A stretch of 64,000 bases of DNA from Candidatus Tayloriibacteriota bacterium (lineage in GTDB: Bacteria > Patescibacteriota > Minisyncoccia > Phycocordibacterales > PALSA-1337), in NCBI GenBank assembly GCA_037129895.1, contig JBAXUB010000004.1, positions 60 through 64,059 on the forward strand, in the 5' to 3' direction. Positions 1 through 64,000 of this stretch are shown here, one piece after another. Within the stretch, counting starts at the first letter, position 1, and every line of letters starts with the position of its first letter. A model generated the notes under the pieces. It worked only from the letters and a program-made list of their open reading frames with translations. It had not been told where the DNA came from and ran no database searches. The position numbers and the translations under genes are program-made.

Positions 1-67
1 TTGCCGAGGGAGGAGAAAATACGATACCTGTACCGAATCTGTAAGATTCGAGTCCCTCTCGGCGCAC
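1..67 (+). repeat. 3-prime half (Y part) of a ~110-nt structured repeat element; ends in a tRNA-3-prime-end-like tail (gattcgagtccctctcggcgcac)
   Basis: Homologous to 26664..26727 (gagaaaatacgaNacctgtaccgaaNctgtaagNttcRagtccc...ggcRcac). Hairpin cgaatct-gta-agattcg covaries with gaagct-gta-agcttc in the other copy. Confidence 0.5.
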
Positions 68-97
68 AAAAAAAACCGCGTAAGCGGTTTTTTGAGT
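68..97. terminator. bidirectional rho-independent terminator (A8-ccgcgtaagcgg-T6)
   Basis: Perfect GC-rich hairpin ccgc/gcgg with a gtaa loop, flanked by an A8 run and a T6 run. Confidence 0.6.
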
Positions 98-120
98 GGG
101 CGCCAAGCAAAGCGTTAGCT

Positions 121-170
121 TTGCGGAGGGGACTCGAAAAGGTCGAGTATATTTTCGAGTCCCTCTAAGG
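121..170 (+). repeat. 5-prime half (X part) of the same structured element: gaggggactcgaaaa-ggtcgagtatat-ttttcgagtccctc hairpin
   Basis: Homologous to 26618..26660. ~14-bp near-perfect hairpin with a 12-nt loop. The C/U difference between copies is compensated by G·U pairing. Confidence 0.5.
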
Positions 171-198
171 CAGTACAATGATTCATGAGGACGCCTAA

Positions 199-1530
199 AT
201 GGCGCCCGAAGTAAAAGTCCAGTATAATGTTTCATATATGGAGTGGATAAAGAATTTCATAGGGAATAAGTCGTCAGCTCAATGGGCGTTTGATTTATCT
301 GGTTGGATGCTTGTTGTCATAATTATTTGTGTTGTTATTTTTTTCTTAGGTTTCACTGTACTTAGCGGACTAGATATTCTTGGTATATTTATACTATACA
401 AAATAGTGTACATGATAATACCGTTATTCGCCGTAATCTTCATTCTAGCTTCAGCAACAAGTATCTGGCTGGGTATTCACAGTCTGGTTGCCTCTGGAGA
501 ACGGATTAAATCAGTTACATCAATCATTCTAAGTGTCCTTATTTTTATAGTAAGTACCTATACCGCGTGGATTGTAAGGCCTGCAGCTTTAAATGGAGGA
601 CAAAATTTCTCTTCAGAAGCACCACGAGTAACACCATCAATTTCCCAGGATTTATCTTGTACCACCGAAATCATTAGCAATGCTTCTCAGGCTAAAGTTG
701 TAAAAACTAAATGCAACAAAACGGATCCGATTCACGAATTTCTGACTATCAACGGCGCTCAGCAAAAAACTTATTCTACTATTGATAAAATTACAATTAG
801 TCCCGATGGTAAAAAGATAGCCTATGTAGGACATATAAAGGGAAAGGACGGAAAAATCGGTAGTTATTTGATAGTTGATGGAGTGGAGTATGAGCTTACG
901 TATCCTAACTCTATGACAATTTTTGATGGTGAGGAATATAATATGGCTGGCTTTTCAATGAGAGAAATTGTATTTAGTCCGGACAGTCAACATATTGCCT
1001 ATATTATCTATGCTTTTCCAACAAGCAAAAAATATATAGCCGTAGATATCTACCGAGATGGCGTCATGATCAAAAGATATGATATTCAAGCGGATTGTAA
1101 AAGCACAGTATGTACTTTAGGCGTTGAAGATCTAAAATTCAGTAAAAATAATAAATTAGCCTATATACTCTACAGATCTGAATCGAATACTAAATCAATT
1201 GTTATTGATGGTATGCCGAATAAACTTTTGTATACGGATGTTGGTAAATACGCTGTAAGTCCAGACGGGTCGCATTTTGTATATGTTGGTCATGAAAAGA
1301 ATAGTTCTTACTTAGTAATTGATGCAAATATATTCAAAAGCTTTCCATATTCGGAAAAATACACCGCTCCTGATCTAGAATTCTCTGATGACGGCACAAC
1401 TATTTGTTATACTCGTGGTACTTCTCAATCTGGAGCATATTTAGCCTATAAAATAGTTAACAACAAAGAGAAAGAATTTCCATTTGATAGCATGAAGTTT
1501 CAAGATTTTTCAAATTTTTGTAATTACTAG
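199..1530 (+). CDS. membrane-anchored PD40/TolB-like beta-propeller repeat protein
   Basis: N-terminal TM helices. Repeated (I/F/V)SPDG..(I/F)AY(V/I) blades typical of WD40-like (PD40) propellers. Confidence 0.55.
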   Translation: MAPEVKVQYNVSYMEWIKNFIGNKSSAQWAFDLSGWMLVVIIICVVIFFLGFTVLSGLDILGIFILYKIVYMIIPLFAVIFILASATSIWLGIHSLVASGERIKSVTSIILSVLIFIVSTYTAWIVRPAALNGGQNFSSEAPRVTPSISQDLSCTTEIISNASQAKVVKTKCNKTDPIHEFLTINGAQQKTYSTIDKITISPDGKKIAYVGHIKGKDGKIGSYLIVDGVEYELTYPNSMTIFDGEEYNMAGFSMREIVFSPDSQHIAYIIYAFPTSKKYIAVDIYRDGVMIKRYDIQADCKSTVCTLGVEDLKFSKNNKLAYILYRSESNTKSIVIDGMPNKLLYTDVGKYAVSPDGSHFVYVGHEKNSSYLVIDANIFKSFPYSEKYTAPDLEFSDDGTTICYTRGTSQSGAYLAYKIVNNKEKEFPFDSMKFQDFSNFCNY

Positions 1531-1674
1531 TTCTACCAATTCTGTTCTAATAACGTCCCAGACGGCACACAGAAGAATAAATTTAGTAAGAGAGTAAGTC
1601 GAGTTATTACACGGTGACATATTTTTTGAATGCACGGAAGTTGTTTTTTAATTTTGAAGTGAGAAAATTGATGC

Positions 1675-2520
1675 ATGGATGATCACAAAAAAGAAAAAGG
1701 AATATACTTAGCCATCTTCGAAGGTAAGCAGATTCGCCGACATTGGGATGATCGGTCGGAGAAGTGGTTTTTTTCTGTGGTTGATGTAATTAGTGCTTTG
1801 ACTAGAAGTGGAAATCCCCAAGTGTATTGGCGTGTCATGAAAAAGCGACTTATTGATGAAGGTTCAGTTGAAACCGTTACAAAATGTAACGGGTTGAAAA
1901 TGGTAGCTCCTGATGGCAAAATGCGCTTAACTGATGCGGCTGATACTGAGGTTATGTTGCGATTAGTCCAATCCATTCCCTCTCCGAACGCCGAGCCATT
2001 TAAGTTGTGGTTAGCTAGGGTTGGCTATGAACGACTCGAAGAAACAGCAGATCCAGAGCTCGCCATTCTTCGTGCCCTCAAAACGTATCTAGCAAAAGGC
2101 TACTCATTGAATTGGATCAACCAGCGGTTGAAAGCGATTGAGATTCGCAAGGAACTTACGGACGAGTGGGAGAGAAGTGGAGTTAATGATGGCTTCGAGT
2201 TTGCCATTCTAACAGACGAAATCACCAAAGCATGGACAGGGATGACCACACGAGAATACAAGAATCTCAAAGATCTGAAGAAAGAAAATCTACGTGACAA
2301 TATGTCGAACCTGGAATTGGTCCTCAATATGCTGGCAGAAACGGCCACGACCGAGATATCTAGGAAAGAAGAACCGAAGGGATTGGATCTGAGCAAAAAA
2401 ATTGCAAAACGTGGCGGAAGCATCGCTGGAACTGCGAGGAGGCAGATCGAGAAAGAAACCGGTAGGCTGGCTATTACCAGTGAAAATTGGAGAGTTAGAA
2501 GAAGTAAATTAATCAAATGA
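1675..2520 (+). CDS. Bro-N domain protein, DinD-like (DNA-damage-inducible protein D family)
   Basis: N-terminal Bro-N-like motif LAIFEGKQIRRHWDDRSEKWFFSVVDVISAL. C-terminal region resembles the DinD C-terminus. Paralog of 27088..27939. Confidence 0.55.
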   Translation: MDDHKKEKGIYLAIFEGKQIRRHWDDRSEKWFFSVVDVISALTRSGNPQVYWRVMKKRLIDEGSVETVTKCNGLKMVAPDGKMRLTDAADTEVMLRLVQSIPSPNAEPFKLWLARVGYERLEETADPELAILRALKTYLAKGYSLNWINQRLKAIEIRKELTDEWERSGVNDGFEFAILTDEITKAWTGMTTREYKNLKDLKKENLRDNMSNLELVLNMLAETATTEISRKEEPKGLDLSKKIAKRGGSIAGTARRQIEKETGRLAITSENWRVRRSKLIK

Positions 2521-2593
2521 AAAAACTTATCTTATTTTTAATGCTATAATATTCCCAGTATATAGCTATTTCTTATTAATAATTTTAAATACA

Positions 2594-3892
2594 ATGGCAG
2601 AGAATAATAAAAAGGAAACAAATAATCCTGAAGTAGAAAAAGGTTTTGATATAGATAAGGCATTGAATACAAAGGGGTTTGCGGAATTTTTGGCAAAGAA
2701 AGGGGAGCGTAAGGCAGTTGATGTGAATAAAGAGAATGTTATGGAGGAGACCTTCGAAGTGTTCGAGGTCAAACAAGAAGTGTTGAAGGGTATAAAAGAA
2801 CTATTCAAGAATGAGATCCAGGCCGACATGGGGGTCAAATTGGAAGCGAAAGATTTGGATTCAATAGATACATATATCGATGGTATGGCAATTGATAAGC
2901 CAAATGAGATAGTAAAGTTGAAGGACAAGATCGAGAAGATGAAGGAATTACCAAAACAGATTGCAGAGTACGAGTCACAGTTGAAGGCCTTGGGTAATTT
3001 TGAGGATTTAAATGGTGTACTATCGAAGAAACTCGCAACTCGAGAACAATTCCGCGTAGCGGATAAATACTCAGGTGTATTGGGCAAGTCAGAATATGTC
3101 TTTGCACATCTTAAGCTAGCTTTCAAAGGCGCGGTTCATTTCAAAGAAACAATGAAGATCAAATTCAATCCGGGTTTTGAACCTAGCCAGGAATATCTCG
3201 AATATGTAACTGAACTCCAGACTCTCAAGAAAGAAAAAATCGATATGAAGGCGGTCGAAAAGAATCTAGGTTCGATGGACAAAAATAAGATCAAGTCGGT
3301 TTTGTCTAGTGTAGAAAGCGATATCAAGGAGACAGAAGCTATGCTGGACGCGATTACTAACCTCGAAATGTTGAAAGCAACAGTCGAAAAGTCATTCACC
3401 CAATTGAAGAAGAAAGTGTTCGGCGGCATATCTGATATAAAAGAGATAAATGAAGTTGTACAAACAAAGGCTCTGCAGCAATTGAAAGAGATGGTTACTG
3501 GTGGAACAGTGGATTCATTGAAAAATGCTCAGTCAAAGTTTGAAAAGTTATTGGCAGCGCAGGAAGGATCTACGACAGGGATCGACCCATTTGAAGGAAA
3601 AGATGCCGAGAAAATGCAGGAAGCGATAGACATCACTTTACAGAAAAAAGCTTCCGAGAAAATCATGGAAACTGTAAATAGTGCTACCTTAGGTAATAAT
3701 GCTCTTACAAAGATGGAAAAGGTATTGCAGCCATTCTTGGCTGAAACAAAATTGGGGTCACTAGACAATGATGAGACAAAAGAGTTCATAATAAAGAGCA
3801 TTGAGGAAGTATCGAGTAATCTCGGGGATAGTATAGAAGACAAGGGCAAGAAACTCTTATTGGCCAGAATTCTCGCCAAGGCTCAAGTTTAG
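2594..3892 (+). CDS. hypothetical K/E-rich coiled-coil protein
   Basis: Long ORF with strongly charged, heptad-like composition. No recognisable catalytic motif. Confidence 0.4.
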   Translation: MAENNKKETNNPEVEKGFDIDKALNTKGFAEFLAKKGERKAVDVNKENVMEETFEVFEVKQEVLKGIKELFKNEIQADMGVKLEAKDLDSIDTYIDGMAIDKPNEIVKLKDKIEKMKELPKQIAEYESQLKALGNFEDLNGVLSKKLATREQFRVADKYSGVLGKSEYVFAHLKLAFKGAVHFKETMKIKFNPGFEPSQEYLEYVTELQTLKKEKIDMKAVEKNLGSMDKNKIKSVLSSVESDIKETEAMLDAITNLEMLKATVEKSFTQLKKKVFGGISDIKEINEVVQTKALQQLKEMVTGGTVDSLKNAQSKFEKLLAAQEGSTTGIDPFEGKDAEKMQEAIDITLQKKASEKIMETVNSATLGNNALTKMEKVLQPFLAETKLGSLDNDETKEFIIKSIEEVSSNLGDSIEDKGKKLLLARILAKAQV

Positions 3893-3914
3893 CAATAATT
3901 AATTCAATAATAAT

Positions 3915-4211
3915 ATGGAAACAGAAATAAATAAGCTACAATCTTTGCTAAAGGAAAAGAATTTTGCCGAAGCAACGAAAGTGATCGACCAGATAGTCAA
4001 AGCAGAGATGACCGAAGAAGAGAAGGGTGGAATGTTGGTAGACATGGCTTCGACTTATATGGACGTTGTAAATGCAGTCAACGAGGAGTATCGGGATTCT
4101 CTAAAGGAGGTTATAGAAGGACTCGAAAGGATCAAACAGTCAGAGAGTAGAGTTTCCGACAAGGTCAAGTTGGCAGAAGTGAAACAGGGCCTAAATATTG
4201 GTACAAAATAA
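3915..4211 (+). CDS. hypothetical small coiled-coil protein
   Basis: ORF directly downstream of the coiled-coil protein with similar composition. Confidence 0.3.
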   Translation: METEINKLQSLLKEKNFAEATKVIDQIVKAEMTEEEKGGMLVDMASTYMDVVNAVNEEYRDSLKEVIEGLERIKQSESRVSDKVKLAEVKQGLNIGTK

Positions 4212-4292
4212 ATATTATTTGGCTTTTTCATTAGTTGCTATTCGAATAACCATACTTAACGCACGAAAAGTCTGAGCATGCCTCTACGGGAA

Positions 4293-4946
4293 TTATAACG
4301 AGGGGAATAGTTGGATAGGATTTTCGTTCATACCCCAATTCGCTGGTAATTGCATATCACTTATTGTTTCCACAGGACTACCTGTACTTCCTCCCACCGT
4401 TCCGGCGCTTTCTAGTCTTGCACTTATTTGATAGTTACTTGAGCCACTAGAACCGGAAGCACAACTAATTCCAGATTGTGAACAATAGTATTTCATAGCG
4501 GCTGGTGGAATGTATGTATATCCAAGGGGTTTACCATCTGTGGCAACACAACTACCGCCAATACATGGATCATTCGGAACATTAGGCATATATTTGCTGA
4601 TCGTTGCTGTAAATTTATCCCAAGCAACTTTACCAGCAGTAGGGGTACCATCAGTATTAACACCTGCAGTTGATACAGCTACACAACCTGACACAGAACT
4701 GGTATTCAAAGTATCTACCTGATATTTACAGCTTGCCCACTCTGGTGGGCTTCCATTATTATCTGCAATATAACTCTGTATCGCCAAATCGATCTGATGA
4801 ATCTCTTGCAATCTTTTCGAATCCTTGGCTTGTGTACGTATAGGATTGATGGTCGCCAAGACGACGCTAGCCAGCATCGAGACGAGAGAGATGACAACCA
4901 GGAGTTCGACTAGGGTGAAGGCTTTTGAGGTTGTTATTCTGTACAT
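4293..4946 (-). CDS. type IV pilin / pseudopilin (prepilin-type N-terminal cleavage/methylation domain)
   Basis: Motif MYRITTSKA|FTLVELLVVISLV has the class III signal and a Glu at +5. Cys pairs in the C-terminal half. Start moved to the internal Met (4946), which leaves a 4-bp overlap with alr. Confidence 0.6.
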   Translation of the reverse strand: MYRITTSKAFTLVELLVVISLVSMLASVVLATINPIRTQAKDSKRLQEIHQIDLAIQSYIADNNGSPPEWASCKYQVDTLNTSSVSGCVAVSTAGVNTDGTPTAGKVAWDKFTATISKYMPNVPNDPCIGGSCVATDGKPLGYTYIPPAAMKYYCSQSGISCASGSSGSSNYQISARLESAGTVGGSTGSPVETISDMQLPANWGMNENPIQLFPSL

Positions 4947-4981
4947 ATTAAGATCAATTATATAACAAATATTTACAAATA

Positions 4982-6172
4982 TCATTCAACCACCGTCCTT
5001 TTGAGAACCGCCGGGATATGCACTACCAATTCGTAGGGGAGGAGTTTTCCTTCTCGAGCCAGAGAGGAGATAGAATTCCGATCATTCATATCATTACTGA
5101 AAATCGTAACTTCCATTTCTTGTTTGATATCGTCAACATGCGATACGTCGATAGTAGTCATATTCATACTGACATTGCCGATGATGGGGCAAGTCACATT
5201 ATTTGGTCCGACTTGAACAAAGCCGCAGTTCGAAAGTCGGCGGTCTATACCCTCATAGTAACCAACGGGGATGATGGCAACTGTCATATCACGTTCAGCT
5301 CGGAATGTTCCACTGTAACCAACACTATCATCTCGGTGTAGCTTCTTTAATGAAGTGATGATCGTCTGCATCTTGAGTGCGGGGATGAGTGACATTTTTT
5401 CTGGAAATTGCGATCCGTCAACCAGTCCATAGAGTCCTAAACCCAATCTCGAGACGTTCGCATCAATATCCGGAGTGAATCTATGTCCGTAGGTTGCACC
5501 GAGATGGAAATATTTTAATGAAGGGAACTCATTTTTGAAATGGCTGACGACTCTATTCCAAGTATTGATCTGTCCTTCAGTGAATGATGGGTCATCATTG
5601 TCCGCATCTGACAAATGTGAACACAATCCCTGAATGACGATTTCAGGATTTTCGGCCAGGAGTTCGATCGCCTTTGGTACTTCATCGATCAATATTCCTT
5701 GCCTATGCATTCCTGTATCGATCTTCAAGTGTATGGCTATCGGATGTTCCGTATCTTCCAATTCTTGCAATGACTCGATACTACCTATGGTGAAAGCAAC
5801 ACTATTCAATCTCGAGGCGAGTATAGTTTCTGGGCGACAGTATCCTATGACGAGTAGGGGAGTTTTGATACCTTGTGATCGTAATGCCACAGCTTCGAAA
5901 TATGAATCAATGACGAAAAATGGAACAGTACCTATACCATCAGTATTTCGGGCACCTTTTGAATTGTGTCTATATTTCTCCAATATATTGGCAACTTCGA
6001 ATAGTCCATGTCCATAGGCATAACTTTTCAATACTGGAGCAACTGTGCCATGAGGTGCCAATTTGCGGAATTGATCGAGATTGTTGATTATGGCATGCCT
6101 AGATATTTCAAGCCGAATCAGCGGTTCGTAAGGGAATCGCTTACGAGAGATCCATGTAAGTGGATTTAGCAC
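4982..6172 (-). CDS. alr: alanine racemase
   Basis: PLP-lysine motif VLKSYAYGHG close to the N-terminus. Length (396 aa) and C-terminal beta domain are typical. Confidence 0.7.
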   Translation of the reverse strand: MLNPLTWISRKRFPYEPLIRLEISRHAIINNLDQFRKLAPHGTVAPVLKSYAYGHGLFEVANILEKYRHNSKGARNTDGIGTVPFFVIDSYFEAVALRSQGIKTPLLVIGYCRPETILASRLNSVAFTIGSIESLQELEDTEHPIAIHLKIDTGMHRQGILIDEVPKAIELLAENPEIVIQGLCSHLSDADNDDPSFTEGQINTWNRVVSHFKNEFPSLKYFHLGATYGHRFTPDIDANVSRLGLGLYGLVDGSQFPEKMSLIPALKMQTIITSLKKLHRDDSVGYSGTFRAERDMTVAIIPVGYYEGIDRRLSNCGFVQVGPNNVTCPIIGNVSMNMTTIDVSHVDDIKQEMEVTIFSNDMNDRNSISSLAREGKLLPYELVVHIPAVLKRTVVE

Positions 6173-6362
6173 ACTTTTATTGTACTCCTATAGATATCGG
6201 CTGCAAGGATTAACGGGGCTGAGTAAATAGTGGGGCTATTGACAAAAAAGGAGAAAGGTGCTAGTATATATGGCAGTAGAAGGGCTGAATATAGCCCTAT
6301 AAAAGTGCCTTGAAAACCACATATGTTAGGAAACATAAGCTTTTGCATGGCTGCAAAGGCGT

Positions 6363-6635
6363 ATGTGGTTCGATAGGTGCGAAAGAAGGAATTGGAGAAT
6401 GAACGAAAAACAGCGTAAATACCTGCTTTTGGCATCCGTGATGTTCACTATGGCTATCTGTATGGCGACTGCCATATGGAAGTCGGTTAGTGATAGTGGA
6501 ATACCTCAGGTGAAGTCGGAAGTGGCAAGTGAAGTGAGTACCTCTCAAGAGGCAACCGCTCCGCAGTCAGTTCCCGCTGCTGCCGCCCAAAAGGCGACGG
6601 TAGTGACCGGCACAGTTGCTGGGGGCTTTAAATAG
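6363..6635 (+). CDS. small membrane-anchored protein (paralog of 8108..8380); true start possibly at 6402
   Basis: Motif KQRKYLLLASVMFTMAICMA matches SRKYLLLAVVMFTMAIGMS in the paralog. Conserved upstream leader. Confidence 0.45.
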   Translation: MWFDRCERRNWRMNEKQRKYLLLASVMFTMAICMATAIWKSVSDSGIPQVKSEVASEVSTSQEATAPQSVPAAAAQKATVVTGTVAGGFK

Positions 6636-6719
6636 GTAATTGTAAAAAATAGGTAATTGTAAAGAAGAAAAAAGAAAAGTAGAAAACAAAAAACCAAAAA
6701 AAGAAAGAAAAGGATAGAA

Positions 6720-7820
6720 ATGAAAAAAAATATCGTAAAGTTGGTGTTGGCGACCGTTCTCACGGTCGGGTTCTGTCACATAGTAGCCGCGCAAGTGCTA
6801 CCCATGCTACCCACTAATGTGGATACCATGTCTGACACTACGTCGGACACCACGGCGGTGTCTAAGAACATGCCGACTAGTATGCCGTTCTTGACGTCGA
6901 AGGCTGCGTTGCGCACCTTCGCCATCGAGTCCGCTAGGGGTGCATTCCTGGAGTTGCAGTCTCCCGGAATGGTAGACCCGTCATGGAGTATTGGCACAGC
7001 GTGGCCGTCTCCGCTCAAGGAGGCCGATGTCCTCAACGAGTTCAACCTGATGCAGATAACAATCCCGATGGCGAACATCGAGGATTACGTCCACGCTACG
7101 GCGCGGATCTGCAACGTCGATGGCCGCCCCTTGTTCAGGGGTGAATCATGGGCCAAGCCCGAACTCGTCAAAGGTGGATACGTCCTGCCGCAGATGTGGT
7201 TCTGGTTCTCCATGGAAAGTGTTATTCCGATCAAACTTGATCGGTCTGTGACATCAGTTCGCTTTCGGCACGTAGGTGCTGATGGCCGGACGATCGGAGA
7301 GCCCATCAACCTCAGGGTTCAGAATGGTTACCTCGACTTCCAGAGCGATCTGGCGGGGCAGGGTATCCTGGAACTCTGGGACAACAATGCAAATCAGACT
7401 GAGTACGACCTCCGTAATGGAGGTAAACAGGTACCAGTCCAACGGGTTCTGTACGCCGGTAGCCAGTCGATGATCGACGGTCTGTATAGTTTTACGGATC
7501 CGTCAGAGATCAATTGGCAGGCATGGAGTTGGAATGGTATCGGACAGAATCCGGCATTTGAGGTCACCATGACAACGAAGAATTGGGTAATTCTCAATGT
7601 ATTCTCGAACGAGGGTGCTGTGCCGGTCGGCTTCCAGGTTCGCCTCATGGGCAATACGGACTGGGTCTATTACCCGGTCGTAGCTCCATCGAAGGTAGGC
7701 CAGGTACCGTTAAATCCTGGAGTGTTCTACATCGTTCCGGTGTGGAACGAAACTGAGTTTGCGGAGCCTGAACCTCAGGTACCGCAATCGACGCCCACCA
7801 TGATTGATGGGAAGGGTTAA
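6720..7820 (+). CDS. secreted hypothetical protein (signal peptide)
   Basis: Signal peptide MKKNIVKLVLATVLTVGFCHIVAAQ. Purine-rich leader with AGGA. Similar organisation to 8414..9499. Confidence 0.55.
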   Translation: MKKNIVKLVLATVLTVGFCHIVAAQVLPMLPTNVDTMSDTTSDTTAVSKNMPTSMPFLTSKAALRTFAIESARGAFLELQSPGMVDPSWSIGTAWPSPLKEADVLNEFNLMQITIPMANIEDYVHATARICNVDGRPLFRGESWAKPELVKGGYVLPQMWFWFSMESVIPIKLDRSVTSVRFRHVGADGRTIGEPINLRVQNGYLDFQSDLAGQGILELWDNNANQTEYDLRNGGKQVPVQRVLYAGSQSMIDGLYSFTDPSEINWQAWSWNGIGQNPAFEVTMTTKNWVILNVFSNEGAVPVGFQVRLMGNTDWVYYPVVAPSKVGQVPLNPGVFYIVPVWNETEFAEPEPQVPQSTPTMIDGKG

Positions 7821-7846
7821 TTAGCCCTAGTTCTTTAGTATCACAG

Positions 7847-7883
7847 AGCCGCATTTCCATAGGGAAGTGCGGTCTCTTTTTTT
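7847..7883 (+). terminator. rho-independent terminator
   Basis: Hairpin ccgcatttcc-atag-ggaagtgcgg followed by a T7-8 run. Same sequence recurs at 9542..9579. Confidence 0.6.
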
Positions 7884-7891
7884 AGGTGAAA

Positions 7892-7953
7892 CCTCGACAC
7901 GTTGTAGAGGTCTGACCTCTGCAGTATAACGTCGAGTGTAGAGGTTATCTACA
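7892..7953. repeat. palindromic element cctcgacacgttg-AGAGGTCtGACCTCT-gcag..aacgtcgag plus second half-site
   Basis: Imperfect ~45-bp palindrome centred on AGAGGTC-t-GACCTCT. Copies at 9588..9616 and 10213..10273. Confidence 0.5.
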
Positions 7954-8107
7954 CCTTTGCTGCAATATTGACAAGTGATGATAAGAGTGATAATATGCGG
8001 CATAGTAAGGGGCTTAGTAAAGCTCTATATAGTGCCTTGAAAACCACATAATGTAGCTTCTACATGTTTGTGGAGGCGTGTGTTTGGATAGGTACTAGGA
8101 GGAATGA

Positions 8108-8380
8108 ATGAAGAATACATCTGATAATACTTCAAGAAAGTATCTGCTACTCGCTGTTGTGATGTTCACAATGGCGATCGGTATGAGCGTCGGCCTTTGG
8201 CTTTCGGTCAAGGGTACGGTTTTGGCTTCTGCGGATACCACGGTCTCTGTGCCTACGGTTTTAGCCTCTGAGAAATCAGTGACTGATTTGGCACTCGCAG
8301 AGTTTGGACTTAGTTCAGAGTCGGTAGTTCCGATGAGTGCAAGTGTTCGCCTGAAAAAGTCAAAGTCGTCGGTTCGGTGA
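8108..8380 (+). CDS. small membrane-anchored protein (paralog of 6363..6635)
   Basis: Shared TM segment and shared upstream motif agtgccttgaaaaccacata. Confidence 0.45.
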   Translation: MKNTSDNTSRKYLLLAVVMFTMAIGMSVGLWLSVKGTVLASADTTVSVPTVLASEKSVTDLALAEFGLSSESVVPMSASVRLKKSKSSVR

Positions 8381-8413
8381 TAGAAAGAAAACCAAAAAAC
8401 GAAAAGGATAATA

Positions 8414-9499
8414 ATGAAAAAAAGTAAGATCGCAGTGTCAGTAGTAATGTTGCTGTCCCTTCTCGGGATCAGTGCGTCGGCGCAGCAGATCAGTTCTGTG
8501 AGACCCCCGAATGGCGGAGGCTTCCAGGACTCAGAAATGCTGGCCCGGGCGTTTCTCCGGCATACCACGGATCATTACCGTGGGAACGTGAACACCGAGC
8601 AGAAGCTCGACAATGGGTACACCCAACCTATCTGTATGCAGTTCGGGATGGGTAAGGATATGATGATCACCAACTTGGTGATCAATGGGAAGAATATCCC
8701 GCTTGTTCGTCCGTTGGCGGGGATTCCAGTCCCTGTTTCTGGCTATCACTTCTTTGACTTGAGGCTGGAAGCGTACGACGAGAATGAGTCACTGGCATCT
8801 ACTGGGGATTATCATGCGAAAGGACTACGAGTGGGTGATCGTATCAGTGTTGTTCTCCAGCCGAAAATGCCACTGATAGAGATTCCTCTTCATGACTGGG
8901 TCAGCATTACAAACATTGACGTCATGATGGATGGTGCTGATTGGTTGGGTTGGTGTGTCGAAAATGGCATGCTCATCATTCAGCCGGGACCGTTCTCGAT
9001 CAATGCACGTTATGAAGTCATAGATCGTAGCACCGGAGAAACTGTTGCTCGCAGTTACATCGATCCATTCGCTGGTAAAGAGGGTGATCAAGAAGCAGTC
9101 TTTAGCGTTACTCAAGCCGGCGGAGTGACACCGGTTGACCTCAAGAACATAACATACACAGGGTTTGGCGGTCAGCAGTTTGATGGGCACATCTACCGTG
9201 AAGGGAAAGCCCTTTCGGCCAAGGTGTATAGTTTGAGTGGTGTTAATAGAGAGTCATTTACGATCTGGGTTACTAATCTCGGAGATGGTTCGGTGACGAT
9301 CAAGAAGCCCGTCGAATTCGGGGAAATGCCAGAAATCCCCACCAAGAAGGTGGTCGATGAAGAAGGTATGGTCACATATTCGGCCTCTGAGCCGATCGAC
9401 AAAGCTGTTGTTATTGTGCAGCCAGCCAGTGGCGACACAAATAATACCAAGTTCGGTATTTCGTTTCAGACCACTCGGCTTGCATTCAGTGCGCCGTAG
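8414..9499 (+). CDS. secreted hypothetical protein (signal peptide)
   Basis: Signal peptide MKKSKIAVSVVMLLSLLGISASAQQ. AGGA ribosome-binding site. Confidence 0.55.
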   Translation: MKKSKIAVSVVMLLSLLGISASAQQISSVRPPNGGGFQDSEMLARAFLRHTTDHYRGNVNTEQKLDNGYTQPICMQFGMGKDMMITNLVINGKNIPLVRPLAGIPVPVSGYHFFDLRLEAYDENESLASTGDYHAKGLRVGDRISVVLQPKMPLIEIPLHDWVSITNIDVMMDGADWLGWCVENGMLIIQPGPFSINARYEVIDRSTGETVARSYIDPFAGKEGDQEAVFSVTQAGGVTPVDLKNITYTGFGGQQFDGHIYREGKALSAKVYSLSGVNRESFTIWVTNLGDGSVTIKKPVEFGEMPEIPTKKVVDEEGMVTYSASEPIDKAVVIVQPASGDTNNTKFGISFQTTRLAFSAP

Positions 9500-9541
9500 T
9501 CTGGATTATTAGTTCTTTGCTCTTTTGATAGAGCTCGCGAG

Positions 9542-9579
9542 AGCCGCATTTCCATAGGGAAGTGCGGTCTCTTTTTTTT
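9542..9579 (+). terminator. rho-independent terminator (second copy)
   Basis: Identical hairpin to 7847..7883 plus a T9 run. Confidence 0.6.
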
Positions 9580-9722
9580 AGGTGAAACCTCGATACGTTG
9601 CAGAGGTCTGACCTCTATATTGGGTAATGTTGACAACGTAAATCTATTTGATAAACTTGCATGCATGAAGAGAGCTTTCGGCCGTGGTTTTCGTACCACA
9701 CTTGGCGGGGAGCTTTTTTCGT

Positions 9723-10142
9723 TTAAGAGATAGGATACACTGAAATGAGGGACTTTTCTCTTTTTTGAGTTTTTTCCACGATTTGAACGACGAACTTCTC
9801 CATTTCTCTTGTCACACCATAAAAACGATAGAATGTTTCATCTTTTCGATTTGGGTTTGTTACAACCTCTGGTTTTGAGGTGGTATATATTAATAGATCT
9901 ATAGCACAATTATATAATGAAAGTCTTCTTATTCGGTCGGTCCAATTCTTTGAATCCAGATGTCCCCAGAAGTAATCGAGAAATATTTTTTCCTTATTGA
10001 AATATTTTGATCTAATATAGGGACGCCTCTTTGTTTTTGATGCAATTTTCTTATAAATAGCGTTAGCATGACGATATATTTCGGCTCCATTGGAACCGGG
10101 AAGTCTGGACTTTGAAGACTTGAATATCATTGGCATTAACAT
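9723..10142 (-). CDS. hypothetical protein
   Basis: ORF only. No motif recognised. Start uncertain. Confidence 0.3.
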   Translation of the reverse strand: MLMPMIFKSSKSRLPGSNGAEIYRHANAIYKKIASKTKRRPYIRSKYFNKEKIFLDYFWGHLDSKNWTDRIRRLSLYNCAIDLLIYTTSKPEVVTNPNRKDETFYRFYGVTREMEKFVVQIVEKTQKREKSLISVYPIS

Positions 10143-10212
10143 ACAATATCAAACACATGATAAAGAAATGATGAAATTTGTCTCAAGAAACGATAAAGAA
10201 ATGATTAAGACG

Positions 10213-10273
10213 CCTCGACACGTTGCAGAGGTCTGACCTCTGCAGCATAACGTCGAGTGTAGAGGTCTGACCT
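10213..10273. promoter_or_regulatory. palindromic AGAGGTCtGACCTCT element pair in divergent intergenic region upstream of tuf
   Basis: Two copies of agaggtctgacct 22 bp apart, embedded in a larger inverted repeat ctcgac...gtcgag. Confidence 0.4.
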
Positions 10274-10425
10274 ATGCAAAAAATTTGCGCAAAAACTCGA
10301 CTTGTGTTAAGCTACTCCCACGCGCCTACAAAGCGTTTTATAAGCTATTAATAATTTATCTTTGGTTCTCATCGTTTGCTACTATCACGCGCATGCGATA
10401 GGACCCAAAGCACTAAAACAATAAT

Positions 10426-11613
10426 ATGGCCACAGAATTCAATCGTACAAAGCCGCACGTTAATGTTGGTACAATCGGACACATTGACCACGGGAAGTCT
10501 ACTTTGACAGCCGCTCTTTTGGCAGTTCAAGCCAAGAAAGGTCTAGCAAACGTCAAGGCTTATGCAGACATTACAAAGGGAGGAACAGTTCGTGATGCAA
10601 CAAAGACAGTTACTATTTCTTTGTCTCACGTAGAATATGAGTCTCCTACACGTCACTACGCTCACATCGACTGTCCAGGACACGCTGACTTTATCAAGAA
10701 CATGATTACTGGTGCCGCTCAAATGGACGGTGCTATCCTCGTGGTATCTGCTACAGACGGTGTTATGCCTCAGACACGTGAACACGTTCTATTGGCTTAC
10801 CAAGTTGGTGTTCCAAAGATCGTAGTATTTTTGAACAAGTGTGATCTAGTACCAGAAACAGACCTTATTGACCTTGTTGAGGAAGAGGTGCGTGAACTTC
10901 TCACAAAGAATAAGTTCGATGGAAAGAATATTCCAGTTATCCGTGGTTCAGCTTCGAATGCTCTAGCAGGTGATGCTGAATGGTCAAAGAAGATCGATGA
11001 GCTCATGAATGCTCTCGATACATATATCCCAACACCAGTTCGTGAGATCGACAAGCCATTCCTAATGCCTATCGAAGACATTTTCTCTATCGAAGGACGC
11101 GGAACTGTGGTTACAGGTCGTATCGAGCGCGGTATCATCAAAGTTGGTGAGGAAGTTGAGATCGTTGGCTTCAAAGATACATCAAAGACAGTCATCACAG
11201 GTATCGAGATGTTCAATAAGTCTTTGAAGGAAGGTATGGCAGGAGATAATGCTGGTCTACTATTGCGCGGTACAGGCAAGGATGATGTATCACGCGGTCA
11301 AGTTTTGGCCAAGGCAGGATCAGTCAAACCTCATACAGAATTCGAAGCTGAAGTTTACGTTTTGAAGAAAGAAGAGGGAGGTCGCCACACACCATTCTTC
11401 ACAGGTTACAAGCCTCAGTTCTATATCAGAACAACAGACGTAACAGGTGAGGTAACATTGCCAGAGAAGGTAGAAATGGTTATGCCAGGTGATACAGTTA
11501 CATTCAAAGTCAAACTCGTTGCTCCAGTCGCCCTCGAGGACAAGCAGCGTTTCGCAGTTCGTGAAGGTGGCAAGACAGTAGGTGCAGGAGTTGTAACAAA
11601 GATCGTCGCTTAG
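10426..11613 (+). CDS. tuf: elongation factor Tu
   Basis: [17 protein letters not shown] and NKCD GTPase motifs. 395 aa. Confidence 0.97.
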
Positions 11614-11693
11614 TGAGATTGAAAATGTAAATATCAAAATAGAAAAGTGTTAGAACATTTTAAATTTTGAATTTTCATTTTTGCCTTAATATC

Positions 11694-12092
11694 ATGTCAA
11701 CAAAAGATACAATCAAAGACGAAGTAATCCCAAAGTCTGCCGTAAAGCGAGCCCCTCGCGTAAAGAAATCCAAAGCTGTAGGTGAGGCACCACATCTCCG
11801 GATTCGAGTGAGAGCTTATGAACACAAGATCTTGGACGCTTCATTGAAACAGATCATGGATACCGCCGCTCGATATGATGCGGAGATACATGGTCCAGTT
11901 CCACTACCGACTGAGATCAAGAAGTACACGGTTAACCGCTCCTCATTCATTGACAAGAATTCTAGAGAACAGTTCGAGATGAGGGTTCACAAGAGACTTA
12001 TCGATATTATCAACCCAAATCCGAAAGTTATCGAAGCGTTGACCAACTTGAGTTTGCCGTCCGGAGTGAATATAGATGTGAAGATGATGTAA
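11694..12092 (+). CDS. rpsJ: 30S ribosomal protein S10
   Basis: LRIRVRAYEH...HKRLIDI core of S10. Start placed at MSTKD (ORF opens at 11667). Confidence 0.85.
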   Translation: MSTKDTIKDEVIPKSAVKRAPRVKKSKAVGEAPHLRIRVRAYEHKILDASLKQIMDTAARYDAEIHGPVPLPTEIKKYTVNRSSFIDKNSREQFEMRVHKRLIDIINPNPKVIEALTNLSLPSGVNIDVKMM

Positions 12093-12109
12093 GCAATTGA
12101 AATAAATGA

Positions 12110-12200
12110 TGAAAAGGGATTGAAGGGGACTTGTGAGCGCGACCGGCGCGAACACGAGGAATTTCCTAGCAAGGAAATATCCGTGCCCCTCACATTCTTT
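12110..12200 (-). repeat. structured repeat family copy C: 65-nt core GGGGCACGG...CAAGTCCCC (reverse orientation) with imperfect inverted flanks
   Basis: Core 12125..12189 is the reverse complement of the cores at 35148..35212 and 39782..39846. Compensatory changes occur in two internal hairpins. Confidence 0.7.
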
Positions 12201-12227
12201 TCCATCTTTTATTTTCACGAAAATACC

Positions 12228-12845
12228 ATGAAATTTATATTAGGAAGAAAACTCAATATGACACAGATCTACGATGCCTCAGGCAAGGCTGTTCCAGTAA
12301 CAGCAGTGCAGGTTCGAGGTAATACTGTAGTTCAAGTCCGTACAAAGGAAGCTGATGGTTATGAAGCTGTACAGATAGGTGAAGGTACACGCAATCCTGG
12401 CCGCATCGCAAAACCACAGAAGGGTCATTTCAAGGACCTAGGTTCTTTCGCATCAGTTTGTGAGTTCCGAATGGATGCACCAACACTCAAAGTTGGCGAC
12501 AAGATGGAACTTTCTCAATTCAAGCTCGGTGATAGTGTCGTAGTCAGTGCCATCTCCAAGGGTAAAGGTTTCCAAGGTGTAGTCAAGAGACATGGTTTCC
12601 ATGGAGGCCCTAGAACTCACGGTCAGAAGCACTCTGAACGCGAGCCAGGTTCTATCGGTGGAGGTCTACGCACACACGTACCAGTAGGTATGCGCATGGC
12701 CGGCAGAATGGGAAGTGATAGGGTTACGGTAAAGAACCTAACAGTTGCCCATATTGACCAAGAGGACTCAGTAATGTATGTTTCTGGAGCAATACCAGGA
12801 CATAGAGGGACATTAGTGGAGATAGTGTCAGAAGGTAAAATGTAG
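12228..12845 (+). CDS. rplC: 50S ribosomal protein L3
   Basis: MKFILGRKLNMTQIYD...VTAVQV N-terminus of L3. Start at the internal Met (12228). Confidence 0.9.
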   Translation: MKFILGRKLNMTQIYDASGKAVPVTAVQVRGNTVVQVRTKEADGYEAVQIGEGTRNPGRIAKPQKGHFKDLGSFASVCEFRMDAPTLKVGDKMELSQFKLGDSVVVSAISKGKGFQGVVKRHGFHGGPRTHGQKHSEREPGSIGGGLRTHVPVGMRMAGRMGSDRVTVKNLTVAHIDQEDSVMYVSGAIPGHRGTLVEIVSEGKM

Positions 12846-12898
12846 AAGGTAAAATCAAAAATTTTCAATTTTAACCTTTCAATTTTAAATTAATTATC

Positions 12899-13564
12899 AT
12901 GGAATCAAAAATATACAATCAAACAGGTAAGCCGGTAGGCAGCATCAATCTTCCAGAAAGTATTTTTGGTGTGCCATGGAATGCAGACCTAGTACACGAA
13001 GTTGTTCGTCTCATGAATTCCAATTCAAGGACCAATATCGCTCATACAAAGACTCGCGGAGAAGTCCGTGGTGGAGGAAAGAAACCTTGGAAGCAGAAAG
13101 GTACAGGACGCGCACGTCACGGATCATCACGTTCTCCTATCTGGGTTGGTGGAGGAGTTGCTCACGGTCCTAGAAATGACAAGAATTTTGATCGTAAGAT
13201 CAACAAGAAGGCTCGTGCAAAGGCCTTGTACACTATCCTTTCTCGTAAATTCAAAGAAGGTGAAATATTATTCGTAGATTCATTCAATTTTGTAGCACCA
13301 AAGGCCTCTCAGGCAAAGAGTATACTCGGTTCGTTGGCTTCTATAAAAGGATTTGAGAAATTGTCTACAAAGAAGGCAAATACAGCTATCATCGCTATGG
13401 AAAAGAAGTCAAAGAACATAGAAAAGAGTTTTCAAAACTTTGGTAACGTAGCTGTTGAGGAATTCCGCAATATCAATCCAGTTTCAGTATTGAATCACAC
13501 ATATTTGATAGTAATGAATCCAGCCGAATCATTGAAAGCATTAACAGCAAAGACAGCAAAATAA
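12899..13564 (+). CDS. rplD: 50S ribosomal protein L4
   Basis: GGGKKPWKQKGTGRARHGS motif. Confidence 0.9.
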   Translation: MESKIYNQTGKPVGSINLPESIFGVPWNADLVHEVVRLMNSNSRTNIAHTKTRGEVRGGGKKPWKQKGTGRARHGSSRSPIWVGGGVAHGPRNDKNFDRKINKKARAKALYTILSRKFKEGEILFVDSFNFVAPKASQAKSILGSLASIKGFEKLSTKKANTAIIAMEKKSKNIEKSFQNFGNVAVEEFRNINPVSVLNHTYLIVMNPAESLKALTAKTAK

Positions 13565-13574
13565 TATCAATACC

Positions 13575-14060
13575 ATGGCTATATTTGGATTCAAAAAAAG
13601 AAAAGACGAGAAACTACAACAGTCAGCTGTTGCGACGAAGAATGTTGCAGCAAAGACTGCAAAGAAGCATGTCGTAGTCCCAAAGAAACAAGAGGGAGGC
13701 AAGAAAGAAGTGGTCAAGGAAGCTGATTCTAAGGTTCTCATAACCAAGCCTTCAAAGGCAGTTGTAGTACCTGTTAGTAGTTTCACTAACGTTTCTGGTG
13801 CTATAATCAGACCTCGAGTAACTGAGAAGTCGGGACTACTCAGTCAAGATGGCCGCTATACATTCGAGGTTCAAAAGGATTCAAACAAGAAATCTATATC
13901 CGACGCAGTCAATGCCCTATACAAAGTCAGACCTATTAAAGTCACAGTTATCAATACACCAACTAAGAATGTATTCGTAAAAGGTCGCAAAGGAACAGTC
14001 GCAGGCATAAGGAAAGCTATTGTGACTCTAAAGAAAGGGGACAAGATCGATTTCGTATAA
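13575..14060 (+). CDS. rplW: 50S ribosomal protein L23 (with K-rich N-terminal extension)
   Basis: C-terminal L23 core. Conserved position between L4 and L2. Confidence 0.8.
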   Translation: MAIFGFKKRKDEKLQQSAVATKNVAAKTAKKHVVVPKKQEGGKKEVVKEADSKVLITKPSKAVVVPVSSFTNVSGAIIRPRVTEKSGLLSQDGRYTFEVQKDSNKKSISDAVNALYKVRPIKVTVINTPTKNVFVKGRKGTVAGIRKAIVTLKKGDKIDFV

Positions 14061-14095
14061 TTTCCATTTAATTTTTCCATTTTACATTAACTACC

Positions 14096-14950
14096 ATGAA
14101 AACATACCGACCAACATCCAAATCACGCCGACATATGACGGTTTTGCCGTTCAAGGAATATGTTACAGCGAGTGAGCCACACAAGGCCCTAACTCAAGGC
14201 TTCAAGCGCGACATGGGTCGTAATGCATTTGGTCGTATCACCGTTCGTCACAAAGGTGGAGGTCACAAGAAACTCTATCGTATGATCGACTTCATATATG
14301 ACAAGAAGGACATAATCGCTACAGTAAAGACTGTTGAATACGATCCATTCCGAACAGGATATATCGGTATTGTTAATTACAAGGATGGAGCAAAGAGATA
14401 TGTCTTGCTTCCAAAGACTATGAAAGTTGGTAATTCATTCATAGTATCTGAGAATGCTCCTATCGAGACAGGTAACCGTTTACCTCTAAAGAAGATTCCA
14501 GTTGGTACATATATTTATAATATAGAGGTCAAGCCTGGTTCTGGTGCAAAGTTGGTTCGTTCTGCAGGATCATTCGCTCAGGTAGTTGCTAATGACGCAG
14601 GATATACTCACATCAAGATGCCTTCAACAGAAGTTCGTAAGATTCACGAGGATGCATGGGCTTCTATCGGTGCCGTATCGAATGAAGAGAATCGTCTAGT
14701 CAATATTGGTAAAGCCGGTCGTTCACGTTGGATGGGTATCCGTCCTACAGTTCGTGGTTCTGCTCAAAACCCTGTTGACCATCCATATGGTGGAGGAGAA
14801 CAGAGAAGTGGTCGCGGTCTACGCAGATTGAAAACTCGATGGGGCAAGCCAGCAGGTAAGGGTCAAAAGACTCGTCGTCCAAAGAAGTATTCAAACGTTT
14901 TCGTTGTTTCGAGACGTGTTCCAGGAAAGAATATGACAGCCGCTTCATAA
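14096..14950 (+). CDS. rplB: 50S ribosomal protein L2
   Basis: GRNAFGRITVRHKGGGHKKLYR motif. Confidence 0.95.
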   Translation: MKTYRPTSKSRRHMTVLPFKEYVTASEPHKALTQGFKRDMGRNAFGRITVRHKGGGHKKLYRMIDFIYDKKDIIATVKTVEYDPFRTGYIGIVNYKDGAKRYVLLPKTMKVGNSFIVSENAPIETGNRLPLKKIPVGTYIYNIEVKPGSGAKLVRSAGSFAQVVANDAGYTHIKMPSTEVRKIHEDAWASIGAVSNEENRLVNIGKAGRSRWMGIRPTVRGSAQNPVDHPYGGGEQRSGRGLRRLKTRWGKPAGKGQKTRRPKKYSNVFVVSRRVPGKNMTAAS

Positions 14951-14959
14951 TAGATACCA

Positions 14960-14998
14960 TAAAAAAACCGTTAGATACACATTCTAACGGTTTTTTTG
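14960..14998. terminator. rho-independent terminator inside the r-protein cluster
   Basis: Hairpin aaccgttaga-tacacat-tctaacggtt flanked by an A7 run and a T7 run. Confidence 0.55.
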
Positions 14999-15161
14999 AT
15001 GTGTGGGTATTGTTGATAGAATGTATTCTCAAACGCGATATTTAGTATATACTTATGTAAATGTATAAACTATTCGTAAAGATGGGAAAAAGTGCAGTAA
15101 CACTAATAATGCGCCTCATACTTGGAAGATAGGCTATAGTTATTATTTTATAATATAGTCC

Positions 15162-15190
15162 TTGACTTCAAAGCACGGCTCTGTTAACAT
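15162..15190 (+). promoter_or_regulatory. candidate sigma70-type promoter for rpsS
   Basis: TTGACT, 17-nt spacer, TAACAT. Sits 40 nt upstream of the rpsS start. Confidence 0.4.
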
Positions 15191-15229
15191 GGCTCATGAG
15201 TCCACAAGGGCTTATTTTATTCTATTTTT

Positions 15230-15580
15230 ATGTCACGATCACTTAAAAAAGGCCCATACGTCGAAGAGAGATTGCTACGCAAGATCTTGGGTAAAAAGCC
15301 TGCAACAGCTGGTACTATAAAGACATGGGCACGCCGCTCTCAAATCTCACCAGAAATGGTTGGCTTTACTTTTGGTGTACACAATGGCAAGGCACATATT
15401 GATGTATTTGTAACCGAGGATATGGTAGGACACCGCCTCGGTGAATTTTCGCCTACACGTAAGTTCGTACGCCATGGAGGTAAGATGCAAAAGGAGCTCG
15501 AAATGAAAGCCAAGGAAGCTGAGATGACAGCCGCCAAGTCTGCTAAGGAAGCCGCTACTGCCGTAGTTGCCAAAAAATAA
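15230..15580 (+). CDS. rpsS: 30S ribosomal protein S19 (K/A-rich C-terminal extension)
   Basis: SLKKGPY...[13 protein letters not shown] motifs. Confidence 0.9.
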
Positions 15581-15589
15581 TACACTGCC

Positions 15590-16003
15590 ATGATCACCGC
15601 CTCATTAAAGAATTACAGAATAGCACCACGTAAAGTCCGTCTAGTTGCAGACATGATACGAGGCAAGAGTGTTATCCAAGCTGAAAATATCTTGGTTGGT
15701 GCAGTCAAGAAAGCAACAAACCCACTCGGCGATCTATTGGCGTCAGCAGTAGCCAATGCATCTCATAATTTCAAGATTGAGAAAGATGCACTTTTCGTAA
15801 AGGAGATCCGTGTTGATCAGGGATATGTTTTGAAGCGCAGCCAACCTATGGCACGAGGTTCAGCTTTTCCTATAAAGAAGAGAACGAGTCATGTCACATT
15901 GACACTCGCTCCTATAGAAGCAAAGGTAAAGAAGCAAGCAGGAAAGAACAAGAAGCAAGGAGAAGAGAGCAAGGCAAAAGCAGCAAAGGTTGCAAAGAAA
16001 TAA
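15590..16003 (+). CDS. rplV: 50S ribosomal protein L22 (K-rich C-terminal extension)
   Basis: L22 fold signature. Expected position in the cluster. Confidence 0.85.
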   Translation: MITASLKNYRIAPRKVRLVADMIRGKSVIQAENILVGAVKKATNPLGDLLASAVANASHNFKIEKDALFVKEIRVDQGYVLKRSQPMARGSAFPIKKRTSHVTLTLAPIEAKVKKQAGKNKKQGEESKAKAAKVAKK

Positions 16004-16016
16004 TAAATTTACCAAA

Positions 16017-16694
16017 ATGTCACACACCGTACATCCATATTCACATAGACTAGGAATCATACGCGACTGGAAGAGCCGATGGTTTTCTTCTGATAAGCTA
16101 TATCGAACATCATTGAAAGGGGACCTCATCATTCGAGAATTCCTACAGAAAGAATTGCGTGCGAACTACGTTGGTGGTTTGGATATAGAGCGCAATCAGA
16201 AAGTTCTACGCGTTATAGTGAAGACTTCTCGCCCAGGTATGCTCATCGGCAAGTCTGGTGATGGAGTCGTCAAACTTCGCGAGAAAATATTGAAGCTATT
16301 ACGCAAAAACAAGGTTGAGCTAAAGAGTGTTGAACTCAAGCTCGACATAGAAGAGATCCGCAGTCCAGAATCGAATGCCGCTATAGCAGCTATGATGGTT
16401 GCAGAGTCACTAGAGAAGCGTCTACCATTCCGACGTGTTATGAAGCAGACAATCGAGAAGGTTATGGCCAATAGAGATGTAAAGGGTATCCGTATCCGTC
16501 TCGGAGGTCGTCTAGGTGGTGCGGAGATCGCACGCTCAGAAGAGCTCAAGAAAGGTCAAGTTCCACTTCAGACATTGCGTGCGGATATCGACTTTGCTCG
16601 TGAGAAGGCACACATGACTTATGGAGACATAGGTATCAAGGTTTGGATATATAAGGGTGAGATATTCAAGAAGGACCAAGTCGTAGCCAAGTAA
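16017..16694 (+). CDS. rpsC: 30S ribosomal protein S3
   Basis: VHPYSHRLGIIRDWKSRWF N-terminus, KH domain. Start at the internal Met. Confidence 0.9.
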   Translation: MSHTVHPYSHRLGIIRDWKSRWFSSDKLYRTSLKGDLIIREFLQKELRANYVGGLDIERNQKVLRVIVKTSRPGMLIGKSGDGVVKLREKILKLLRKNKVELKSVELKLDIEEIRSPESNAAIAAMMVAESLEKRLPFRRVMKQTIEKVMANRDVKGIRIRLGGRLGGAEIARSEELKKGQVPLQTLRADIDFAREKAHMTYGDIGIKVWIYKGEIFKKDQVVAK

Positions 16695-16730
16695 TTTCCA
16701 TTTTAACTTTTCAATTTTCATCAAACTACC

Positions 16731-17156
16731 ATGTTATTTCCTAAAAAAGTAAAACATCGCAAGTGGTTCACAATGCGTACTCATCCTGACAAGGAAATGT
16801 CGCACGCTGATACACGTGGAGTAAAATTGGCTTTCGGTTCTTTTGGATTGAAGGCTATGAAATATTCTCGTATCACATCTAACCAGATCGAAGCTGCTCG
16901 TAAGGTCATGGCACGCTATGCTACAAAGTCTGGAAAAGTTTGGATCAGAATTTTCCCGGATCATCCTTTTACACAGAAACCTGCAGAAGTGAAAATGGGA
17001 AAAGGAAAAGGTGATCCAGTTGGCTTTATCGCCGAGGTGAAGCCAGGTCGCATCATGTTCGAGATCGACGGAGTAGATGCAGTCGTTGCTGCAGAGGCAC
17101 TTCGTAAGGCGGGAACAAAGTTGCCAGTCAAGACAAAAGTAGTCTCGAGAATGTAA
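16731..17156 (+). CDS. rplP: 50S ribosomal protein L16
   Basis: MLFPKKVKHRK N-terminus and L16 core. Confidence 0.9.
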   Translation: MLFPKKVKHRKWFTMRTHPDKEMSHADTRGVKLAFGSFGLKAMKYSRITSNQIEAARKVMARYATKSGKVWIRIFPDHPFTQKPAEVKMGKGKGDPVGFIAEVKPGRIMFEIDGVDAVVAAEALRKAGTKLPVKTKVVSRM

Positions 17157-17171
17157 TCAATACCAAATACC

Positions 17172-17378
17172 ATGAAAATGAAAGAAATCGTAAATAAGAA
17201 TAATTCAGACCTGAATCGTCTCATCACCGAGAAGAGAGAGGCTTTGAGAGCATTCAGATTTGGTTCTGCTGGCTCAAAGACAAAGAACGTCAAGGAAGGC
17301 CGAGGTATCAGGAAGGACATCGCACGCATAATGACGGAGCTAGCAAATGTAAAAGTAAAAATGGAAAATGGAAAATGA
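17172..17378 (+). CDS. rpmC: 50S ribosomal protein L29
   Basis: Small helical protein with LRAFRF motif. Expected position. Confidence 0.8.
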   Translation: MKMKEIVNKNNSDLNRLITEKREALRAFRFGSAGSKTKNVKEGRGIRKDIARIMTELANVKVKMENGK

Positions 17379-17467
17379 TGGACTGGAATTGTATTTTCCA
17401 TTTTAATATTTCAATTTTACATTAACTATAGACAAACACAGATAAATCAAGTAATATCAAACCCCAC

Positions 17468-17725
17468 ATGACAACAATCAAAACAACTGAAAATACACCA
17501 AAACGCCAGACATTTTCCGGTGTTGTTGTATCTGACAAGATGAAGGATACTACCGTAGTTGTCGTAGAGAGATACATCAAGCATGCAAAGTATCACAAGT
17601 TTTCAACAAAGAGGACAAAGATCTTGGCTCATGACCCAGGTAATACAAAGAAGATAGGAGACAAGGCCACGGTTGAAGCATGCAGACCAATATCCAAGAG
17701 AAAGGCATTCAAGATAATCGCATAA
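17468..17725 (+). CDS. rpsQ: 30S ribosomal protein S17
   Basis: GVVVSDKM..TVVV OB-fold signature. Confidence 0.9.
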   Translation: MTTIKTTENTPKRQTFSGVVVSDKMKDTTVVVVERYIKHAKYHKFSTKRTKILAHDPGNTKKIGDKATVEACRPISKRKAFKIIA

Positions 17726-17729
17726 TACC

Positions 17730-18101
17730 ATGATACAACCAAGAACGATCGTAAATATAGCAGACAATTCCGGAGCAAAGATCGGACGCATCTTCAAGGT
17801 ACTTGGTGCTACGAGAAAGCGCTATGCAGAGATCGGTGAGGTTGTCGTTCTATCAGTTCAGAAAGCAGAGCCTCGCAAGGCGATCAAGAAGAAAGACGTT
17901 TTGCATGCCGTAGTTGTCCGTCAAGTCAAACCTACACGACGTAAGGATGGTTCATATATACGTTTTGATGAGAATGCAGTCGTTATCATCGAAAAGGACA
18001 AGAAAGAACCAATCGCAGGACGTATATTCGGTCCTATACCTCGTGAAGTCGCCGAGGCAGGCTTCAAGACGATCGCTTCAAAGGCAGCTGAAATCGTATA
18101 A
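17730..18101 (+). CDS. rplN: 50S ribosomal protein L14
   Basis: MIQPRTIVNIADNSGAK N-terminus. Confidence 0.95.
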   Translation: MIQPRTIVNIADNSGAKIGRIFKVLGATRKRYAEIGEVVVLSVQKAEPRKAIKKKDVLHAVVVRQVKPTRRKDGSYIRFDENAVVIIEKDKKEPIAGRIFGPIPREVAEAGFKTIASKAAEIV

Positions 18102-18151
18102 TATTGTAGCGAAATTTTCCATTTTAACTTTTAAATTTTCCACTTACTACC

Positions 18152-18370
18152 ATGCATATCAAAAAAGGAGACACAGTCAAAATACTTTCAGGCGACGACA
18201 AGGGTAAAACCGGCAAAGTTGTAAAGGCTTTTCCTGCAACGAACAAGATCATTGTCGAGAAGGTGAATACTGTAAAGAAGCATGAGCGAGCTCGCAAAGA
18301 AGGCCAGAAAGGTCAGACAGTCGAAGTCGCTATGCCATTCGATGCTTCAAAGGCAGTAAAGACTGCATAA
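18152..18370 (+). CDS. rplX: 50S ribosomal protein L24 (short)
   Basis: IKKGDTVKILSGDDKGKTGKV KOW motif. Confidence 0.85.
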   Translation: MHIKKGDTVKILSGDDKGKTGKVVKAFPATNKIIVEKVNTVKKHERARKEGQKGQTVEVAMPFDASKAVKTA

Positions 18371-18406
18371 TTTTCCATTTTAACTTTTAAATTTAACATC
18401 AATACC

Positions 18407-18964
18407 ATGGCTTACAAATCCGTATACGAATTAAATAAAGATTCATTCAAGACATTGAAGGAACCATTGGGTCTCAAGAATCCAATGCAGACACCTCGCC
18501 TAGTCAAGGTAGTCATTTCTAGTGGTTTCGGTTCTGTGAAGGATAAAAAGAAGATCGAGATCATGGCAGACAGACTGGCTCGTATCACTGGCCAGAAGCC
18601 TGCTGTTCGTGTCACAAAGAAAGCTATAGCAACATTCAAGACTCGTGTTGGTGACCCTATCGGTTATCAGATCACACTTCGTGGTAAAAGGATGTGTGAA
18701 TTCTTGGATAGACTCATACACATTTCATTACCTCGAACAAAGGACTTCCGCGGCCTAGCCCGAACATCAGTTGATGCGATGGGGAACTACACGATCGGAG
18801 TGAAGGAACATACTATCTTCGCTGAGACTTCAGATGAAGACCTCAAGGATGTATTTGGTTTCGCTATCACTATCGTGACGACTTCGGATAACAAGAAATC
18901 GACATTGGCGTTTCTAGAATACTTGGGCATGCCTCTAAAGAAGGAAGGGGAGATAAAGAAATAG
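18407..18964 (+). CDS. rplE: 50S ribosomal protein L5
   Basis: PRLVKVVISSGFG motif and L5 core. Confidence 0.9.
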   Translation: MAYKSVYELNKDSFKTLKEPLGLKNPMQTPRLVKVVISSGFGSVKDKKKIEIMADRLARITGQKPAVRVTKKAIATFKTRVGDPIGYQITLRGKRMCEFLDRLIHISLPRTKDFRGLARTSVDAMGNYTIGVKEHTIFAETSDEDLKDVFGFAITIVTTSDNKKSTLAFLEYLGMPLKKEGEIKK

Positions 18965-19010
18965 GTTTTGTAGGCTCTAAAAGTGAATATATATTGAGAA
19001 AACTAGGCCC

Positions 19011-19039
19011 TTGACAGCCTAGTTCTCGTATGCTATACT
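19011..19039 (+). promoter_or_regulatory. candidate sigma70 promoter (TTGACA-17-TATACT) upstream of the DGR target gene
   Basis: Near-consensus -35 and -10 with 17-nt spacer. Preceded by an 8-bp hairpin aactaggc/gcctagtt. Confidence 0.5.
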
Positions 19040-19093
19040 TGTAATAGGTTCCTCATCCGGCGAAACATAATAAACCTCAAAAAAAGGAATAGA

Positions 19094-19285
19094 ATGAATC
19101 GCAGGAAAAACCGAGTGGATCACGCAATTGACAAGATGGAGTCGCTTCAGTACTTGTACTTCGCGGCTTGGGGTATAGTGCTCATAGGTGCGGTAAGAGC
19201 AGTCTTATACGCCTTCGGCATGAAACTCACCCAGTGTTGGGTGGATGCGCCGCTACGGTGGCTTGTCCATTTCATGGGTTTCTGA
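19094..19285 (+). CDS. small hypothetical membrane protein
   Basis: ORF with one hydrophobic helix. Low support. Confidence 0.25.
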   Translation: MNRRKNRVDHAIDKMESLQYLYFAAWGIVLIGAVRAVLYAFGMKLTQCWVDAPLRWLVHFMGF

Positions 19286-19388
19286 TTAATAACGTGATTC
19301 ATAAAAGACTTGCTCAAAAGGCAGGTCTTTTTCTATACGTCATGATATATTATTTTCTAAACTATTCAGATTATGTTAATATATTGAT

Positions 19389-21641
19389 GTGGAAAGAATC
19401 CCAGAAGAACCAAATTTTCATGAAATATCTGAAAAAAGGAAGGAACTCCGAGGGGCTATTTCTGAACTTGGTGATAAGGGACCTATTTTTGAAAAGCACT
19501 ATAAAAAACCACTAGCCGAGGCGGATGAGGAGGCGAGCAAATTCAAAATAGAAGATTTTGGTGGTATTAGTGGTGCCAAGAAAGTTCTCAAAAAACAAAA
19601 ATCCAAATACGAAGAAGATTTTTCTGAAGATAGGGCTCATATTGATTATGAAACTATTTTGAAGGTAGCGCCAGAAGTGGGCGAAGTGCAAAAGATAACA
19701 GAAGAGATTGCCGATCTTAAGGATTTTAGGATGCGTCGAATGTTAGAGCTTTTAAGCCCGCAAACTTCACTTTCAGCTAAAACGAGAAACGAAGCTGTGC
19801 TTAAAACTGTAAAAGAAGAAATCAGAGAAAACGAAGAAAAATTAGAAGAGGCTGACTCGTTGGTTTTACGCCAGGCAGAGCTTATCGAATACAAAGAAAA
19901 TTTGGCCAAGAGTGGTCATATTTGCATCACACCTAGTGTAGAAAAAGATCTGGAGGCGATAGGCGACAGAATGCTTACTGGCAAGCCGATGTTTCTACAT
20001 GGTCCTACAGGTACAGGAAAAACTTCTCTAGCCAGATTCGCTGCTACTCATTTTACTGGCAATGACCCGGAAATGGTTTTTTGTAATCCACAGACTAAGG
20101 AATCAAATGTCTGGGGGAAGACCGGTATTAAGCCAGCGGGAGGCGGAGCGATAGAAACTGTGGAGATTTATGGCCCGCTCGCCAAAGCAATGATAGACGG
20201 CAAGACCGTGATTTTTGATGAATTTACCGCTTTGCCAAAAGAGCAAATGGTTTTCATTAAAGGTGTTTTTAATGCCAAGGTGGGGGATAGAATAAATATT
20301 GTTGGCAATGGCATCGTCGAAATTGCTCCCGGTTTCCAAATGATTTTTACCGCCAACTTGAAATCTGAGAAAAATCCCGAGAGGCAGGATTTACCGCCAG
20401 AAATTGCCCGAGAATTTGAACAAAATAACCTAGAGGTCAAATATACACCCCAAGGTGAAGCTTACGACATTATGCTTTCTAGGCTTCTGAATCGAGACGG
20501 TTCTATCGATATGTCTTTTTATGATTTGAATACCACTCTGCCGAATCTTTGTAAAGTGATGACAGAAATCCAGGAATCGTATACCAACGAGACTGATAAA
20601 GAGGTGGCGAGAAGAGCAGGGGCAATGGATGCTTCCGGTAAGGTTTATTCCTTGAAAAAATTTGTGATGACACAGGGTTCAGTGGAAGCAATTTTGTCTT
20701 CATATTTGATAGAAAAACAGACGGGCAGGAAGGAGAGAAGTTTCGCAGAATTTTTGGATGAAAGATTCATGACAGCTCTGACTTTCAAAGAATACCCCAA
20801 AGAAGATAGAATCTTGGTGGCTAAGATTTTAGCGTCCAAAGGATTTTTGTTGACATTAAATGTCAAAGATTTGGATTTACCGGAAGATATTTTTCAGTTG
20901 AATACCATCAAAGCAATGCGTGGGGAAGATGCCGTAGAAGAACTCCAAAAAGAGTCTGGTGCGGTTAAACATCTAACCTTGAAGGAGGTGGCGGAGCTCG
21001 ACCCGTTCCATAAAAGGCCAGAATTATTGAAAAAACAAGCAGAAGCACTTTTGGGAGATGAAAAGAGCGAAAAAGACCCATTTTTAAAAAGCTTGAATAA
21101 AAAAATGGAGAAAATTTTTGGTAAGGAGAAACCAGTCAATATAATTGATCTATTGATCGCCCACGAACCTTTCCTCAGAGAAACTTTTGGTAAATGGTAC
21201 AGTGGTGATCAAAAGAAGATCGATATTCCTCAAAGACCATCTCTTGTCGACCCGCAATCGTTAGACTTTTCCTCCCTCAAATCCGATATTGACCCTTCAA
21301 AATTCGGTGAATACACCCTAAACCCCGAATGTCTCGGCCTAGACTTCAAAACTGCCAAAATCAAGGTCCTAGATATCCAAAAAGAAATCAAAACTAACAA
21401 ACTAACTGATATAGCCTCCATTGGTAAATACATTATTGACACCTACAGCAAAGACTATATCATCCCAGATATCTCCTTTTGGCAGTGGATGATTGAAAAA
21501 GGTGCCAATGCTCCAACTGAACTTCTGGATGGCAACTATCACTTTTGTTTCGGCTCTATCCTCCGCCGCTCGGGTGGCGATGCTGAGGTGCCTTATGCGA
21601 ATTGGCTTGGCTCTGAGTTCAGTCGGGATGCCCGCAGGTGA
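19389..21641 (+). CDS. AAA+ ATPase (MoxR/AAA_5-like) with C-terminal DGR variable-region domain; DGR target protein 1
   Basis: Walker A GPTGTGKTSLARF and Walker B VIFDEF. N-terminal coiled coil. The last ~130 nt match the TR with adenine-specific mismatches. Confidence 0.7.
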   Translation: MERIPEEPNFHEISEKRKELRGAISELGDKGPIFEKHYKKPLAEADEEASKFKIEDFGGISGAKKVLKKQKSKYEEDFSEDRAHIDYETILKVAPEVGEVQKITEEIADLKDFRMRRMLELLSPQTSLSAKTRNEAVLKTVKEEIRENEEKLEEADSLVLRQAELIEYKENLAKSGHICITPSVEKDLEAIGDRMLTGKPMFLHGPTGTGKTSLARFAATHFTGNDPEMVFCNPQTKESNVWGKTGIKPAGGGAIETVEIYGPLAKAMIDGKTVIFDEFTALPKEQMVFIKGVFNAKVGDRINIVGNGIVEIAPGFQMIFTANLKSEKNPERQDLPPEIAREFEQNNLEVKYTPQGEAYDIMLSRLLNRDGSIDMSFYDLNTTLPNLCKVMTEIQESYTNETDKEVARRAGAMDASGKVYSLKKFVMTQGSVEAILSSYLIEKQTGRKERSFAEFLDERFMTALTFKEYPKEDRILVAKILASKGFLLTLNVKDLDLPEDIFQLNTIKAMRGEDAVEELQKESGAVKHLTLKEVAELDPFHKRPELLKKQAEALLGDEKSEKDPFLKSLNKKMEKIFGKEKPVNIIDLLIAHEPFLRETFGKWYSGDQKKIDIPQRPSLVDPQSLDFSSLKSDIDPSKFGEYTLNPECLGLDFKTAKIKVLDIQKEIKTNKLTDIASIGKYIIDTYSKDYIIPDISFWQWMIEKGANAPTELLDGNYHFCFGSILRRSGGDAEVPYANWLGSEFSRDARR

Positions 21642-21681
21642 GACAATGACTGGCGCTCCAGCTATCGGGTTGCTCTCCTCG
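21549..21681 (+). other. DGR variable region VR1 (extends ~40 nt past the TGA stop at 21639..21641)
   Basis: 16 mismatches against the TR, 15 of them at TR adenines. The 3-prime ~35 nt (initiation of mutagenic homing, IMH-like) are identical to the TR. Confidence 0.8.
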
Positions 21682-21770
21682 AGAGGTAGTGTTTGTATTG
21701 ACCTTGGCCTTTTGACTTTTGTCTTGTCCCCATCGTCTGTTCTCTTTGATTCTTTTGGATTTTGCAATCC

Positions 21771-21800
21771 TCCCGAATGTAATCATTCGGGAGGATTTGT
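21771..21800 (+). other. perfect 13-bp hairpin atcctcccgaatg-taat-cattcgggaggat downstream of VR1
   Basis: Seen directly. Lies exactly at the boundary where the VR1 and VR2 duplicated modules diverge. Confidence 0.5.
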
Positions 21801-22035
21801 CCTATGTTATACTTGTCAGGCATATACAATAATGCGTCCGGGTACGCTTTGACGCGCTATATGCCGAGACCAACAGAACAGAGTCAAGTGCGGTTATCCA
21901 AACTTGAGCGTGTCTGCTGGTGGTGTAATAATTAAACACACTCTGTGAAGCCCACCAAGACATTATGATGTCAAAGACAAAAACCATCCGTGCTTAGGTG
22001 TCATCACGTGCGGGATTGGATATAGATGATGGGCT

Positions 22036-22165
22036 TCGCTAATCCTCCGCAACTCGGATGGCGATGCTAAGGTGCCTTATGCGAATTGGAATGGCACTGA
22101 GTTCAATCGGAATGCCAACAGGTTAGACAATGACTGGAACTCCAACTATCGAGTTGCTCTCCTCG
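22036..22165 (+). other. DGR template repeat (TR)
   Basis: Adenine-rich counterpart of VR1/VR2. AAC/AAT codons lie in register with the target reading frame. Confidence 0.8.
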
Positions 22166-22195
22166 TTACTGTGTTGATTTTCCACCAATTTGGAA

Positions 22196-22567
22196 TTATT
22201 TAAATTGGTGGTTTTGTTTTTTTATTTGGTTTTTCCAGCCGTATAACATTTTGCCGACTTCCTCAACTTTTTGCGACAGGCTAAAAAAAGTATTTTGATC
22301 TAGTCCTTTAAGCTCAAATAAAGCATAGAACATAAACTTAAGCGTATCATTCTTGGTAATGGCGGACATAATCAGTTCTGTGCGAAGGTGAGGTTCGCTA
22401 TAATATGCCGAAGCGATTGATTCTATCATCGTTGCTAGTATCGTCTCGATTCGTATACCCATGGAATAGCGAAGCGATTTGGGAATATGTTTCGTTTTGA
22501 GTTGCCAATCTACATAAAGAGCCAATACTTTTAAGCTTATGCTGGGCAGTTTGCTTGTCGTAGTCAT
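22196..22567 (-). CDS. avd: four-helix-bundle protein, DGR accessory Avd-like (23S rRNA intervening-sequence protein family)
   Basis: ~120-aa helical protein between TR and RT. Family resemblance to TIGR02436. Opposite strand to the RT. Confidence 0.5.
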   Translation of the reverse strand: MTTTSKLPSISLKVLALYVDWQLKTKHIPKSLRYSMGIRIETILATMIESIASAYYSEPHLRTELIMSAITKNDTLKFMFYALFELKGLDQNTFFSLSQKVEEVGKMLYGWKNQIKKQNHQFK

Positions 22568-22575
22568 TTTGCCTA

Positions 22576-23586
22576 TTGTATATGAAAAAAAATAAAAATA
22601 ACATACCCACCTTCGATGAAATTATAACCCTACCCTCGCTGTTTTCAGCATGGCGAGAGTTTGTTTGTGGCAAGAAATCAAAAGGTGATGTGGCGATATT
22701 TGCTATAAATTTATATTCTAATTTGCGAGCTCTAGGCACTGATTTGATGTATGACAGGTATCAGCATGGCGGATACGAATATTTTAAAGTCAAAGATCCG
22801 AAAGAACGCGACATTCATAAGGCGAGTGTGAGAGATCGGGTTGTTCATCATCTTTTATATTCTGCACTCTATGATCATTTTGACCATTATTTTATTTATG
22901 ATTCGTATTCTTGTCGGAATGGCAAAGGCACACACCGTGCAGTGGAGCGGTTTGCTAGATTTGTGTATTCTGTGAGCCAGAGAAATACGCAACCAGTTTG
23001 GATTCTTAAATGTGATATCCGAAAATGCTTTGCTTCAGTTGATCATAGTATCTTACTCGCTATATTAAAACGGCATATCTGTTGTCCGCATTTATCTGGT
23101 ATCGTTAGATCGGTAATTAGAAGCTTTTCAAGTGGCTTGGAAGGAAAAGGAATTCCGTTAGGTAATCTTACTAGCCAGTTATTTATTAATGTTTATCTTC
23201 ACGAATTAGACACATATATTAAAAGAACGCTCGGAGTAAAATATTATATCCGTTATGCTGATGATTTTGTAATTATGGCCAATAGCCGCTTCCTACTGGA
23301 CAATCAGCTCATCCTTATCCGCCATTTTTTGGAAACTAAACTCAAAATGCAAATTCATCCCGATAAAATATTCATTAAAACACTGGCGACAGGATTAGGT
23401 TTCCTCGGCTGGATAAAGTTTTTTGATCACTTGATTCCACGGGCTTCTACTAGACGGCGGATGTTTAAAACAATTAAAAATAGTCCGCATCGGGAAGTAA
23501 CAATACAGTCATATCTCGGAATGCTATCGCACGGGAATACGCACAAACTCCGGGAAATAATCCGGCAAATGCTTGATGGAAAATAG
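22576..23586 (+). CDS. DGR reverse transcriptase
   Basis: Motifs GIPLGNLTSQLFINVYL (IGxxxSQ hallmark of DGR RTs) and RYADDFVI (YxDD). 336 aa. Confidence 0.85.
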   Translation: MYMKKNKNNIPTFDEIITLPSLFSAWREFVCGKKSKGDVAIFAINLYSNLRALGTDLMYDRYQHGGYEYFKVKDPKERDIHKASVRDRVVHHLLYSALYDHFDHYFIYDSYSCRNGKGTHRAVERFARFVYSVSQRNTQPVWILKCDIRKCFASVDHSILLAILKRHICCPHLSGIVRSVIRSFSSGLEGKGIPLGNLTSQLFINVYLHELDTYIKRTLGVKYYIRYADDFVIMANSRFLLDNQLILIRHFLETKLKMQIHPDKIFIKTLATGLGFLGWIKFFDHLIPRASTRRRMFKTIKNSPHREVTIQSYLGMLSHGNTHKLREIIRQMLDGK

Positions 23587-23618
23587 AAAAAGCAGAAGAA
23601 ATTTGGTAGAATGACAAT

Positions 23619-25508
23619 ATGGAACGACTAGATATTATAGAAACAAAAACAGGAAAAAAGCCAGAAGAAATTGCTGAGGATAGCGAGCATGCTGAGGCGG
23701 TGGCATTGGTGGAAAAGCATAGGGATTTTTTTGAGCATTATGCCAAAGGTAAGATAAAAATTGAGCCGGCACCTAAAAGCATACCCACTTTTGCTTTTAA
23801 TTTGGAAAAGAACACCATTTATGTAAATTCAATGTTCTATAAAAAGCTGGGTTTGTCTGAAGAAAAAACAGTCTTTGCAACTCTACATGAGATAGAACAT
23901 TTTATGGAAAAATTGCAGATTCTCTCTGAAGATGGCGGTGAGAAATCTTTTGATAAGTATTTAAAGAGAATCAAAGCTTCTAAAGCCTATTCTCTGATGG
24001 ATAATTGCGTGGCGGATATTCGCGAGAATCGGGCAGTGGTTGGAAAGACCAATAAAGGAATGGGTGAGCTGGAGGAAAAAACCTACAAAGAGGATCTGTT
24101 CGCGGAAACCGATTTTACCAAACAACCTAGGCATATCCAACTTAGTCAGGCACTTTTGAGAGAGGCTAGAGTACCGGATGAAAAGTGCGATGTATCGTCG
24201 GAAGTGAGGCAAGCGCTTGATGAGGTGGGAAAAGTGAAAGGTTTGATGGAAATAATGACGAACCCAGAAACGCCAATGTCCATGCGTATGAAATTGCAAG
24301 ATAAATATATCTGGCCGAAAGTGGAATCACTTTTGGAAAAAGATATGGAGGATAAGAAAAAACAAAAAGAGCAAGAAAAAAAGGAAAAAGAAAAGGGAGA
24401 AGGGAATGATGGTCGAGAATCAGGTGAAGGTAAGGAAGGGCAAGAGGGTGATAAGGACGAAGAAACAGACCCGAATAAAACATTTGCAGACGAGTATGCC
24501 AGGGCGGAGGCGAAATTTCCCGAAGCTGTGCCGATAGAAGAGATAGAAAAAGCCTTGAAAGAATGGAAAGAAGCGCAAAAAGGTAAAGACAATAATGATA
24601 AAGCAGACGAGGACTATGCAAAGAAAATCGGCGTGGAGAAAGAAGATTTGCAGGACTACAGGAAAATAGTAGAAAATTTGGAAAAAACTGTGAATCCGGA
24701 AACGGATGTTGGTATATTAGACGAATTAAAAAATCTTTTTTCTAGAATTATTGCCAAACGAATAAAGGTTGCTCAAGTACCAAAGTATCCAGTAGAAGAA
24801 GGGGATGAATTGACCGATCCGGCGCAACTCGTGGCAGATGTAAAATCTGGCAATCTTCAACCGAAAGTCTGGGAAGATACAGAAATTATAGAAAAAAAGG
24901 GAAACAGATTTGGTGAAGTAGAAATCACCTTGGTTTGTGATCAGTCTGGTTCCATGGCGGGGCAGAAAGCGGAAGAGCAGAGAAAGTCTGCTGTTTTGGT
25001 AATGGAGGTATTGAAAGAGTTTGGGGAGCTGTGTGAAGCAGAAAAGATAAATATAGACAAACCGCTCGAAGTAAAGTCTGAGATTTACGGTTTCGGTGCT
25101 GGTGATGATGAAAAGCCAATGAAAAAGATGTCTGCGGAGCTTGGTGAAGCGGAAAGGATAGAAGTGCTGAAAAGACTTTATGATGTGCCAGGTGGAACGA
25201 CTGATTTCAATTGTTTGGAAGCAATAGATGGCAATTTGACTGAAAATATAAAAAATAAAATCAAGATTGGCGAGCTTAAAAAAATAGTGATTGTCTTTAC
25301 CGATGGTGGAAGTGATAATCCAGGGAGAGTGCAGGGTGTTTTAAAAAGCTTGAGAGATGGTGGAGTGATAGCGATCGGTGTGGGGATTACTAGCGAAGGA
25401 ACACCAGTCTTGTCTACTTATGCGCCGAATGCATTGGTGGTGGAAGATGTAAGTAAATTACCAATCGTTTTGGGTGAACTTTTAAAAGAACATTTGAAAG
25501 ATTTATAG
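23619..25508 (+). CDS. zincin-like (HEIEH) metallopeptidase motif + acidic low-complexity linker + C-terminal von Willebrand factor A domain protein
   Basis: HExxH in TVFATLHEIEHFM. MIDAS motif CDQSGSM and ...VFTDGGSD in the C-terminal region. Confidence 0.6.
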   Translation: MERLDIIETKTGKKPEEIAEDSEHAEAVALVEKHRDFFEHYAKGKIKIEPAPKSIPTFAFNLEKNTIYVNSMFYKKLGLSEEKTVFATLHEIEHFMEKLQILSEDGGEKSFDKYLKRIKASKAYSLMDNCVADIRENRAVVGKTNKGMGELEEKTYKEDLFAETDFTKQPRHIQLSQALLREARVPDEKCDVSSEVRQALDEVGKVKGLMEIMTNPETPMSMRMKLQDKYIWPKVESLLEKDMEDKKKQKEQEKKEKEKGEGNDGRESGEGKEGQEGDKDEETDPNKTFADEYARAEAKFPEAVPIEEIEKALKEWKEAQKGKDNNDKADEDYAKKIGVEKEDLQDYRKIVENLEKTVNPETDVGILDELKNLFSRIIAKRIKVAQVPKYPVEEGDELTDPAQLVADVKSGNLQPKVWEDTEIIEKKGNRFGEVEITLVCDQSGSMAGQKAEEQRKSAVLVMEVLKEFGELCEAEKINIDKPLEVKSEIYGFGAGDDEKPMKKMSAELGEAERIEVLKRLYDVPGGTTDFNCLEAIDGNLTENIKNKIKIGELKKIVIVFTDGGSDNPGRVQGVLKSLRDGGVIAIGVGITSEGTPVLSTYAPNALVVEDVSKLPIVLGELLKEHLKDL

Positions 25509-25528
25509 TTTAAGCCTATAATTGCAAT

Positions 25529-26344
25529 ATGAATTTTGAATCTATCGTAAACATGGCCAAGGGGTCAAAGAAAGAGGAAATAGTCAAAAAACCGGAAAAA
25601 TCCCAAGAGGAACTCCGAGGAGCTTTGGAGTCAAAATTAGAATCTTCGAAACCAGTCTTGCAAGAGGGAATCAAAGAATATGAGCAGGCTTTGAAAGATG
25701 ATACTTTCGAAGACCAAGATGGTGAGGCAGAAGGAGCTGGTGAGAAAAGGAAGGAAGCTATGCAAGCCAAGCTCAGCTCCATGTTTGACCGAGCGGAAAA
25801 AATGAGGAAGCAATTGGACAGTGGTGAAATTCTCGAGCAAATTCCTGAGGCCGATACTATCTTACGGGAACCTTTCCTCAGAGAAACTTTTGGTAAATGG
25901 TACAGTGGTGATCAAAAGAAGATCGATATTCCTCAAAGACCATCTCTTGTCGACCCGCAATCGTTAGACTTTTCCTCCCTCAAATCCGATATTGACCCTT
26001 CAAAATTCGGTGAATACACCCTAAACCCCGAATGTCTCGGCCTAGACTTCAAAACTGCCAAAATCAAGGTCCTAGATATCCAAAAAGAAATCAAAACTAA
26101 CAAACTAACTGATATAGCCTCCATTGGTAAATACATTATTGACACCTACAGCAAAGACTATATCATCCCAGATATCTCCTTTTGGCAGTGGATGATTGAA
26201 AAAGGTGCCAATGCTCCAACTGAACTTCTGGATGGCAACTATCACTTTTGTTTCGGCTCTATCCTCCGCCGCTCGGGTGGCGATGCTGAGGTGCCTTATG
26301 CGAATTGGCTTGGCTCTGAGTTCAGTCGGGATGCCCGCAGGTGA
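25529..26344 (+). CDS. DGR target protein 2 (short; unrelated acidic N-terminus fused to the same VR-bearing C-terminal domain)
   Basis: Last 159 aa identical to target 1. DNA 25868..26469 identical to 21165..21766. Confidence 0.65.
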   Translation: MNFESIVNMAKGSKKEEIVKKPEKSQEELRGALESKLESSKPVLQEGIKEYEQALKDDTFEDQDGEAEGAGEKRKEAMQAKLSSMFDRAEKMRKQLDSGEILEQIPEADTILREPFLRETFGKWYSGDQKKIDIPQRPSLVDPQSLDFSSLKSDIDPSKFGEYTLNPECLGLDFKTAKIKVLDIQKEIKTNKLTDIASIGKYIIDTYSKDYIIPDISFWQWMIEKGANAPTELLDGNYHFCFGSILRRSGGDAEVPYANWLGSEFSRDARR

Positions 26345-26384
26345 GACAATGACTGGCGCTCCAGCTATCGGGTTGCTCTCCTCG
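26252..26384 (+). other. DGR variable region VR2 (identical to VR1)
   Basis: Exact copy of VR1 including the TGA stop. Confidence 0.75.
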
Positions 26385-26496
26385 AGAGGTAGTGTTTGTA
26401 TTGACCTTGGCCTTTTGACTTTTGTCTTGTCCCCATCGTCTGTTCTCTTTGATTCTTTTGGATTTTGCATTATAGTTATCATGGAATTGTTCCAAA

Positions 26497-26583
26497 GTCG
26501 GAGTGGTGAAATTGGCAAACACGCAGCGTTCAGAACGCTGTGAGCTCACGCTCTTGGGGGTTCAAGTCCCCCCTCCGGCACCA
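26497..26583 (+). tRNA. tRNA-Leu (anticodon CAG), CCA encoded
   Basis: Manual fold: acceptor GUCGGAG/CUCCGGC, anticodon loop UUCAGAA, long variable arm, T-arm GGGGG-UUCAAGU-CCCCC. Close overall to E. coli tRNA-Leu(CAG). Confidence 0.85.
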
Positions 26584-26617
26584 AAATCAGCAGACCACTA
26601 AGCAAGCCAATAATTTG

Positions 26618-26727
26618 GCTTGCGGCGGGGGACTTGAAAAGGTCGAGTATATTTTCGAGCGGCTATGCCGTGAGAAAATACGAGACCTGTACCGAAGCTG
26701 TAAGCTTCAAGTCCCCCCTCCGGCACA
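26618..26727 (+). repeat. ~110-nt structured element (X-Y) whose last 22 nt exactly repeat the tRNA-Leu 3-prime end (T-loop to discriminator); followed by a T9 run
   Basis: ttcaagtcccccctccggcac occurs at 26563..26584 (tRNA) and 26706..26727. 5-prime gggggacttgaa pairs with 3-prime ttcaagtccccc. Two internal hairpins covary with the copy at 1..170. Confidence 0.55.
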
Positions 26728-26905
26728 TTTTTTTTTGCTATTTTCCTCATATTTTGCTAGTCTATATTCTACTGGTTTGAGGTATCAGCTCTGATCTATT
26801 CTCTCAGCAAAATATCTCCGATCTGTAAATGCGCGCGTAGCTGTCTTGGTAGGTCTAAGACATCGGGCGGGCAAATAATGTTTCGTTGATAAATAGAGTT
26901 TATAT

Positions 26906-26978
26906 GCGCGCGTAGCTCAGTTGGTAGAGCACGCCACTGATACTGGCGGGGTCCCAGGTTCGAATCCTGGCGCGCGCA
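26906..26978 (+). tRNA. tRNA-Ile (anticodon GAU)
   Basis: Cloverleaf: GCGCGCG acceptor, D-arm gctc/gagc, anticodon loop CUGAUAC, T-arm ccagg-ttcgaat-cctgg. Confidence 0.85.
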
Positions 26979-27087
26979 CCCGAGTAAATCCGCTTATGCG
27001 GATTTTTAGTTGAGGTTTTATGTATGAGAGCGGAATTTTCCATTATGTCAATATTGCTTTTTTCTCTTCAAATGAGAAAATTGGAGC

Positions 27088-27939
27088 ATGGAGAAAGAGA
27101 AAAAATATTTAGCAATATTTGAAGGTAAACAAATTCGCCGACACTGGGATGGTGGTTCGGAGAAGTGGTATTTTTCTGTAGTTGATGTTGTTGGTGCGTT
27201 ATCAGGTAGCGAGCGCCCAAGAAAATATTGGGATGATCTAAAGCGACGTCTTTTTGATGAAGGAAGTGAAGTGTCCGCAAAAATCGGACAGTTGAAAATG
27301 GTGGCCGAGGATGGTAAATTGCGTGACACTGACTGTGCTGAAACCGAGGTGATGCTCCGTATTGTCCAGTCGATCCCTTCTCCAAATGCTGAACCATTCA
27401 AACTCTGGCTTGCAAAGGTTGGTTATGAACGGCTTGAGGAGACTGCAGATCCTGAACTCGCCATATTACGTGCACTAAAAACATACCTGAGTAAAGGTTA
27501 TTCATTGAATTGGATAAACCAACGCTTGAAAAGCATTGAGATACGCAAGGAACTTACAGATGAATGGGAAAAGTGTGGCGTAAAAGAAGGGTTTGAGTTT
27601 GCTATACTGACAGACGAGATATCAAAGGCTTGGACAGGGATGACAACTAGAGAGTACAAAAGCTTAAAAAATTTAAAGAAAGAAAATCTACGAGACAATA
27701 TGACAAACCTCGAATTGGTACTAAATATGTTAGCAGAGACCGCTACAACGGAGATTTCCAAGAAGGAAGCACCAAGAGGATTTGAACCGAGCAGAAAAGT
27801 TGCAAAAGATGGTGGAAGTATTGCTGGCAATGCGAGAAAACAAATCGAGCAGAAAATTGGAAAATCTATTTTGACAAGTGACAATTTCGAGACATTTAAG
27901 AATAAGTCTCTTAAGGAAAAAGGCAGTCAATCTATTTAA
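27088..27939 (+). CDS. Bro-N domain protein, DinD-like (paralog of 1675..2520)
   Basis: Motif LAIFEGKQIRRHWDGGSEKWYFSVVDVVGAL. ~65% identical to the first copy throughout. Confidence 0.55.
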   Translation: MEKEKKYLAIFEGKQIRRHWDGGSEKWYFSVVDVVGALSGSERPRKYWDDLKRRLFDEGSEVSAKIGQLKMVAEDGKLRDTDCAETEVMLRIVQSIPSPNAEPFKLWLAKVGYERLEETADPELAILRALKTYLSKGYSLNWINQRLKSIEIRKELTDEWEKCGVKEGFEFAILTDEISKAWTGMTTREYKSLKNLKKENLRDNMTNLELVLNMLAETATTEISKKEAPRGFEPSRKVAKDGGSIAGNARKQIEQKIGKSILTSDNFETFKNKSLKEKGSQSI

Positions 27940-27957
27940 ATTTGATCACAAGCCATA

Positions 27958-28542
27958 ATGTCCCTATCATTCACCAAAGAAGCTTTAAAAAAGTTCAAAA
28001 CTCAAGGGTCACTTTTTCCGAGTACATCGGCGTTGGGTAAGATGATGATAAAGCCGATCGTTATGAAACCCGGCATGATAATAGTAGAGTTTGGTGCAGG
28101 CACAGGATCGATTACCAAGGAATTGATTCCCAGGTTGCGATATGGTGCGACATTTCTCGTTTTTGAAAATAACAAAGTGTTGGCGGAAAAGTTGCGTGAT
28201 GACTTAGTACCATATATAGAAGCCACGAAATCTCATAGTAAGGTCATTTTGATAGAAGATGATGCAGCGAACTTGAGAGCACATCTCGATAGACTCGGTC
28301 TACCTTTGGCAGATTATGTTATTTCTGGATTACCTATAGGGAATTTCAAGAGACACGAACGACAGAAAATATTCGATGCTATAAATGAAGGAATGAAAGA
28401 GGATGGTATCTATGTTCAATTTCAATACCTATTGGCAAGCTTCCTGCATGTTCGTCGAGTATTCGACGCCAAGGTGATAGGCTATGAAGTTAGGAATGTA
28501 CCACCGGCATTCGTCTATGTTTGCAAGAAGAAAGCAGAGTAA
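27958..28542 (+). CDS. small class I SAM-dependent methyltransferase
   Basis: Gly-rich SAM loop IVEFGAGTGSITKEL. Acidic residue at the end of beta2. Confidence 0.5.
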   Translation: MSLSFTKEALKKFKTQGSLFPSTSALGKMMIKPIVMKPGMIIVEFGAGTGSITKELIPRLRYGATFLVFENNKVLAEKLRDDLVPYIEATKSHSKVILIEDDAANLRAHLDRLGLPLADYVISGLPIGNFKRHERQKIFDAINEGMKEDGIYVQFQYLLASFLHVRRVFDAKVIGYEVRNVPPAFVYVCKKKAE

Positions 28543-28618
28543 CCTAGGTACATTGTTACTGAACATTCGCTAGATTTGAATATTTTGAGAAAGGTCTAGT
28601 TTGGTGTAAAATTAGCCC

Positions 28619-29614
28619 ATGAATACAAATACATATATGAGTCCCAAGGACTTTTTTCTGCACCTGGGTGCAACCGTAGCCTTGTATGCAAGTGCTATCG
28701 CTATTATCAATCTGGCATTTGAGATAATGAATAGACTGCTGCCAGACACACTCTCCAATTATTGGAGTTCTAGTTCTATAGCATGGCCGATATCTATGCT
28801 AGTTGTCCTCGTCCCTATTCTATATACATTGGAAAACCTCATCAACCGAGATATCAGGAAGATTGCCGAGAAAAAAGATATCTGGATCAGGAGATGGAGG
28901 ATATATCTCACATTGTTTCTGTCAGGCGTCACTATCGCCGTTGATGTGATAACTCTGATCAATACATATTTAAATGGTGAGATATCGAGTAGGTTCATCT
29001 GGAAAGTTATCATCATTCTCATAATTTCTGCCGTCATATTTGCTTATTATATTTTGGCAAAAAATGTAGCCGGTGATCCGAGTGTTGAGTCGATAACAGG
29101 TGTAAAATCAAAAAAGCTTTGGCAGAGAATACTGGCAATAGTTGGAATAGTCGTTACTTTATCTGCGATCATCGCTGGCTTCATGATCGTCGGGTCTCCG
29201 AATACTCAAAGATCACTCCGTTTTGACAGTCAGAGAGTCAATGACCTCTCGAATATCCAGTGGCAGATCGTTACATATTGGCAGAGAGCAGGTAATATGC
29301 CAGATAGTCTATATGATCTCCGTGATCCGATCTCAAGTCTACAAATACCTCTAGATCCAGAGACAGGAAAACAATATGAATATGTTTCTATGAACAAGGA
29401 CCCATTGTCATTCGGCTTGTGTGCGACTTTCGATCTCGCTAGCAATTTCAAGAATAATGCTGTAAGCTCTCAAACTCAGCCGATAAAAGCTATGAATAAT
29501 GATGGGCTAGATTATGGCTGGGAACATCCAGCGGGATACTATTGTTTCGAAAAGAAGATCGATCCGAAACTTTACCCACGATCTGGTACAGTAGAAAAGC
29601 TATTTAATATTTAA
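28619..29614 (+). CDS. hypothetical integral membrane protein
   Basis: Several TM helices in the N-terminal half, soluble C-terminal domain. Confidence 0.4.
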   Translation: MNTNTYMSPKDFFLHLGATVALYASAIAIINLAFEIMNRLLPDTLSNYWSSSSIAWPISMLVVLVPILYTLENLINRDIRKIAEKKDIWIRRWRIYLTLFLSGVTIAVDVITLINTYLNGEISSRFIWKVIIILIISAVIFAYYILAKNVAGDPSVESITGVKSKKLWQRILAIVGIVVTLSAIIAGFMIVGSPNTQRSLRFDSQRVNDLSNIQWQIVTYWQRAGNMPDSLYDLRDPISSLQIPLDPETGKQYEYVSMNKDPLSFGLCATFDLASNFKNNAVSSQTQPIKAMNNDGLDYGWEHPAGYYCFEKKIDPKLYPRSGTVEKLFNI

Positions 29615-29633
29615 TATTCTTTTTATTATATTT

Positions 29634-31049
29634 ATGAATTTAGGCAAAAAAACCAAGATTGTCTGTACCATAGGACCAGCTACCAAATCAGCAGAGAAGC
29701 TCGAACAACTCATGAACGCAGGGATGAATGTGATGCGTCTCAACTTTTCTCACGGTGATTTTCCAGACCACCAAGATCGAGTAGATACTATGAGGAAAAT
29801 AATGCAGGATACAGGTAAGACTGTTGCAATACTCCAAGACCTTTCTGGACCAAAGATCCGTATCGGTAAATTCAAGGACGGCAAGATCACATTGAAGAAA
29901 GATCAGACTTTTACACTGACGACAGATGATTGTATAGGTGATGAGACAAGGGTATTCATCAATTATCCAAATCTACCAAAAGAGGTCAAAGTCGGCGGTA
30001 CGATCATGCTCCAAGATGGGACGAAGAGGTTGGAGATCATAGAAATAAAAGGAAATGACATCATTACTACAGTGAAAGTTGGAGGCACTCTAGGAGATCA
30101 TCGTGGCGTGAATGTTCCAGGAGCTAGTCTCTCGATCAGTTCTCTCACGGAGAAAGATCGTGCTGATCTAGAATTTGGTATAAAGAACAAAGTTGATTAT
30201 GTAGCTCTCTCGTTCGTACGCCGAGCTGATGATATCAAGGAGCTCCGTGCATTGCTCGAGAAGTCAGGATCTCACGCTCACATCATCGCCAAGATAGAAA
30301 CTCCGGAGGCTCTGCATAATATAGACGATATATTGGACGCTTCTGATGGTATCATGGTTGCTCGCGGTGATCTCGCTATCGAGATTCCCGCTGAAGAAGT
30401 TCCGTTGGTGCAGAAGATGATCATCCATAAATGTAACTCTGTAGGTAAGCCAGTTATCACCGCTACTCAGATGTTGGAGTCAATGCTCGAAAGTCCTGTA
30501 CCTACTCGTGCAGAAGTTTCTGATATAGCGAATGCTATCATCGACGGTACTGATGCGATCATGCTTTCAGAGGAAACTACTCTAGGAAAATTCCCAATAG
30601 AAGCGGTAGAGATAATGACTCGTGTAGCGACTAGGGTTGAGAAGGAAGTATATACTCGGGATACTATAGCCGAGTATGATGAATCACACGGCGTGACTGA
30701 CGTTGTATCGCAGTCTGCAGTTCGTATGGCTCATGCGGTCAATGCCAAGCTGATAGTGGCCCTAACACGTTCTGGCCGTACTGCTAGGATGATCGCACGT
30801 TATAGGCCAGCTGAGGCTATCCTGGCTCTTTCTGATGCCAAAGAGAATGCCAATAAGCTCATGCTCACCTTCGGCTGTTTCCCTATGGTCGCGCCAACAT
30901 TCAATTCCGCTGATGAGATCATGGATATCGTCCGTAAGATGACATTGGATAATAAACTAGTGAAAAAAGGGGATAAAGTCATCATTGTTGCTGGTATGCC
31001 TATGGGAGTTTCTAGGGAGACTAACTTTATTGTGGTGGAGACGTTATAG
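29634..31049 (+). CDS. pyk: pyruvate kinase
   Basis: KIVCTIGPA, MNVMRLNFSHG and MVARGDLAIEIP motifs. Confidence 0.9.
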   Translation: MNLGKKTKIVCTIGPATKSAEKLEQLMNAGMNVMRLNFSHGDFPDHQDRVDTMRKIMQDTGKTVAILQDLSGPKIRIGKFKDGKITLKKDQTFTLTTDDCIGDETRVFINYPNLPKEVKVGGTIMLQDGTKRLEIIEIKGNDIITTVKVGGTLGDHRGVNVPGASLSISSLTEKDRADLEFGIKNKVDYVALSFVRRADDIKELRALLEKSGSHAHIIAKIETPEALHNIDDILDASDGIMVARGDLAIEIPAEEVPLVQKMIIHKCNSVGKPVITATQMLESMLESPVPTRAEVSDIANAIIDGTDAIMLSEETTLGKFPIEAVEIMTRVATRVEKEVYTRDTIAEYDESHGVTDVVSQSAVRMAHAVNAKLIVALTRSGRTARMIARYRPAEAILALSDAKENANKLMLTFGCFPMVAPTFNSADEIMDIVRKMTLDNKLVKKGDKVIIVAGMPMGVSRETNFIVVETL

Positions 31050-31174
31050 GAATCAAACGGTTGACAAACGGTTCTGAAGGAGTATTATTACAGCATACCT
31101 TCTGTTGCTTCGGTGGCAGAACGCGAAATCGCAACCCTGTGTTGCGATTTCTGCATAAGGGAATATACATTGTA

Positions 31175-31825
31175 ATGAAGTTATATATTTATATAGATGG
31201 TTTTAATTTATATTACGGATGTCTCAAAGACAGTCCTTTCCTTTGGTTGGATGTAAATAAAATGTCTCAACTACTGTTTCCTAATGATGTAATAGTTAGA
31301 GTTAAATACTTTACTGCTCCAATAAAGGTGAGAAAAGATGATGATCCAGATAAGCCCAGCCGTCAACAGATATACCTTCGAGCACTTCGGACTATTACGA
31401 ATCTGGAGATTATTGAGGGTACTTTTTTGAGTCATAAAGTTTCCATGAAGTTGGCCAACAAAGATGGTTATGCTCTGGTTATTAAAAGTGAGGAAAAGGG
31501 CACTGATGTTAATATTGCGTCACATCTGATCAATGATGCACATAATAGACGCTTCGAAAAAGCAGTAGTTGTATCGAATGATTCCGACCTCGTGACACCA
31601 GTACGTATGGTTACTAAAGATTTGAACTTACTAGTTACGGTAATTAGTCCTTTTGATAAGAATAATATTCAACTGCAGGCTGTGGCTACTAGTGTTAAGC
31701 AGATACGCAAAGGCCTTCTTCGTGTAAGTCAATTTAGTGAAAAGCTAGTCGATTCAACAGGTGAATTTTCAATACCCGAAAGCTGGAAGGATGCAGGTCT
31801 GACGTCAGTATCTGGAGCTAATTAG
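31175..31825 (+). CDS. NYN/LabA-like PIN-fold domain protein
   Basis: MKLYIYIDGFNLYYG N-terminus, SNDSDL acidic motif. Start at the internal Met (ORF opens at 31061). Confidence 0.55.
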   Translation: MKLYIYIDGFNLYYGCLKDSPFLWLDVNKMSQLLFPNDVIVRVKYFTAPIKVRKDDDPDKPSRQQIYLRALRTITNLEIIEGTFLSHKVSMKLANKDGYALVIKSEEKGTDVNIASHLINDAHNRRFEKAVVVSNDSDLVTPVRMVTKDLNLLVTVISPFDKNNIQLQAVATSVKQIRKGLLRVSQFSEKLVDSTGEFSIPESWKDAGLTSVSGAN

Positions 31826-31836
31826 CAATAGAATGT

Positions 31837-32625
31837 TTGGACGTATTCAAAAGAATTCGCAAAATTTGTATTTTGGTATATACTTCATATATGCAAAAAT
31901 CTGCATACAAAATATTGGACAATGCGATGTTCCTGGATCGCTCCTTTAGTCGTGACTATATACTCACGATTCATGATCTGCCGAGTGAAGAAAAGCCTCG
32001 CCAGAAACTCATGAGCCAAGGACCACAGTCACTCACTATGCGTGAGTTATTGGCTGTAGCCTTGAATACTGGTTCTACGAAGGAGGATGTTATCGAGATG
32101 TCCAATAGGATCATGAAAGAATATGGGGAAAAGACCATATTATCGGAAACTGATCCAGAGCATTTATCTAGTGATCTAGATATTCCTATAGGCAAGGCAT
32201 GTATTATCGTTGCTGTAGGTGAGATCGTTCGCCGCCAGACTGACAAGAGTCAAGCGGGGTTTGTGAACATCCGTAATGCTCAAGATGTATTCGATTATTT
32301 GCAAGATATGAGGAACCTGCCAAAAGAACATCTACGAGGATTGTTTCTAAACAGTCACAGTAGGATCATCAGAGATGAGGTTATATCAATAGGTACAGTC
32401 AATTCGAATATCATTCACCCACGTGAAGTTTTCCGAGCTGGAATCGAGTGTAATGCAGCAGCTGTTGTTCTCGCACACAATCATCCTTCTGGGGAGGTTA
32501 CTCCGAGTTCAGAGGATATAGAGATCACCAATCAATTGGTGCAGGCCGGGAAAATATTGGGCATCACAGTCCTCGATCACGTCATCATTACGAAGGATAA
32601 ATTCATAAGTATTATTAACAACTGA
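31837..32625 (+). CDS. radC: RadC-like JAB/MPN+ domain protein
   Basis: C-terminal HNHPSGEVTPSSEDIEIT JAMM motif. Confidence 0.75.
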   Translation: MDVFKRIRKICILVYTSYMQKSAYKILDNAMFLDRSFSRDYILTIHDLPSEEKPRQKLMSQGPQSLTMRELLAVALNTGSTKEDVIEMSNRIMKEYGEKTILSETDPEHLSSDLDIPIGKACIIVAVGEIVRRQTDKSQAGFVNIRNAQDVFDYLQDMRNLPKEHLRGLFLNSHSRIIRDEVISIGTVNSNIIHPREVFRAGIECNAAAVVLAHNHPSGEVTPSSEDIEITNQLVQAGKILGITVLDHVIITKDKFISIINN

Positions 32626-32663
32626 AAAATTGAATAGTCAAAGATAGGGATTGAATCATAATT

Positions 32664-33113
32664 TTGAGTCGATCTATTGATTATCAATTATTCATATCTA
32701 TTATGCGTGATTATCAAATAGCGTCTCCTTCACTCGAGGGTGTTTTGAACCATGATTCATTGTTGTATGAGGGTATAAAAAGACCATTGGAGATATTGAG
32801 GATCTTGGACGGACCAGCTTCAAAAGGTAGGGAATCAGATGCAAAGGGCAAAAAGACCGCGGTCTCAGGTAGTGGAAAATCAACGGAGCTAGTTGTAAGC
32901 CAGGTACCAAAAATGAAAATTGGTAGTAACTCCGAGTTAACAGAATCAGAATTCAAGATTTTACAAGAATATTTCTACGATCTATATGGCGTCTTCATGA
33001 AGAAGTTGTCATATTTCTTGGTTGAATCTAGCTTTGAAAGTGACGATAGTGTCAAACTTCAGGCCATGTTGCAGGAGATGATAAAGGTCAGGAGGTGGGT
33101 GATAGGGAAGTAG
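32664..33113 (+). CDS. hypothetical protein
   Basis: ORF only. Confidence 0.3.
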   Translation: MSRSIDYQLFISIMRDYQIASPSLEGVLNHDSLLYEGIKRPLEILRILDGPASKGRESDAKGKKTAVSGSGKSTELVVSQVPKMKIGSNSELTESEFKILQEYFYDLYGVFMKKLSYFLVESSFESDDSVKLQAMLQEMIKVRRWVIGK

Positions 33114-33120
33114 TATTCTG

Positions 33121-33438
33121 ATGGAAATTGTTTATTGGAGTGAAAAAGTGAGAAACTTTAAAAATAATTTTGACCGAATTACCACGTCTCGTGTTATCAG
33201 AACTGTAAATTTACTGGAGGAGCATGGGCCATTGTTAGATATGCCTGATTCAAAAAGTCTCGGTAAAGGACTATTTGAATTACGTATACAAGGTAAGATC
33301 AGGATAAGGCTTCTGTATATTTATCATAATAATAGAGCATATATTATTCATGGTTTTGTAAAGAAAACATGGAAAATACCTATTCAGGATATTCGTTATG
33401 CTAGAAAGATCCAAGACATAATTATTGGAATTGATTAA
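33121..33438 (+). CDS. type II toxin, RelE/ParE superfamily (HigB/Gp49-like)
   Basis: ~100 aa with LFELRI...IRLLY pattern. Immediately upstream of an HTH gene (toxin-first order). Confidence 0.55.
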   Translation: MEIVYWSEKVRNFKNNFDRITTSRVIRTVNLLEEHGPLLDMPDSKSLGKGLFELRIQGKIRIRLLYIYHNNRAYIIHGFVKKTWKIPIQDIRYARKIQDIIIGID

Positions 33439-33467
33439 TATAACATATATGTTATATTGGTAATATT

Positions 33468-33734
33468 ATGAAAACACACAAACAAGATGTCAAAGAGTTC
33501 TTAAAAGACCCTGAAAATATAAGGGCATATGAAAGTCTAGATGTTGAGTTTATGATATATAGCGCCTTAGTAAGGGAACGTATCCAGAAGAAACTTACTC
33601 AAAAGCAGTTAGCTGACAGAATTGGAATTGCACAATCTGCACTCGCGAGATTTGAATCAGGTCGTACGAATCCGACCCTCTCATTTCTTCAGAAAATTAC
33701 TTCTGGTCTGGGATTAAGAATAACAATAGTCTGA
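33468..33734 (+). CDS. XRE-family HTH antitoxin (HigA-like)
   Basis: LTQKQLADRIGIAQSALARFESG helix-turn-helix. Confidence 0.6.
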   Translation: MKTHKQDVKEFLKDPENIRAYESLDVEFMIYSALVRERIQKKLTQKQLADRIGIAQSALARFESGRTNPTLSFLQKITSGLGLRITIV

Positions 33735-33782
33735 GGAATTCTCTTTGCAGGGATTGGTTTTTCGCTGTAAACTGTAGTTATC

Positions 33783-35102
33783 ATGGCTTCTAGAGAATAT
33801 TTCAATGGTAAGAGGGTGGCCGTTATCGGTCTTGGCCCCTTTGGTGAAATGGTTGAAGATGTAAAGTATCTCATCAAGGCTGGCGCCTTGGTCGCGATAT
33901 ACGATCTCCGTAGTGAGGCGAGACTGAAGAGTTACCTGGTATTCTTGCGTTCTATAGGGTTAGCGAACTATGTTTGTGGATCTATTCCAGTAGATGATTT
34001 ACTCGATATGGATATCGTCATCTTATCTCATGAATATCCGAGGAATTCATCTTTCTTGGCTGGTGTAAAATCAAAAAAAATTCCGATCGAATATCCGGAG
34101 ACTATCTTTTTCAGGCAAGCTCCACCGGTCAATGTTGTTGGAGTTATGGGAATGTGTGGTAAATCTACAGTAGTCTCGATGTTGGCTCCTATGCTGGAAC
34201 ATGCTTGTGCTCTATTCGGTGATCAAAAGCTGTTCTGTATCGACCCAGAGTCTGGTGAAGGAGTGATATCTCATCTAAAGAAGATAAAAAGTGGTGACAT
34301 CGTACTGATGCGAGTGACTGAGGATATGGCTGTTGAACTGCATGCTATGCGTATGAGTCCGCATGTGGCGATATTCACAACTCTGCCAAACAAGGGAACG
34401 TACTCTGATGCGGCTTTCGAACTACTCGAATATCAGACGTATAACAATTTTATCGTTAGTAATGATGCTGTCATAGATCTCATCCATGCTCTCAAGATAC
34501 AGCCAAAAGCCAAAATGCTCCGAACAAAGTCCAATGTCGTTCCTGAATCATGGGGATTTGAAGGTAGGGGCTCGCATGATAAGGACAATGCGTCTCTAGC
34601 TCTGCAAGCAGCTCGTTTGTTCAAAGTTGAAGATGATGATGCACAGAGGTTCCTATCCTTATGGAAACCTCTAAAAGGTCGCATCGAATTTGTAAAGAAA
34701 GTAAAGAATGTGGAGTTCTATAATGATACAGCTTCTGTTGTGTCGTGTTCCACGGAGATCGCTCTGGAATCGTTATCAAAAAACAGAAATATTGTATTGG
34801 TCTTGGGTGGTGCTGAAAGCGCATGTGATTATACGCATCTATTTTCAATATTGCCACAGTTTGTCCATTCAATAATCCTCGTTCCTGGTAGTGGAACGAT
34901 GAAAGAGAGGGCATACTTGCGTGATTTGAAAGACGTCAATATCGTCTCTGCACCTTCTATCGAAGAAGCGGCGACTCTAGCTTTGGAAAATTCAAAGAAA
35001 GGTGACAAGGTCCTCTTTAGTCCAGGTTTTGAAGCCTATGGTATCGATGGGTCCAGAAGAGAGAGAGGTGAGAGATTCGTCAAGGCTGTCCGAGGGTTGT
35101 AG
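33783..35102 (+). CDS. murD: UDP-N-acetylmuramoylalanine--D-glutamate ligase
   Basis: N-terminal KRVAVIGLGPFG Rossmann, central Mur ligase domain, C-terminal LFSPGFEAYG...ERGERF. Confidence 0.75.
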   Translation: MASREYFNGKRVAVIGLGPFGEMVEDVKYLIKAGALVAIYDLRSEARLKSYLVFLRSIGLANYVCGSIPVDDLLDMDIVILSHEYPRNSSFLAGVKSKKIPIEYPETIFFRQAPPVNVVGVMGMCGKSTVVSMLAPMLEHACALFGDQKLFCIDPESGEGVISHLKKIKSGDIVLMRVTEDMAVELHAMRMSPHVAIFTTLPNKGTYSDAAFELLEYQTYNNFIVSNDAVIDLIHALKIQPKAKMLRTKSNVVPESWGFEGRGSHDKDNASLALQAARLFKVEDDDAQRFLSLWKPLKGRIEFVKKVKNVEFYNDTASVVSCSTEIALESLSKNRNIVLVLGGAESACDYTHLFSILPQFVHSIILVPGSGTMKERAYLRDLKDVNIVSAPSIEEAATLALENSKKGDKVLFSPGFEAYGIDGSRRERGERFVKAVRGL

Positions 35103-35121
35103 GTTAGGTATTTTGCTATCT

Positions 35122-35242
35122 ACTGTACGTGCTGGAAATGGAATATAGGGGCACGGATATTTTTCTGCTGAAAAATTCCTCGTGCTCGCGCCAGTCGCGC
35201 TCGCAAGTCCCCTATATTCCATTTTCAGCACGTACAGTTCTC
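35122..35242 (+). repeat. structured repeat family copy A: 65-nt core embedded in a 30-bp near-perfect inverted repeat
   Basis: Arms actgtacgtgctggaaatggaatatagggg / cccctatattccattttcagcacgtacagt. Core identical (1 nt) to copy B. Confidence 0.75.
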
Positions 35243-35254
35243 AGAGATAAACAC

Positions 35255-36118
35255 TCAATCTCCGCAGATAATACAAACAACTTCGCCACCAATTTCCCAA
35301 CCTCTGTAGATAGATTGCATGGCGCCAACAACTGATAGGGCACTATTCGTGGAAATGTCTAGCCCTGTATTATCTTTGACCAGATCTATGGCAGTCTCGA
35401 TTTCTTCGTTCGTGGCAACCCAAGCGTTGCCGCCAGTTTTCTCGATCATTGGTACTAGTGTATTTTTGCGCATGGCAGTGCGATCAACTATTGCGTCAGC
35501 TATAGAATCGTCATTTTCACCATCATAAGTTTCAATACCATCAGCGATAGGGTGACAACTAGATGTCTGAACGATATGGACCTGAATAGGTAGTCTATTT
35601 GCTATGAAATATGAGGCCAAAGCTTGAGCCGTTGTGCCTGATGATGTGCCTATAAATATAGCCCCAACACCCTCTATTTGGCTCAATTCTCGCGCTAGAG
35701 ACTCGTAACCTACGAGTGCTTCATCATCCGTTGATTGGCGTAGACTAGTGGCTCCTTCTTGGGCTGCCAGTGTTGCTGCTTGCAGGGGTCTTTCCTTGAT
35801 CAAGACACGGATGTTGTCATTTTCAAAGGCTTTGAGTTTGTCGAGTTTATGCGGTGCTATGTGATTACCTACGAATATATCCAGATTGTATGACGGATCG
35901 TTCAGAAATTTGATATGCATGGCCGCAGCTAGTGCTGCATTACCAGAAGAAGATATGACAAATTCCTTTGCACCAGTACTCATATAGTGATCGATCATTA
36001 CAGGAATAGAACGGCCTTTATGAGATCCGTATGGATGTAAGTCCTCACGCTTGAGAGATAGGCTGGTTAGGCCTATTACTTTTGCGAGTTCGGGGTATTT
36101 CTCTATTGGTGTTATCAT
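35255..36118 (-). CDS. PLP-dependent enzyme, tryptophan-synthase-beta superfamily (cysteine synthase/threonine synthase-like)
   Basis: LHPYGSHKGRS matches the NPxGSxKDR PLP-lysine motif. Confidence 0.5.
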   Translation of the reverse strand: MITPIEKYPELAKVIGLTSLSLKREDLHPYGSHKGRSIPVMIDHYMSTGAKEFVISSSGNAALAAAMHIKFLNDPSYNLDIFVGNHIAPHKLDKLKAFENDNIRVLIKERPLQAATLAAQEGATSLRQSTDDEALVGYESLARELSQIEGVGAIFIGTSSGTTAQALASYFIANRLPIQVHIVQTSSCHPIADGIETYDGENDDSIADAIVDRTAMRKNTLVPMIEKTGGNAWVATNEEIETAIDLVKDNTGLDISTNSALSVVGAMQSIYRGWEIGGEVVCIICGD

Positions 36119-36189
36119 ATTGGTTACCTTGTAATCCTACACTTTTTCCATTATTATTGGAAGAACGCTCGATCGGGCGAATATCAATA

Positions 36190-36387
36190 ATGTTTCAACA
36201 AAATTTTAAAGCCATGAATACTCTACTCATTTGTCCAGAATGTAAAAATTCAGTAGACCTCGCTCGTTATCCGAACGTTGCACCGGGTATGGTTATTGAG
36301 TGCAATCATTGTGGTATGACTTTGCTTGTAAAAGAGATCGAATCTACTGGTAATGTCAAAACTGATATTGTTGATGAAGGTAAATAG
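36190..36387 (+). CDS. small zinc-ribbon protein (LysW-like amino-group carrier?)
   Basis: CPEC...CNHC four-Cys ribbon with an acidic C-terminal tail ending ...DEGK. Start ambiguous (36190 or 36214). Confidence 0.35.
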   Translation: MFQQNFKAMNTLLICPECKNSVDLARYPNVAPGMVIECNHCGMTLLVKEIESTGNVKTDIVDEGK

Positions 36388-36432
36388 AAGTTGGATCAGT
36401 TTCGTCAACTTTCTATTAATATTCTGATTATA

Positions 36433-37878
36433 TTAAATTATCGTTATATTTTTTATTGTCTCTTCAATCATTCCTCTGAATCCATGTGATCCCAAAAAGG
36501 CGATCACGTCTCCCTTTTTTGCAATCGATAATATATACGAGACTAGTTTTTCATCGTCATCTATATGAATAGTGTTTTTCTGTGTCTTTCCGATTATCTC
36601 AGCTAATTCCTGACCTTCGATTGGTACGTTTGGATCATCCGTAGCAACTTTGAGCTTCGTCAGTCGTGGGATGATGACAGTATCGGCATCTCTGAAAGCA
36701 TTGTCATATTTGTGAGCTGACTGACGTTCTCTGCCACCACTGTTCGGCTCGAATATTACGATAACTTTGCCACCTTTACTCTCACTACTAGAACTTCCAT
36801 AAATGTCTTTGAGTGTTGATAATACAGATGAGGCCTTTTCTGGGGAGTGTGCGATGTCATCGATGACCGATATACCTTTCGTAGATTTGGATCCATCAAG
36901 CCTCTTTTCCATGCGTCTTTTCAAGCCATTAAATTCTGAGATGGCTCGTATGACCGTTTCTGCATCTATGCCAATAGATATAGCCATTGCGAAACATCCT
37001 GTTATGTTCTCGGCTTGATATGATCCGAGCATCGGTGATTGTAATCTGTAATGTTTGTTATCGTGAGTGATTTTGAAATCAAGCCCCAACTGAGATTGGA
37101 TAACGTCAGAGTATATAAAGTCTGCAGTATTCTGTGTTCCGTATGTAATTATTTTCCCAGTGAAGTTTTCTATAATCTTGTTTATTCCAGGCTGATCGCA
37201 TCTCGTTACCAATCGTCCGTTCTCGGGTACTTCTCGAAGCAATTTCCTGAAGGCTTCAAAGTAGCTCTCTTCTGTAGGGTATAGATCAGCATGATCCCAG
37301 GATACAGCCGAAAGTAATAGATGGGTAGGTTTGTAATGGAAAAACTTGGCACGATCATCTGTTGGTGAACTCTTGTATTCATCTCCTTCAAATACATTCC
37401 ATGGAGAGTCGGTAACCATCGCCGAAGACTCATGTGATAGAGAAACACCGCCAAACATATAGCTGGGGTTTAATTGGGCTTTTTCCAAGATAAATGAAAG
37501 TAATGCTGAAGAAGATGTTTTACCCCATGTACCTGAACAAACTATAGAATTGTCCCTGACAAAATATTTTCCTAGAATTTCTGGATATGAAAGCATAGGG
37601 ATGCCATGTTCCTTTGCGTATATCGTTTCAGGGTTCTGACTTCCAGATGCAGCACCGATCATGACAACGTCCGGAATGCCGCCCTCAATCATCTTTTCTG
37701 GGTGCCAACCAGCATAGTAGGGGATATTGTGCTTTTCTAGTTCAGTAGAGACTGGTGGAAAAAAACCTTTGTCACTACCTGTTACATCGGCGCCAGCATT
37801 TTTCAGTGCTATAGCTATAGCACTTGTTGCGACACCGCAAATACCGATTACGTGGATTTTTCTTGGTAAATTAATCAT
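36433..37878 (-). CDS. Mur ligase family protein (MurC/Mpl-like)
   Basis: N-terminal HVIGICGVATSAIAIAL Rossmann. Central GTWGKTSS P-loop (GTNGKTT-like). Confidence 0.65.
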   Translation of the reverse strand: MINLPRKIHVIGICGVATSAIAIALKNAGADVTGSDKGFFPPVSTELEKHNIPYYAGWHPEKMIEGGIPDVVMIGAASGSQNPETIYAKEHGIPMLSYPEILGKYFVRDNSIVCSGTWGKTSSSALLSFILEKAQLNPSYMFGGVSLSHESSAMVTDSPWNVFEGDEYKSSPTDDRAKFFHYKPTHLLLSAVSWDHADLYPTEESYFEAFRKLLREVPENGRLVTRCDQPGINKIIENFTGKIITYGTQNTADFIYSDVIQSQLGLDFKITHDNKHYRLQSPMLGSYQAENITGCFAMAISIGIDAETVIRAISEFNGLKRRMEKRLDGSKSTKGISVIDDIAHSPEKASSVLSTLKDIYGSSSSESKGGKVIVIFEPNSGGRERQSAHKYDNAFRDADTVIIPRLTKLKVATDDPNVPIEGQELAEIIGKTQKNTIHIDDDEKLVSYILSIAKKGDVIAFLGSHGFRGMIEETIKNITII

Positions 37879-38552
37879 TATTTTGTTATAAGAACCTTCT
37901 TTGCTTCTTCTAGATCTGTACTCCAGATTTTACCATCGAACCATTCGAGACCTTCGAACTGAAGTTTGTATGTGTCTGATGGACGTTGGAGGGAACCTAG
38001 ATATATGTATTTCAAATTTAGAGATTTTGCATATTCTATAGCACGAATCATCATTCCGAGACCCATATCTTTCGGTGCCAATGTGAGGTCATAGAATGGA
38101 TATGAATAATGTAATAGTGAAGATGTCTGATTGCAAATGACGAAACCAATATCTGTCGAGGTATTTGTTGAAGAAGATAGAGAATACGTCAGTAATGTAT
38201 TGAAATTGCTTTTTGCATTGTCGGATAGCATTTCTTTTACCTTTTGAGCACTCATCACACCTGTTTCGAATTTGGTATCATAGAAATCTTTGGCCAGTTT
38301 GCCGATACTGAAGTTATAATCCTGAAGAGGCAAGTTTCCAACTTTCGGTCCAGATATTTCCGAGGTCTTTTTCAGAATGCGCCTGTTCTCGCTAGTTAGG
38401 TTGAATTTCGATAGATCGATCCTAACTGATCTCGTCTGTTGCATCGCTCCTCTAGCTATACGCGTAAATACATAGCCATTCTCATACATGTTGGCTATAT
38501 TATCTTCGGAAAAATCGTTTAATATTTTTTCATTCCAATTGAGGTATTTCAT
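37878..38552 (-). CDS. hypothetical protein (possibly aminoacyl-transferase/GNAT-like)
   Basis: Sits between a Mur ligase and mraY. Weak resemblance only. Confidence 0.3.
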   Translation of the reverse strand: MKYLNWNEKILNDFSEDNIANMYENGYVFTRIARGAMQQTRSVRIDLSKFNLTSENRRILKKTSEISGPKVGNLPLQDYNFSIGKLAKDFYDTKFETGVMSAQKVKEMLSDNAKSNFNTLLTYSLSSSTNTSTDIGFVICNQTSSLLHYSYPFYDLTLAPKDMGLGMMIRAIEYAKSLNLKYIYLGSLQRPSDTYKLQFEGLEWFDGKIWSTDLEEAKKVLITK

Positions 38553-38561
38553 ACTTGATTC

Positions 38562-39689
38562 TTAGTGTAGTGCCAACCAGAATCCAAATACTACGAATAT
38601 GAAGTGAACAACCCAGAAGCGCATGACGGTTTTCTCCTCACTCCAACCTTTGAGTTCGAAATGGTGATGTAGTGGTGCCATGCGGAATACCTTGCGGCCG
38701 AGGAAGTATCGAGACATGACTTGGATAACTACCGAGATTGCCTCGACGTAGAAAATAAATCCGAGGAATAATAGGGAACTGGTTTCACCGATAGCCATAG
38801 CGTTCACTGCTAGTAGTGCGCCAAGTCCTAAACTACCGACATCTCCCATCATGAATCTAGCGGGTTTGATATTGTAGTATGTGTACGCTACCAGTGCACC
38901 TATAGTTGTAGCATTCAGTATTGCGATCTCGCCGAATCCATTGATCCAGGAAAGTAATGTAAGTGAGCTAAACGTGATGATGAGTGTTCCTCCAGCCAGT
39001 CCGTCCATACCGTCAGCAATGTTCACGGCGTTAGCGGTAAACATGACGATAAAAATGATGATTGGAATTATGAATATTCCAGCGTTCAGTGCTATGTCGA
39101 ATGGAAAATATATATAATGCCACGCAGGGCCTAATTTCGTATAAATCCACCACGCAGTCAATGTTCCAGCGATAAACTGGAGGATCAATTTCTCATGTAC
39201 AAAAATGCCTTTTCCAGGTCTCGATCCGAACCATACCGACATACGTTTGAATGCTGTCCAAGGCAATGTGAGCATGTACCATAGACGCATCTTGAAGTCC
39301 TTGTGAACTCTTATGAGTTTGAGAACATGTCCTAACTTTCTCGAATGCCTCTCTCTGCCATAGATATTCATGAAGTCGTCGATCGCACCTAATCCAGCAG
39401 AGAGTAGCATCACACCTATTGGTACCCAAGTAAAATTGCGTGACCAATTGAATAAGATCGTGATCACTGCCACTGTGACTATGACCAATAGACCTCCCAT
39501 GACTGGTGTACTGTTCTTGTATGCATGGGAACCGAGTTTACTGAGCTCAGTTTTTGGTCCCTTTATTACATGGAGGCGATAGAGTACTTTCGACAAAAAA
39601 GGTGCCCATAACATAGCCACGACGGCTCCAGCCAAGGCAAAACTCATAATATAGGCCAGATCTGCTGTGCCCTGTAATATCGTTATCAT
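38562..39689 (-). CDS. mraY: phospho-N-acetylmuramoyl-pentapeptide transferase
   Basis: NAVNIADGMDGLAGG and MMGDVGSLGLG motifs. Polytopic membrane protein. Confidence 0.85.
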   Translation of the reverse strand: MITILQGTADLAYIMSFALAGAVVAMLWAPFLSKVLYRLHVIKGPKTELSKLGSHAYKNSTPVMGGLLVIVTVAVITILFNWSRNFTWVPIGVMLLSAGLGAIDDFMNIYGRERHSRKLGHVLKLIRVHKDFKMRLWYMLTLPWTAFKRMSVWFGSRPGKGIFVHEKLILQFIAGTLTAWWIYTKLGPAWHYIYFPFDIALNAGIFIIPIIIFIVMFTANAVNIADGMDGLAGGTLIITFSSLTLLSWINGFGEIAILNATTIGALVAYTYYNIKPARFMMGDVGSLGLGALLAVNAMAIGETSSLLFLGFIFYVEAISVVIQVMSRYFLGRKVFRMAPLHHHFELKGWSEEKTVMRFWVVHFIFVVFGFWLALH

Positions 39690-39753
39690 ACCTATTAAGA
39701 TACCATAAAATATGGGATCTGTTCAATTGGGGATTAGGTTGTTTGGTAGTTTG

Positions 39754-39873
39754 TTAAGTAGCCCTGCATTCTTCAAATGGCGGGGCACGGATATTTTTCT
39801 GCTGAAAAATTCCTCGTGCTTGCGCCAGTCGCGCTCGCAAGTCCCCGCCATTTGAAGAATGCAGGGCTACTTA
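39754..39873 (+). repeat. structured repeat family copy B: 65-nt core within a perfect 32-bp inverted repeat
   Basis: Arms ttaagtagccctgcattcttcaaatggcgggg and the exact reverse complement. Confidence 0.75.
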
Positions 39874-39908
39874 AAATATCCCAATTCAATTAATTTAAAA
39901 TATTTGAG

Positions 39909-40685
39909 CTACAACCACTTCAATCTACGTAATTCAGTTTTTGATTTTTGAGCTCTTATGAAAAGTCGATTCGTCGGACCTTCTTTACCATCTTCGATCC
40001 ATCGAGCTTCTAGGAAGCCTTTTTGTGGGTCGAGTATCTCTATCGAACCTTGTCTGACACCAGTATTGGAGACACCGTCTTCAGGGTATGCAACGGAATG
40101 TGAGTAATGAATCTTTGTAGGGAAAAAGTTTTGGTAATCGATCTGATGAATGACAAGTATGTGATCTCTCTCACTGTCATCGTTATCGCCAGTCATCGTG
40201 ATCATATCTCCAGGAGTGACTTCTCCCAATGTTACGAGCCGACTGTTTCTGTCATCTGCGAATGTTGCAACATCACAATTCTCAGCTGGTCGCAGGGAAC
40301 ATCGAATCTTGGAGATGATTCCAGAACAGTTCACAAACTTGAGGTGTTTATCTATCGATCCTTTATTCGATTCTAGACATTCAGCATTCAATACGTAATA
40401 CGCGAATCCAGAACAATCAATGCCGATGTTATGATCTACCAGTATCTTTTTTAAAGTTTCATCTGCAAGTTGTTCCACTGGGAAGTGACTCTTATTCATT
40501 ATTGAGTCGACTTCTTCGAAAATATCTTTTGGACTGCCTTTACCAACATAGGTACGAAGAGTGCCGCGAGATCTAGCGACTTTATTATTATAATAGGGGA
40601 CTCTGCATACTGACGTGCCGACAGTAAAGTGGTTGTATTGGTCAATAACTGATAGTGCTCGATTTGAAAGAGTTTTTGTATTCAT
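39909..40685 (-). CDS. hypothetical protein with NlpC/P60-like Cys-His motif (putative cell-wall peptidase)
   Basis: DCSGFAYYVL...H pattern. Cell-wall gene neighbourhood. Confidence 0.35.
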   Translation of the reverse strand: MNTKTLSNRALSVIDQYNHFTVGTSVCRVPYYNNKVARSRGTLRTYVGKGSPKDIFEEVDSIMNKSHFPVEQLADETLKKILVDHNIGIDCSGFAYYVLNAECLESNKGSIDKHLKFVNCSGIISKIRCSLRPAENCDVATFADDRNSRLVTLGEVTPGDMITMTGDNDDSERDHILVIHQIDYQNFFPTKIHYSHSVAYPEDGVSNTGVRQGSIEILDPQKGFLEARWIEDGKEGPTNRLFIRAQKSKTELRRLKWL

Positions 40686-40693
40686 TATGTAGA

Positions 40694-41959
40694 TTATATC
40701 TCAATTTTGAAATGTGCACTCTTTATAGCCTCTGCGATCTCATGACCTTTGGTATTCAATGATCCATGAGATTCCATAATACCTTGGTCATATTGGATGC
40801 GTAGAAGGTCAGCGTTGTATCCAGTATTCTGATAGGCAACGACATTGTAGCCAAGTTTTTGTAGGGAAGATGAGACATCATCGAATATTGCTTGAACATT
40901 TTTTGTGACTCTCTGAACAACTTGCGCACCGCCATCTATCTTTATGATGTCTTGATCAATAGGTAGACCTGAAAGAGCGCGAATGTGTGCCTCGAATGTT
41001 GTGAGGCCGCGAACACCGCTCTCGCGAGCCTTTTCCTGGAGTGAAGACTCAAATGTTGTTGACGCTGGTTGGCGAGCATTGATCTCGATCAAAAATATTC
41101 GGCCACTCTTTTCATGTTTGATGAGGTCGATACCAAATAGACCTCTCCAGCCATCTGTTTGGAGTTTCATACCTATCTCGTTCGCCATTGTTTCAATACT
41201 CTTCGTGTCTTCTGAAGTCAAAAGCTTCTTTGCTAGAGACCAATCATTGCCAACAGTACTGAATGTGCCGTCAGTAAATGGTGGTACACCTGTGATCTGG
41301 TAGCTCAGATTCCCTAGAATGATCCTTGTTGGAGTAACTACAACATTCACGGTGAATGATGGTCCTGTAACAAAGGCGGATATTCTAGCGATTCTCTCAG
41401 GGAATTTTTCTTGGACTGCGCGCAGATCGTCGAATGTCTTTATGAGCATCGTTCCATCACCGGTGTGTCCATGATTCCATTGGATGATGAAAGGGTTTTC
41501 TCCTTTCCATGTGATCATCTTCGTGATTTTTGCAGCATGTGGTGGTAAATATTTCGTGCCGAGTGAACCTAACCATCGAAGTTGAGTGATCTTGTTTTCT
41601 ACTCTTTCGGAGAGCATTGCTCCAGGATTGAGTAGGTTACAATTCAATAGTTTGGCGGAAGTTTCTACTCGAGTGGTATTCTTGAATACTAGAATAGAAG
41701 GAGCGATCGAAGAATCTACACTGCGAGATTTGATATCAGATATCAAAGATTTCGTTATCTCATGTCCTAGTAGGTCAGTGGTTCCTAGTAAACCCTTTTC
41801 TCCACCATCGATCAGTATTACTGAATCTGGAAATTGTTGCTTCACACTTTCTCCGTATCTAGTTTTGTTAGAAACGATAATATAATGTTCGTTCGGCTTC
41901 GTACCTAGCGCCCTCTCGATTTCTCTGGTGATATATATAATAGTAGTGTTTGTGTTCAT
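40694..41959 (-). CDS. ATP-grasp domain ligase (Ddl-like)
   Basis: GLFGIDLIKHEKSGRIFLIEINARQP motif. Confidence 0.5.
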   Translation of the reverse strand: MNTNTTIIYITREIERALGTKPNEHYIIVSNKTRYGESVKQQFPDSVILIDGGEKGLLGTTDLLGHEITKSLISDIKSRSVDSSIAPSILVFKNTTRVETSAKLLNCNLLNPGAMLSERVENKITQLRWLGSLGTKYLPPHAAKITKMITWKGENPFIIQWNHGHTGDGTMLIKTFDDLRAVQEKFPERIARISAFVTGPSFTVNVVVTPTRIILGNLSYQITGVPPFTDGTFSTVGNDWSLAKKLLTSEDTKSIETMANEIGMKLQTDGWRGLFGIDLIKHEKSGRIFLIEINARQPASTTFESSLQEKARESGVRGLTTFEAHIRALSGLPIDQDIIKIDGGAQVVQRVTKNVQAIFDDVSSSLQKLGYNVVAYQNTGYNADLLRIQYDQGIMESHGSLNTKGHEIAEAIKSAHFKIEI

Positions 41960-42057
41960 ATTTGCAGTCTAATATAGTTTGGCGATAATCTCAACTCGTT
42001 GAATCCTTTCATGCGACTAGTCTGAACCTGTGCACAATATCTAGTATGTGATAATGT

Positions 42058-42783
42058 ATGGAAATGGTGACTTTTTCCGTACTTGGAACCCCGATAGGCA
42101 ATCTCGAAGATATTACACTTCGGGCTTTGAATGCGTTGCGGGCGGCAGACCTCGTATTATGTGAGGATACTCGTACGACAAAAAAACTTTTTGATAAGTA
42201 TGATATCCATATAAAGACCATGTCTTATCATGTTCACAGTAAACTTTCTCGTACTGAAGAGATAGTCAGGATTTTGAGGGAGGCTTGTATTAATGAAAAT
42301 ATAGAGAATTTCAGAGTCATTCTAGTATCAGATGCTGGAACTCCTGGTATATCTGATCCTGGATCGGAACTCGTAGGTAGGATAAGGAGCGAATTGTCGG
42401 TTGAGATTGCGGCCGGCTCGGTCAAAATCGAAGCGTTACCAGGGCCATCAGCTATCACTGCCGCGCTCTCTATCGCCGGTGTTCCGTGTGCTGATTTTGT
42501 ATTCCTCGGTTTCTTACCACATAAAAAAGGTCGGCAAACATTATTCAGAGAAATCGCTGAATCAGAAAGGACCGTTGTATTTTATGAATCACCACATAGG
42601 ATTATGAAGACGTTGGAAGCATTGAGAGTTGAAGTGAATGCAGAGAAGAAAATCACCATATGTCGTGAACTAACGAAAATATTTGAAGAGGTCGTGGCCG
42701 GTAGTGCAGAGGAAGTATTCCAATATTTTACTAGTCATCCAGATAAAGTCAGGGGAGAGTTTGTCGTTATCGTGTCTGGATAA
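42058..42783 (+). CDS. rsmI: 16S rRNA (cytidine1402-2'-O)-methyltransferase
   Basis: Tetrapyrrole-methylase fold. LSVLGTPIGNLEDITLRAL...LCEDTR motifs. Confidence 0.8.
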   Translation: MEMVTFSVLGTPIGNLEDITLRALNALRAADLVLCEDTRTTKKLFDKYDIHIKTMSYHVHSKLSRTEEIVRILREACINENIENFRVILVSDAGTPGISDPGSELVGRIRSELSVEIAAGSVKIEALPGPSAITAALSIAGVPCADFVFLGFLPHKKGRQTLFREIAESERTVVFYESPHRIMKTLEALRVEVNAEKKITICRELTKIFEEVVAGSAEEVFQYFTSHPDKVRGEFVVIVSG

Positions 42784-42859
42784 TCGATGAAAATATTTTT
42801 GTAAAAAAATACCGAGGCCAGATGGTCTCGGTGTGTGACACTATGAAGTTCGGTGTCTT

Positions 42860-43255
42860 TTACTTGGTTTCTTTTACGCGACCGTTGTTTATGAGTTGGT
42901 CGACCTTTTCCTCTTCTACGGGGTCTCTAGATAGAATGATTTTGTCTCCAGTCACAGACATGAAGACTGTTGTGAGAAGTTTTGTCTCTTCGTGGATGAG
43001 CCGGCACTCGTCAAAGACCGAAGTATAATTCTCATGTCGATGCGTCACTATTTCGTGCACTTCTCCCTTGTGGTCGGCTTTTCTCAGTGTGAGAAATGGA
43101 GCGATCGTCAAGGTCAGTGTATGACCGACAAAACGATAACTGAATATTTTCCCAGCGTGTGAGTCGCCCAGTGGTAGGACGAGTCGGCAGACTGTGAATT
43201 TCTTTAGAACATTACCATCATCGTAGACTGAACTCCGAAATTTATCTGTAAACAT
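42860..43255 (-). CDS. hypothetical protein
   Basis: ORF with His-rich motifs. No family assigned. Confidence 0.3.
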   Translation of the reverse strand: MFTDKFRSSVYDDGNVLKKFTVCRLVLPLGDSHAGKIFSYRFVGHTLTLTIAPFLTLRKADHKGEVHEIVTHRHENYTSVFDECRLIHEETKLLTTVFMSVTGDKIILSRDPVEEEKVDQLINNGRVKETK

Positions 43256-43360
43256 ATTTTATTTTTCTAGTGTTTCTGGGGTCATCCTACCATGATGTGA
43301 CGTATTCGCAAGGAGTGATAACTTCCACAAGTTATCACTAGATGTTACAATGGCAACACT

Positions 43361-43582
43361 ATGTCCAAAAGACAAATCATAATGATACTAGGATTGTTGG
43401 TTTCCATCATTCAATTTCTAGGATTTCCCAGTAGTTGGAACAAGATATTTTATGTTTTCGTTGGAATATTGATAATAGGAGTTGCATATAATATGGCCAA
43501 GAAAATCAATCCCGTAGACGCCAAGGCTTTACCATACGAAGAACACAAGAGTGGGCAAAATAATATCGGAGAAAGCAAATGA
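43361..43582 (+). CDS. small membrane protein
   Basis: Two predicted TM helices. Overlaps the next gene by 4 nt. Confidence 0.35.
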   Translation: MSKRQIIMILGLLVSIIQFLGFPSSWNKIFYVFVGILIIGVAYNMAKKINPVDAKALPYEEHKSGQNNIGESK

Positions 43583-44784
43583 GGATACCTTGGAAAGACA
43601 ATGGAGCCACACGCATCGTAGTAATATTACTCGGCGTGTGTTTCATTTTTGTTTGTACACTCGTTATCTTCTGGTCAGTTCCTGTTGGGAAGATGACATA
43701 CTCGGAGGCAGAACAACAGCTTCCGGCAACTAGTACGATCGACACAGTTCAGGTAGTGAAACCCGTAACTCATCTCAAGACCCCAGTTCCACTAAAGGCG
43801 GTTTACATGACGAGTTGGGCTGCTGGTAATGACAAGTTCAGAGCAGAACTATTCGACCTCGTAGATACAACAGAGATAAATGCAGTTGTCATAGACGTAA
43901 AAGATTATTCCGGAAGAATCAGTTTCCCAGTTGATGATCCGGCCCTTATTAAAATCGGATCCGCTGAAAAACGTATTCCGGATATAAAGGAGTTTATAGA
44001 GAAACTTCATACTAGGGGGGTGTATGTCATCGGGCGCATTTCTTCTTTTCAAGATTCATTCTTGGTAAATATTCGTCCAGAGTTGGCTGTGAGGACAGGA
44101 AGTGGTGCTATCTGGAAAGATTATAAAGGTGTGAAGTGGTTGGATGCTGGTGCACAACCTGTGTGGGATTATTTGGTCGCTATAGGTAAGCAAGCCTACG
44201 CTTATGGTTTTGATGAATTGAATTTTGATTACATAAGATATCCATCAGATGGCAATCTTGATGACATCGCGTATTCATGGAGTAATGGCAGGACGCGCCG
44301 AGAAGTTATGCGTGATTTTTTCCTGTATCTCCGTGAGCAGTTAGCGGGAACTCCGGTACCTATCTCTGCTGACTTGTTCGGTCTCACGACGAGTGCCAAT
44401 GATGATCTCGGTATCGGTCAAGTTTTGACTGATGCGTTGCCATATTTCGACTATGTATCGCCTATGGTCTATCCATCTCATTTTTCCAAAGGTTATCTCG
44501 GCTTCAATAAACCGGCAGAGCATCCTTATGACGTTATACATTTCGCTATGAATACGGCGATCAATCGTGCTATAGCAGCATCGTCTTCACCTGATAAACT
44601 CCGTCCATGGTTGCAAGCATTCGATATGGGAGCAACTTATACACCAGCTATGGTTCGTGCGCAGATACAAGCTACCAATGATCTCGGTCTAACTAGTTGG
44701 ATGCTCTGGGATGCTGCGAGCAGGTATGACAAAAAGGATCTGGTTCCGAAGTCAGCCACTACTAGTAGTTCTGTCTCTAGATAG
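43579..44784 (+). CDS. membrane-anchored putative glycoside-hydrolase-like (TIM-barrel, DUF4015-like) protein
   Basis: N-terminal TM anchor. KAVYMTSWAAG...VVIDVKDYSG pattern. Confidence 0.4.
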   Translation: MRIPWKDNGATRIVVILLGVCFIFVCTLVIFWSVPVGKMTYSEAEQQLPATSTIDTVQVVKPVTHLKTPVPLKAVYMTSWAAGNDKFRAELFDLVDTTEINAVVIDVKDYSGRISFPVDDPALIKIGSAEKRIPDIKEFIEKLHTRGVYVIGRISSFQDSFLVNIRPELAVRTGSGAIWKDYKGVKWLDAGAQPVWDYLVAIGKQAYAYGFDELNFDYIRYPSDGNLDDIAYSWSNGRTRREVMRDFFLYLREQLAGTPVPISADLFGLTTSANDDLGIGQVLTDALPYFDYVSPMVYPSHFSKGYLGFNKPAEHPYDVIHFAMNTAINRAIAASSSPDKLRPWLQAFDMGATYTPAMVRAQIQATNDLGLTSWMLWDAASRYDKKDLVPKSATTSSSVSR

Positions 44785-45101
44785 GTTGTTATATAAATGT
44801 AGTTTACTTTTTATTTAAATTAGTTTTGAGGTGATACATACAGTATGCTTTTCTCATTACTCCTCTGCGGAATGAGGAAACTATTATTCGTCTCGTAAAT
44901 TGGCGCACCACGGAACAGTCCTCGAGTCGTAAGAACAAATGCTTGTCGTATGTCTTACGAAAGTATAATTAATGAATAGAACACCGCGTGATTTTTACCC
45001 CCTTGCATTATCCTATAATAGTGTTATGATTTTTGTGGACCTGATTCGTTGATGGGATAAGAGTACTGTGTCGTACTCTGATCAATGAAACAGATAGCAA
45101 A

Positions 45102-45350
45102 TTGGAATCAGTTATGGCAAAAAAGGCCTATGGAAATGGTTCGGTTGTGATACCGAAGGATCCTCTGCAAAAGCTAGCTGAAGCAAAAGCTAAGAGAGCT
45201 GTTGATACTGGTGTGGTTCGTGGGAACAAGATACTCATGTTCTTCAGAAACCGCAATGATGAGAAGTTCAACATCGAGGCTCCCGCTGAACGGGAGATAG
45301 CTCTCGGTACTGCGATGCAGTTGGTTCGCAAAGGTTGCGTCCCTGTGTAA
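45102..45350 (+). CDS. hypothetical small protein
   Basis: ORF only. Confidence 0.3.
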   Translation: MESVMAKKAYGNGSVVIPKDPLQKLAEAKAKRAVDTGVVRGNKILMFFRNRNDEKFNIEAPAEREIALGTAMQLVRKGCVPV

Positions 45351-45444
45351 CGCATCCAGCACTTCATGTGCGACAAGACACACCCCCCTGCCAATCTTTG
45401 GGCAGGGGGGCTTCTTTATGTTATAATATTCTCATAGCTCATTC

Positions 45445-47283
45445 ATGGACGAAAATCGAATCACATATTTCGCTGAGACGGATGCTCGTAACAAACGGGT
45501 TAAATTTGGTATCAAAGCCAAAGACCGTACGAGACACGTATACGTGATAGGAAAGACGGGTATGGGAAAGTCTACTATGCTAGAGAACATGGCTGCGCAG
45601 GACATCCAAAATGGCGAAGGAATGTGCTTCATAGACCCACACGGTAAAACAGCTGACCTCATGCTCGAATACGTGCCTAAAGAGCGTATAAGAGACGTCA
45701 TATACATAGCACCGTTCGATATAGAACACCCGATATCATTCAATGTGTTAGAACATGTGGATCCAGACAAGAGACATCTAGTTTCATCGGGACTCATGAG
45801 TACTTTCAAGAAAATCTGGGAGGATGCATGGTCGGCGCGTATGGAATATATTCTGACCAATACGTTGCTCGCTTTGCTCGAGTACCCAGGAGCAACATTA
45901 CTTGGAGTGAATAGAATGCTATCAGACAAGGATTATAGAAAAGAGGTGGTCAATAATATCAAGGATCCTTCGGTAAAAGCATTTTGGCAAAAGGAATTTG
46001 CGAACTATACAGAACGCCAAGCGGCAGAAGCGGTACCTGCTATCCAGAACAAGGTGGGACAATTCACAGCAAATCCTTTGATCAGGAATATGATCGGTCA
46101 GCCGAATTCGTCATTTGATTTTAGAAAGGCGATAGATCAGAAAAAGATCGTGATCATCAACTTGTCGAAGGGTAGAATAGGTGATGAGAATATGAAACTC
46201 CTCGGAGGTTTGCTCGTCACGAAGATATATCTAGCAGCGATGTCACGCGCTGATGTTCCTGATCGAATGATGCAGGTCCTGCCAAATTTCTATTTATATG
46301 TGGACGAATTCCAGAACTTTGCTAACGCTTCATTTGCAGATATTTTGTCAGAAGCTAGAAAGTACAAACTCAATCTAACGATAGCGCACCAATATGTTGA
46401 ACAGATGGATGAAATAGTTAGGCCGGCAGTTTTCGGTAACGTTGGAACGATGATCTCTTTCCGAGTAGGAGCGACGGACGCAGAATTGTTGGAGAAGGAG
46501 TTTGCTCCACAATTCGTCATAGAGGACTTGGTCAATCTAGGTTTTACACAAATATATTTAAAGTTAATGATCGATGGGCTATCTTCTGTACCATTCTCAG
46601 CTACGACTTTGCCACCTATAGCACATCCAGATGTGTCATATGTAAAGGAGATCATCGCGGCTTCACGTGAACAATTCTCGAGGCCGAGAGCAGAGGTGGA
46701 AGCGGCGGTTGTATTGTTCCACAATCCAGTGGTGGCGGTGAAGAATCCAGTAAATGTAAAGGCACCATCTACTCCATCAATTAGCCCAGTGACCGAATTA
46801 TCGAAAATAGCCCATAAACCGGCAGTAGTTGCTGGTGCTATATTGTCCGGCATCAAAACTGAAGTTTCCAAGATAAAGACGGAGATAACGCATGTATTGC
46901 CTCATAGTCACAAAGGTGAGGGTCAGGTGGCGGTGGTAAAGGATAATGCGAATGTACAGCCGGAAAAGAATGAGAAGGGGGACAAGACACATAAACCATT
47001 TTCTGATCTATTAGCCAGAGTGATGGCAAAAAATGATAATGGAGAAAAAGTTGCGCCAACTCCGATAAATGAAGCAGCGCAATCAAAAAAGACAGCAACG
47101 GTAAGTTTGTCGAAATTGTCGCCAAAGGTCAGTGAGGATAGACGTCATCTGAAAGTCGATCCAAAGGTTGCGACGAAGCAGAATGTGAGCGATCTCAAGA
47201 ATGCATTGGCTGGGGTGTTGAAGAAGGCGGATGTGAAAGAGGTACCAGAGGATGTACTGAAAAAGGTGTTGGAGGGGAATTGA
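45445..47283 (+). CDS. P-loop ATPase of the FtsK/HerA/TraD(VirD4)-like superfamily (type IV secretion/competence coupling-protein-like)
   Basis: Walker A VIGKTGMGKST. Walker B LYVDEFQNF. Confidence 0.45.
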   Translation: MDENRITYFAETDARNKRVKFGIKAKDRTRHVYVIGKTGMGKSTMLENMAAQDIQNGEGMCFIDPHGKTADLMLEYVPKERIRDVIYIAPFDIEHPISFNVLEHVDPDKRHLVSSGLMSTFKKIWEDAWSARMEYILTNTLLALLEYPGATLLGVNRMLSDKDYRKEVVNNIKDPSVKAFWQKEFANYTERQAAEAVPAIQNKVGQFTANPLIRNMIGQPNSSFDFRKAIDQKKIVIINLSKGRIGDENMKLLGGLLVTKIYLAAMSRADVPDRMMQVLPNFYLYVDEFQNFANASFADILSEARKYKLNLTIAHQYVEQMDEIVRPAVFGNVGTMISFRVGATDAELLEKEFAPQFVIEDLVNLGFTQIYLKLMIDGLSSVPFSATTLPPIAHPDVSYVKEIIAASREQFSRPRAEVEAAVVLFHNPVVAVKNPVNVKAPSTPSISPVTELSKIAHKPAVVAGAILSGIKTEVSKIKTEITHVLPHSHKGEGQVAVVKDNANVQPEKNEKGDKTHKPFSDLLARVMAKNDNGEKVAPTPINEAAQSKKTATVSLSKLSPKVSEDRRHLKVDPKVATKQNVSDLKNALAGVLKKADVKEVPEDVLKKVLEGN

Positions 47284-47335
47284 TATATTGGAATTATAGC
47301 TCGTATTGATTCCGGCAGATATAATATAAGCAATC

Positions 47336-48112
47336 CTATGTTCTTACATATGAAAGTAGTATACGTAAGTATGCTTTGATGGTTCCTAGGTATGACCTAG
47401 GATATAGTTTGGAGTTGTTGCGCACAATTTCCAGAATTTCTCTGGCAGCAGTCAGACGTTTCGTTTTCGTAATGTTCTCACCGTGAATCCTGTACCCAGT
47501 CAAGACCTGAGGAATGTTAGTAAATTTGTGCTTTGTACCGATTTTGAGCCAGAGATCGTAGTCATCGCATATCTTGTACTCGGTTGAATAACCACCACAT
47601 TCGAGGGCGGCAGATTTTCGGTAGAGAAGGGAAGACTGTGCGAAAGGATTGTATTGAAGGACGATGTTCCTGATGAGTGAGTCGTAGATCGGGAATAGTA
47701 CTTTCTTTATCGGTTTTGAATCGACATCGATATGCATGATGCCACCACCGAGCATAGCGTAGTCTGAGTTCTCATCGAGAAATTCTACTTGTTTGCGGAG
47801 TTTTTCTCGGTCTAGCCAGATATCGTCAGAATCGAGAGGAGCGATATAGCGACCACGGGCGATAGAGAGGGCTTTGTTACGCGTCTTTGGGATTCCGAGG
47901 TTTGTTTGGTTTTTCACTATTTTCACACGTTCATCTGACAGGAATTCCGATGCGACCGCGACGGTCTTGTCCTTTGAGCCATCGTCGATGATTATCAATT
48001 CAAAGTCTGTGAATGATTGGTTCAATACACTTCGAATACTTTCCGCGATGAATTTCTCGCGGTTGAATGCCGGCATGATGACGGAGACTCGTGGTTCTGT
48101 ACTCATATTCAT
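47336..48112 (-). CDS. family 2 glycosyltransferase
   Basis: VSVIMPAFN...IIIDDGSKD. Confidence 0.8.
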   Translation of the reverse strand: MNMSTEPRVSVIMPAFNREKFIAESIRSVLNQSFTDFELIIIDDGSKDKTVAVASEFLSDERVKIVKNQTNLGIPKTRNKALSIARGRYIAPLDSDDIWLDREKLRKQVEFLDENSDYAMLGGGIMHIDVDSKPIKKVLFPIYDSLIRNIVLQYNPFAQSSLLYRKSAALECGGYSTEYKICDDYDLWLKIGTKHKFTNIPQVLTGYRIHGENITKTKRLTAAREILEIVRNNSKLYPRSYLGTIKAYLRILLSYVRT

Positions 48113-48137
48113 ATTCTAGGGCTTATCGAGGTGTAAA

Positions 48138-49235
48138 TCAAATGCGGGTCCAGGAGGGGGGACAAATATCTTTGAAGTTCTTTTCTCCTTTTAGTGTCCA
48201 GCGCTTTGGTGCGATGACTATTTTGTCTGGGTTTTCATTTAACCAAGCGCCCCACCAACTGAAAGTGGAGTTGGCGATGATGTTGTGTTTGCACTGAGAC
48301 ATGAGGATGAGTTCTTCATAGTCCGGGATTTCTGGGGATGAGACATAGGTAACGGGGTATTTGAGCGGCATATTCTGTTTGACCCATTCTATGTCGTCTG
48401 AAAAAACGAAAACGTGGATATTCGAACCAATTTTTGAAGTTATGTATTTGATAGCTTTGGAATAATATTCAGGACCGCATGTGCCGTGATATTTGTTAGT
48501 TTTTTGGTCAGAAACGTAGTCGCCGCGGCGGATGTGAATTGAAATACTATTAATCAATGATCCTATCTCAATGGCGAACTTTTTGGCTGCCGATCGTAAT
48601 GGATTTATTAGTGTGAATTCTTTTTTGATGTTGTTTTCAATGCTTTTAAAATATTTCTCATTCTGCCAGTAGCCTTTTTCTTTTATTCCGAGCTTTACTA
48701 GGAATCTATTTAGGTGATCTTTTAATGGGTGTGCGAAGTTGGAGAATCGTGTCGCAGTTTCGAGGTTGAAGTGGTTCAGTTTGAATTCTCTACGCGTATC
48801 AATATTTTTTAATATTTCTTTTGATGCATGTGATAGTTGGCCTCTTGGTTGAAAATCTTTTCTGATCTGCTCGGCAAAATCGGCAAAATATTTCTCACTC
48901 TGCCAATAACCATCTAGATAGATGTTACCCTTTTTTCGTATTATAGATGGTATAAATTTTATATTGTCGATTCTCATTAGTGTCTTCATTTTATTCAATA
49001 ATTTGCCCATCATGATTCCTAATGGGTATTTTAGCGATTTGATATCTGAGTCTTTTGCTATGTTTTCGACAATCTTAAAATTGTTCAGACCATATGGTCT
49101 ATCTGTCACTTGCCTATCTGCCCACTGTGCTAGATCAAGTTCCAGAACGTCGTTGTTACGCAACGATAGTGCACGTCCACAAGCATACTGAAACATCTGA
49201 TTGCCTAGGCCAGCTTTTATTTTGATTATGATCAT
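48138..49235 (-). CDS. GT11 alpha-1,2-fucosyltransferase-like protein with internally duplicated motif II
   Basis: GLGNQMFQYA, two GYWQ(S/N)EKYF repeats, HIRRGDY, VFSDD. Confidence 0.65.
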   Translation of the reverse strand: MIIIKIKAGLGNQMFQYACGRALSLRNNDVLELDLAQWADRQVTDRPYGLNNFKIVENIAKDSDIKSLKYPLGIMMGKLLNKMKTLMRIDNIKFIPSIIRKKGNIYLDGYWQSEKYFADFAEQIRKDFQPRGQLSHASKEILKNIDTRREFKLNHFNLETATRFSNFAHPLKDHLNRFLVKLGIKEKGYWQNEKYFKSIENNIKKEFTLINPLRSAAKKFAIEIGSLINSISIHIRRGDYVSDQKTNKYHGTCGPEYYSKAIKYITSKIGSNIHVFVFSDDIEWVKQNMPLKYPVTYVSSPEIPDYEELILMSQCKHNIIANSTFSWWGAWLNENPDKIVIAPKRWTLKGEKNFKDICPPSWTRI

Positions 49236-49245
49236 GATTGGTAAG

Positions 49246-50421
49246 TTATATTACCACACTTAGTATCTTATCTATACCAGCTATTGCATCACCTATTGAT
49301 ATTGAGCCGATGGATGGATGGATACCGTCGGTTTTCAGACCTCTAGCATTCTCCCATGTTCCTAGCTGACCGCGCCAGGATTTATTATAAACGGCAATAT
49401 TTTTCTCCCGGTTACCATAGGGGAAAAATCTCGATAATCCACCGCTACCGACTATAGCAACTGTCGGTGTGCCCACCGCAATCGCAAGGTGTAGTATTCC
49501 TGTATCGCTACCGAAATAGAAGCATGATTTCCTCAATAGATGTGCTAATGTCGCTAGATCCGTCTGGTTTACCAGATTTATAATATTTTTACTACCAATT
49601 GAAAGCTGGATTACTGTATTTATAAAACCGGCATCTTTGGGCCCTCCGCACATGACTGGCACAATATCCCTACCTTCTAAATATCTTATAAGCTCGGCCC
49701 ATTTTTCCGGTTGCCAAATCTTATATGTAGCACCTGAACTAGGGAAGATGATTGCGAATTTTACATTTCTAAGGTTGTTTGAGTTGAGTAATTGATCCGC
49801 ATGAATAGATGAAAGCATATCCGTGTTTATGGTCGGGAAAGATGGTTCGAATTTTGTACCAGAGACCTCATTTGCAAAATAGACATCTCGGTCAAGTTCG
49901 AGTGTTATGTTTGCTGGAGGCGAGATCAATTTTGTATAAATATTATTGCCTCTAATTTTAGCCTTTAACCCTTGCACGCTGGGATCACCATTGAAACCTA
50001 TTCTCTCCTTCGCACCTGTCATCTTTATCATCTTGTCGCCAATCGTTTCTCTCGAGTATACAGGGTATAGAGCGAAATCGTATCCTGTGCGCTTCAGGTC
50101 TAGCATGAAATTACAACGGTATTTGAAATCACAAGAGAACGATCTGTGATCAAACCATATAATCTTGTCTACCAAATTATTTCCAAGAAGGGGCATAAGG
50201 GAATTGAAATACTTTGGGAATATCAGCGTGATTTCAGCATCCTTGTAATGATCACGATATGCCTTTAGGGTTGGATAAAATAGAATACAATCGCCCAGTC
50301 CGTCCTTGCGGATGATCAGAACTCGTTCCTTTTGATCAACTGACTTGATTTGTGCCGATACGAATAAGCTAGAAATATTGATCAAAGAATTTACAATGAT
50401 TTTGGCTATCGATTTAAGCAT
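49246..50421 (-). CDS. GT9-like (heptosyltransferase family) glycosyltransferase
   Basis: RVLIIRKDGLGDCIL motif. GT-B-like length. Confidence 0.5.
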   Translation of the reverse strand: MLKSIAKIIVNSLINISSLFVSAQIKSVDQKERVLIIRKDGLGDCILFYPTLKAYRDHYKDAEITLIFPKYFNSLMPLLGNNLVDKIIWFDHRSFSCDFKYRCNFMLDLKRTGYDFALYPVYSRETIGDKMIKMTGAKERIGFNGDPSVQGLKAKIRGNNIYTKLISPPANITLELDRDVYFANEVSGTKFEPSFPTINTDMLSSIHADQLLNSNNLRNVKFAIIFPSSGATYKIWQPEKWAELIRYLEGRDIVPVMCGGPKDAGFINTVIQLSIGSKNIINLVNQTDLATLAHLLRKSCFYFGSDTGILHLAIAVGTPTVAIVGSGGLSRFFPYGNREKNIAVYNKSWRGQLGTWENARGLKTDGIHPSIGSISIGDAIAGIDKILSVVI

Positions 50422-51241
50422 TTTTCTTAAATATTATCTGAATGTTACCAAACTCTTTGGCTTTGGAAAAGTTATGTTCGCCAGTCCTGTTAAATAGAGT
50501 TATACCGTAGTAAAAATTTAATAAAATATTCTTTATCATAGCTATGATGGGCAAAGTATTGGACTGTAGAGAAGAAATCATTTTGTTATACGTACCCTCT
50601 TTTTTTTCCCAAAAAATATCGACATTTATTAGTGTTGCACTATTTTGTAGTGATGTGTCAATAATTCTAGACACATATTTATGATCAAATCGGTATTGGA
50701 AAAATGTTTTTTCACCATCTGTAAATTGATTCGTATAGAATGTATCCTCGGACCATTCTTCCGTATATTTCTTTGATACGGGGAATGTAATGTAGACATA
50801 TCCGCCTGGTTTGGTGACGCGTAGCATTTCAATGATAGCCATTTCATAAGACCTATAAATGTGTTCGATGACACTGACAGAACATGTTAGGTCGAAGGTA
50901 TTGTTAGGTATGGTTAGGTGAGTTGCGTCTTCGATGGCAAAGGACAAATTGTGGTTTTCTTTAATAAATCTTTTTTCTGACTCGTCAAGGTTAGTCTTTA
51001 ATACTATATTTTCGGCAGATAGAATATATGAAATAATGTGGGGTGATGATACGTCGAGCACATTTAAGTTATATAGGTTATTAGTTCTCAGGAATTTCAG
51101 CAGGTATGAAACTTCAATGTATCTAACAGCATCAAATGGTCTGAGGATTAGACCGATTTTGCTAGTAAGGGAAGGTAGCAAAATGCTTGCTCTGTAAGCG
51201 CGCAGCGTACTACGTATAATATCTAGATTTGATATTTTCAT
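50414..51241 (-). CDS. class I SAM-dependent methyltransferase
   Basis: VLDVSSP...CSVSVIEHI pattern. Confidence 0.45.
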   Translation of the reverse strand: MKISNLDIIRSTLRAYRASILLPSLTSKIGLILRPFDAVRYIEVSYLLKFLRTNNLYNLNVLDVSSPHIISYILSAENIVLKTNLDESEKRFIKENHNLSFAIEDATHLTIPNNTFDLTCSVSVIEHIYRSYEMAIIEMLRVTKPGGYVYITFPVSKKYTEEWSEDTFYTNQFTDGEKTFFQYRFDHKYVSRIIDTSLQNSATLINVDIFWEKKEGTYNKMISSLQSNTLPIIAMIKNILLNFYYGITLFNRTGEHNFSKAKEFGNIQIIFKKNA

Positions 51242-52146
51242 TGTATCAATCGATTAAGATTATTTAGAAAATATTTGATTCTGTTGTATAAAGATGTCAT
51301 AAATATTTTTTCAATAAGAATAGCATCAGCTTCTCGGTCTACTATTACTGAAGATGGGTGTTTGATCACACCCTCTATCTCATGTGTTGGACAACGATGG
51401 GGGTTGTTGTCTGTCGTGTGAGTAGCATCTTTTCCAAAGCCGATATTGTCAACTAAATTAAAGTTAGGGCTTATTACTATTCCTTGATTTAGGAGAATAC
51501 TATATTGCCATTGTGCATCCCACGTATCTACAGAATGACTTTCGATGTGTTTGAAATGTCTTATAAAATATCGGAGGTATTTTTCCTTTGTAAATAATGC
51601 ACCATACGTATTCAAATTGTTTGACAATTTATCGATATTTTTCATGTCGACATCGTAAAGTCTCCATGCTCTATTCCAGCTGGCCCAGCCCCACCCCATT
51701 ACACACCTAGAGAATCGGTAGGTAGATGTAGGATCTGAAATTTCTTCTGGCAAAAGGAAGTCTGTGCCATTTATAGCCAATATTTCCGGATTGTCCCTGT
51801 ACCGTTCTAACATTTTTGTGCAAAATGAAAAAAAAGATATGTTTGGTAAACAGTCATCTTCTAGGACGATGCCCTCGGCTACCTGATTGAAGAACCAGGA
51901 CATTGCATAGGATTCATGCAGTTTGCAACCCATATTATGATCTTGAAATCTAGTAGTCACTTCACATGGCCAGTCAACATCTCTTATAATGCCCCTAGTT
52001 TCTTCACAGAGCATATCTTCACCAACGCGAGTTGTTCTGGGGCCATCAGCGGCAATAAACAATTTTTCAGGACGAACTTCGCGTATTCGTGCAAATACTT
52101 TTCTCGTATTAACTGGCCTATTAAAAATAATTAGAAGTATATTCAT
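51238..52146 (-). CDS. GT-A fold glycosyltransferase (GnT-I/GT13-like)
   Basis: N-terminal ILLIIFNRP...AADGP motif. Confidence 0.35.
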   Translation of the reverse strand: MNILLIIFNRPVNTRKVFARIREVRPEKLFIAADGPRTTRVGEDMLCEETRGIIRDVDWPCEVTTRFQDHNMGCKLHESYAMSWFFNQVAEGIVLEDDCLPNISFFSFCTKMLERYRDNPEILAINGTDFLLPEEISDPTSTYRFSRCVMGWGWASWNRAWRLYDVDMKNIDKLSNNLNTYGALFTKEKYLRYFIRHFKHIESHSVDTWDAQWQYSILLNQGIVISPNFNLVDNIGFGKDATHTTDNNPHRCPTHEIEGVIKHPSSVIVDREADAILIEKIFMTSLYNRIKYFLNNLNRLIQ

Positions 52147-53027
52147 GATCTGTTTTCTTCGTTTGCCACGAAGCTATCTGCTATTTCAGCATCTGATTCA
52201 TGAAAGGCAGCAACGTCATAATATGGGCATGTACCTTTTCTGTTGGTAATATATCGATCTAGTTGTTTCAATATTCTTTCTTCATTTGTTTTTGTTGAGA
52301 TTAGGAATCGTCCGTAGTTGTCATAAAATGCTAACATTGAATATCCTAAAGATTTCAAATATTTAAAGATATCCGTTGGTCTTTCACCTGTTTTGTCTAG
52401 GTAGACGTTGTCGTATTCGAAGAAAATGATTGGTTTTATCTGCTGTAAAAACCTATAAGATCCTCGCATTATTCGAAAATCATATCCATCTGTATCAATC
52501 TTCAAAAGTTTTGATCTTCCAACATTTGGGTTGTCCATTATAAGCGAATCAAGACTGATAAAATTGATATCATTGTTTCTATTCAGATTATGGCCAGTTT
52601 CTAGCCTGAGACTACCATTGTTCTTGTCAAAATTGATGGAAAGTGACTCATTTTTATCACTCAGGAATACTTTGTATAGATGTGTCTGTTTATTGCTTGC
52701 AAAATTTCTACTTAGTAGTTTAAATGCTTCGACGTCTCCCTCAATGCAATATATGTTGTAATTACCATTGTCCGTAAGAAGCATCGCAGCTGTATCACCA
52801 AAATTCGCTCCGACGTCGATAATAGATAAGTTTTTGTATTTTGTGTCGACTATGTTTGCGATACGAATGAGGGCTGTGCCATGATCAGGGAATTTTTTTA
52901 TAATGTAAGGTTGACTATTTTCTGGATCAACCGACAAGACAAAATTACCTATTCGGGTTTTCTTTCCAGTAATGCGCTGAATAGTCTTATAAACAGTCCT
53001 CATCGATTTGTAAATTATATTTGTCAT
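52143..53027 (-). CDS. FkbM-family methyltransferase
   Basis: IIDVGANFGDTAAML motif. Confidence 0.65.
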   Translation of the reverse strand: MTNIIYKSMRTVYKTIQRITGKKTRIGNFVLSVDPENSQPYIIKKFPDHGTALIRIANIVDTKYKNLSIIDVGANFGDTAAMLLTDNGNYNIYCIEGDVEAFKLLSRNFASNKQTHLYKVFLSDKNESLSINFDKNNGSLRLETGHNLNRNNDINFISLDSLIMDNPNVGRSKLLKIDTDGYDFRIMRGSYRFLQQIKPIIFFEYDNVYLDKTGERPTDIFKYLKSLGYSMLAFYDNYGRFLISTKTNEERILKQLDRYITNRKGTCPYYDVAAFHESDAEIADSFVANEENRS

Positions 53028-53031
53028 GTTA

Positions 53032-53766
53032 TTAAATTTTCTTTATAAACCAAAAACATCCGCAAGCATATGATTCCTCACCGATATCTTCAGATGATGC
53101 GTTTCTGATTATACTACCATCGTGTTCCTTGATCAGGGCAAACTCTCTTAGTTCTAAATCATTGAATATTGATAGTACCTGCTCATGCGAGTATATGCGA
53201 TGAGCATTAAACTCTATCTTTGGAACTTTTCCAATAGGCGTGACGAACAGTAGGGAACCATTTATGGCAAGAACTCGTTTTAGTTCGCTGATTGCCTTGA
53301 TGTCACCATTTGGATCGATCGGATCGCCATAACGCCCCAAGCCAACATGTTCAATAGTGTGCATGCATGATATAGAATTAATACTGTTTTCAACAAAGGG
53401 GAGCGACATGAGATCGGCCTTTTTGGTTGTCAGGTTATCAAGCTTCAAGTTAGCTGGTCGGTAATCGTAGAAATCTATCGGTATAAAAGCAGAAGTTATC
53501 GCACTAAAATATAGGCTCGAAGAGATATCAATATGTTTTGCAGGTTTTGTGATAGCCAGTATTCTCGCAGCCCATGCTGTATGATATATATAATGACGAT
53601 CAAAACCTGTCTGGATAGTTTTGTCTCTAATTTGAGGATAGAAATCTCTGAAACGCACGGCAAATCTATCACCAGATATGCTATCCAGTTTTTTATAGGA
53701 AAAATAGTCCTTTAGGATAAAAGGGGAGAATAATATTCTTATAAGTTTCTTGATAAATGCTTTCAT
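53032..53766 (-). CDS. DUF268-like SAM-dependent methyltransferase
   Basis: IEHVGLGRYGDPIDPNGD motif. Confidence 0.45.
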   Translation of the reverse strand: MKAFIKKLIRILFSPFILKDYFSYKKLDSISGDRFAVRFRDFYPQIRDKTIQTGFDRHYIYHTAWAARILAITKPAKHIDISSSLYFSAITSAFIPIDFYDYRPANLKLDNLTTKKADLMSLPFVENSINSISCMHTIEHVGLGRYGDPIDPNGDIKAISELKRVLAINGSLLFVTPIGKVPKIEFNAHRIYSHEQVLSIFNDLELREFALIKEHDGSIIRNASSEDIGEESYACGCFWFIKKI

Positions 53767-53778
53767 TGGTAAAGTTTA

Positions 53779-54597
53779 CTATTTTACATAATCACCCCTA
53801 GACTTCGCGAATCGGAATTGGTAATTGCTGCCGTCGATAGCATTGTAGGGCCATATGACAGAGAAAGGTTTGTCGAAACAGGCGGCGATAGCTGAACCAC
53901 CGGAAAATGTTCCAATGAATCTCTTGCATGAATATATCATATCGACGTATTTGAATAAATCTTGTTTTAAGGTATCGACGTATTGAATCTGAGAAGTCGA
54001 ATCTAAATATTTTTTAGCTTCTTTTTCAAAAGCATTCTTTTTATATAGCCAACCAAATTTTTTTCCACTGATCATATTTTTGTCGATCAATATCACTTTA
54101 GTAAAATCATCCAATATTCTTGGTTTATAGTATAGCCTAGGTAAGCCAGTACCGGTTACATCGAATTGTTTTTCTAGCCTCTCTATAGCATTTAGACCTC
54201 CCTTATCAAATATAAAATTTATGATGTTTTTTTCTGATTCAAAGACATCTAATTTGAAATATTTATCAGCCTGTTCGAAACCTCTAAAAAAAGGGTTCTT
54301 TTCAAAGCAAAGGTTAAGTGTGTCTGGATTACGAAATACAGACCTACTCTCATCCGATAAATAGAAGTCGATATCGAATGTTTCCTTTAGTAATTGGGGA
54401 AGTGTGCTCCAAATCAAACTATCACCAATACCGCCAAAAGATATATCGACTATGATCTTTTTTTCTTTTTTTATGTTCTCTATTTGTCGGTAATAGTTTT
54501 CTCTTCTATCTCGCTCCGTAAGTAACGCTTGAAATCTTGTAATTATACTATATATCATTATTAGTGAATGTCGTATTCTAGGAAATTGTTTGATCAT
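53779..54597 (-). CDS. hypothetical glycan-cluster protein
   Basis: ORF within the glycosylation island. No motif assigned. Confidence 0.3.
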   Translation of the reverse strand: MIKQFPRIRHSLIMIYSIITRFQALLTERDRRENYYRQIENIKKEKKIIVDISFGGIGDSLIWSTLPQLLKETFDIDFYLSDESRSVFRNPDTLNLCFEKNPFFRGFEQADKYFKLDVFESEKNIINFIFDKGGLNAIERLEKQFDVTGTGLPRLYYKPRILDDFTKVILIDKNMISGKKFGWLYKKNAFEKEAKKYLDSTSQIQYVDTLKQDLFKYVDMIYSCKRFIGTFSGGSAIAACFDKPFSVIWPYNAIDGSNYQFRFAKSRGDYVK

Positions 54598-55286
54598 GAT
54601 ATTTTTTTAATGATACAGACGATTTGTGCTAAAATATTTGGATTCATTGTTTGATCGATGGCTTCGTATCTTAGTATAAATGGTCTCAGTAATCGAGGTT
54701 TAACACTCTTTTTTATCAACCAATGGTAAGTTTTTATAATTATGCTAGTTATTATGTTAGGTTTGTGTCTAGGACCGTGTGTGTATAAATTATAATCATA
54801 GCCATCATCTTGGAGAGATAATTTCATGATTTTACTATTTGGCAATGATTGAGCCATGTCGAGGACATTGATCGAAGCATTAGACCAACTTTTTGATTTT
54901 GAAATTGTGAAAGTTGCCTTATGATCAGGATTGAATCTGCTTGGAAATACACCTTGTTCATATAAATCTTCGTCTGGAACTGCAAAAAAAATATATCCTC
55001 CAGTTTTTACCAGTTTCCACCAATCTTTTAGCACTTCTTGTGGTTCAATCATATGTTCAAGACAATGAGATGCGTATACAAAATCAAATTGATCGTGAAT
55101 GTATCTAGATATGTTGTTGGCGTCGCCGTCTTGCATATCAAAAGTTCGCACATTTGGAAGCACAGGATCATTTGCCGGTCCAATATCGATACCTTTTCCT
55201 TTGAGAGCCAGTTCTTCAATGGACCCCTTTAGCCATAATCTTTTTGATTTTGATGTTTCGTTCATATGTTTGTTTATTATACACAA
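54594..55286 (-). CDS. class I SAM-dependent methyltransferase (type 11-like)
   Basis: YASHCLEHM...GGYIFFAVPDE. Confidence 0.55.
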   Translation of the reverse strand: MCIINKHMNETSKSKRLWLKGSIEELALKGKGIDIGPANDPVLPNVRTFDMQDGDANNISRYIHDQFDFVYASHCLEHMIEPQEVLKDWWKLVKTGGYIFFAVPDEDLYEQGVFPSRFNPDHKATFTISKSKSWSNASINVLDMAQSLPNSKIMKLSLQDDGYDYNLYTHGPRHKPNIITSIIIKTYHWLIKKSVKPRLLRPFILRYEAIDQTMNPNILAQIVCIIKKIS

Positions 55287-55307
55287 AATGTTAAAAAGCT
55301 AATACCT

Positions 55308-56531
55308 TCATCGGAAAACTTTGTTAATAATCCTATTAAGTTTCTTGTATATTCTTTTTAGAATGAACATTTTAGACCCCCTCTTTGTTAATGAAAGTCT
55401 TTGTAGTGATCGGGCTTCAATCTCCTTGATTGTCAGTCCATCTATCCCATCTTGGCAGCGAAGTAAACCTTCTTTTACGAACCAACTATCAATATTTTGA
55501 TTCTCAGAAATGCCAAAGTATTTTTTGGCTTCATTGTATTCATTCTGACATAGAAGAATGTAGGCTAACCAGAGGGCGTCGTAAGGGTTTAGATTATTTG
55601 TATCTGATGACTTGATCACATTTATTTGATTTTGTTTTACATTTCTTTGTATTAGAGTCCGATAATTATCTGCTAGGAAATTCCTATGATATATTAGTGT
55701 CTCAATAATGTTGTCATCACTATTGATATCGAATTTTAATATTAGTTTTTTTACATCATCACTAAAGAGATACAGATGTTCGACGAGAATAAATAACCAG
55801 TTCAAATTCAATTTGCCTGATTCATACTCTCGCATGTAATATGACTTATTGTAGTTAATCCTATGTAGATATACTGAGTTCGGACACACATATGCCGTCA
55901 AATCATTTGATAAAAAACGATATGCGAACCCTTGGGTATCAAAGCCGTGATGAGTTGGATAGCCACCGGTCATGACAAAAGCTACTTTTGTAAACATGAA
56001 TGTTGAATACAGCGAACAGAGTGATTGTCCTCGTTTTTGAAATAGGCTTTCAAAAGGAACGATATTGTTGATCGATCCAAAATTAGTTGTCTCAATTACA
56101 TTATTCTGGCTCTTGCCTTGAAAAGTTATTGAAGTACTTATGCCGATACCGTCACATTTCTTTTTTATAATCATCTCAACCATATTTCCTAAAGTTCCTG
56201 GGTATAAAATATCATCGCTGTCAAGACAAAAAAATATGTTACTTGCAGATGATTCAACTGCAGTATTTCTAGTAGCTCCTCCACCAAGATTGACTTCATG
56301 AGAGAAGCATTTTATGTGTGGATATTGTATCGCAAGCTTATCCATCAAGGTGCGCGTACTGTCAGTGGACGCATCATCGACCAGTATTACGTCATAATCA
56401 ATATTTATATTCTGCTTGTACACAGATGCGACAGCTTCTTCAAGTGTTTTTTCGCAATTATAGCAAGCAATAATTATTGAAAGCCTAGGTTCATTTGCGG
56501 GGCTGTTATTTAATTTTGATTGTAATGGCAT
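55308..56531 (-). CDS. family 2 glycosyltransferase with C-terminal helical repeat domain
   Basis: LSIIIACYN...ILVDDASTDST. Confidence 0.75.
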   Translation of the reverse strand: MPLQSKLNNSPANEPRLSIIIACYNCEKTLEEAVASVYKQNINIDYDVILVDDASTDSTRTLMDKLAIQYPHIKCFSHEVNLGGGATRNTAVESSASNIFFCLDSDDILYPGTLGNMVEMIIKKKCDGIGISTSITFQGKSQNNVIETTNFGSINNIVPFESLFQKRGQSLCSLYSTFMFTKVAFVMTGGYPTHHGFDTQGFAYRFLSNDLTAYVCPNSVYLHRINYNKSYYMREYESGKLNLNWLFILVEHLYLFSDDVKKLILKFDINSDDNIIETLIYHRNFLADNYRTLIQRNVKQNQINVIKSSDTNNLNPYDALWLAYILLCQNEYNEAKKYFGISENQNIDSWFVKEGLLRCQDGIDGLTIKEIEARSLQRLSLTKRGSKMFILKRIYKKLNRIINKVFR

Positions 56532-57270
56532 GTCCGTTTATGTTGTAGATTGTTAGTCTATCACTGAGCCTCTTGCTTTCTTCTACAAACTTGGTTATAC
56601 CATCACAGCCTAGAAAACCATAATCATCATAGACAATAATGCCACCAATGCAGAGTCTAGGCCAAATCCAATTAACTATATCTTTTGCAGACTGGTAAAC
56701 ATCGACGTCGATATGACAAAAGCGAAATTCTTTTCCTAAGACCAGTTCTTTTGTTTCTTCTGGAAAGATACCCTTAAGGATCTTTATATTTTTGAGTCCA
56801 TTGGCATTTATCAAATTCTGAACTAATTCGAGTGATGTATCATCGTGTTCGCCACCTTTATACTCCGTATCTTCATTGCTAGCCTTGACAACCCCTGTAA
56901 ATGTATCACAGAGATATACCGGGTCTGTTATCTTGCTTATAATGGCACTCTTTGCAATTATTATACCAGTACCTCCACGCCAAACACCGATTTCAATTAT
57001 GGCTCCGTGGAGTTTTGAACTTTCTTTGACAAGCTGCCATAATTCATAACATCGGTACTTATCTACTAGGGTATTACTTTTGGCACTTTCATAAATACTG
57101 ATGAATGATTGATCGAGAAGCCACGGGGCATAAGAACTAGCTGTAAATATTTTTTCATACCCCTTTTCTACTATCGTCTTGTTACTAATGCGTGAAAATG
57201 ACATGTTGTAGCCGAATAAAGCTGCAAATTTATTGATCGTCCTTTTTATACCGCGAAATATTTTTTTCAT
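56506..57270 (-). CDS. TylF/MycF-family O-methyltransferase
   Basis: IIEIGVWRGGTG motif. Confidence 0.6.
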   Translation of the reverse strand: MKKIFRGIKRTINKFAALFGYNMSFSRISNKTIVEKGYEKIFTASSYAPWLLDQSFISIYESAKSNTLVDKYRCYELWQLVKESSKLHGAIIEIGVWRGGTGIIIAKSAIISKITDPVYLCDTFTGVVKASNEDTEYKGGEHDDTSLELVQNLINANGLKNIKILKGIFPEETKELVLGKEFRFCHIDVDVYQSAKDIVNWIWPRLCIGGIIVYDDYGFLGCDGITKFVEESKRLSDRLTIYNINGHAITIKIK

Positions 57271-57280
57271 ATCAGGTTTA

Positions 57281-57970
57281 TTACTTATGTTTAAATATCC
57301 TAAAACCGATGCTAGCGGGTTGGTCTAGTTGAACAACTTTTTCCCATAAATGACTCTGTTCTATTACAGGTTGAACCTGGGCTGTTTTTGCACTATTCCA
57401 ATCATGCAATGCTATTATTGATCCAGATTTAAAATATTTAAGAAAGAAATTATATTGATCCAGAGTTTCTCTACTATCATTGGAGCCATCAAGAAATAGC
57501 ATAATTTTACAATTGTTCTTGTTTAGGAAGTCAAAAAATACGTCTGGCGAATTACTGTGAATGAATTCTACGTATCTACGATTGCTTTTTATAAATCTAG
57601 AATATCTCATAACTGCCTTATTATAAAGACCTATATCGCTTTCAATAGTGATCAACTTGCCTTTGTTGTTATCTCTCAGTGCTTTCGAAAGAAAATAAGT
57701 ACTACCTCCTCCCGTATATGTGCCGATTTCAAAGCAATAGTCTGGCTTTTCATTGATGACTACGTCATAAAGTGCTTTTCTTTCGGCCATGTACATCTGT
57801 CCTGGTAAAAAGAGGGAACCTTCAAAAAATACCCGGTCCTTCCTACTGATAAACCATCTATAAAACGATAGATAGAATACCTTTTGAAAGTTACTCAATA
57901 CCCAAAAATTGATTTTTAGTTTTTCACTTATTTTCATAATGATCGTATTGGTTCCGCCACAAGGAAACAT
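57281..57970 (-). CDS. class I SAM-dependent O-methyltransferase (CmcI-like)
   Basis: CFEIGTYTGGGSTYF motif. Confidence 0.45.
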   Translation of the reverse strand: MFPCGGTNTIIMKISEKLKINFWVLSNFQKVFYLSFYRWFISRKDRVFFEGSLFLPGQMYMAERKALYDVVINEKPDYCFEIGTYTGGGSTYFLSKALRDNNKGKLITIESDIGLYNKAVMRYSRFIKSNRRYVEFIHSNSPDVFFDFLNKNNCKIMLFLDGSNDSRETLDQYNFFLKYFKSGSIIALHDWNSAKTAQVQPVIEQSHLWEKVVQLDQPASIGFRIFKHK

Positions 57971-58836
57971 CTGCCATCCGGTTCCTCTTTTAAAAGGTTA
58001 ACATCATAATTATTTGTCTGCAATATCTTACAGACATTCAGCATGTTCAGGATGGAGTGAACCTCAAGCAATATTATAGGTCTTGCGGTTTTTAAGGTCA
58101 CAGCCGCACCTTGTAAGGCTAGGTGTTCCGCACCCTCAATATCTATTTTTATCATGTAGGGAATGTTGGTTCTATTGTTCGAGACTTCGTTATCTATCGA
58201 TGTCATCTCTACATTAGCCCTTTCAAATCCACGGGATCGCTCGAAAGCAGCCTTTTCGGATATTGTATCCGCAGTATCGACAAAACTGCCACTACTGGAT
58301 CCATCCTCAATAGTTTTTCCGAAAATAAAGTCAACTCGTCCAGTTTTTTCAGCTACAGCTTTCTCTACTAATGTGATTCTTTCAGATAACTCAGGATTCA
58401 TCTTTGTTATCATCTTTATCCGATAAATGTTCGCAGCATTTGGTTCGAATGTATATACATGACCACCTTTTCCAACCATTTTTGCAAAACATAATGCACT
58501 GTATCCGACATGTGCTCCTATATCAAATACAATCTTGTCAGCCACGTTGTACTTTTCCATGTAATTGATAAAAAAATCATCATATGTGCCATTCAGCATT
58601 TCTTTTTGCCAAGCCCCACTCGGATCGACATACAATTTGACACCCTTTAGAAGTCCAGATTTTATCGTGTTCCATGATGAAACGTATTTCGATGGGAGGT
58701 ACTTATGTGCGGAGGTTTTTATCTTTTTGTAGACAGAAAGCTTCTTGAATCTCAAAAAAATGCAGGAGGGTATTAGCTTATTTATGAGCTCGTATGAATT
58801 TTCCTGTGTAATTTTTTTCATATGCGATGAATCCAT
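57934..58836 (-). CDS. FkbM-family methyltransferase
   Basis: VFDIGAHVGYSAL motif. Confidence 0.65.
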   Translation of the reverse strand: MDSSHMKKITQENSYELINKLIPSCIFLRFKKLSVYKKIKTSAHKYLPSKYVSSWNTIKSGLLKGVKLYVDPSGAWQKEMLNGTYDDFFINYMEKYNVADKIVFDIGAHVGYSALCFAKMVGKGGHVYTFEPNAANIYRIKMITKMNPELSERITLVEKAVAEKTGRVDFIFGKTIEDGSSSGSFVDTADTISEKAAFERSRGFERANVEMTSIDNEVSNNRTNIPYMIKIDIEGAEHLALQGAAVTLKTARPIILLEVHSILNMLNVCKILQTNNYDVNLLKEEPDGRCFLVAEPIRSL

Positions 58837-58842
58837 ACCAAA

Positions 58843-59790
58843 TTACTTGTTTAAATCGAAGAATCTCTTTTTGTCCTCATTTATCAGTTTTTTCCAAAAA
58901 TCCATGTGTAAGGCGTCCCATTTTGCTTTCTTAATAAAGTTATCATATCTGCGTGCTAGATCGAACTCAGTTAATCCATCCAGCTCGTTCCATTCCTTGA
59001 TTATCCATATGGGAAGTCCTATAGATTCGAAGTATCTCATTGCAACGGAATCTTTGACTATAGGAACAGTACGTACGTACAAAGCCTCCCATGTTCTACA
59101 GCTTTCAATAGCGTTGCCAGGTGGAGAAAAAACAAATTTATATGTCATAAGTTTACGTATGTGCAGAGTCGGTGGAAGCATTTCTGTGAATGTTTCCATG
59201 AGGGGGTGTTGGTTACAATATCTATGGGCTGGTCCACGGACACTGGGATTGGTATGGATGCTGAACCTATAGAGTATATTATTCTTTTTAAAGGGCACAT
59301 ATTTTATCGCTTTCTTTTGTATCATATTGTATACGCTAGGTATGCCATTCATATAGTAGTACCAATTCTCAAGTGCAATAGGTATCGGTGTAATTTTCTC
59401 GTGTTTATAAATATTGTCTTGTGCATAAAAACGGATAATATTTTCATCCAACAAGTCAGCAACCTCTTTGCCAACATCATTGTCTCCGTTATGTTCTATC
59501 AATATGTATGGATTTTTGATTTTAGGGTGGATATTTTTTAGGTATGCCAATAATAGGGGATTACTGACGAAAATGATCTCACCCGGGTTCACATGACTAG
59601 GGTCGAAGGTGATAGTCTCGTCGTGTATATGATTTGCCAATGCTCGATATGAATCACCGCTCGGATAAGGATAACTACTCGGTCGGTTATTCTTCGTAAG
59701 TTTCGAATATAAACGAAATAGGAGCCTTCTGGCTCTGAGTTGGTGTTTGAAGACAAAAACGATCAGCCTGTTTGTGGTTTTGGTTTCCAT
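58843..59790 (-). CDS. hypothetical glycan-cluster protein (putative glycosyltransferase)
   Basis: ORF only. Context. Confidence 0.3.
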   Translation of the reverse strand: METKTTNRLIVFVFKHQLRARRLLFRLYSKLTKNNRPSSYPYPSGDSYRALANHIHDETITFDPSHVNPGEIIFVSNPLLLAYLKNIHPKIKNPYILIEHNGDNDVGKEVADLLDENIIRFYAQDNIYKHEKITPIPIALENWYYYMNGIPSVYNMIQKKAIKYVPFKKNNILYRFSIHTNPSVRGPAHRYCNQHPLMETFTEMLPPTLHIRKLMTYKFVFSPPGNAIESCRTWEALYVRTVPIVKDSVAMRYFESIGLPIWIIKEWNELDGLTEFDLARRYDNFIKKAKWDALHMDFWKKLINEDKKRFFDLNK

Positions 59791-59832
59791 GTCGGCTAAG
59801 TATAGAATATTTATATAGTTTTATCCACATAT

Positions 59833-61872
59833 TTGGACTTGATAAAGAGAGATTATCGATGTAGTATGCCATGTTATATGATTTCCAAGTCCCAAAAAAC
59901 TGATCGGCTCGCAAAGGGTGTTGTACTGATTGGGACCAGTCGGTTTGGGATCAACCATTTAAGGATTTTAAAGACGCTGGAAAAAGAGGGTATGGTCACT
60001 ATTGTCGGGGTTGTTGTAAGGAATAAGAAGAAAAGTTTACAGATAAGGAGTCAATTTGATGTATTAACATATGGAGATCTCGAAGAAATTCCGTGGGCAG
60101 AAGTAGATATCATAGATATAGTTACTCCACCAGAGACACATTTTGATTTGATAAAAAAATGCATAGATAAAGTTGATGTTATAGTAGAGAAACCACTTTG
60201 TATGACCAGTAAAGAGGCACATTTGTTGGAAAGTTTGTCAATTAAAAATAATCATAAGATATTTGTAGGTCACATATTTCGATATCATCCCGTCTCTATC
60301 AAACTGAAGGCATTGTTCAAAGACAAGGAGATGCCGCATAAAATTGTCGGTACGTTCGTAAACACTATAGATACTGATCGGGGAAGAGAACCTTCTTTAG
60401 AACTGTTACATTTTTTTGACGTGGTTGATTTTGTCTGGGGCAGGACTCCAATTGTAGTTAGTTCGCGAAGCGAATCGAGAGTATCTATTGTGGATCATAG
60501 ATATTCTGTCGGACATGATGCGAGATATATTCTTGGATGGAAAGGAATAGAGAAGATAAGGTCTTTGGTGTGTAAATTTGAAGGATTTATATTAAAGGCT
60601 GATTACGTCAAGAATATTATTGAAGTTATAAAGGGTGAGTCAATGAAAACATATGATTGTAGGATTGAGATTGAACCGTTGTATTTGGAACTTAAGGACT
60701 TTATTTTAAATGGTAGGACGAATATCGATGTAGCCACAAGAATTATTGTAATTGCCGAGATGTCTATACCTAGAACTGTGAAGAAGTTATCTGTAGCAAT
60801 ACTGGGTGGAGGAATATTTGGAACTTGCATAGCCGCAGAATTAGGAAAATTTTGTGAGGTTGATCTTTTTGAAAAAAATTCTGATTTGATGCAAGAGGGG
60901 TCATTTGTGAATCAATTCCGACATCACAAGGGGTATCATTATCCTCGTAGTGATGAAACGGTTCTAGATATCCAGCAATCTAGTAATGATTTTGAGAAGG
61001 TTTTCAAAAAGGCTATCATTGACACTTCGAAGACATATTATGGCCTTGCTAAGCACGGATCTATGGTAAATGCTAAACAGTTTTTAGCTTTTTGTCGAAG
61101 ACATAGGTTGCCTTATAAGAAGGCTTTTCCACCGAAAGAGATGTTGTCTAGAGAGGTGATGGACTTATCTATCGAAGTACCTGAACCGAATTATCACCAT
61201 GCGATAATGAAAACATTGGTAAAATCTAGATTGGCTAATGTTCCTGCCGTGAAAGTTTTATATGACACACTAGTGACAGGGTGTCGTTTGGACTCTAGTG
61301 GTAAAAAAGATATATCGTTTAAGCGAAGAGGTCATGAGAAGAAGAAAAGTTTTGATATAGTTATAAATGCTACATACGCTAATTTGAACAGGTTCGCTGA
61401 TTGGGTTGGTTTCGATAAGTATCCAATACGGGTTGATCTGGCAGAAGTATTGATTGTTAGGTTGCCAATAGAACCTTTGTCTATAACGGTTATCGATGGT
61501 CCATTTGCGACACTCATGCCTACAGGGAACCCTAATGAATTTACTTTGTATCATGTTAAGGAATCAATAATAGATCGATATGTGCCGACGGACGGCCTAG
61601 TGAAAAAAATTGGACCAGGAAAAACACGACAGCAAATAATATTTGATGAAAGTTTGAAATTGTTTCCAATATTAAAAAGAGCAGAGATTGTTGAATCAAG
61701 AATTGTTCACAGAGGAGTTCAGGCATATCATGAGCATGATGATTCTAGGGTGGCCGATATTATAGAACACGGTTTTGGTTGCTGGTCTATTCTGAGTGGC
61801 AAAATATTGAGTTCAGTAACTACAGCGAAGAAATTAGCTAAAACAATTAAGCAGATGGCCGAAAAATCTTGA
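59833..61872 (+). CDS. fusion protein: N-terminal Gfo/Idh/MocA-like NAD(P) oxidoreductase + C-terminal FAD/NAD-binding oxidoreductase domain
   Basis: GVVLIGTSRFGINH Rossmann at the N-terminus. Second dinucleotide-binding motif VAILGGGIFGTCIAAELGK at ~residue 315. Confidence 0.5.
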   Translation: MDLIKRDYRCSMPCYMISKSQKTDRLAKGVVLIGTSRFGINHLRILKTLEKEGMVTIVGVVVRNKKKSLQIRSQFDVLTYGDLEEIPWAEVDIIDIVTPPETHFDLIKKCIDKVDVIVEKPLCMTSKEAHLLESLSIKNNHKIFVGHIFRYHPVSIKLKALFKDKEMPHKIVGTFVNTIDTDRGREPSLELLHFFDVVDFVWGRTPIVVSSRSESRVSIVDHRYSVGHDARYILGWKGIEKIRSLVCKFEGFILKADYVKNIIEVIKGESMKTYDCRIEIEPLYLELKDFILNGRTNIDVATRIIVIAEMSIPRTVKKLSVAILGGGIFGTCIAAELGKFCEVDLFEKNSDLMQEGSFVNQFRHHKGYHYPRSDETVLDIQQSSNDFEKVFKKAIIDTSKTYYGLAKHGSMVNAKQFLAFCRRHRLPYKKAFPPKEMLSREVMDLSIEVPEPNYHHAIMKTLVKSRLANVPAVKVLYDTLVTGCRLDSSGKKDISFKRRGHEKKKSFDIVINATYANLNRFADWVGFDKYPIRVDLAEVLIVRLPIEPLSITVIDGPFATLMPTGNPNEFTLYHVKESIIDRYVPTDGLVKKIGPGKTRQQIIFDESLKLFPILKRAEIVESRIVHRGVQAYHEHDDSRVADIIEHGFGCWSILSGKILSSVTTAKKLAKTIKQMAEKS

Positions 61873-63382
61873 ATGCGAAGGTTTTTATTGAAATCTCATC
61901 CTCTTTTTCAAAAAAACCTAGTAACCAATATATAAGGATATACATTATTCCTGTAAGGGCGCTTGCGATAAGTAGTGAGAAGAGATTGTGAATTGTGTAT
62001 ACCGTCAAATAATGCGATATAAGAAATACTATTAGTGAGACGGCAATATTTCCGGAGATCATATGGAGATAGTATCTTTTCCGATTAGATAATTTTAAAT
62101 AATGCTTTTCTGTAAAGTAAAACATGAATGCTACTGGAAGTAATGAAAGCAGGTAGGCGTATGCTGCTCCTTTTATTCCGGCCATAGGTAAAAAAATTAT
62201 GAGTAATATGGTATTAAATACAGCCATTGTAATAGAAATTGTAGTCAAGAATTTTAGCTTTCCTAATCCGAGTAGAAAACTCGATAATGGGCCAGACAAT
62301 GCTAGGATGAAGTTTGTGACCGCCAGCACAACCAATACAGTCGTGGCCTTTTCCGCAAAATCAGGAGATATCCAATAAGTAAGTATTTCTTTTGCAAATG
62401 AAATAGTCGTTACTGTTATGGCTGCAGAAATGACAGTTATCAGTCGAAAGGAGCGTATATATAACTGTTTAATTTTCTCTGTCTCTCCAAGCCCGTTCAA
62501 ACTGGAAGTCATTGGAAACATTATCGTAGACAGGCTATTTGCAACACCAGGAATCCTAGTTGTGATATTTCCGGGCAGACTATAATAGGTTAGGTTGGAC
62601 GGGCCCAGGAAGAATGGCATTATTAGTCTGTCGAGATAAGTGAGTGAAGTTGTTGCGATATTGTTTGTAAAGGTTACTAGGCCAAATTTGTAGCATTTAA
62701 TTGCTTCAGCAGTATCCCATGAAAGTTTATAGTTGGCCTCGGGTAAAATTTTATGTATGATTGATTTTTGAACAAAAAATGATATCACGGTTATGAATAA
62801 TATGGTGACAAATATTGAGTTGATTGAATATCCAAGTAATATGAGAGTCAATATGGATAATTGCTGGATAGTCAGGGTAATGATGCCAATCTTTGAACTA
62901 ATATCGAATCTTTGTAGGGAAGTAAATGAAAGTGAGTATATAGAGGTAATAGAGGTAATGAAAAATAGAATTCCTGCAGCGATTATGCCGATCCTGTATG
63001 GCTGGACTTCAATATACAGACTATTGACTATTGGTATAGAAGCTCCAAATATAAATATCAATGCACCCACCAAGCCGATGACAAAGAAAATAATCTTAGA
63101 TGTTGAAATCAATGTTTTAGTCTTTTCACGTTCCCCTTTGGCATGATATTCGGCCAGATATTTGCTAACTGCGGCTGAGAGGCCAAAATCAATAAGCCCA
63201 AGGACACTAATTCCGGTATTAATAAACGTGTAAATACCAAAAATTCTGATACCCATTGAGTGCACTACTAGAGGGGTGATGAATATGGCAAAACATATTG
63301 GCCAAACGAACCCCAATACGCTCCAAGAAATGTTCGTAAGTGCTCGGTGAGAAGTATATTCCATTACACGTAACTCTACCAT
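61847..63382 (-). CDS. Wzx-like polysaccharide flippase (MOP superfamily)
   Basis: ~12-14 predicted TM helices. 511 aa. Typical flippase topology. Confidence 0.6.
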   Translation of the reverse strand: MVELRVMEYTSHRALTNISWSVLGFVWPICFAIFITPLVVHSMGIRIFGIYTFINTGISVLGLIDFGLSAAVSKYLAEYHAKGEREKTKTLISTSKIIFFVIGLVGALIFIFGASIPIVNSLYIEVQPYRIGIIAAGILFFITSITSIYSLSFTSLQRFDISSKIGIITLTIQQLSILTLILLGYSINSIFVTILFITVISFFVQKSIIHKILPEANYKLSWDTAEAIKCYKFGLVTFTNNIATTSLTYLDRLIMPFFLGPSNLTYYSLPGNITTRIPGVANSLSTIMFPMTSSLNGLGETEKIKQLYIRSFRLITVISAAITVTTISFAKEILTYWISPDFAEKATTVLVVLAVTNFILALSGPLSSFLLGLGKLKFLTTISITMAVFNTILLIIFLPMAGIKGAAYAYLLSLLPVAFMFYFTEKHYLKLSNRKRYYLHMISGNIAVSLIVFLISHYLTVYTIHNLFSLLIASALTGIMYILIYWLLGFFEKEDEISIKTFAFKIFRPSA

Positions 63383-63479
63383 GACTTTGACTTCCTGTTG
63401 AGTATTTACTCATTATTCAGTATGATGTATAAATTCTACTATTAATAATTAATAAAGTGAGTTAAATAACATACCTACC

Positions 63480-64000
63480 ATGTCCATAAAAAAGATCGCT
63501 CATTACACATCCATTGTCGCCCTATTCCTCGTCCCATTATTTCCACTCATCATCGCTAACACATATTTCTTCCCATTCATAACAGGGAAGGCGTTCTATT
63601 TTCGAATACTCGTGGAGATAGCATTTGCCGCATGGATCATCCTTGCTTTCCTCGATGCAAAATATAGGCCGAAGCTTACAGCGATGAATGTTGCCGTCAC
63701 TCTATTCGCTGTCATTGCTCTCGTCGCAGATCTACTCGGGGTAAATCCTATACGCAGTATGTGGTCCAATTTCGAGCGTATGGAGGGTTGGATAACAGTT
63801 ATACATCTATGGGCATTCTACATAACCGCTTCATCTCTCTTTGGATCTGGAGCAGAGGCGAGGAAGTTGTGGCATCGATGGTTGAATGTAACCACGGTGG
63901 TTGCGACCTTCATCTCTCTGTATGGTCTAGGTCAACTATTTGGCTGGTTCGCTATCCATCAATCCGCTGCTCGTCTCGATGCTACTATAGGTAACGCCGC
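63480..64000 (+). CDS. polytopic membrane protein, 3-prime partial (possible GT-C glycosyltransferase / O-antigen polymerase-like)
   Basis: ORF runs off the window end. Multiple hydrophobic helices. Confidence 0.3.
   Translation, partial: MSIKKIAHYTSIVALFLVPLFPLIIANTYFFPFITGKAFYFRILVEIAFAAWIILAFLDAKYRPKLTAMNVAVTLFAVIALVADLLGVNPIRSMWSNFERMEGWITVIHLWAFYITASSLFGSGAEARKLWHRWLNVTTVVATFISLYGLGQLFGWFAIHQSAARLDATIGNA

Follow-up and report, generated by a model that had tools for sequence, protein, structure and literature searches.

Results

The window analyzed here, a stretch of 64,000 nucleotides from a Candidatus Tayloriibacteriota bacterium, carries a chromosomal, Patescibacteria (CPR)-type DGR, with one template repeat (TR), one putative Avd, one reverse transcriptase (RT) and two targets, a MoxR-like AAA ATPase and a helical protein of ~287 aa. 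All of its features lie on the plus strand except the avd gene. Target gene 1 (19389-21689) encodes an N-terminal MoxR-like ATPase domain (Pfam AAA_5, E = 4.3e-11) fused to a VR-bearing module, and target gene 2 (25529-26392) joins the same module to a helical, charged N-terminal part of 113 aa. The product of the latter (P0121, NCBI MEI6304697.1) had no Pfam or NCBIfam match, and its profile gave no informative PDB sequence match. Between the two targets are the TR (22042-22165), the gene for a 123-aa Avd-like accessory protein (22196-22567, minus strand), the RT gene (22582-23586) and a gene for a 629-aa vWA-domain protein (23619-25508; Pfam VWA, E = 1.3e-08). The Avd-like protein matches Pfam bAvd (E = 5.8e-08, 33.6 bits, cut-off 40) and NCBIfam DivGenRetAVD (E = 3.9e-09, 36.8 bits, cut-off 80), in both cases below the curated cut-offs, and its gene keeps its position in all relatives. 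The RT is called elsewhere at 334 aa, its ORF having a possible TTG start at 22576; it matches Pfam RVT_1 (E = 1.6e-21), contains an LGNLTSQ motif, and has as relatives the RTs of TR/VR-bearing Patescibacteria DGR cassettes, all from Patescibacteria MAGs. The libraries held no DGR-specific RT model, and its best NCBIfam match was a group II intron RT, below cut-off. An Rfam scan of 19000-27200 returned two tRNAs and nothing else, one being a tRNA-Leu (CAG) at 26497-26583.

We found that VR1 (21558-21681) and VR2 (26261-26384) both match this single TR, which reads ...NRLDNDWNSNYRVALL in the target frame and contains in-frame AAC/AAT codons. Each VR differs from the TR at 16 positions, 15 of which are TR adenines, while adenines make up 32 of the 124 TR bases; the same bias recurs in nine further VR alleles. 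The one non-adenine change, T to G, creates an in-frame TGA within each VR (21639-21641 and 26342-26344), at which both target ORFs of the window end. Target 1 is therefore annotated here at 750 aa (P0127, NCBI MEI6304693.1), against 766 aa in contigs L006, L009 and L010, and target 2 at 271 aa, against 287 aa elsewhere. The natural stop, a TAG, lies 16 codons downstream (21687-21689 and 26390-26392). Reading TGA as a sense codon was rejected, given that coding density under table 11 is normal, that other alleles have TTG or TTA at this codon, and that every gene caller stops at the TAG.

The modules of the two targets form an exact direct repeat. Copies R1 (21165-21766) and R2 (25868-26469) are identical at 602 of 602 positions, confirming what a previous reading, made from the sequence only, had reported, and each comprises 393 nt of coding module, the VR and an 85-nt conserved 3′ flank; the tRNA-Leu starts 28 nt past R2. 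Identity is lost abruptly on both sides, the flanks being 12-27% identical, which is the random level. The same reading described the N-terminal parts of the two proteins as unrelated, and BLASTP agrees (best E = 0.17). It placed 125 bp of 3′ flank inside the repeat; since the natural stop is the TAG, the true flank is 77 nt.

R1 abuts a perfect hairpin with a 14-bp stem and a 4-nt loop (21766-21797; ΔG = -26.2 kcal/mol, z = -5.9), which shares one base, its first, with the end of the repeat. The sequence-only reading had set the repeat boundary at a 13-bp hairpin at 21771-21800, found only after VR1; the abutment and the absence after R2 hold, and the position and stem length are amended. This hairpin, present in strain D and missing from distant relatives, is probably the terminator of target 1. 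A second hairpin, of 13 bp and followed by a T-run, lies straight after the TR (22182-22211), overlaps the 3′ end of the convergent avd gene, and is probably a bidirectional terminator. We rejected the idea that the first hairpin is a repeated or mobile element, as it occurs once in the window, and also that it is required for homing, because VR2, which lacks it, is diversified.

To assess whether the repeat and its identical VRs are reproduced elsewhere, we compared the window with contigs of the same strain from a MEGAHIT k141 assembly (ENA ERZ27300156). Contigs L007 (window 8407-21305), L001 (21165-26008) and L004 (26130-37937) show no substitution relative to the window outside the VR. The junctions of the repeat are each found on separate contigs from other assemblies, and the 478 non-VR bases show no difference in any copy seen from the window strain or from a sister strain. 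A metagenome scan with the 30-nt end of the repeat returned two contigs, both already part of this comparison. The 602-bp repeat outside the VR is thus real and not an assembly collapse.

The VR gives a different picture. In the window, allele b, which carries the premature TGA and is linked to the tRNA-Leu, stands in both copies, such that VR1 equals VR2. In L004, the VR linked to the tRNA-Leu is likewise identical to allele b, including the TGA, whereas L001 has, physically linked to the hairpin and TR flank, a VR with no stop and with 21 differences from the window, all within 21567-21664 (allele a). Allele a is also joined to the TR-side flank in a JGI contig (3300021075, L002). Contig breaks fall precisely on repeat position 141 or on 262/263, k before the first VR difference, and loop contigs of 4844 nt (4703 + 141) occur. 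The collapse that the sequence-only reading had considered is thus supported for the VR, where the independent k = 141 assembly puts another allele beside the VR1 flank, and not for the remainder of the repeat. By analogy with that assembly, in which the strain has two distinct VRs, we consider the identity of the VRs in this contig to be probably an assembly artefact.

The sister organism shows the same pattern. Contigs L006/L016 and L017 each hold both VRs, with allele c at VR1 and allele d at VR2, and L018 and L019 also give c at VR1, so that four assemblies have an allele other than that of VR2 beside the TR flank. Allele d occupies both copies in the NCBI MAG (L009), and a SPAdes contig (L030) joins d to the TR-side flank. 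In L010, the repeat with allele d connects the two outer flanks directly (A-R(d)-B) and skips the loop, which lies on a separate contig of the same sample, L020, with a c-type base. The premise that independent homing makes VRs differ therefore holds in other assemblies, with a versus b in one organism and c versus d in the other. Over 19300-26580, the cassettes of the window and the sister differ at four positions outside the VRs and at 45 within them; altogether we found at least six VR1 alleles and at least three securely linked VR2 alleles. Both VRs are actively diversified.

That the VR identity is instead real appears rather unlikely to us, although it has points in its favor. In that case, gene conversion between the 602-bp copies in the population would have overwritten the VR of target 1 with the VR2 allele and its TGA, and no homing would have followed. 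Concerted evolution of the module, described below, demonstrates that conversion happens. Two records, P0127 and P0130, place allele b in the target-1 context; P0130 is a 750-aa target 1 on a 74.8-kb JGI contig, which we read as a candidate loop-skipping contig. In addition, a TC indel at 30134 separates the ENA contigs from the window; they may thus stem from another sample, in which case VR1 could truly have changed. Against this stand the two other same-strain assemblies with allele a at VR1, the sister, in which the VR2 allele appears twice only in the MAG and the SPAdes contig as opposed to four assemblies with c, and the demonstrable path errors at the repeat, as in L010 with L020. Moreover, conversion would need to inactivate both targets at once.

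We then asked how old the two-target arrangement is. The gene order of AAA-ATPase target, Avd, RT, vWA and ~285-aa target is conserved in distant relatives: the AAA gene with its module, TR, Avd, RT and vWA are found together in relatives with 43-56% RT identity, the vWA gene is syntenic in L035, L038-L041, L045 and L048, and both L048 and the P0037 contig have the ~285-aa target after vWA. The modules of L048 are 77% and 71% identical at the DNA level, and the ~95-nt 3′ flank 96%. Over the 478 non-VR sites, R1 and R2 of the window show 0 differences. Relative to the window, strain D has 27 of 478 sites changed in R1 and strain E 20 of 467 in R2; 14 of the changed sites are common to the two and carry the same base. 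In strain D, four differences from the window are common to its two 3′ flanks. These comparisons show that the two-target arrangement is old and that the modules of related strains evolve in concert.

Comparison with related genomes, which the sequence-only reading had proposed as a check, thus recovered two-target synteny in distant relatives and both junctions in other assemblies. Its option of a very recent duplication stands as to a recent event, the homogenization of the modules, and falls as to the duplication itself, the two-target architecture being old. Since the order is conserved in distant relatives with modules 71-77% identical, and since related strains show concerted evolution, the module identity most likely reflects a recent homogenization of an old paralogous pair, presumably by gene conversion, rather than a new duplication. 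The identity block ends without residual homology on either side, which would be unusual for a single classical conversion tract. These sharp boundaries and the unrelated N-termini would fit a new duplication by which an unrelated ORF acquired the 3′ module from target 1, making target 2 de novo; we regard this as very improbable, given that the ~285-aa target belongs to a conserved full-length family (more than 40 homologues, 40-70% identity, 95-100% coverage) and likewise follows vWA in distant relatives with diverged modules.

We also considered that the retroelement itself copied the module, via a long cDNA or ectopic retrohoming, in line with the module shuffling that the sequence-only reading had envisaged. 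On the right, the repeat and the conserved post-VR flank end at the same point, and nothing direct speaks for this route. Of the 602 bp, only 124 are homologous to the TR. What lies upstream of the TR bears no relation to the 393 bp before the VR, and these 393 nt carry no adenine-specific changes between copies or strains. Shuffling by the retroelement was thus dismissed as extremely improbable.

A further explanation is that the repeat and the middle segment form a 4703-bp excisable or integrative unit with a complete one-target DGR. Recombination between the repeat copies would move this unit into and out of the AAA gene, and A-R-B contigs would be empty sites and loop contigs circles. The loop contigs L001, L018 and L033, with k-length terminal overlaps, and the A-R-B contig L010 are what such a unit would give, and two organisms with flanks of 72-82% identity have cassettes that are 99.95% identical, their near-identity ending at the 3′ end of the tRNA-Leu. 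However, the de Bruijn graph of a linear A-R-M-R-B arrangement yields identical contig shapes, the full linear arrangement is present on the long contigs L006 and L017, and the AAA gene with its module, TR, Avd, RT and vWA is linear in the chromosome of distant relatives. In addition, the unit contains no recombinase, and scans of viral contigs gave no match to the locus. Excision of this kind seems to us quite improbable.

In strain D, contig L055 carries on its tRNA-Leu side a VR that matches VR1 at every variable site beginning with index 37, while its two 3′ flanks differ at three sites. That the VRs are alike despite differing flanks favors a real VR identity, and suggests that VR alleles can truly be co-converted. 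Taken further, the perfect arms would make the two targets a recombination system, in which conversion moves new VR alleles, including nonsense alleles, between targets, and recombination among R1, R2, TR and VR loops out or deletes the RT cassette. The identical VRs of the window and L009, the A-R-B form (L010) and the TR/VR hybrid (L055) would then be real population variants, a proposal that we hold to be doubtful.

Discussion

We favor, with fair though incomplete confidence, an old two-target DGR whose modules have been homogenized and whose VR identity is an artefact of assembly. According to this model, old paralogous target modules would recently have been made identical over the entire 602-bp homologous stretch by non-reciprocal homologous recombination (gene conversion), within an ongoing concerted evolution that would also keep the post-VR 3′ flank uniform. 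Adenine-specific mutagenic homing from the one TR would then have altered each VR independently of the other. The perfectly identical arms beside the VR, of 402 and 85 nt, leave short k-mers unable to phase the two VRs, so that the assembler would pass twice through one retained VR path, that of the VR2 allele. The locus is an ordinary multi-target CPR DGR and changes nothing in the known workings of DGRs.

In the DGR of Bordetella phage BPP-1, the prototype of these elements, adenines are mutagenized from TR to VR, with Avd as accessory protein, a C-terminal VR and an IMH-like divergence of TR and VR at their 3′ ends. The present locus shares these features, with a candidate Avd, and differs in that avd, placed between TR and RT, runs on the opposite strand, that the TR has its own terminator, and that the diversification of VR2 does not need the large hairpin, which stands 85 nt from the end of the VR.

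Multi-VR DGRs, in which one TR and RT serve two paralogous target ORFs with C-terminal VRs, have been described (Schillinger et al. 2012, PMC3521204; PMC11661182); duplication is thought to have produced the paralogues, differences among the VRs and between VR and TR are confined to adenines, and the published target pairs are 41-81% identical. Our locus likewise uses one TR and RT for two targets with C-terminal VRs, whereas its paralogy is limited to a 602-bp, 100% identical 3′ module on otherwise unrelated genes, an identity that would be kept up by homogenization. With CPR DGRs, assigned to RT clade 2 by Roux et al. 2021 (PMC8144416), and with the AAA-ATPase-CLec targets of Paul et al. 2017, as summarized in PMC10907252, it has in common that it is cell-encoded in aquatic Patescibacteria, that an AAA ATPase target is fused to a C-terminal VR domain, and that its RT has Patescibacteria relatives. 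The portions of PMC8144416 and PMC10907252 used for this comparison describe no short second target after vWA and no exact module repeat.

A MoxR-like AAA_5 ATPase and a VWA protein in one operon, with conserved synteny, also recall the MoxR-vWA-VMAP ternary conflict systems with DGR diversification, for which it has been proposed that C-terminal domains with a VR are duplicated and recombined onto different N-termini (Kaur et al. 2020, PMC7159879; Dore et al. 2024, PMC10907252). Common to both are the MoxR-like ATPase, the vWA protein, a third small protein and DGR-diversified ligand-binding ends. In contrast to Thiohalocapsa, where the VR is on the vWA protein, here it is on the ATPase and the third protein, and the RT clade differs; moreover, Pfam and NCBIfam detected no VMAP, peptidase, effector or adaptor domain in the locus.

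These results call for caution, as short-read assemblers cannot phase a DGR target module that is repeated within one locus. Consequently, the public MAGs of the window organism and its sister would carry the wrong VR in the AAA-ATPase target, here with a false premature stop, and other contigs skip the entire RT cassette; VR-diversity surveys on such contigs would miscount targets and alleles. For the biology of these organisms, the locus offers a clean example of an old two-target DGR whose modules and ~85-nt post-VR flank evolve in concert, while both VRs are rewritten ~45 times faster, by raw counts, than the 7 kb of DNA around them, and whose whole cassette has moved between two organisms with ribosomal genes only ~75% identical.

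DGR Components and Flanking Elements

The locus is a diversity-generating retroelement (DGR) of an already known kind. Its 124-nt template repeat (TR, 22042-22165) is copied with changes in both copies of a longer repeat, as VR1 (21558-21681) and VR2 (26261-26384), and of the 16 TR/VR mismatches 15 hit adenines of the TR, whose 124 bases include 32 adenines. Between the repeat copies lie a minus-strand Avd-like gene (22196-22567; specific though sub-threshold bAvd and DivGenRetAVD matches), a reverse transcriptase gene (RT, 22582-23586; RVT_1 E = 1.6e-21, LGNLTSQ motif) and a gene for a vWA protein (23619-25508). Target 1, starting at 19389, encodes a MoxR-like AAA_5 ATPase, and target 2, starting at 25529, a protein with a helical, charged N-terminal part; attempts to confirm a C-type-lectin fold for the module that ends both gave no confirmation. 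The 16th mismatch, a T->G change, makes a TTA codon an in-frame TGA in the two window copies, while the TR frame and every other allele run on for 16 codons past that position to a TAG, so that the products as annotated (750 aa and 271 aa) are truncated 766-aa and 287-aa proteins. Two VR alleles carry non-adenine T->G changes, b (the TGA stop; 21640/26343) and a (TR index 105; position 499 of contig L001).

DGRs with multiple, independently diversified VRs in paralogous targets were catalogued in 2012 (PMC3521204). Two further reports describe Patescibacteria DGRs as cell-encoded, with an RT clade of their own (PMC8144416), and give as their commonest target a fusion of an AAA ATPase with a CLec domain (PMC10907252). 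The locus resembles VMAP ternary systems in its MoxR/vWA pairing but differs from them in that neither VMAP nor an effector domain was found.

The sequence-only reading had placed a 13-bp hairpin after VR1 at 21771..21800; a hairpin is indeed there, but it spans 21766-21797 with a 14-bp stem (dG -26.2 kcal/mol, z = -5.9) and is found once in the window. A second, terminator-like hairpin (22182-22211; 13-bp stem) with a T-run follows 16 nt past the TR, indicating that the TR is probably transcribed as a short RNA, separately from the RT transcript; the avd gene, which is convergent, has its 3′ end within this hairpin. Behind every target copy stands a T/G-rich flank of ~85-95 nt ending in TTTGCR (window 21682-21766 and 26385-26469; 4451-4548, 7244-7341 and 10854-10947 in L048, a contig of a distant relative). 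Aligning the relatives' flanks showed that the right end of the window repeat coincides exactly with TTTGCR, and this flank is a candidate for a cis-acting homing element. Several ribosomal protein genes are preceded by a ~36-nt intergenic repeat (ATTTTCCATTTTAA...), which occurs in direct as well as inverted orientation at 17341-17428, 18114-18149, 18370-18405 and 27029-27044.

The Repeat Is Real, and Its Identical VRs Are Probably an Assembly Artefact

Self-comparison of the window confirmed that 21165-21766 and 25868-26469 are identical at 602 of 602 nt, and comparison of the N-termini that the N-terminal parts of the two targets are unrelated, both as previously read from the sequence. Identity breaks off sharply at both ends, the flanks being 12-27% identical, the random level; a repeat finder returned the same pair and a third, 124-nt copy (87% identical, 22042-22165). 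The repeat is real and exact, with all four junctions present on other contigs: AAA part into repeat (L007, L029, L006), repeat into hairpin (L001, L002, L029), target-2 N terminus into repeat (L001, L002, L006) and repeat into tRNA-Leu (L004, L005, L006). Its 478 non-VR bases show no difference among any copies in the window's strain and its sister organism. Perfect arms surround the VR, a left arm of 402 nt and a right arm of 85 nt (98 nt from the last variable site), so that an assembler with a shorter effective k could not phase the VR with its flank.

Contigs of the same strain, found by exact-protein look-ups and with 0 substitutions relative to the window outside the VR, come from ENA ERZ27300156 (MEGAHIT, k = 141; L007, window 8407-21305; L001, 21165-26008; L004, 26130-37937), JGI 3300021075 (L002) and Logan SRR7053653 (L003, L005, L012). 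Contig ends sit at the breakpoints that an A-R-M-R-B arrangement forces on a de Bruijn graph (A, AAA part; R, repeat; M, middle; B, tRNA side): the A contig ends 141 nt inside R, L001 consists of R, M and the first 141 nt of R (4844 = 4703 + 141), and L004 begins at repeat position 263, k - 1 ahead of the first VR difference. The VR of L001, allele a, is stop-free, has 21 differences from the window, every one of them in 21567-21664, and is tied to the hairpin/TR flank within k-mer reach; L002 also carries a at the TR-side flank. The VR of L004, linked to tRNA-Leu, is the window's allele b, TGA included. This strain therefore has a at VR1 and b at VR2, and the window shows b twice. The cluster listing places the window's own targets (P0127, P0121) on an NCBI 'Candidatus Taylorbacteria' MAG contig. 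It also has a JGI contig that encodes target 1 with allele b (P0130), and the 271-aa target 2 is absent from its JGI records, which fits an A-R(b)-B path that skipped the loop.

Such a path is seen in the sister organism, where L010 reads A-R(d)-B without Avd, RT, vWA and target 2, and the missing loop was assembled separately from the same sample, as L020, with a c-type base. Sister VR1 is allele c in L006/L016, L017, L018 and L019, and VR2 is allele d in L006/L016 and L017, each with both VRs on a single contig. In the NCBI MAG contig L009 each of the two copies carries d, and L030 (SPAdes, low coverage) ties d to the TR-side flank. The expectation that independent homing should make the VRs differ holds in the other assemblies, for c and d as for a and b (L001 versus L004).

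The identical VRs of the window are most likely not biological, and we regard an assembly artefact as the probable cause: given the unphasable VR and the allele linkage in other assemblies, a single retained VR path would have been walked twice, in the window and in L009. The assembly collapse raised earlier is accordingly supported for the VR, where same-strain contigs place a at VR1, but not for the non-VR repeat, whose four junctions recur elsewhere. That conversion made the VRs truly identical is unlikely. In its favour, conversion of the module would also transfer the VR, and a scaffold of strain D (L055, see below) carries a VR1 allele behind a TR-like start; moreover, a (TC)n run at 30134 is longer by a TC in L004, so the ENA contigs possibly come from another sample than the window. 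Against conversion, VR1 is a rather than b in both same-strain contigs, and in the sister d occupies VR1 only in L009 and L030. The TC indel frameshifts the pyruvate kinase gene, which is intact (471 aa) in the window and the Logan contig.

A Shared Cassette in the Sister Organism

Ribosomal genes of the sister and the window are 72-82% identical, yet window 17724-26727 is 98.5% identical, and the cassette (19300-26580) has 4 non-VR differences versus 45 within the two VRs. By sequence, the block looks like a recent inter-species transfer via recombination in conserved flanks. The stretch comprising rplN-rplX-rplE, the whole cassette and tRNA-Leu (17724-26583) is 98.5-99.95% identical to L006 and L009; SNPs cluster at 17727-17756, 18220-18328 and 19067-19287. 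In the window (18964-19389 and 26470 onwards) the cassette directly follows rplE, and the usual ribosomal operon continuation (S14/S8/L6...) is not next there, in L006 or in L055. L053 (SPAdes, low coverage) joins sister-strain target 1 to strain-E target 2 at 5838-6047 with a duplicated 55-nt junction, and is probably a chimeric assembly.

An Old Module Pair Homogenized After Strain Divergence

A very recent duplication, one of the options offered by the sequence-only reading, was not borne out, since the gene order and the ~285-aa target are shared with distant relatives. Among these, Zambryskibacteria, Saccharibacteria, Yonathbacteria and others whose RTs are 43-56% identical show the order AAA::module, TR, Avd (minus strand), RT, vWA, and a single VR precedes the TR by about 480-550 nt. 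The target 2 family comprises many ~285-aa proteins with 40-70% identity along their full length, and such a protein follows vWA, with an AAA target in the same cassette, in L048 and the contig encoding P0037. Duplication-recombination of VR-bearing C termini onto new N termini is an earlier proposal (PMC10907252). The modules of the three L048 targets have only 77% and 71% DNA identity, and the ~95 nt past the stop are 96% identical among the three copies. In L048 4955-10858, these targets share a common module and a PemK toxin gene lies within the cassette; the RT position holds short ORFs only (189 and 42 aa), a pattern that suggests a decayed RT.

Outside the VR, the repeat differs from the window at 5 sites in strain F, at 20/467 in strain E (copy 2) and at 27/478 in strain D (copy 1), the latter two sharing 14 differences with the same base, while the window copies differ from each other at 0/478. 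The two 3′ flanks of strain D depart from the window in the same way at 4 sites and disagree with one another at 3. The 120-kb scaffold L055 lacks Avd, RT, vWA and the target-2 N terminus; at 12654-12862 the pre-TR spacer runs into a hybrid whose first ~36 nt are TR-like and whose remainder is that genome's VR1 allele, and then come a second 3′ flank, slightly different from the first, and tRNA-Leu. This arrangement is consistent with loss of the RT through a genuine deletion between TR and VR2, rather than a k-mer mis-join, because TR and VR share too few bases there, and its VR1-like remainder hints at real co-conversion. As the module pair is older than the strains, its copies must have been homogenized after strain divergence (concerted evolution), for which gene conversion across the module would be the simplest mechanism.

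Follow-up and report, generated by a model that had tools for sequence, protein, structure and literature searches.

A structured non-coding element of Patescibacteria found behind tRNA genes and clamped by a copy of the adjacent tRNA 3′ end

Several described systems combine a tRNA gene end, a small mobile unit or a folded strand. Att sites used by P4-type integrases in tRNA genes show a direct repeat made of the 3′ part of the tRNA gene from the T-loop onward, tandem arrays with these repeats at their borders, and relatives in which the site is empty. Tn7, at attTn7 behind glmS, and type V-K CAST elements homing to tRNA genes recognize a gene end and insert harmlessly tens of bases 3′ of it, and CAST elements carry a tRNA-matching guide beside a structured RNA. 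MITEs and the Correia, RPE, REP/BIME and PATE elements are small, non-coding, structured, multi-copy and insertion-polymorphic, and integron attC sites, the attP(+) of CTX phage and the Y- or T-shaped ITRs of parvoviruses are strand-specific branched hairpins of ∼60–150 nt whose stem is the site or its mimic. Among RNAs, the tRNA-like domain of tmRNA, YrlA/Y RNA, mascRNA and 3′ETS-leuZ are characterized by acceptor-like end pairing, a discriminator and location in a tRNA unit; the processing of mascRNA and tmRNA is driven by tRNA-like ends, and tRNA 3′ trailers can be functional sRNAs, as is 3′ETS-leuZ in E. coli. Retron msr-msd RNA has terminal inverted repeats (a1/a2), a conserved A-G(C) past the 5′ repeat, and internal hairpins. 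The element described here resembles each of these systems in features of this kind, including tandem arrays reminiscent of integron cassettes, and departs from all of them in ways set out below.

The window, which is the whole stretch of 64,000 nucleotides that was analysed, contains a class II tRNA-Leu(CAG) with encoded CCA at positions 26497–26583 (ARAGORN; Rfam tRNA, 53.1 bits); this and the parts of the elements and their flanks listed below lie on the forward strand. The 21-nt sequence TTCAAGTCCCCCCTCCGGCAC, comprising the T-loop, the 3′ strand of the T-stem, the 3′ acceptor strand, the discriminator and C74, occurs within the tRNA at 26561–26581 (tail 1) and recurs exactly at 26706–26726 (tail 2), where its first 12 nt form the 3′ strand of helix P1. 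No such match arises in 100 shuffles. The preliminary description of this DNA had reported a direct repeat initiated in the T-loop behind this tRNA, and the recurrence is real and exact; the length of 22 nt and the spacing of ∼120 bp given there are corrected to 21 nt and to 145 nt from start to start, with 124 nt in between. It had also proposed that the 5′ segment of the element is complementary to the repeat, and GGGGGACTTGAA (26627–26638) is indeed a perfect (100%) complement of both tails. Folding of 26584–26740 yields −65 kcal/mol (z = −6.35 relative to shuffles). A promoter-like site (TTGATT-16-TATAGT, 26449–26476) recognized by consensus scan only lies ∼20 nt 5′ of the tRNA and is a candidate start for a transcript of tRNA and element, and a T9 run read directly from the sequence after tail 2 (26728–26736) is a possible transcript end. 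There the P1 stem is followed by 9 nt and the T9 run, and a simple terminator scan made no call; other copies have separate terminator hairpins 3′ of the element. Over 26130–27089 an independent contig, L036, matches at 100% identity, indicating that the arrangement is no chimera peculiar to the window assembly, a concern raised in the preliminary description.

The element is a non-coding sequence of ∼130 nt with a Y-shaped fold clamped by the copy of the adjacent tRNA 3′ end, and four helices, Pa, P1, P2 and P3, are common to all copies. In the window, a conserved A-G precedes hairpin Pa, a perfect 9-bp inverted repeat, GCAAGCCAA-TAAT-TTGGCTTGC, at 26602–26623 (26601–26623 for the whole feature). 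The 5′ strand of P1, anti-T, is GGGGGACTTGAA itself, which complements the T-loop and 3′ T-stem strand of the tRNA and also tail 2; in the consensus fold 26632–26638 pairs with the T-loop part of tail 2. P2 is a long hairpin, AAGGTCGAGTATATTTTCGAG ... GAGAAAATACGAGACCT (26640–26688), conserved in sequence; it contains a tandem G.A/A.G motif, and its tip, CGGC-TAT-GCCG, is variable and covaries. Junction J2/3 follows (GTACC, 26689–26693; R-U-A-C-N in the consensus of the family alignment), and then the short hairpin P3, GAAGCT-GTA-AGCTTC (26694–26708), in which the GUA triloop is conserved and the closing pair covaries as U-A or C-G. The P1 clamp is often lengthened by an acceptor-like helix, P0, which is missing in many copies including the main copy of the window; in the complete copies L001, L011 and L034 the 5′ and 3′ ends pair in the manner of an acceptor stem, discriminator included. 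Mini-hairpins of the GCGAAGC type stand between tail and anti-tail in L001, L007 and L011.

The fold is carried by covariation. In the family alignment 96.8% of cells are paired, compared with only 27–49% when the partner is slid by 1–3 columns, and compensatory changes occur at 27 of 37 pairs; none of 500 shuffles attains the observed values of pairing and covariation. Such changes affect 8 of 9 pairs in Pa, 10 of 14 in P2, 3 of 4 in the P2 tip and 4 of 5 in P3, which is 100% paired. The hairpin originally drawn as gaaGct-gta-agCttc, identical to P3, is thus strongly supported, whereas in place of the other hairpin proposed at that time, gacuYgaaaa/uuuucgag, covariation backs the P2 pairing GGUCGAG.../...CGAGACC. 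On the tRNA strand G.U pairs outnumber A.C mismatches by 14 to 5, which speaks for folding of the sense strand.

Approximately 20 copies, about 110–170 nt in size and falling into subtypes E1 and E2, the latter GC-rich, were recovered from Patescibacteria genomes and metagenomes, most loci having been fetched because they contain the element, which biases the sampling. An exact 21-mer of P2 is found in 7 CPR species representatives, where ∼0.3 chance matches are expected in 596 Gb, and a metagenome search contributed 6 additional loci; one hit of the metagenome scan, L013, is a chance match. A covariance-model search for more copies, as advised in the preliminary description, succeeded: model R1 scores 104–147 bits for all E1 copies and also detects E2. 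The P2 sequence is near-identical in most E1 copies, a Saccharibacteria MAG among them. At the gathering threshold of Rfam 15, whose families include tRNA, tmRNA, T-box, YrlA, 5S, SRP, ribozymes and group I introns, only two tRNAs pass in the window, the best sub-threshold match on the element being HTH-XRE at 15.8 bits against a gathering score of 49.8, and ten related loci return tRNAs only. BLAST against phages and plasmids gave no match to the element, and two E1 patterns gave none in viral contigs; nine loci matched there by two E2 patterns have no tRNA and no covariance-model match and are chance matches in GC-rich phages. Searching via spurious ORFs that overlap the element returned no further copies. 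No description of the element was found in the literature, and we are aware of no RNA family or mobile element on record whose clamp is built from the adjacent tRNA tail and stays matched to the local tRNA allele. The element apparently belongs to an undescribed family of small non-coding structured sequences in Patescibacteria. A second family in the window, Y2, has a conserved Y core of 65 nt and a clamp of locus-specific, near-perfect inverted repeats of 10–32 bp.

A tRNA on the same strand lies 8–39 nt 5′ of the element in 13 of 16 tabulated copies, and at 221 nt in one. The partners of 14 copies are tRNA-Leu (eight), tRNA-Arg (two), tRNA-Tyr, tRNA-Ser, tRNA-Ile and tRNA-Cys, L034 providing an extra tRNA-Ile; across many genomes, at least nine different tRNA species have the element behind them. 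The 5′ strand of P1 is a perfect complement, over 10–14 nt, of the T-loop and T-stem of its own tRNA in 12 of the 14 copies, and in the remaining two the match is interrupted. Seven copies also have a direct copy of the tail, 19–24 nt long, and some of these repeats include trailer nucleotides, so that their source was DNA or precursor RNA and not mature tRNA. In L002, L003, L014 and the tRNA-Arg copy of L010 the tail copy has decayed, yet the complement to the tRNA itself is perfect. The clamp arms differ from one locus to the next, and what they match is the local tRNA allele. In at least seven loci a terminator-like hairpin separates tRNA and element, which argues against simple co-transcription there.

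Filled and empty sites are found at the same tRNA genes. Behind tRNA-Cys, L002 carries an E2 copy and L003 is empty, the two differing by a clean indel of ∼145 nt; no short target-site duplication (TSD) is seen at the junctions, the short flank after the tRNA is common to both, and this single clean pair is explained neither by simple target-site duplication nor by a crossover within the T-loop. At tRNA-Ile(GAT) the window, L015 and L019 carry no element, L018 carries E2 and L034 carries E1, and the arms of each of these two elements match the tRNA allele of their own genome. The terminator after this tRNA is alike in the empty window site and in the filled L018 and L034, although terminators can converge. 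This host-like terminator and the shared tRNA-Cys flank suggest insertion behind the tail and not inside it. The tRNA-Leu(CAG) site carries E1 in the window and a divergent E1 in L018, and it is empty in L015, L019 and L034, so the empty site in sister genomes that the preliminary description had called for does exist. The window allele of tRNA-Leu(CAG) is very unlike that of L015, L018, L019 and L034, and the flanks in L018, L019 and L015 do not align. Compared with L015, a block at 19.35–26.73 kb of the window, containing a DGR cassette, the foreign tRNA-Leu allele and the element, replaces ∼0.3 kb; the block ends exactly with tail 2, and homology picks up again at the T9 run. At the left border of the block no remnant of an ancestral tRNA-Leu is present.

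Tandem arrangements also occur. L011 has the order tRNA-Ser, E1, tail, E2, tail, with three perfect tails. At the start of the window lies the 3′ part of copy A (1–67; cmsearch 42.3 bits, 5′ truncated), which is cut by the window edge and ends in the tail TTCGAGTCCCTCTCGGCGCAC (47–67) of a class II tRNA just beyond the window. It is followed by a terminator-like A-run, hairpin and T-run seen in the sequence at 68–93, which is found also behind the upstream tRNA and in the tandem unit, and by copy B (94–166; cmsearch 26–28 bits, comparison with L022), a 5′ half only, consisting of the anti-acceptor, Pa, anti-T and the 5′ strand of P2, which matches the 5′ half of copy A base for base up to its truncation. 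In L022 the order is class II tRNA tail, terminator, full element, tail, terminator, 5′-half copy. The preliminary description had correctly seen a second copy at the window start but regarded it as rearranged, whereas L022 reveals a tandem repeat cut by the window edge. The window's two copies are 81% alike, no nearer to each other than to copies of other genomes, and modules are shared mosaically among distant loci. Since copies in the same genome are not near-identical, there has been no recent burst. Recombination between strains, with gain and loss, could mimic transposition.

No neighbouring ORF or protein is shared across the element loci. A tRNA-Ile and a Bro-N gene lie 3′ of the window element, but the earlier suggestion of a link to Bro-N appears to reflect an incidental neighbour, no neighbouring protein being common to the loci. 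Pfam matches to integrases or transposases are absent among the 40 window ORFs scanned, where only a DGR reverse transcriptase (RT) was seen; this sole RT of the window lies 3 kb upstream of the element and has its own TR/VR. A link to the adjacent DGR was rejected because other copies have no nearby RT. For the family of ∼20 copies the analysis uncovered neither an autonomous relative nor an excised form nor a mobilising enzyme. A relation to Y RNA and Ro was considered and dropped: the VWA protein at 23619–25508 has neither a TROVE match nor a PDB homologue and is absent near other copies, and neither rsr nor smpB was seen near the element.

These observations set the element apart from its closest counterparts. 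As at P4-type att sites, the direct repeat equals the 3′ segment of the target tRNA (21 nt, exact); however, only ∼125 nt separate the repeats (124 nt in the window), neither an integrase nor cargo lies between or beside them in any of the ∼20 copies, all of them short, the interior is a conserved, covarying fold that includes the complement of the repeat, and insertion is apparently behind the trailer or terminator and not in the T-loop. Compared with Tn7 and CAST, the element is a non-coding sequence of ∼130 nt without transposase, Cas or Tns genes, and its tRNA-matching segments are its own termini, in both orientations. Presence or absence at orthologous sites is as in MITEs and similar elements, but the arms, unlike a constant terminal inverted repeat, are specific to locus and tRNA allele, the L002/L003 junctions show no short TSD, copies per genome are apparently few and no autonomous partner is known. 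As in attC and attP(+), an imperfect inverted repeat folds preferentially on one strand (G.U over A.C, as above); P2, however, is conserved in sequence and not just in structure, a single-stranded DNA form is hypothetical here, neither a recombinase nor a Rep gene is linked, and the attC R″/R′ core (RYYYAAC / GTTRRRY) is lacking, GTTCAAG or GTTCGAA having C for R. Hairpin Pa sits where tRNA-like RNAs would have a D-arm; in contrast to those RNAs, the element has no anticodon arm and no free T-arm hairpin on an acceptor stem, its T-loop bases being paired to the 5′ strand, its acceptor and T sequences are copies of those in the neighbouring tRNA, and ARAGORN calls no tRNA or tmRNA at the element. 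A retron reading was rejected, no RT gene following the element at any locus. T-box and tmRNA readings were rejected on anatomy and have no Rfam match, and hammerhead, 5S-like and K-turn readings were rejected in a comparison by eye only. Group I introns of Patescibacteria tRNAs interrupt the anticodon loop at position 35/36 (PMC13011429); the element is unrelated to them, being ∼130 nt long, outside an intact tRNA and without an Rfam intron match.

The fold, the family with its two subtypes, the strict tRNA association, the allele-specific clamp, the filled and empty sites and the tandem arrays are best explained by an insertion-polymorphic, non-coding structured element whose target is the 3′ flank of tRNA genes and whose clamp is built from the tRNA tail, to which we assign a probability of about 0.5; its mode of movement, and whether it acts as RNA or as single-stranded DNA, we infer. 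Possible, though rather unlikely, is a host-functional small RNA gene (a “tRNA companion”) transcribed with or just after the tRNA, in which the borrowed P0 and P1 would let RNase P, RNase Z or exonucleases and the CCA-adding enzyme release and stabilise the RNA, the P2/P3 core would bind a conserved protein or RNA, and presence or absence would reflect ordinary gene gain and loss with recombination between strains. Strong covariation, the near-identity of P2 in most E1 copies of distant CPR lineages, the tRNA-strand orientation and the sense-strand preference of G.U pairs agree with such a gene, as do the acceptor-stem-like pairing, discriminator included, of the three complete copies, the window layout of promoter, tRNA, element and T9, which resembles a transcription unit, and the precedent of functional tRNA trailers and of processing at tRNA-like ends elsewhere. 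Nevertheless, close relatives dispense with the element at the same tRNA, one site is taken by different subtypes, and copies also occur in tandem or in truncated form. Many copies, the window main copy included, lack the acceptor-like helix, sequestration of the T-loop bases in P1 leaves no tRNA elbow for RNase P or TruB, terminator-like hairpins often separate the element from the tRNA, and neither ARAGORN nor Rfam sees anything tRNA-like.

A tiny, cargo-less integrative module that acts as a folded single-stranded DNA recombination site is considered quite improbable. Its tail and anti-tail stem would mimic the duplex 3′ end of a tRNA gene for a tyrosine recombinase encoded elsewhere, and repeated integration would generate tandem arrays bounded by tail copies. 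Each unit is indeed bounded by tRNA 3′-end repeats, the L011 series resembles tandem att integrations, and a single unit, which measures 145 nt in the window, lends itself to drawing as a branched hairpin paired throughout, of a size near that of attC sites and the CTX attP hairpin, with strand-specific folding. GNA triloops, GCGAAGC-type mini-hairpins and tandem sheared G.A pairs are especially stable in DNA, and all three have counterparts here, in the GUA of P3, in L001, L007 and L011, and in the tandem G.A motif. Yet no recombinase is linked at any locus, and a scan of 40 window ORFs revealed none. The terminator that separates tRNA-Ile from the element has the look of host sequence (alike in the empty window site, L018 and L034), filled and empty alleles share the tRNA-Cys flank, the T-loop GTTCRAN is at odds with the attC R′ box GTTRRRY, and arms specific to the tRNA allele are unexpected for a pre-formed attP. 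Least probable, and in our view very unlikely, is a classic attL/attR scar, left when a kilobase-scale island, integrated in tRNA-Leu by a tyrosine integrase, was deleted except for 124 nt. The direct repeat from T-loop to tRNA 3′ end is the textbook footprint of such an event, and the block that replaces ∼0.3 kb of L015 stops exactly at tail 2, but the left border of that block lacks a tRNA-Leu remnant, a structure of 110–150 nt stands behind at least nine tRNA species, always short and never with integrase or cargo, its interior covaries as a folded strand, and a scar does not need the complement of the tail. Among the three readings offered in the preliminary description, the att remnant has little support, given ∼20 short copies without cargo or integrase, with a conserved, covarying interior and apparently inserted behind the trailer or terminator, whereas a small structured RNA and a tRNA-targeting module both fit the structure and family and the presence or absence at the same tRNAs, and are not mutually exclusive.

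Under the preferred reading of a tRNA-flank-targeting structured element, it would be a non-autonomous insertion, “selfish” or hitch-hiking, that may locate tRNA genes by way of a 5′ arm complementary to the conserved T-loop and acceptor strand and land a few to ∼40 nt behind the tRNA, directly past its terminator where there is one, a position that would provide a safe harbour comparable to those of Tn7 or CAST homing. Fold-back or template-switch synthesis may copy the arms from the local tRNA tail or keep correcting them towards it. In the window the element is probably read through from the tRNA-Leu promoter and folds on the sense strand, and the clamp with the T9 run may terminate the transcript. 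The near-identity of P2 across E1 fits a host-selected function as well as recognition by a mobilising factor. A more specific and speculative version, which we hold to be unlikely, is a protein-less mobile element, ∼130 nt long, whose homing to tRNA genes relies on base pairing and whose clamp is re-synthesised from the target: a bipartite 5′ arm (anti-acceptor, Pa, anti-T) would read the T-loop and acceptor strand of the tRNA gene or its primary transcript, insertion would occur where the tRNA transcription unit ends, and fold-back or template-switch copying would leave an inverted and a direct copy of the target in each element. The Y2 family hints that target-templated clamps may be a general mode of insertion in these genomes.

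The non-coding repertoire of this phylum is almost unexplored, and the finding adds to it a well-supported family of structured nucleic acids in two subtypes; the covariance models built here, R1 and R2, can be used for a census. The T-loop-to-3′-end repeats made by the element will be misread as att sites by island-prediction tools, and the elements also give rise to spurious ORFs. A clamp matched to the local tRNA allele indicates an unusual mechanism of targeting or copying, and if base-pair-guided, target-templated insertion is true, the element would constitute a minimal natural means of placing DNA beside tRNA genes.

In the window, both ARAGORN and Rfam identify tRNA-Leu(CAG) at 26497-26583 and tRNA-Ile(GAT) at 26905-26981. 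The 21-mer TTCAAGTCCCCCCTCCGGCAC, comprising the T-loop, 3' T-stem strand, 3' acceptor strand, discriminator, and C74 of tRNA-Leu(CAG), occurs exactly twice, at 26561-26581 and 26706-26726; shuffled sequences gave no match. The downstream repetition of the tRNA 3' end reported in the preliminary description is therefore real, although its figures (22 nt, 120 bp downstream) become a length of 21 nt and a start-to-start distance of 145 nt. The 5' segment of the element had also been described as complementary to the repeat, and indeed GGGGGACTTGAA (26627-26638) is a 100% complement of both copies. The folding energy of 26584-26740 is -65 kcal/mol, versus -39.3 ± 4.1 for shuffled sequences (z = -6.35). 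Contig L036, from a different assembly, is 100% identical to the window over 26130-27089, so the region is not a chimera specific to this assembly. The element is probably read through from a promoter-like site at 26449-26476, ending at a T9 run. The second copy, at 1-170, is present as described, but what had been considered a rearrangement is a tandem array truncated at the window boundary; the related locus L022 has the order class II tRNA tail (T-loop to 3' end), terminator, full element, tail, terminator, and 5'-half element.

The fold is conserved and strand-specific. An alignment of 12 copies contains four helices: hairpin Pa, directly preceded by a conserved A-G; the clamp helix P1; P2, a long hairpin of conserved sequence that bears a G.A/A.G tandem motif and varies at its tip; and P3, a short hairpin capped by a GUA triloop whose closing pair covaries as U-A or C-G. 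The first hairpin drawn previously differs from this conserved pairing. Paired cells amount to 96.8%, versus 27–49% when partners are slid by 1–3 columns, compensatory changes are found in 27 of 37 pairs, and none of 500 shuffles attains any of these measures. On the tRNA strand, G.U pairs outnumber A.C mismatches by 14 to 5, indicating that the sense strand is the folding strand. A covariance-model search for further copies, as had been proposed, was productive: model R1 recovers copies of subtype E1, including that of the window at 135 bits, and also E2, a GC-rich subtype having the same architecture with a longer P3. Intermediate variants occur in the sister genomes L018 and L034. The cores of the two window copies are 81% identical, no more alike than those of copies from other genomes, and the modules Pa, tip, and P3 are mosaically common to distant loci. 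The P2 21-mer AAGGTCGAGTATATTTTCGAG matches exactly in seven of 185,579 species-representative genomes, all of them Patescibacteria MAGs (Saccharibacteria, Paceibacterota, and Taylorbacteria), and a second search pattern returned six real metagenome loci; because these genome and metagenome scans took exact matches only, the size and the host range of the family are minimum estimates. The viral contigs, phages, and plasmids searched contained no copies, and no Rfam family matches the element. About 20 copies were examined in all, the majority having been fetched because they contain the element.

The element is placed strictly 3' of tRNA genes. A same-strand tRNA lies 8–39 nt upstream in 13 of 16 tabulated copies and 221 nt upstream at locus L007; the copy at locus L004 and the E1 copy at locus L010 have no tRNA in reach, each with a decayed tail fragment upstream, and at L022 the contig end cuts the tRNA, leaving the tail alone visible. 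The partners are Leu-CAG, Leu-TAG, Leu-TAA, and Arg-GCG (two each), Leu-GAG, Tyr, Ser, Ile, and Cys, to which L034 adds a second Ile. At the unrelated loci L007 (~6180-6390, minus strand) and L010 (~880-1000, plus strand) the E1 copy is immediately preceded by a common module, ccccaNNgNggggaagggtgtgggga ... gaaaaaggttcg, which ends in a decayed tRNA-tail-like fragment and may be another tail-associated insertion; at L007 it sets the tRNA ~220 nt apart from the element.

Local tRNA sequence, in direct and in inverted orientation, makes up the clamps. Among the 14 copies that have an upstream tRNA, 12 possess a P1 5' strand perfectly complementary over 10–14 nt to the T-loop and 3' T-stem of that tRNA, the match being interrupted in the other two, L007 and the E1 variant of L018; the tail is repeated over 19–24 nt in seven copies. 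In many copies, sequence 5' of Pa is complementary to the 3' acceptor strand, and the complementarity continues into the trailer and the terminator A-run of the tRNA; the inclusion of trailer bases indicates that the source of the arms is the tRNA gene or precursor transcript, not the mature tRNA. The arms of L010-Arg span 29 nt with 97% complementarity, and those of L034 are complementary at 15 of 15 nt. In L002, L003, L014, and L010-Arg the tail copy has diverged while the complement is still perfect against the tRNA itself, so the match follows the tRNA and not just the element's own 3' end.

Elements have been gained and lost at the same sites, and tandem arrays occur. Among sister genomes found via pyruvate-kinase homologues (78–92% identity), the empty tRNA-Leu(CAG) site that had been sought is present in L015, L019, and L034; L018 carries a divergent E1 and the window an E1. 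No element occupies the tRNA-Ile(GAT) site in the window, L015, or L019; L018 has E2 there and L034 has E1, the arms of both matching the tRNA-Ile allele of their own genome. The tRNA-Cys and tRNA-Leu(TAA) genes of locus L002 are near-identical to those of locus L003, and L002 has a clean extra ~145 nt (E2 plus tail copy) from ~22 nt 3' of tRNA-Cys; the insertion boundaries are based on one such filled/empty pair and one terminator comparison. In the array at L011, tRNA-Ser is followed by E1, tail, E2, and tail, and all three tails are perfect. Locus L020 has no detectable element 3' of tRNA-Ile (~3362-3430), where tail-end-like TGCGCGCAC and anti-T-like GGATTCGA fragments may represent a decayed copy.

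Just upstream of the window tRNA-Leu lies a diversity-generating retroelement (DGR, 19389-26384), to which the reverse transcriptase at 22576-23586 belongs; no reverse transcriptase lies near other copies of the tRNA-tail element. Both variable repeats of the DGR (21559-21681 and 26262-26384) depart from the template repeat (22043-22165) almost solely at template adenines, and they are identical to each other because the 3' ends of the two target genes duplicate each other exactly over at least 517 bp (21165-21681 and 25868-26384). The first target (19389-21641) has an AAA_5 ATPase domain, and a VWA protein (23619-25508) lies between the reverse transcriptase and the second target. The block at 19.35-26.73 kb, containing the DGR, a foreign tRNA-Leu allele, and the element, stands in place of ~0.3 kb of L015, and its right end is exactly the second tail; no ancestral tRNA remnant is found at its left border. 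The window tRNA-Leu(CAG) (acceptor GUCGGAG, T-arm GGGGG/CCCCC) is very unlike the GGGCACG-type alleles of L015, L018, L019, and L034, and seems to have been replaced along with the DGR block. The adjoining tRNA-Ile is identical to those of L015, L018, and L020. The stretch 26826-26917 contains, just upstream of this tRNA-Ile, a ~41-nt insertion relative to L015, in which 26832-26846 duplicates 14 nt, ATGCGCGCGTAGCT, spanning the tRNA-Ile 5' end (26903-26917).

Other features were also noted. Y2, a second family of small elements with a Y shape, has a conserved 65-nt core with two hairpins (35148-35212 and 39782-39846, plus strand; 12124-12190, minus strand; L034, 11479-11530 and 5842-5895) and a clamp that is a locus-specific near-perfect inverted repeat of 10–32 bp, differing at every copy; it parallels the tRNA-tail element in combining a conserved Y core with a clamp of local sequence. 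Intergenic modules at 7845-7945, 9540-9619, and 10198-10278, beside function-unassigned genes, contain a terminator-like hairpin, AGAGCCGCATTTCCATAGGGAAGTGCGGTCTCTTTTTTT, with palindromes of the CCTCGACACGTTGTAGAGGTCTGACCTCTGCA type after it. A 39-nt motif, TTTCCATTTTAAC.TTTCAATTTT...CATG, occurs six times within 12863-18410; most occurrences end at the ATG start codon of a ribosomal-protein-operon gene, and the motif may serve as a common promoter or leader/translation signal. An NYN-domain gene (31061-31825) lies between pyruvate kinase and radC, where no gene is called in the sister loci examined, and an ATE_C/Fem-like gene (aminoacyl-tRNA transferase fold; 37878-38552) lies within the Mur ligase/MraY cell-wall cluster.

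Among known systems, the element comes nearest to tRNA att duplications, the Tn7/CAST mode of targeting a site downstream of a conserved gene end, MITEs, folded sites of the attC/CTX type, and tRNA-like ncRNAs; it lacks at least one defining feature tested here of each, and we found no description of it in Rfam 15 or the searchable literature. Patescibacteria tRNA genes also harbour group I introns, which are something different. There is a small but real chance that the mode of insertion is categorically new. The repeated tRNA end had suggested an att remnant of a deleted integrative element, but such a scar is unlikely: the Pfam scan of 40 window ORFs revealed no integrase or transposase, and the neighbourhoods compared across loci have no common ORF family. 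A folded single-stranded-DNA recombination site is possible. A host-functional RNA acting as a companion of the tRNA is a serious rival because P2 is near-identical across distant lineages; filled and empty versions of one site in sister genomes are to be set beside this.

We favor a non-coding, non-autonomous insertion element. Its arms would originate as copies of the tRNA tail, or be corrected to it, via fold-back or template-switch synthesis, which would explain the allele-specific matches, the trailer bases within repeats, the palindromes whose centre is the tRNA terminator, and patchy "converted" tails such as that of L018-Ile. The 3' flank of tRNA genes would serve such an element as a safe harbour.
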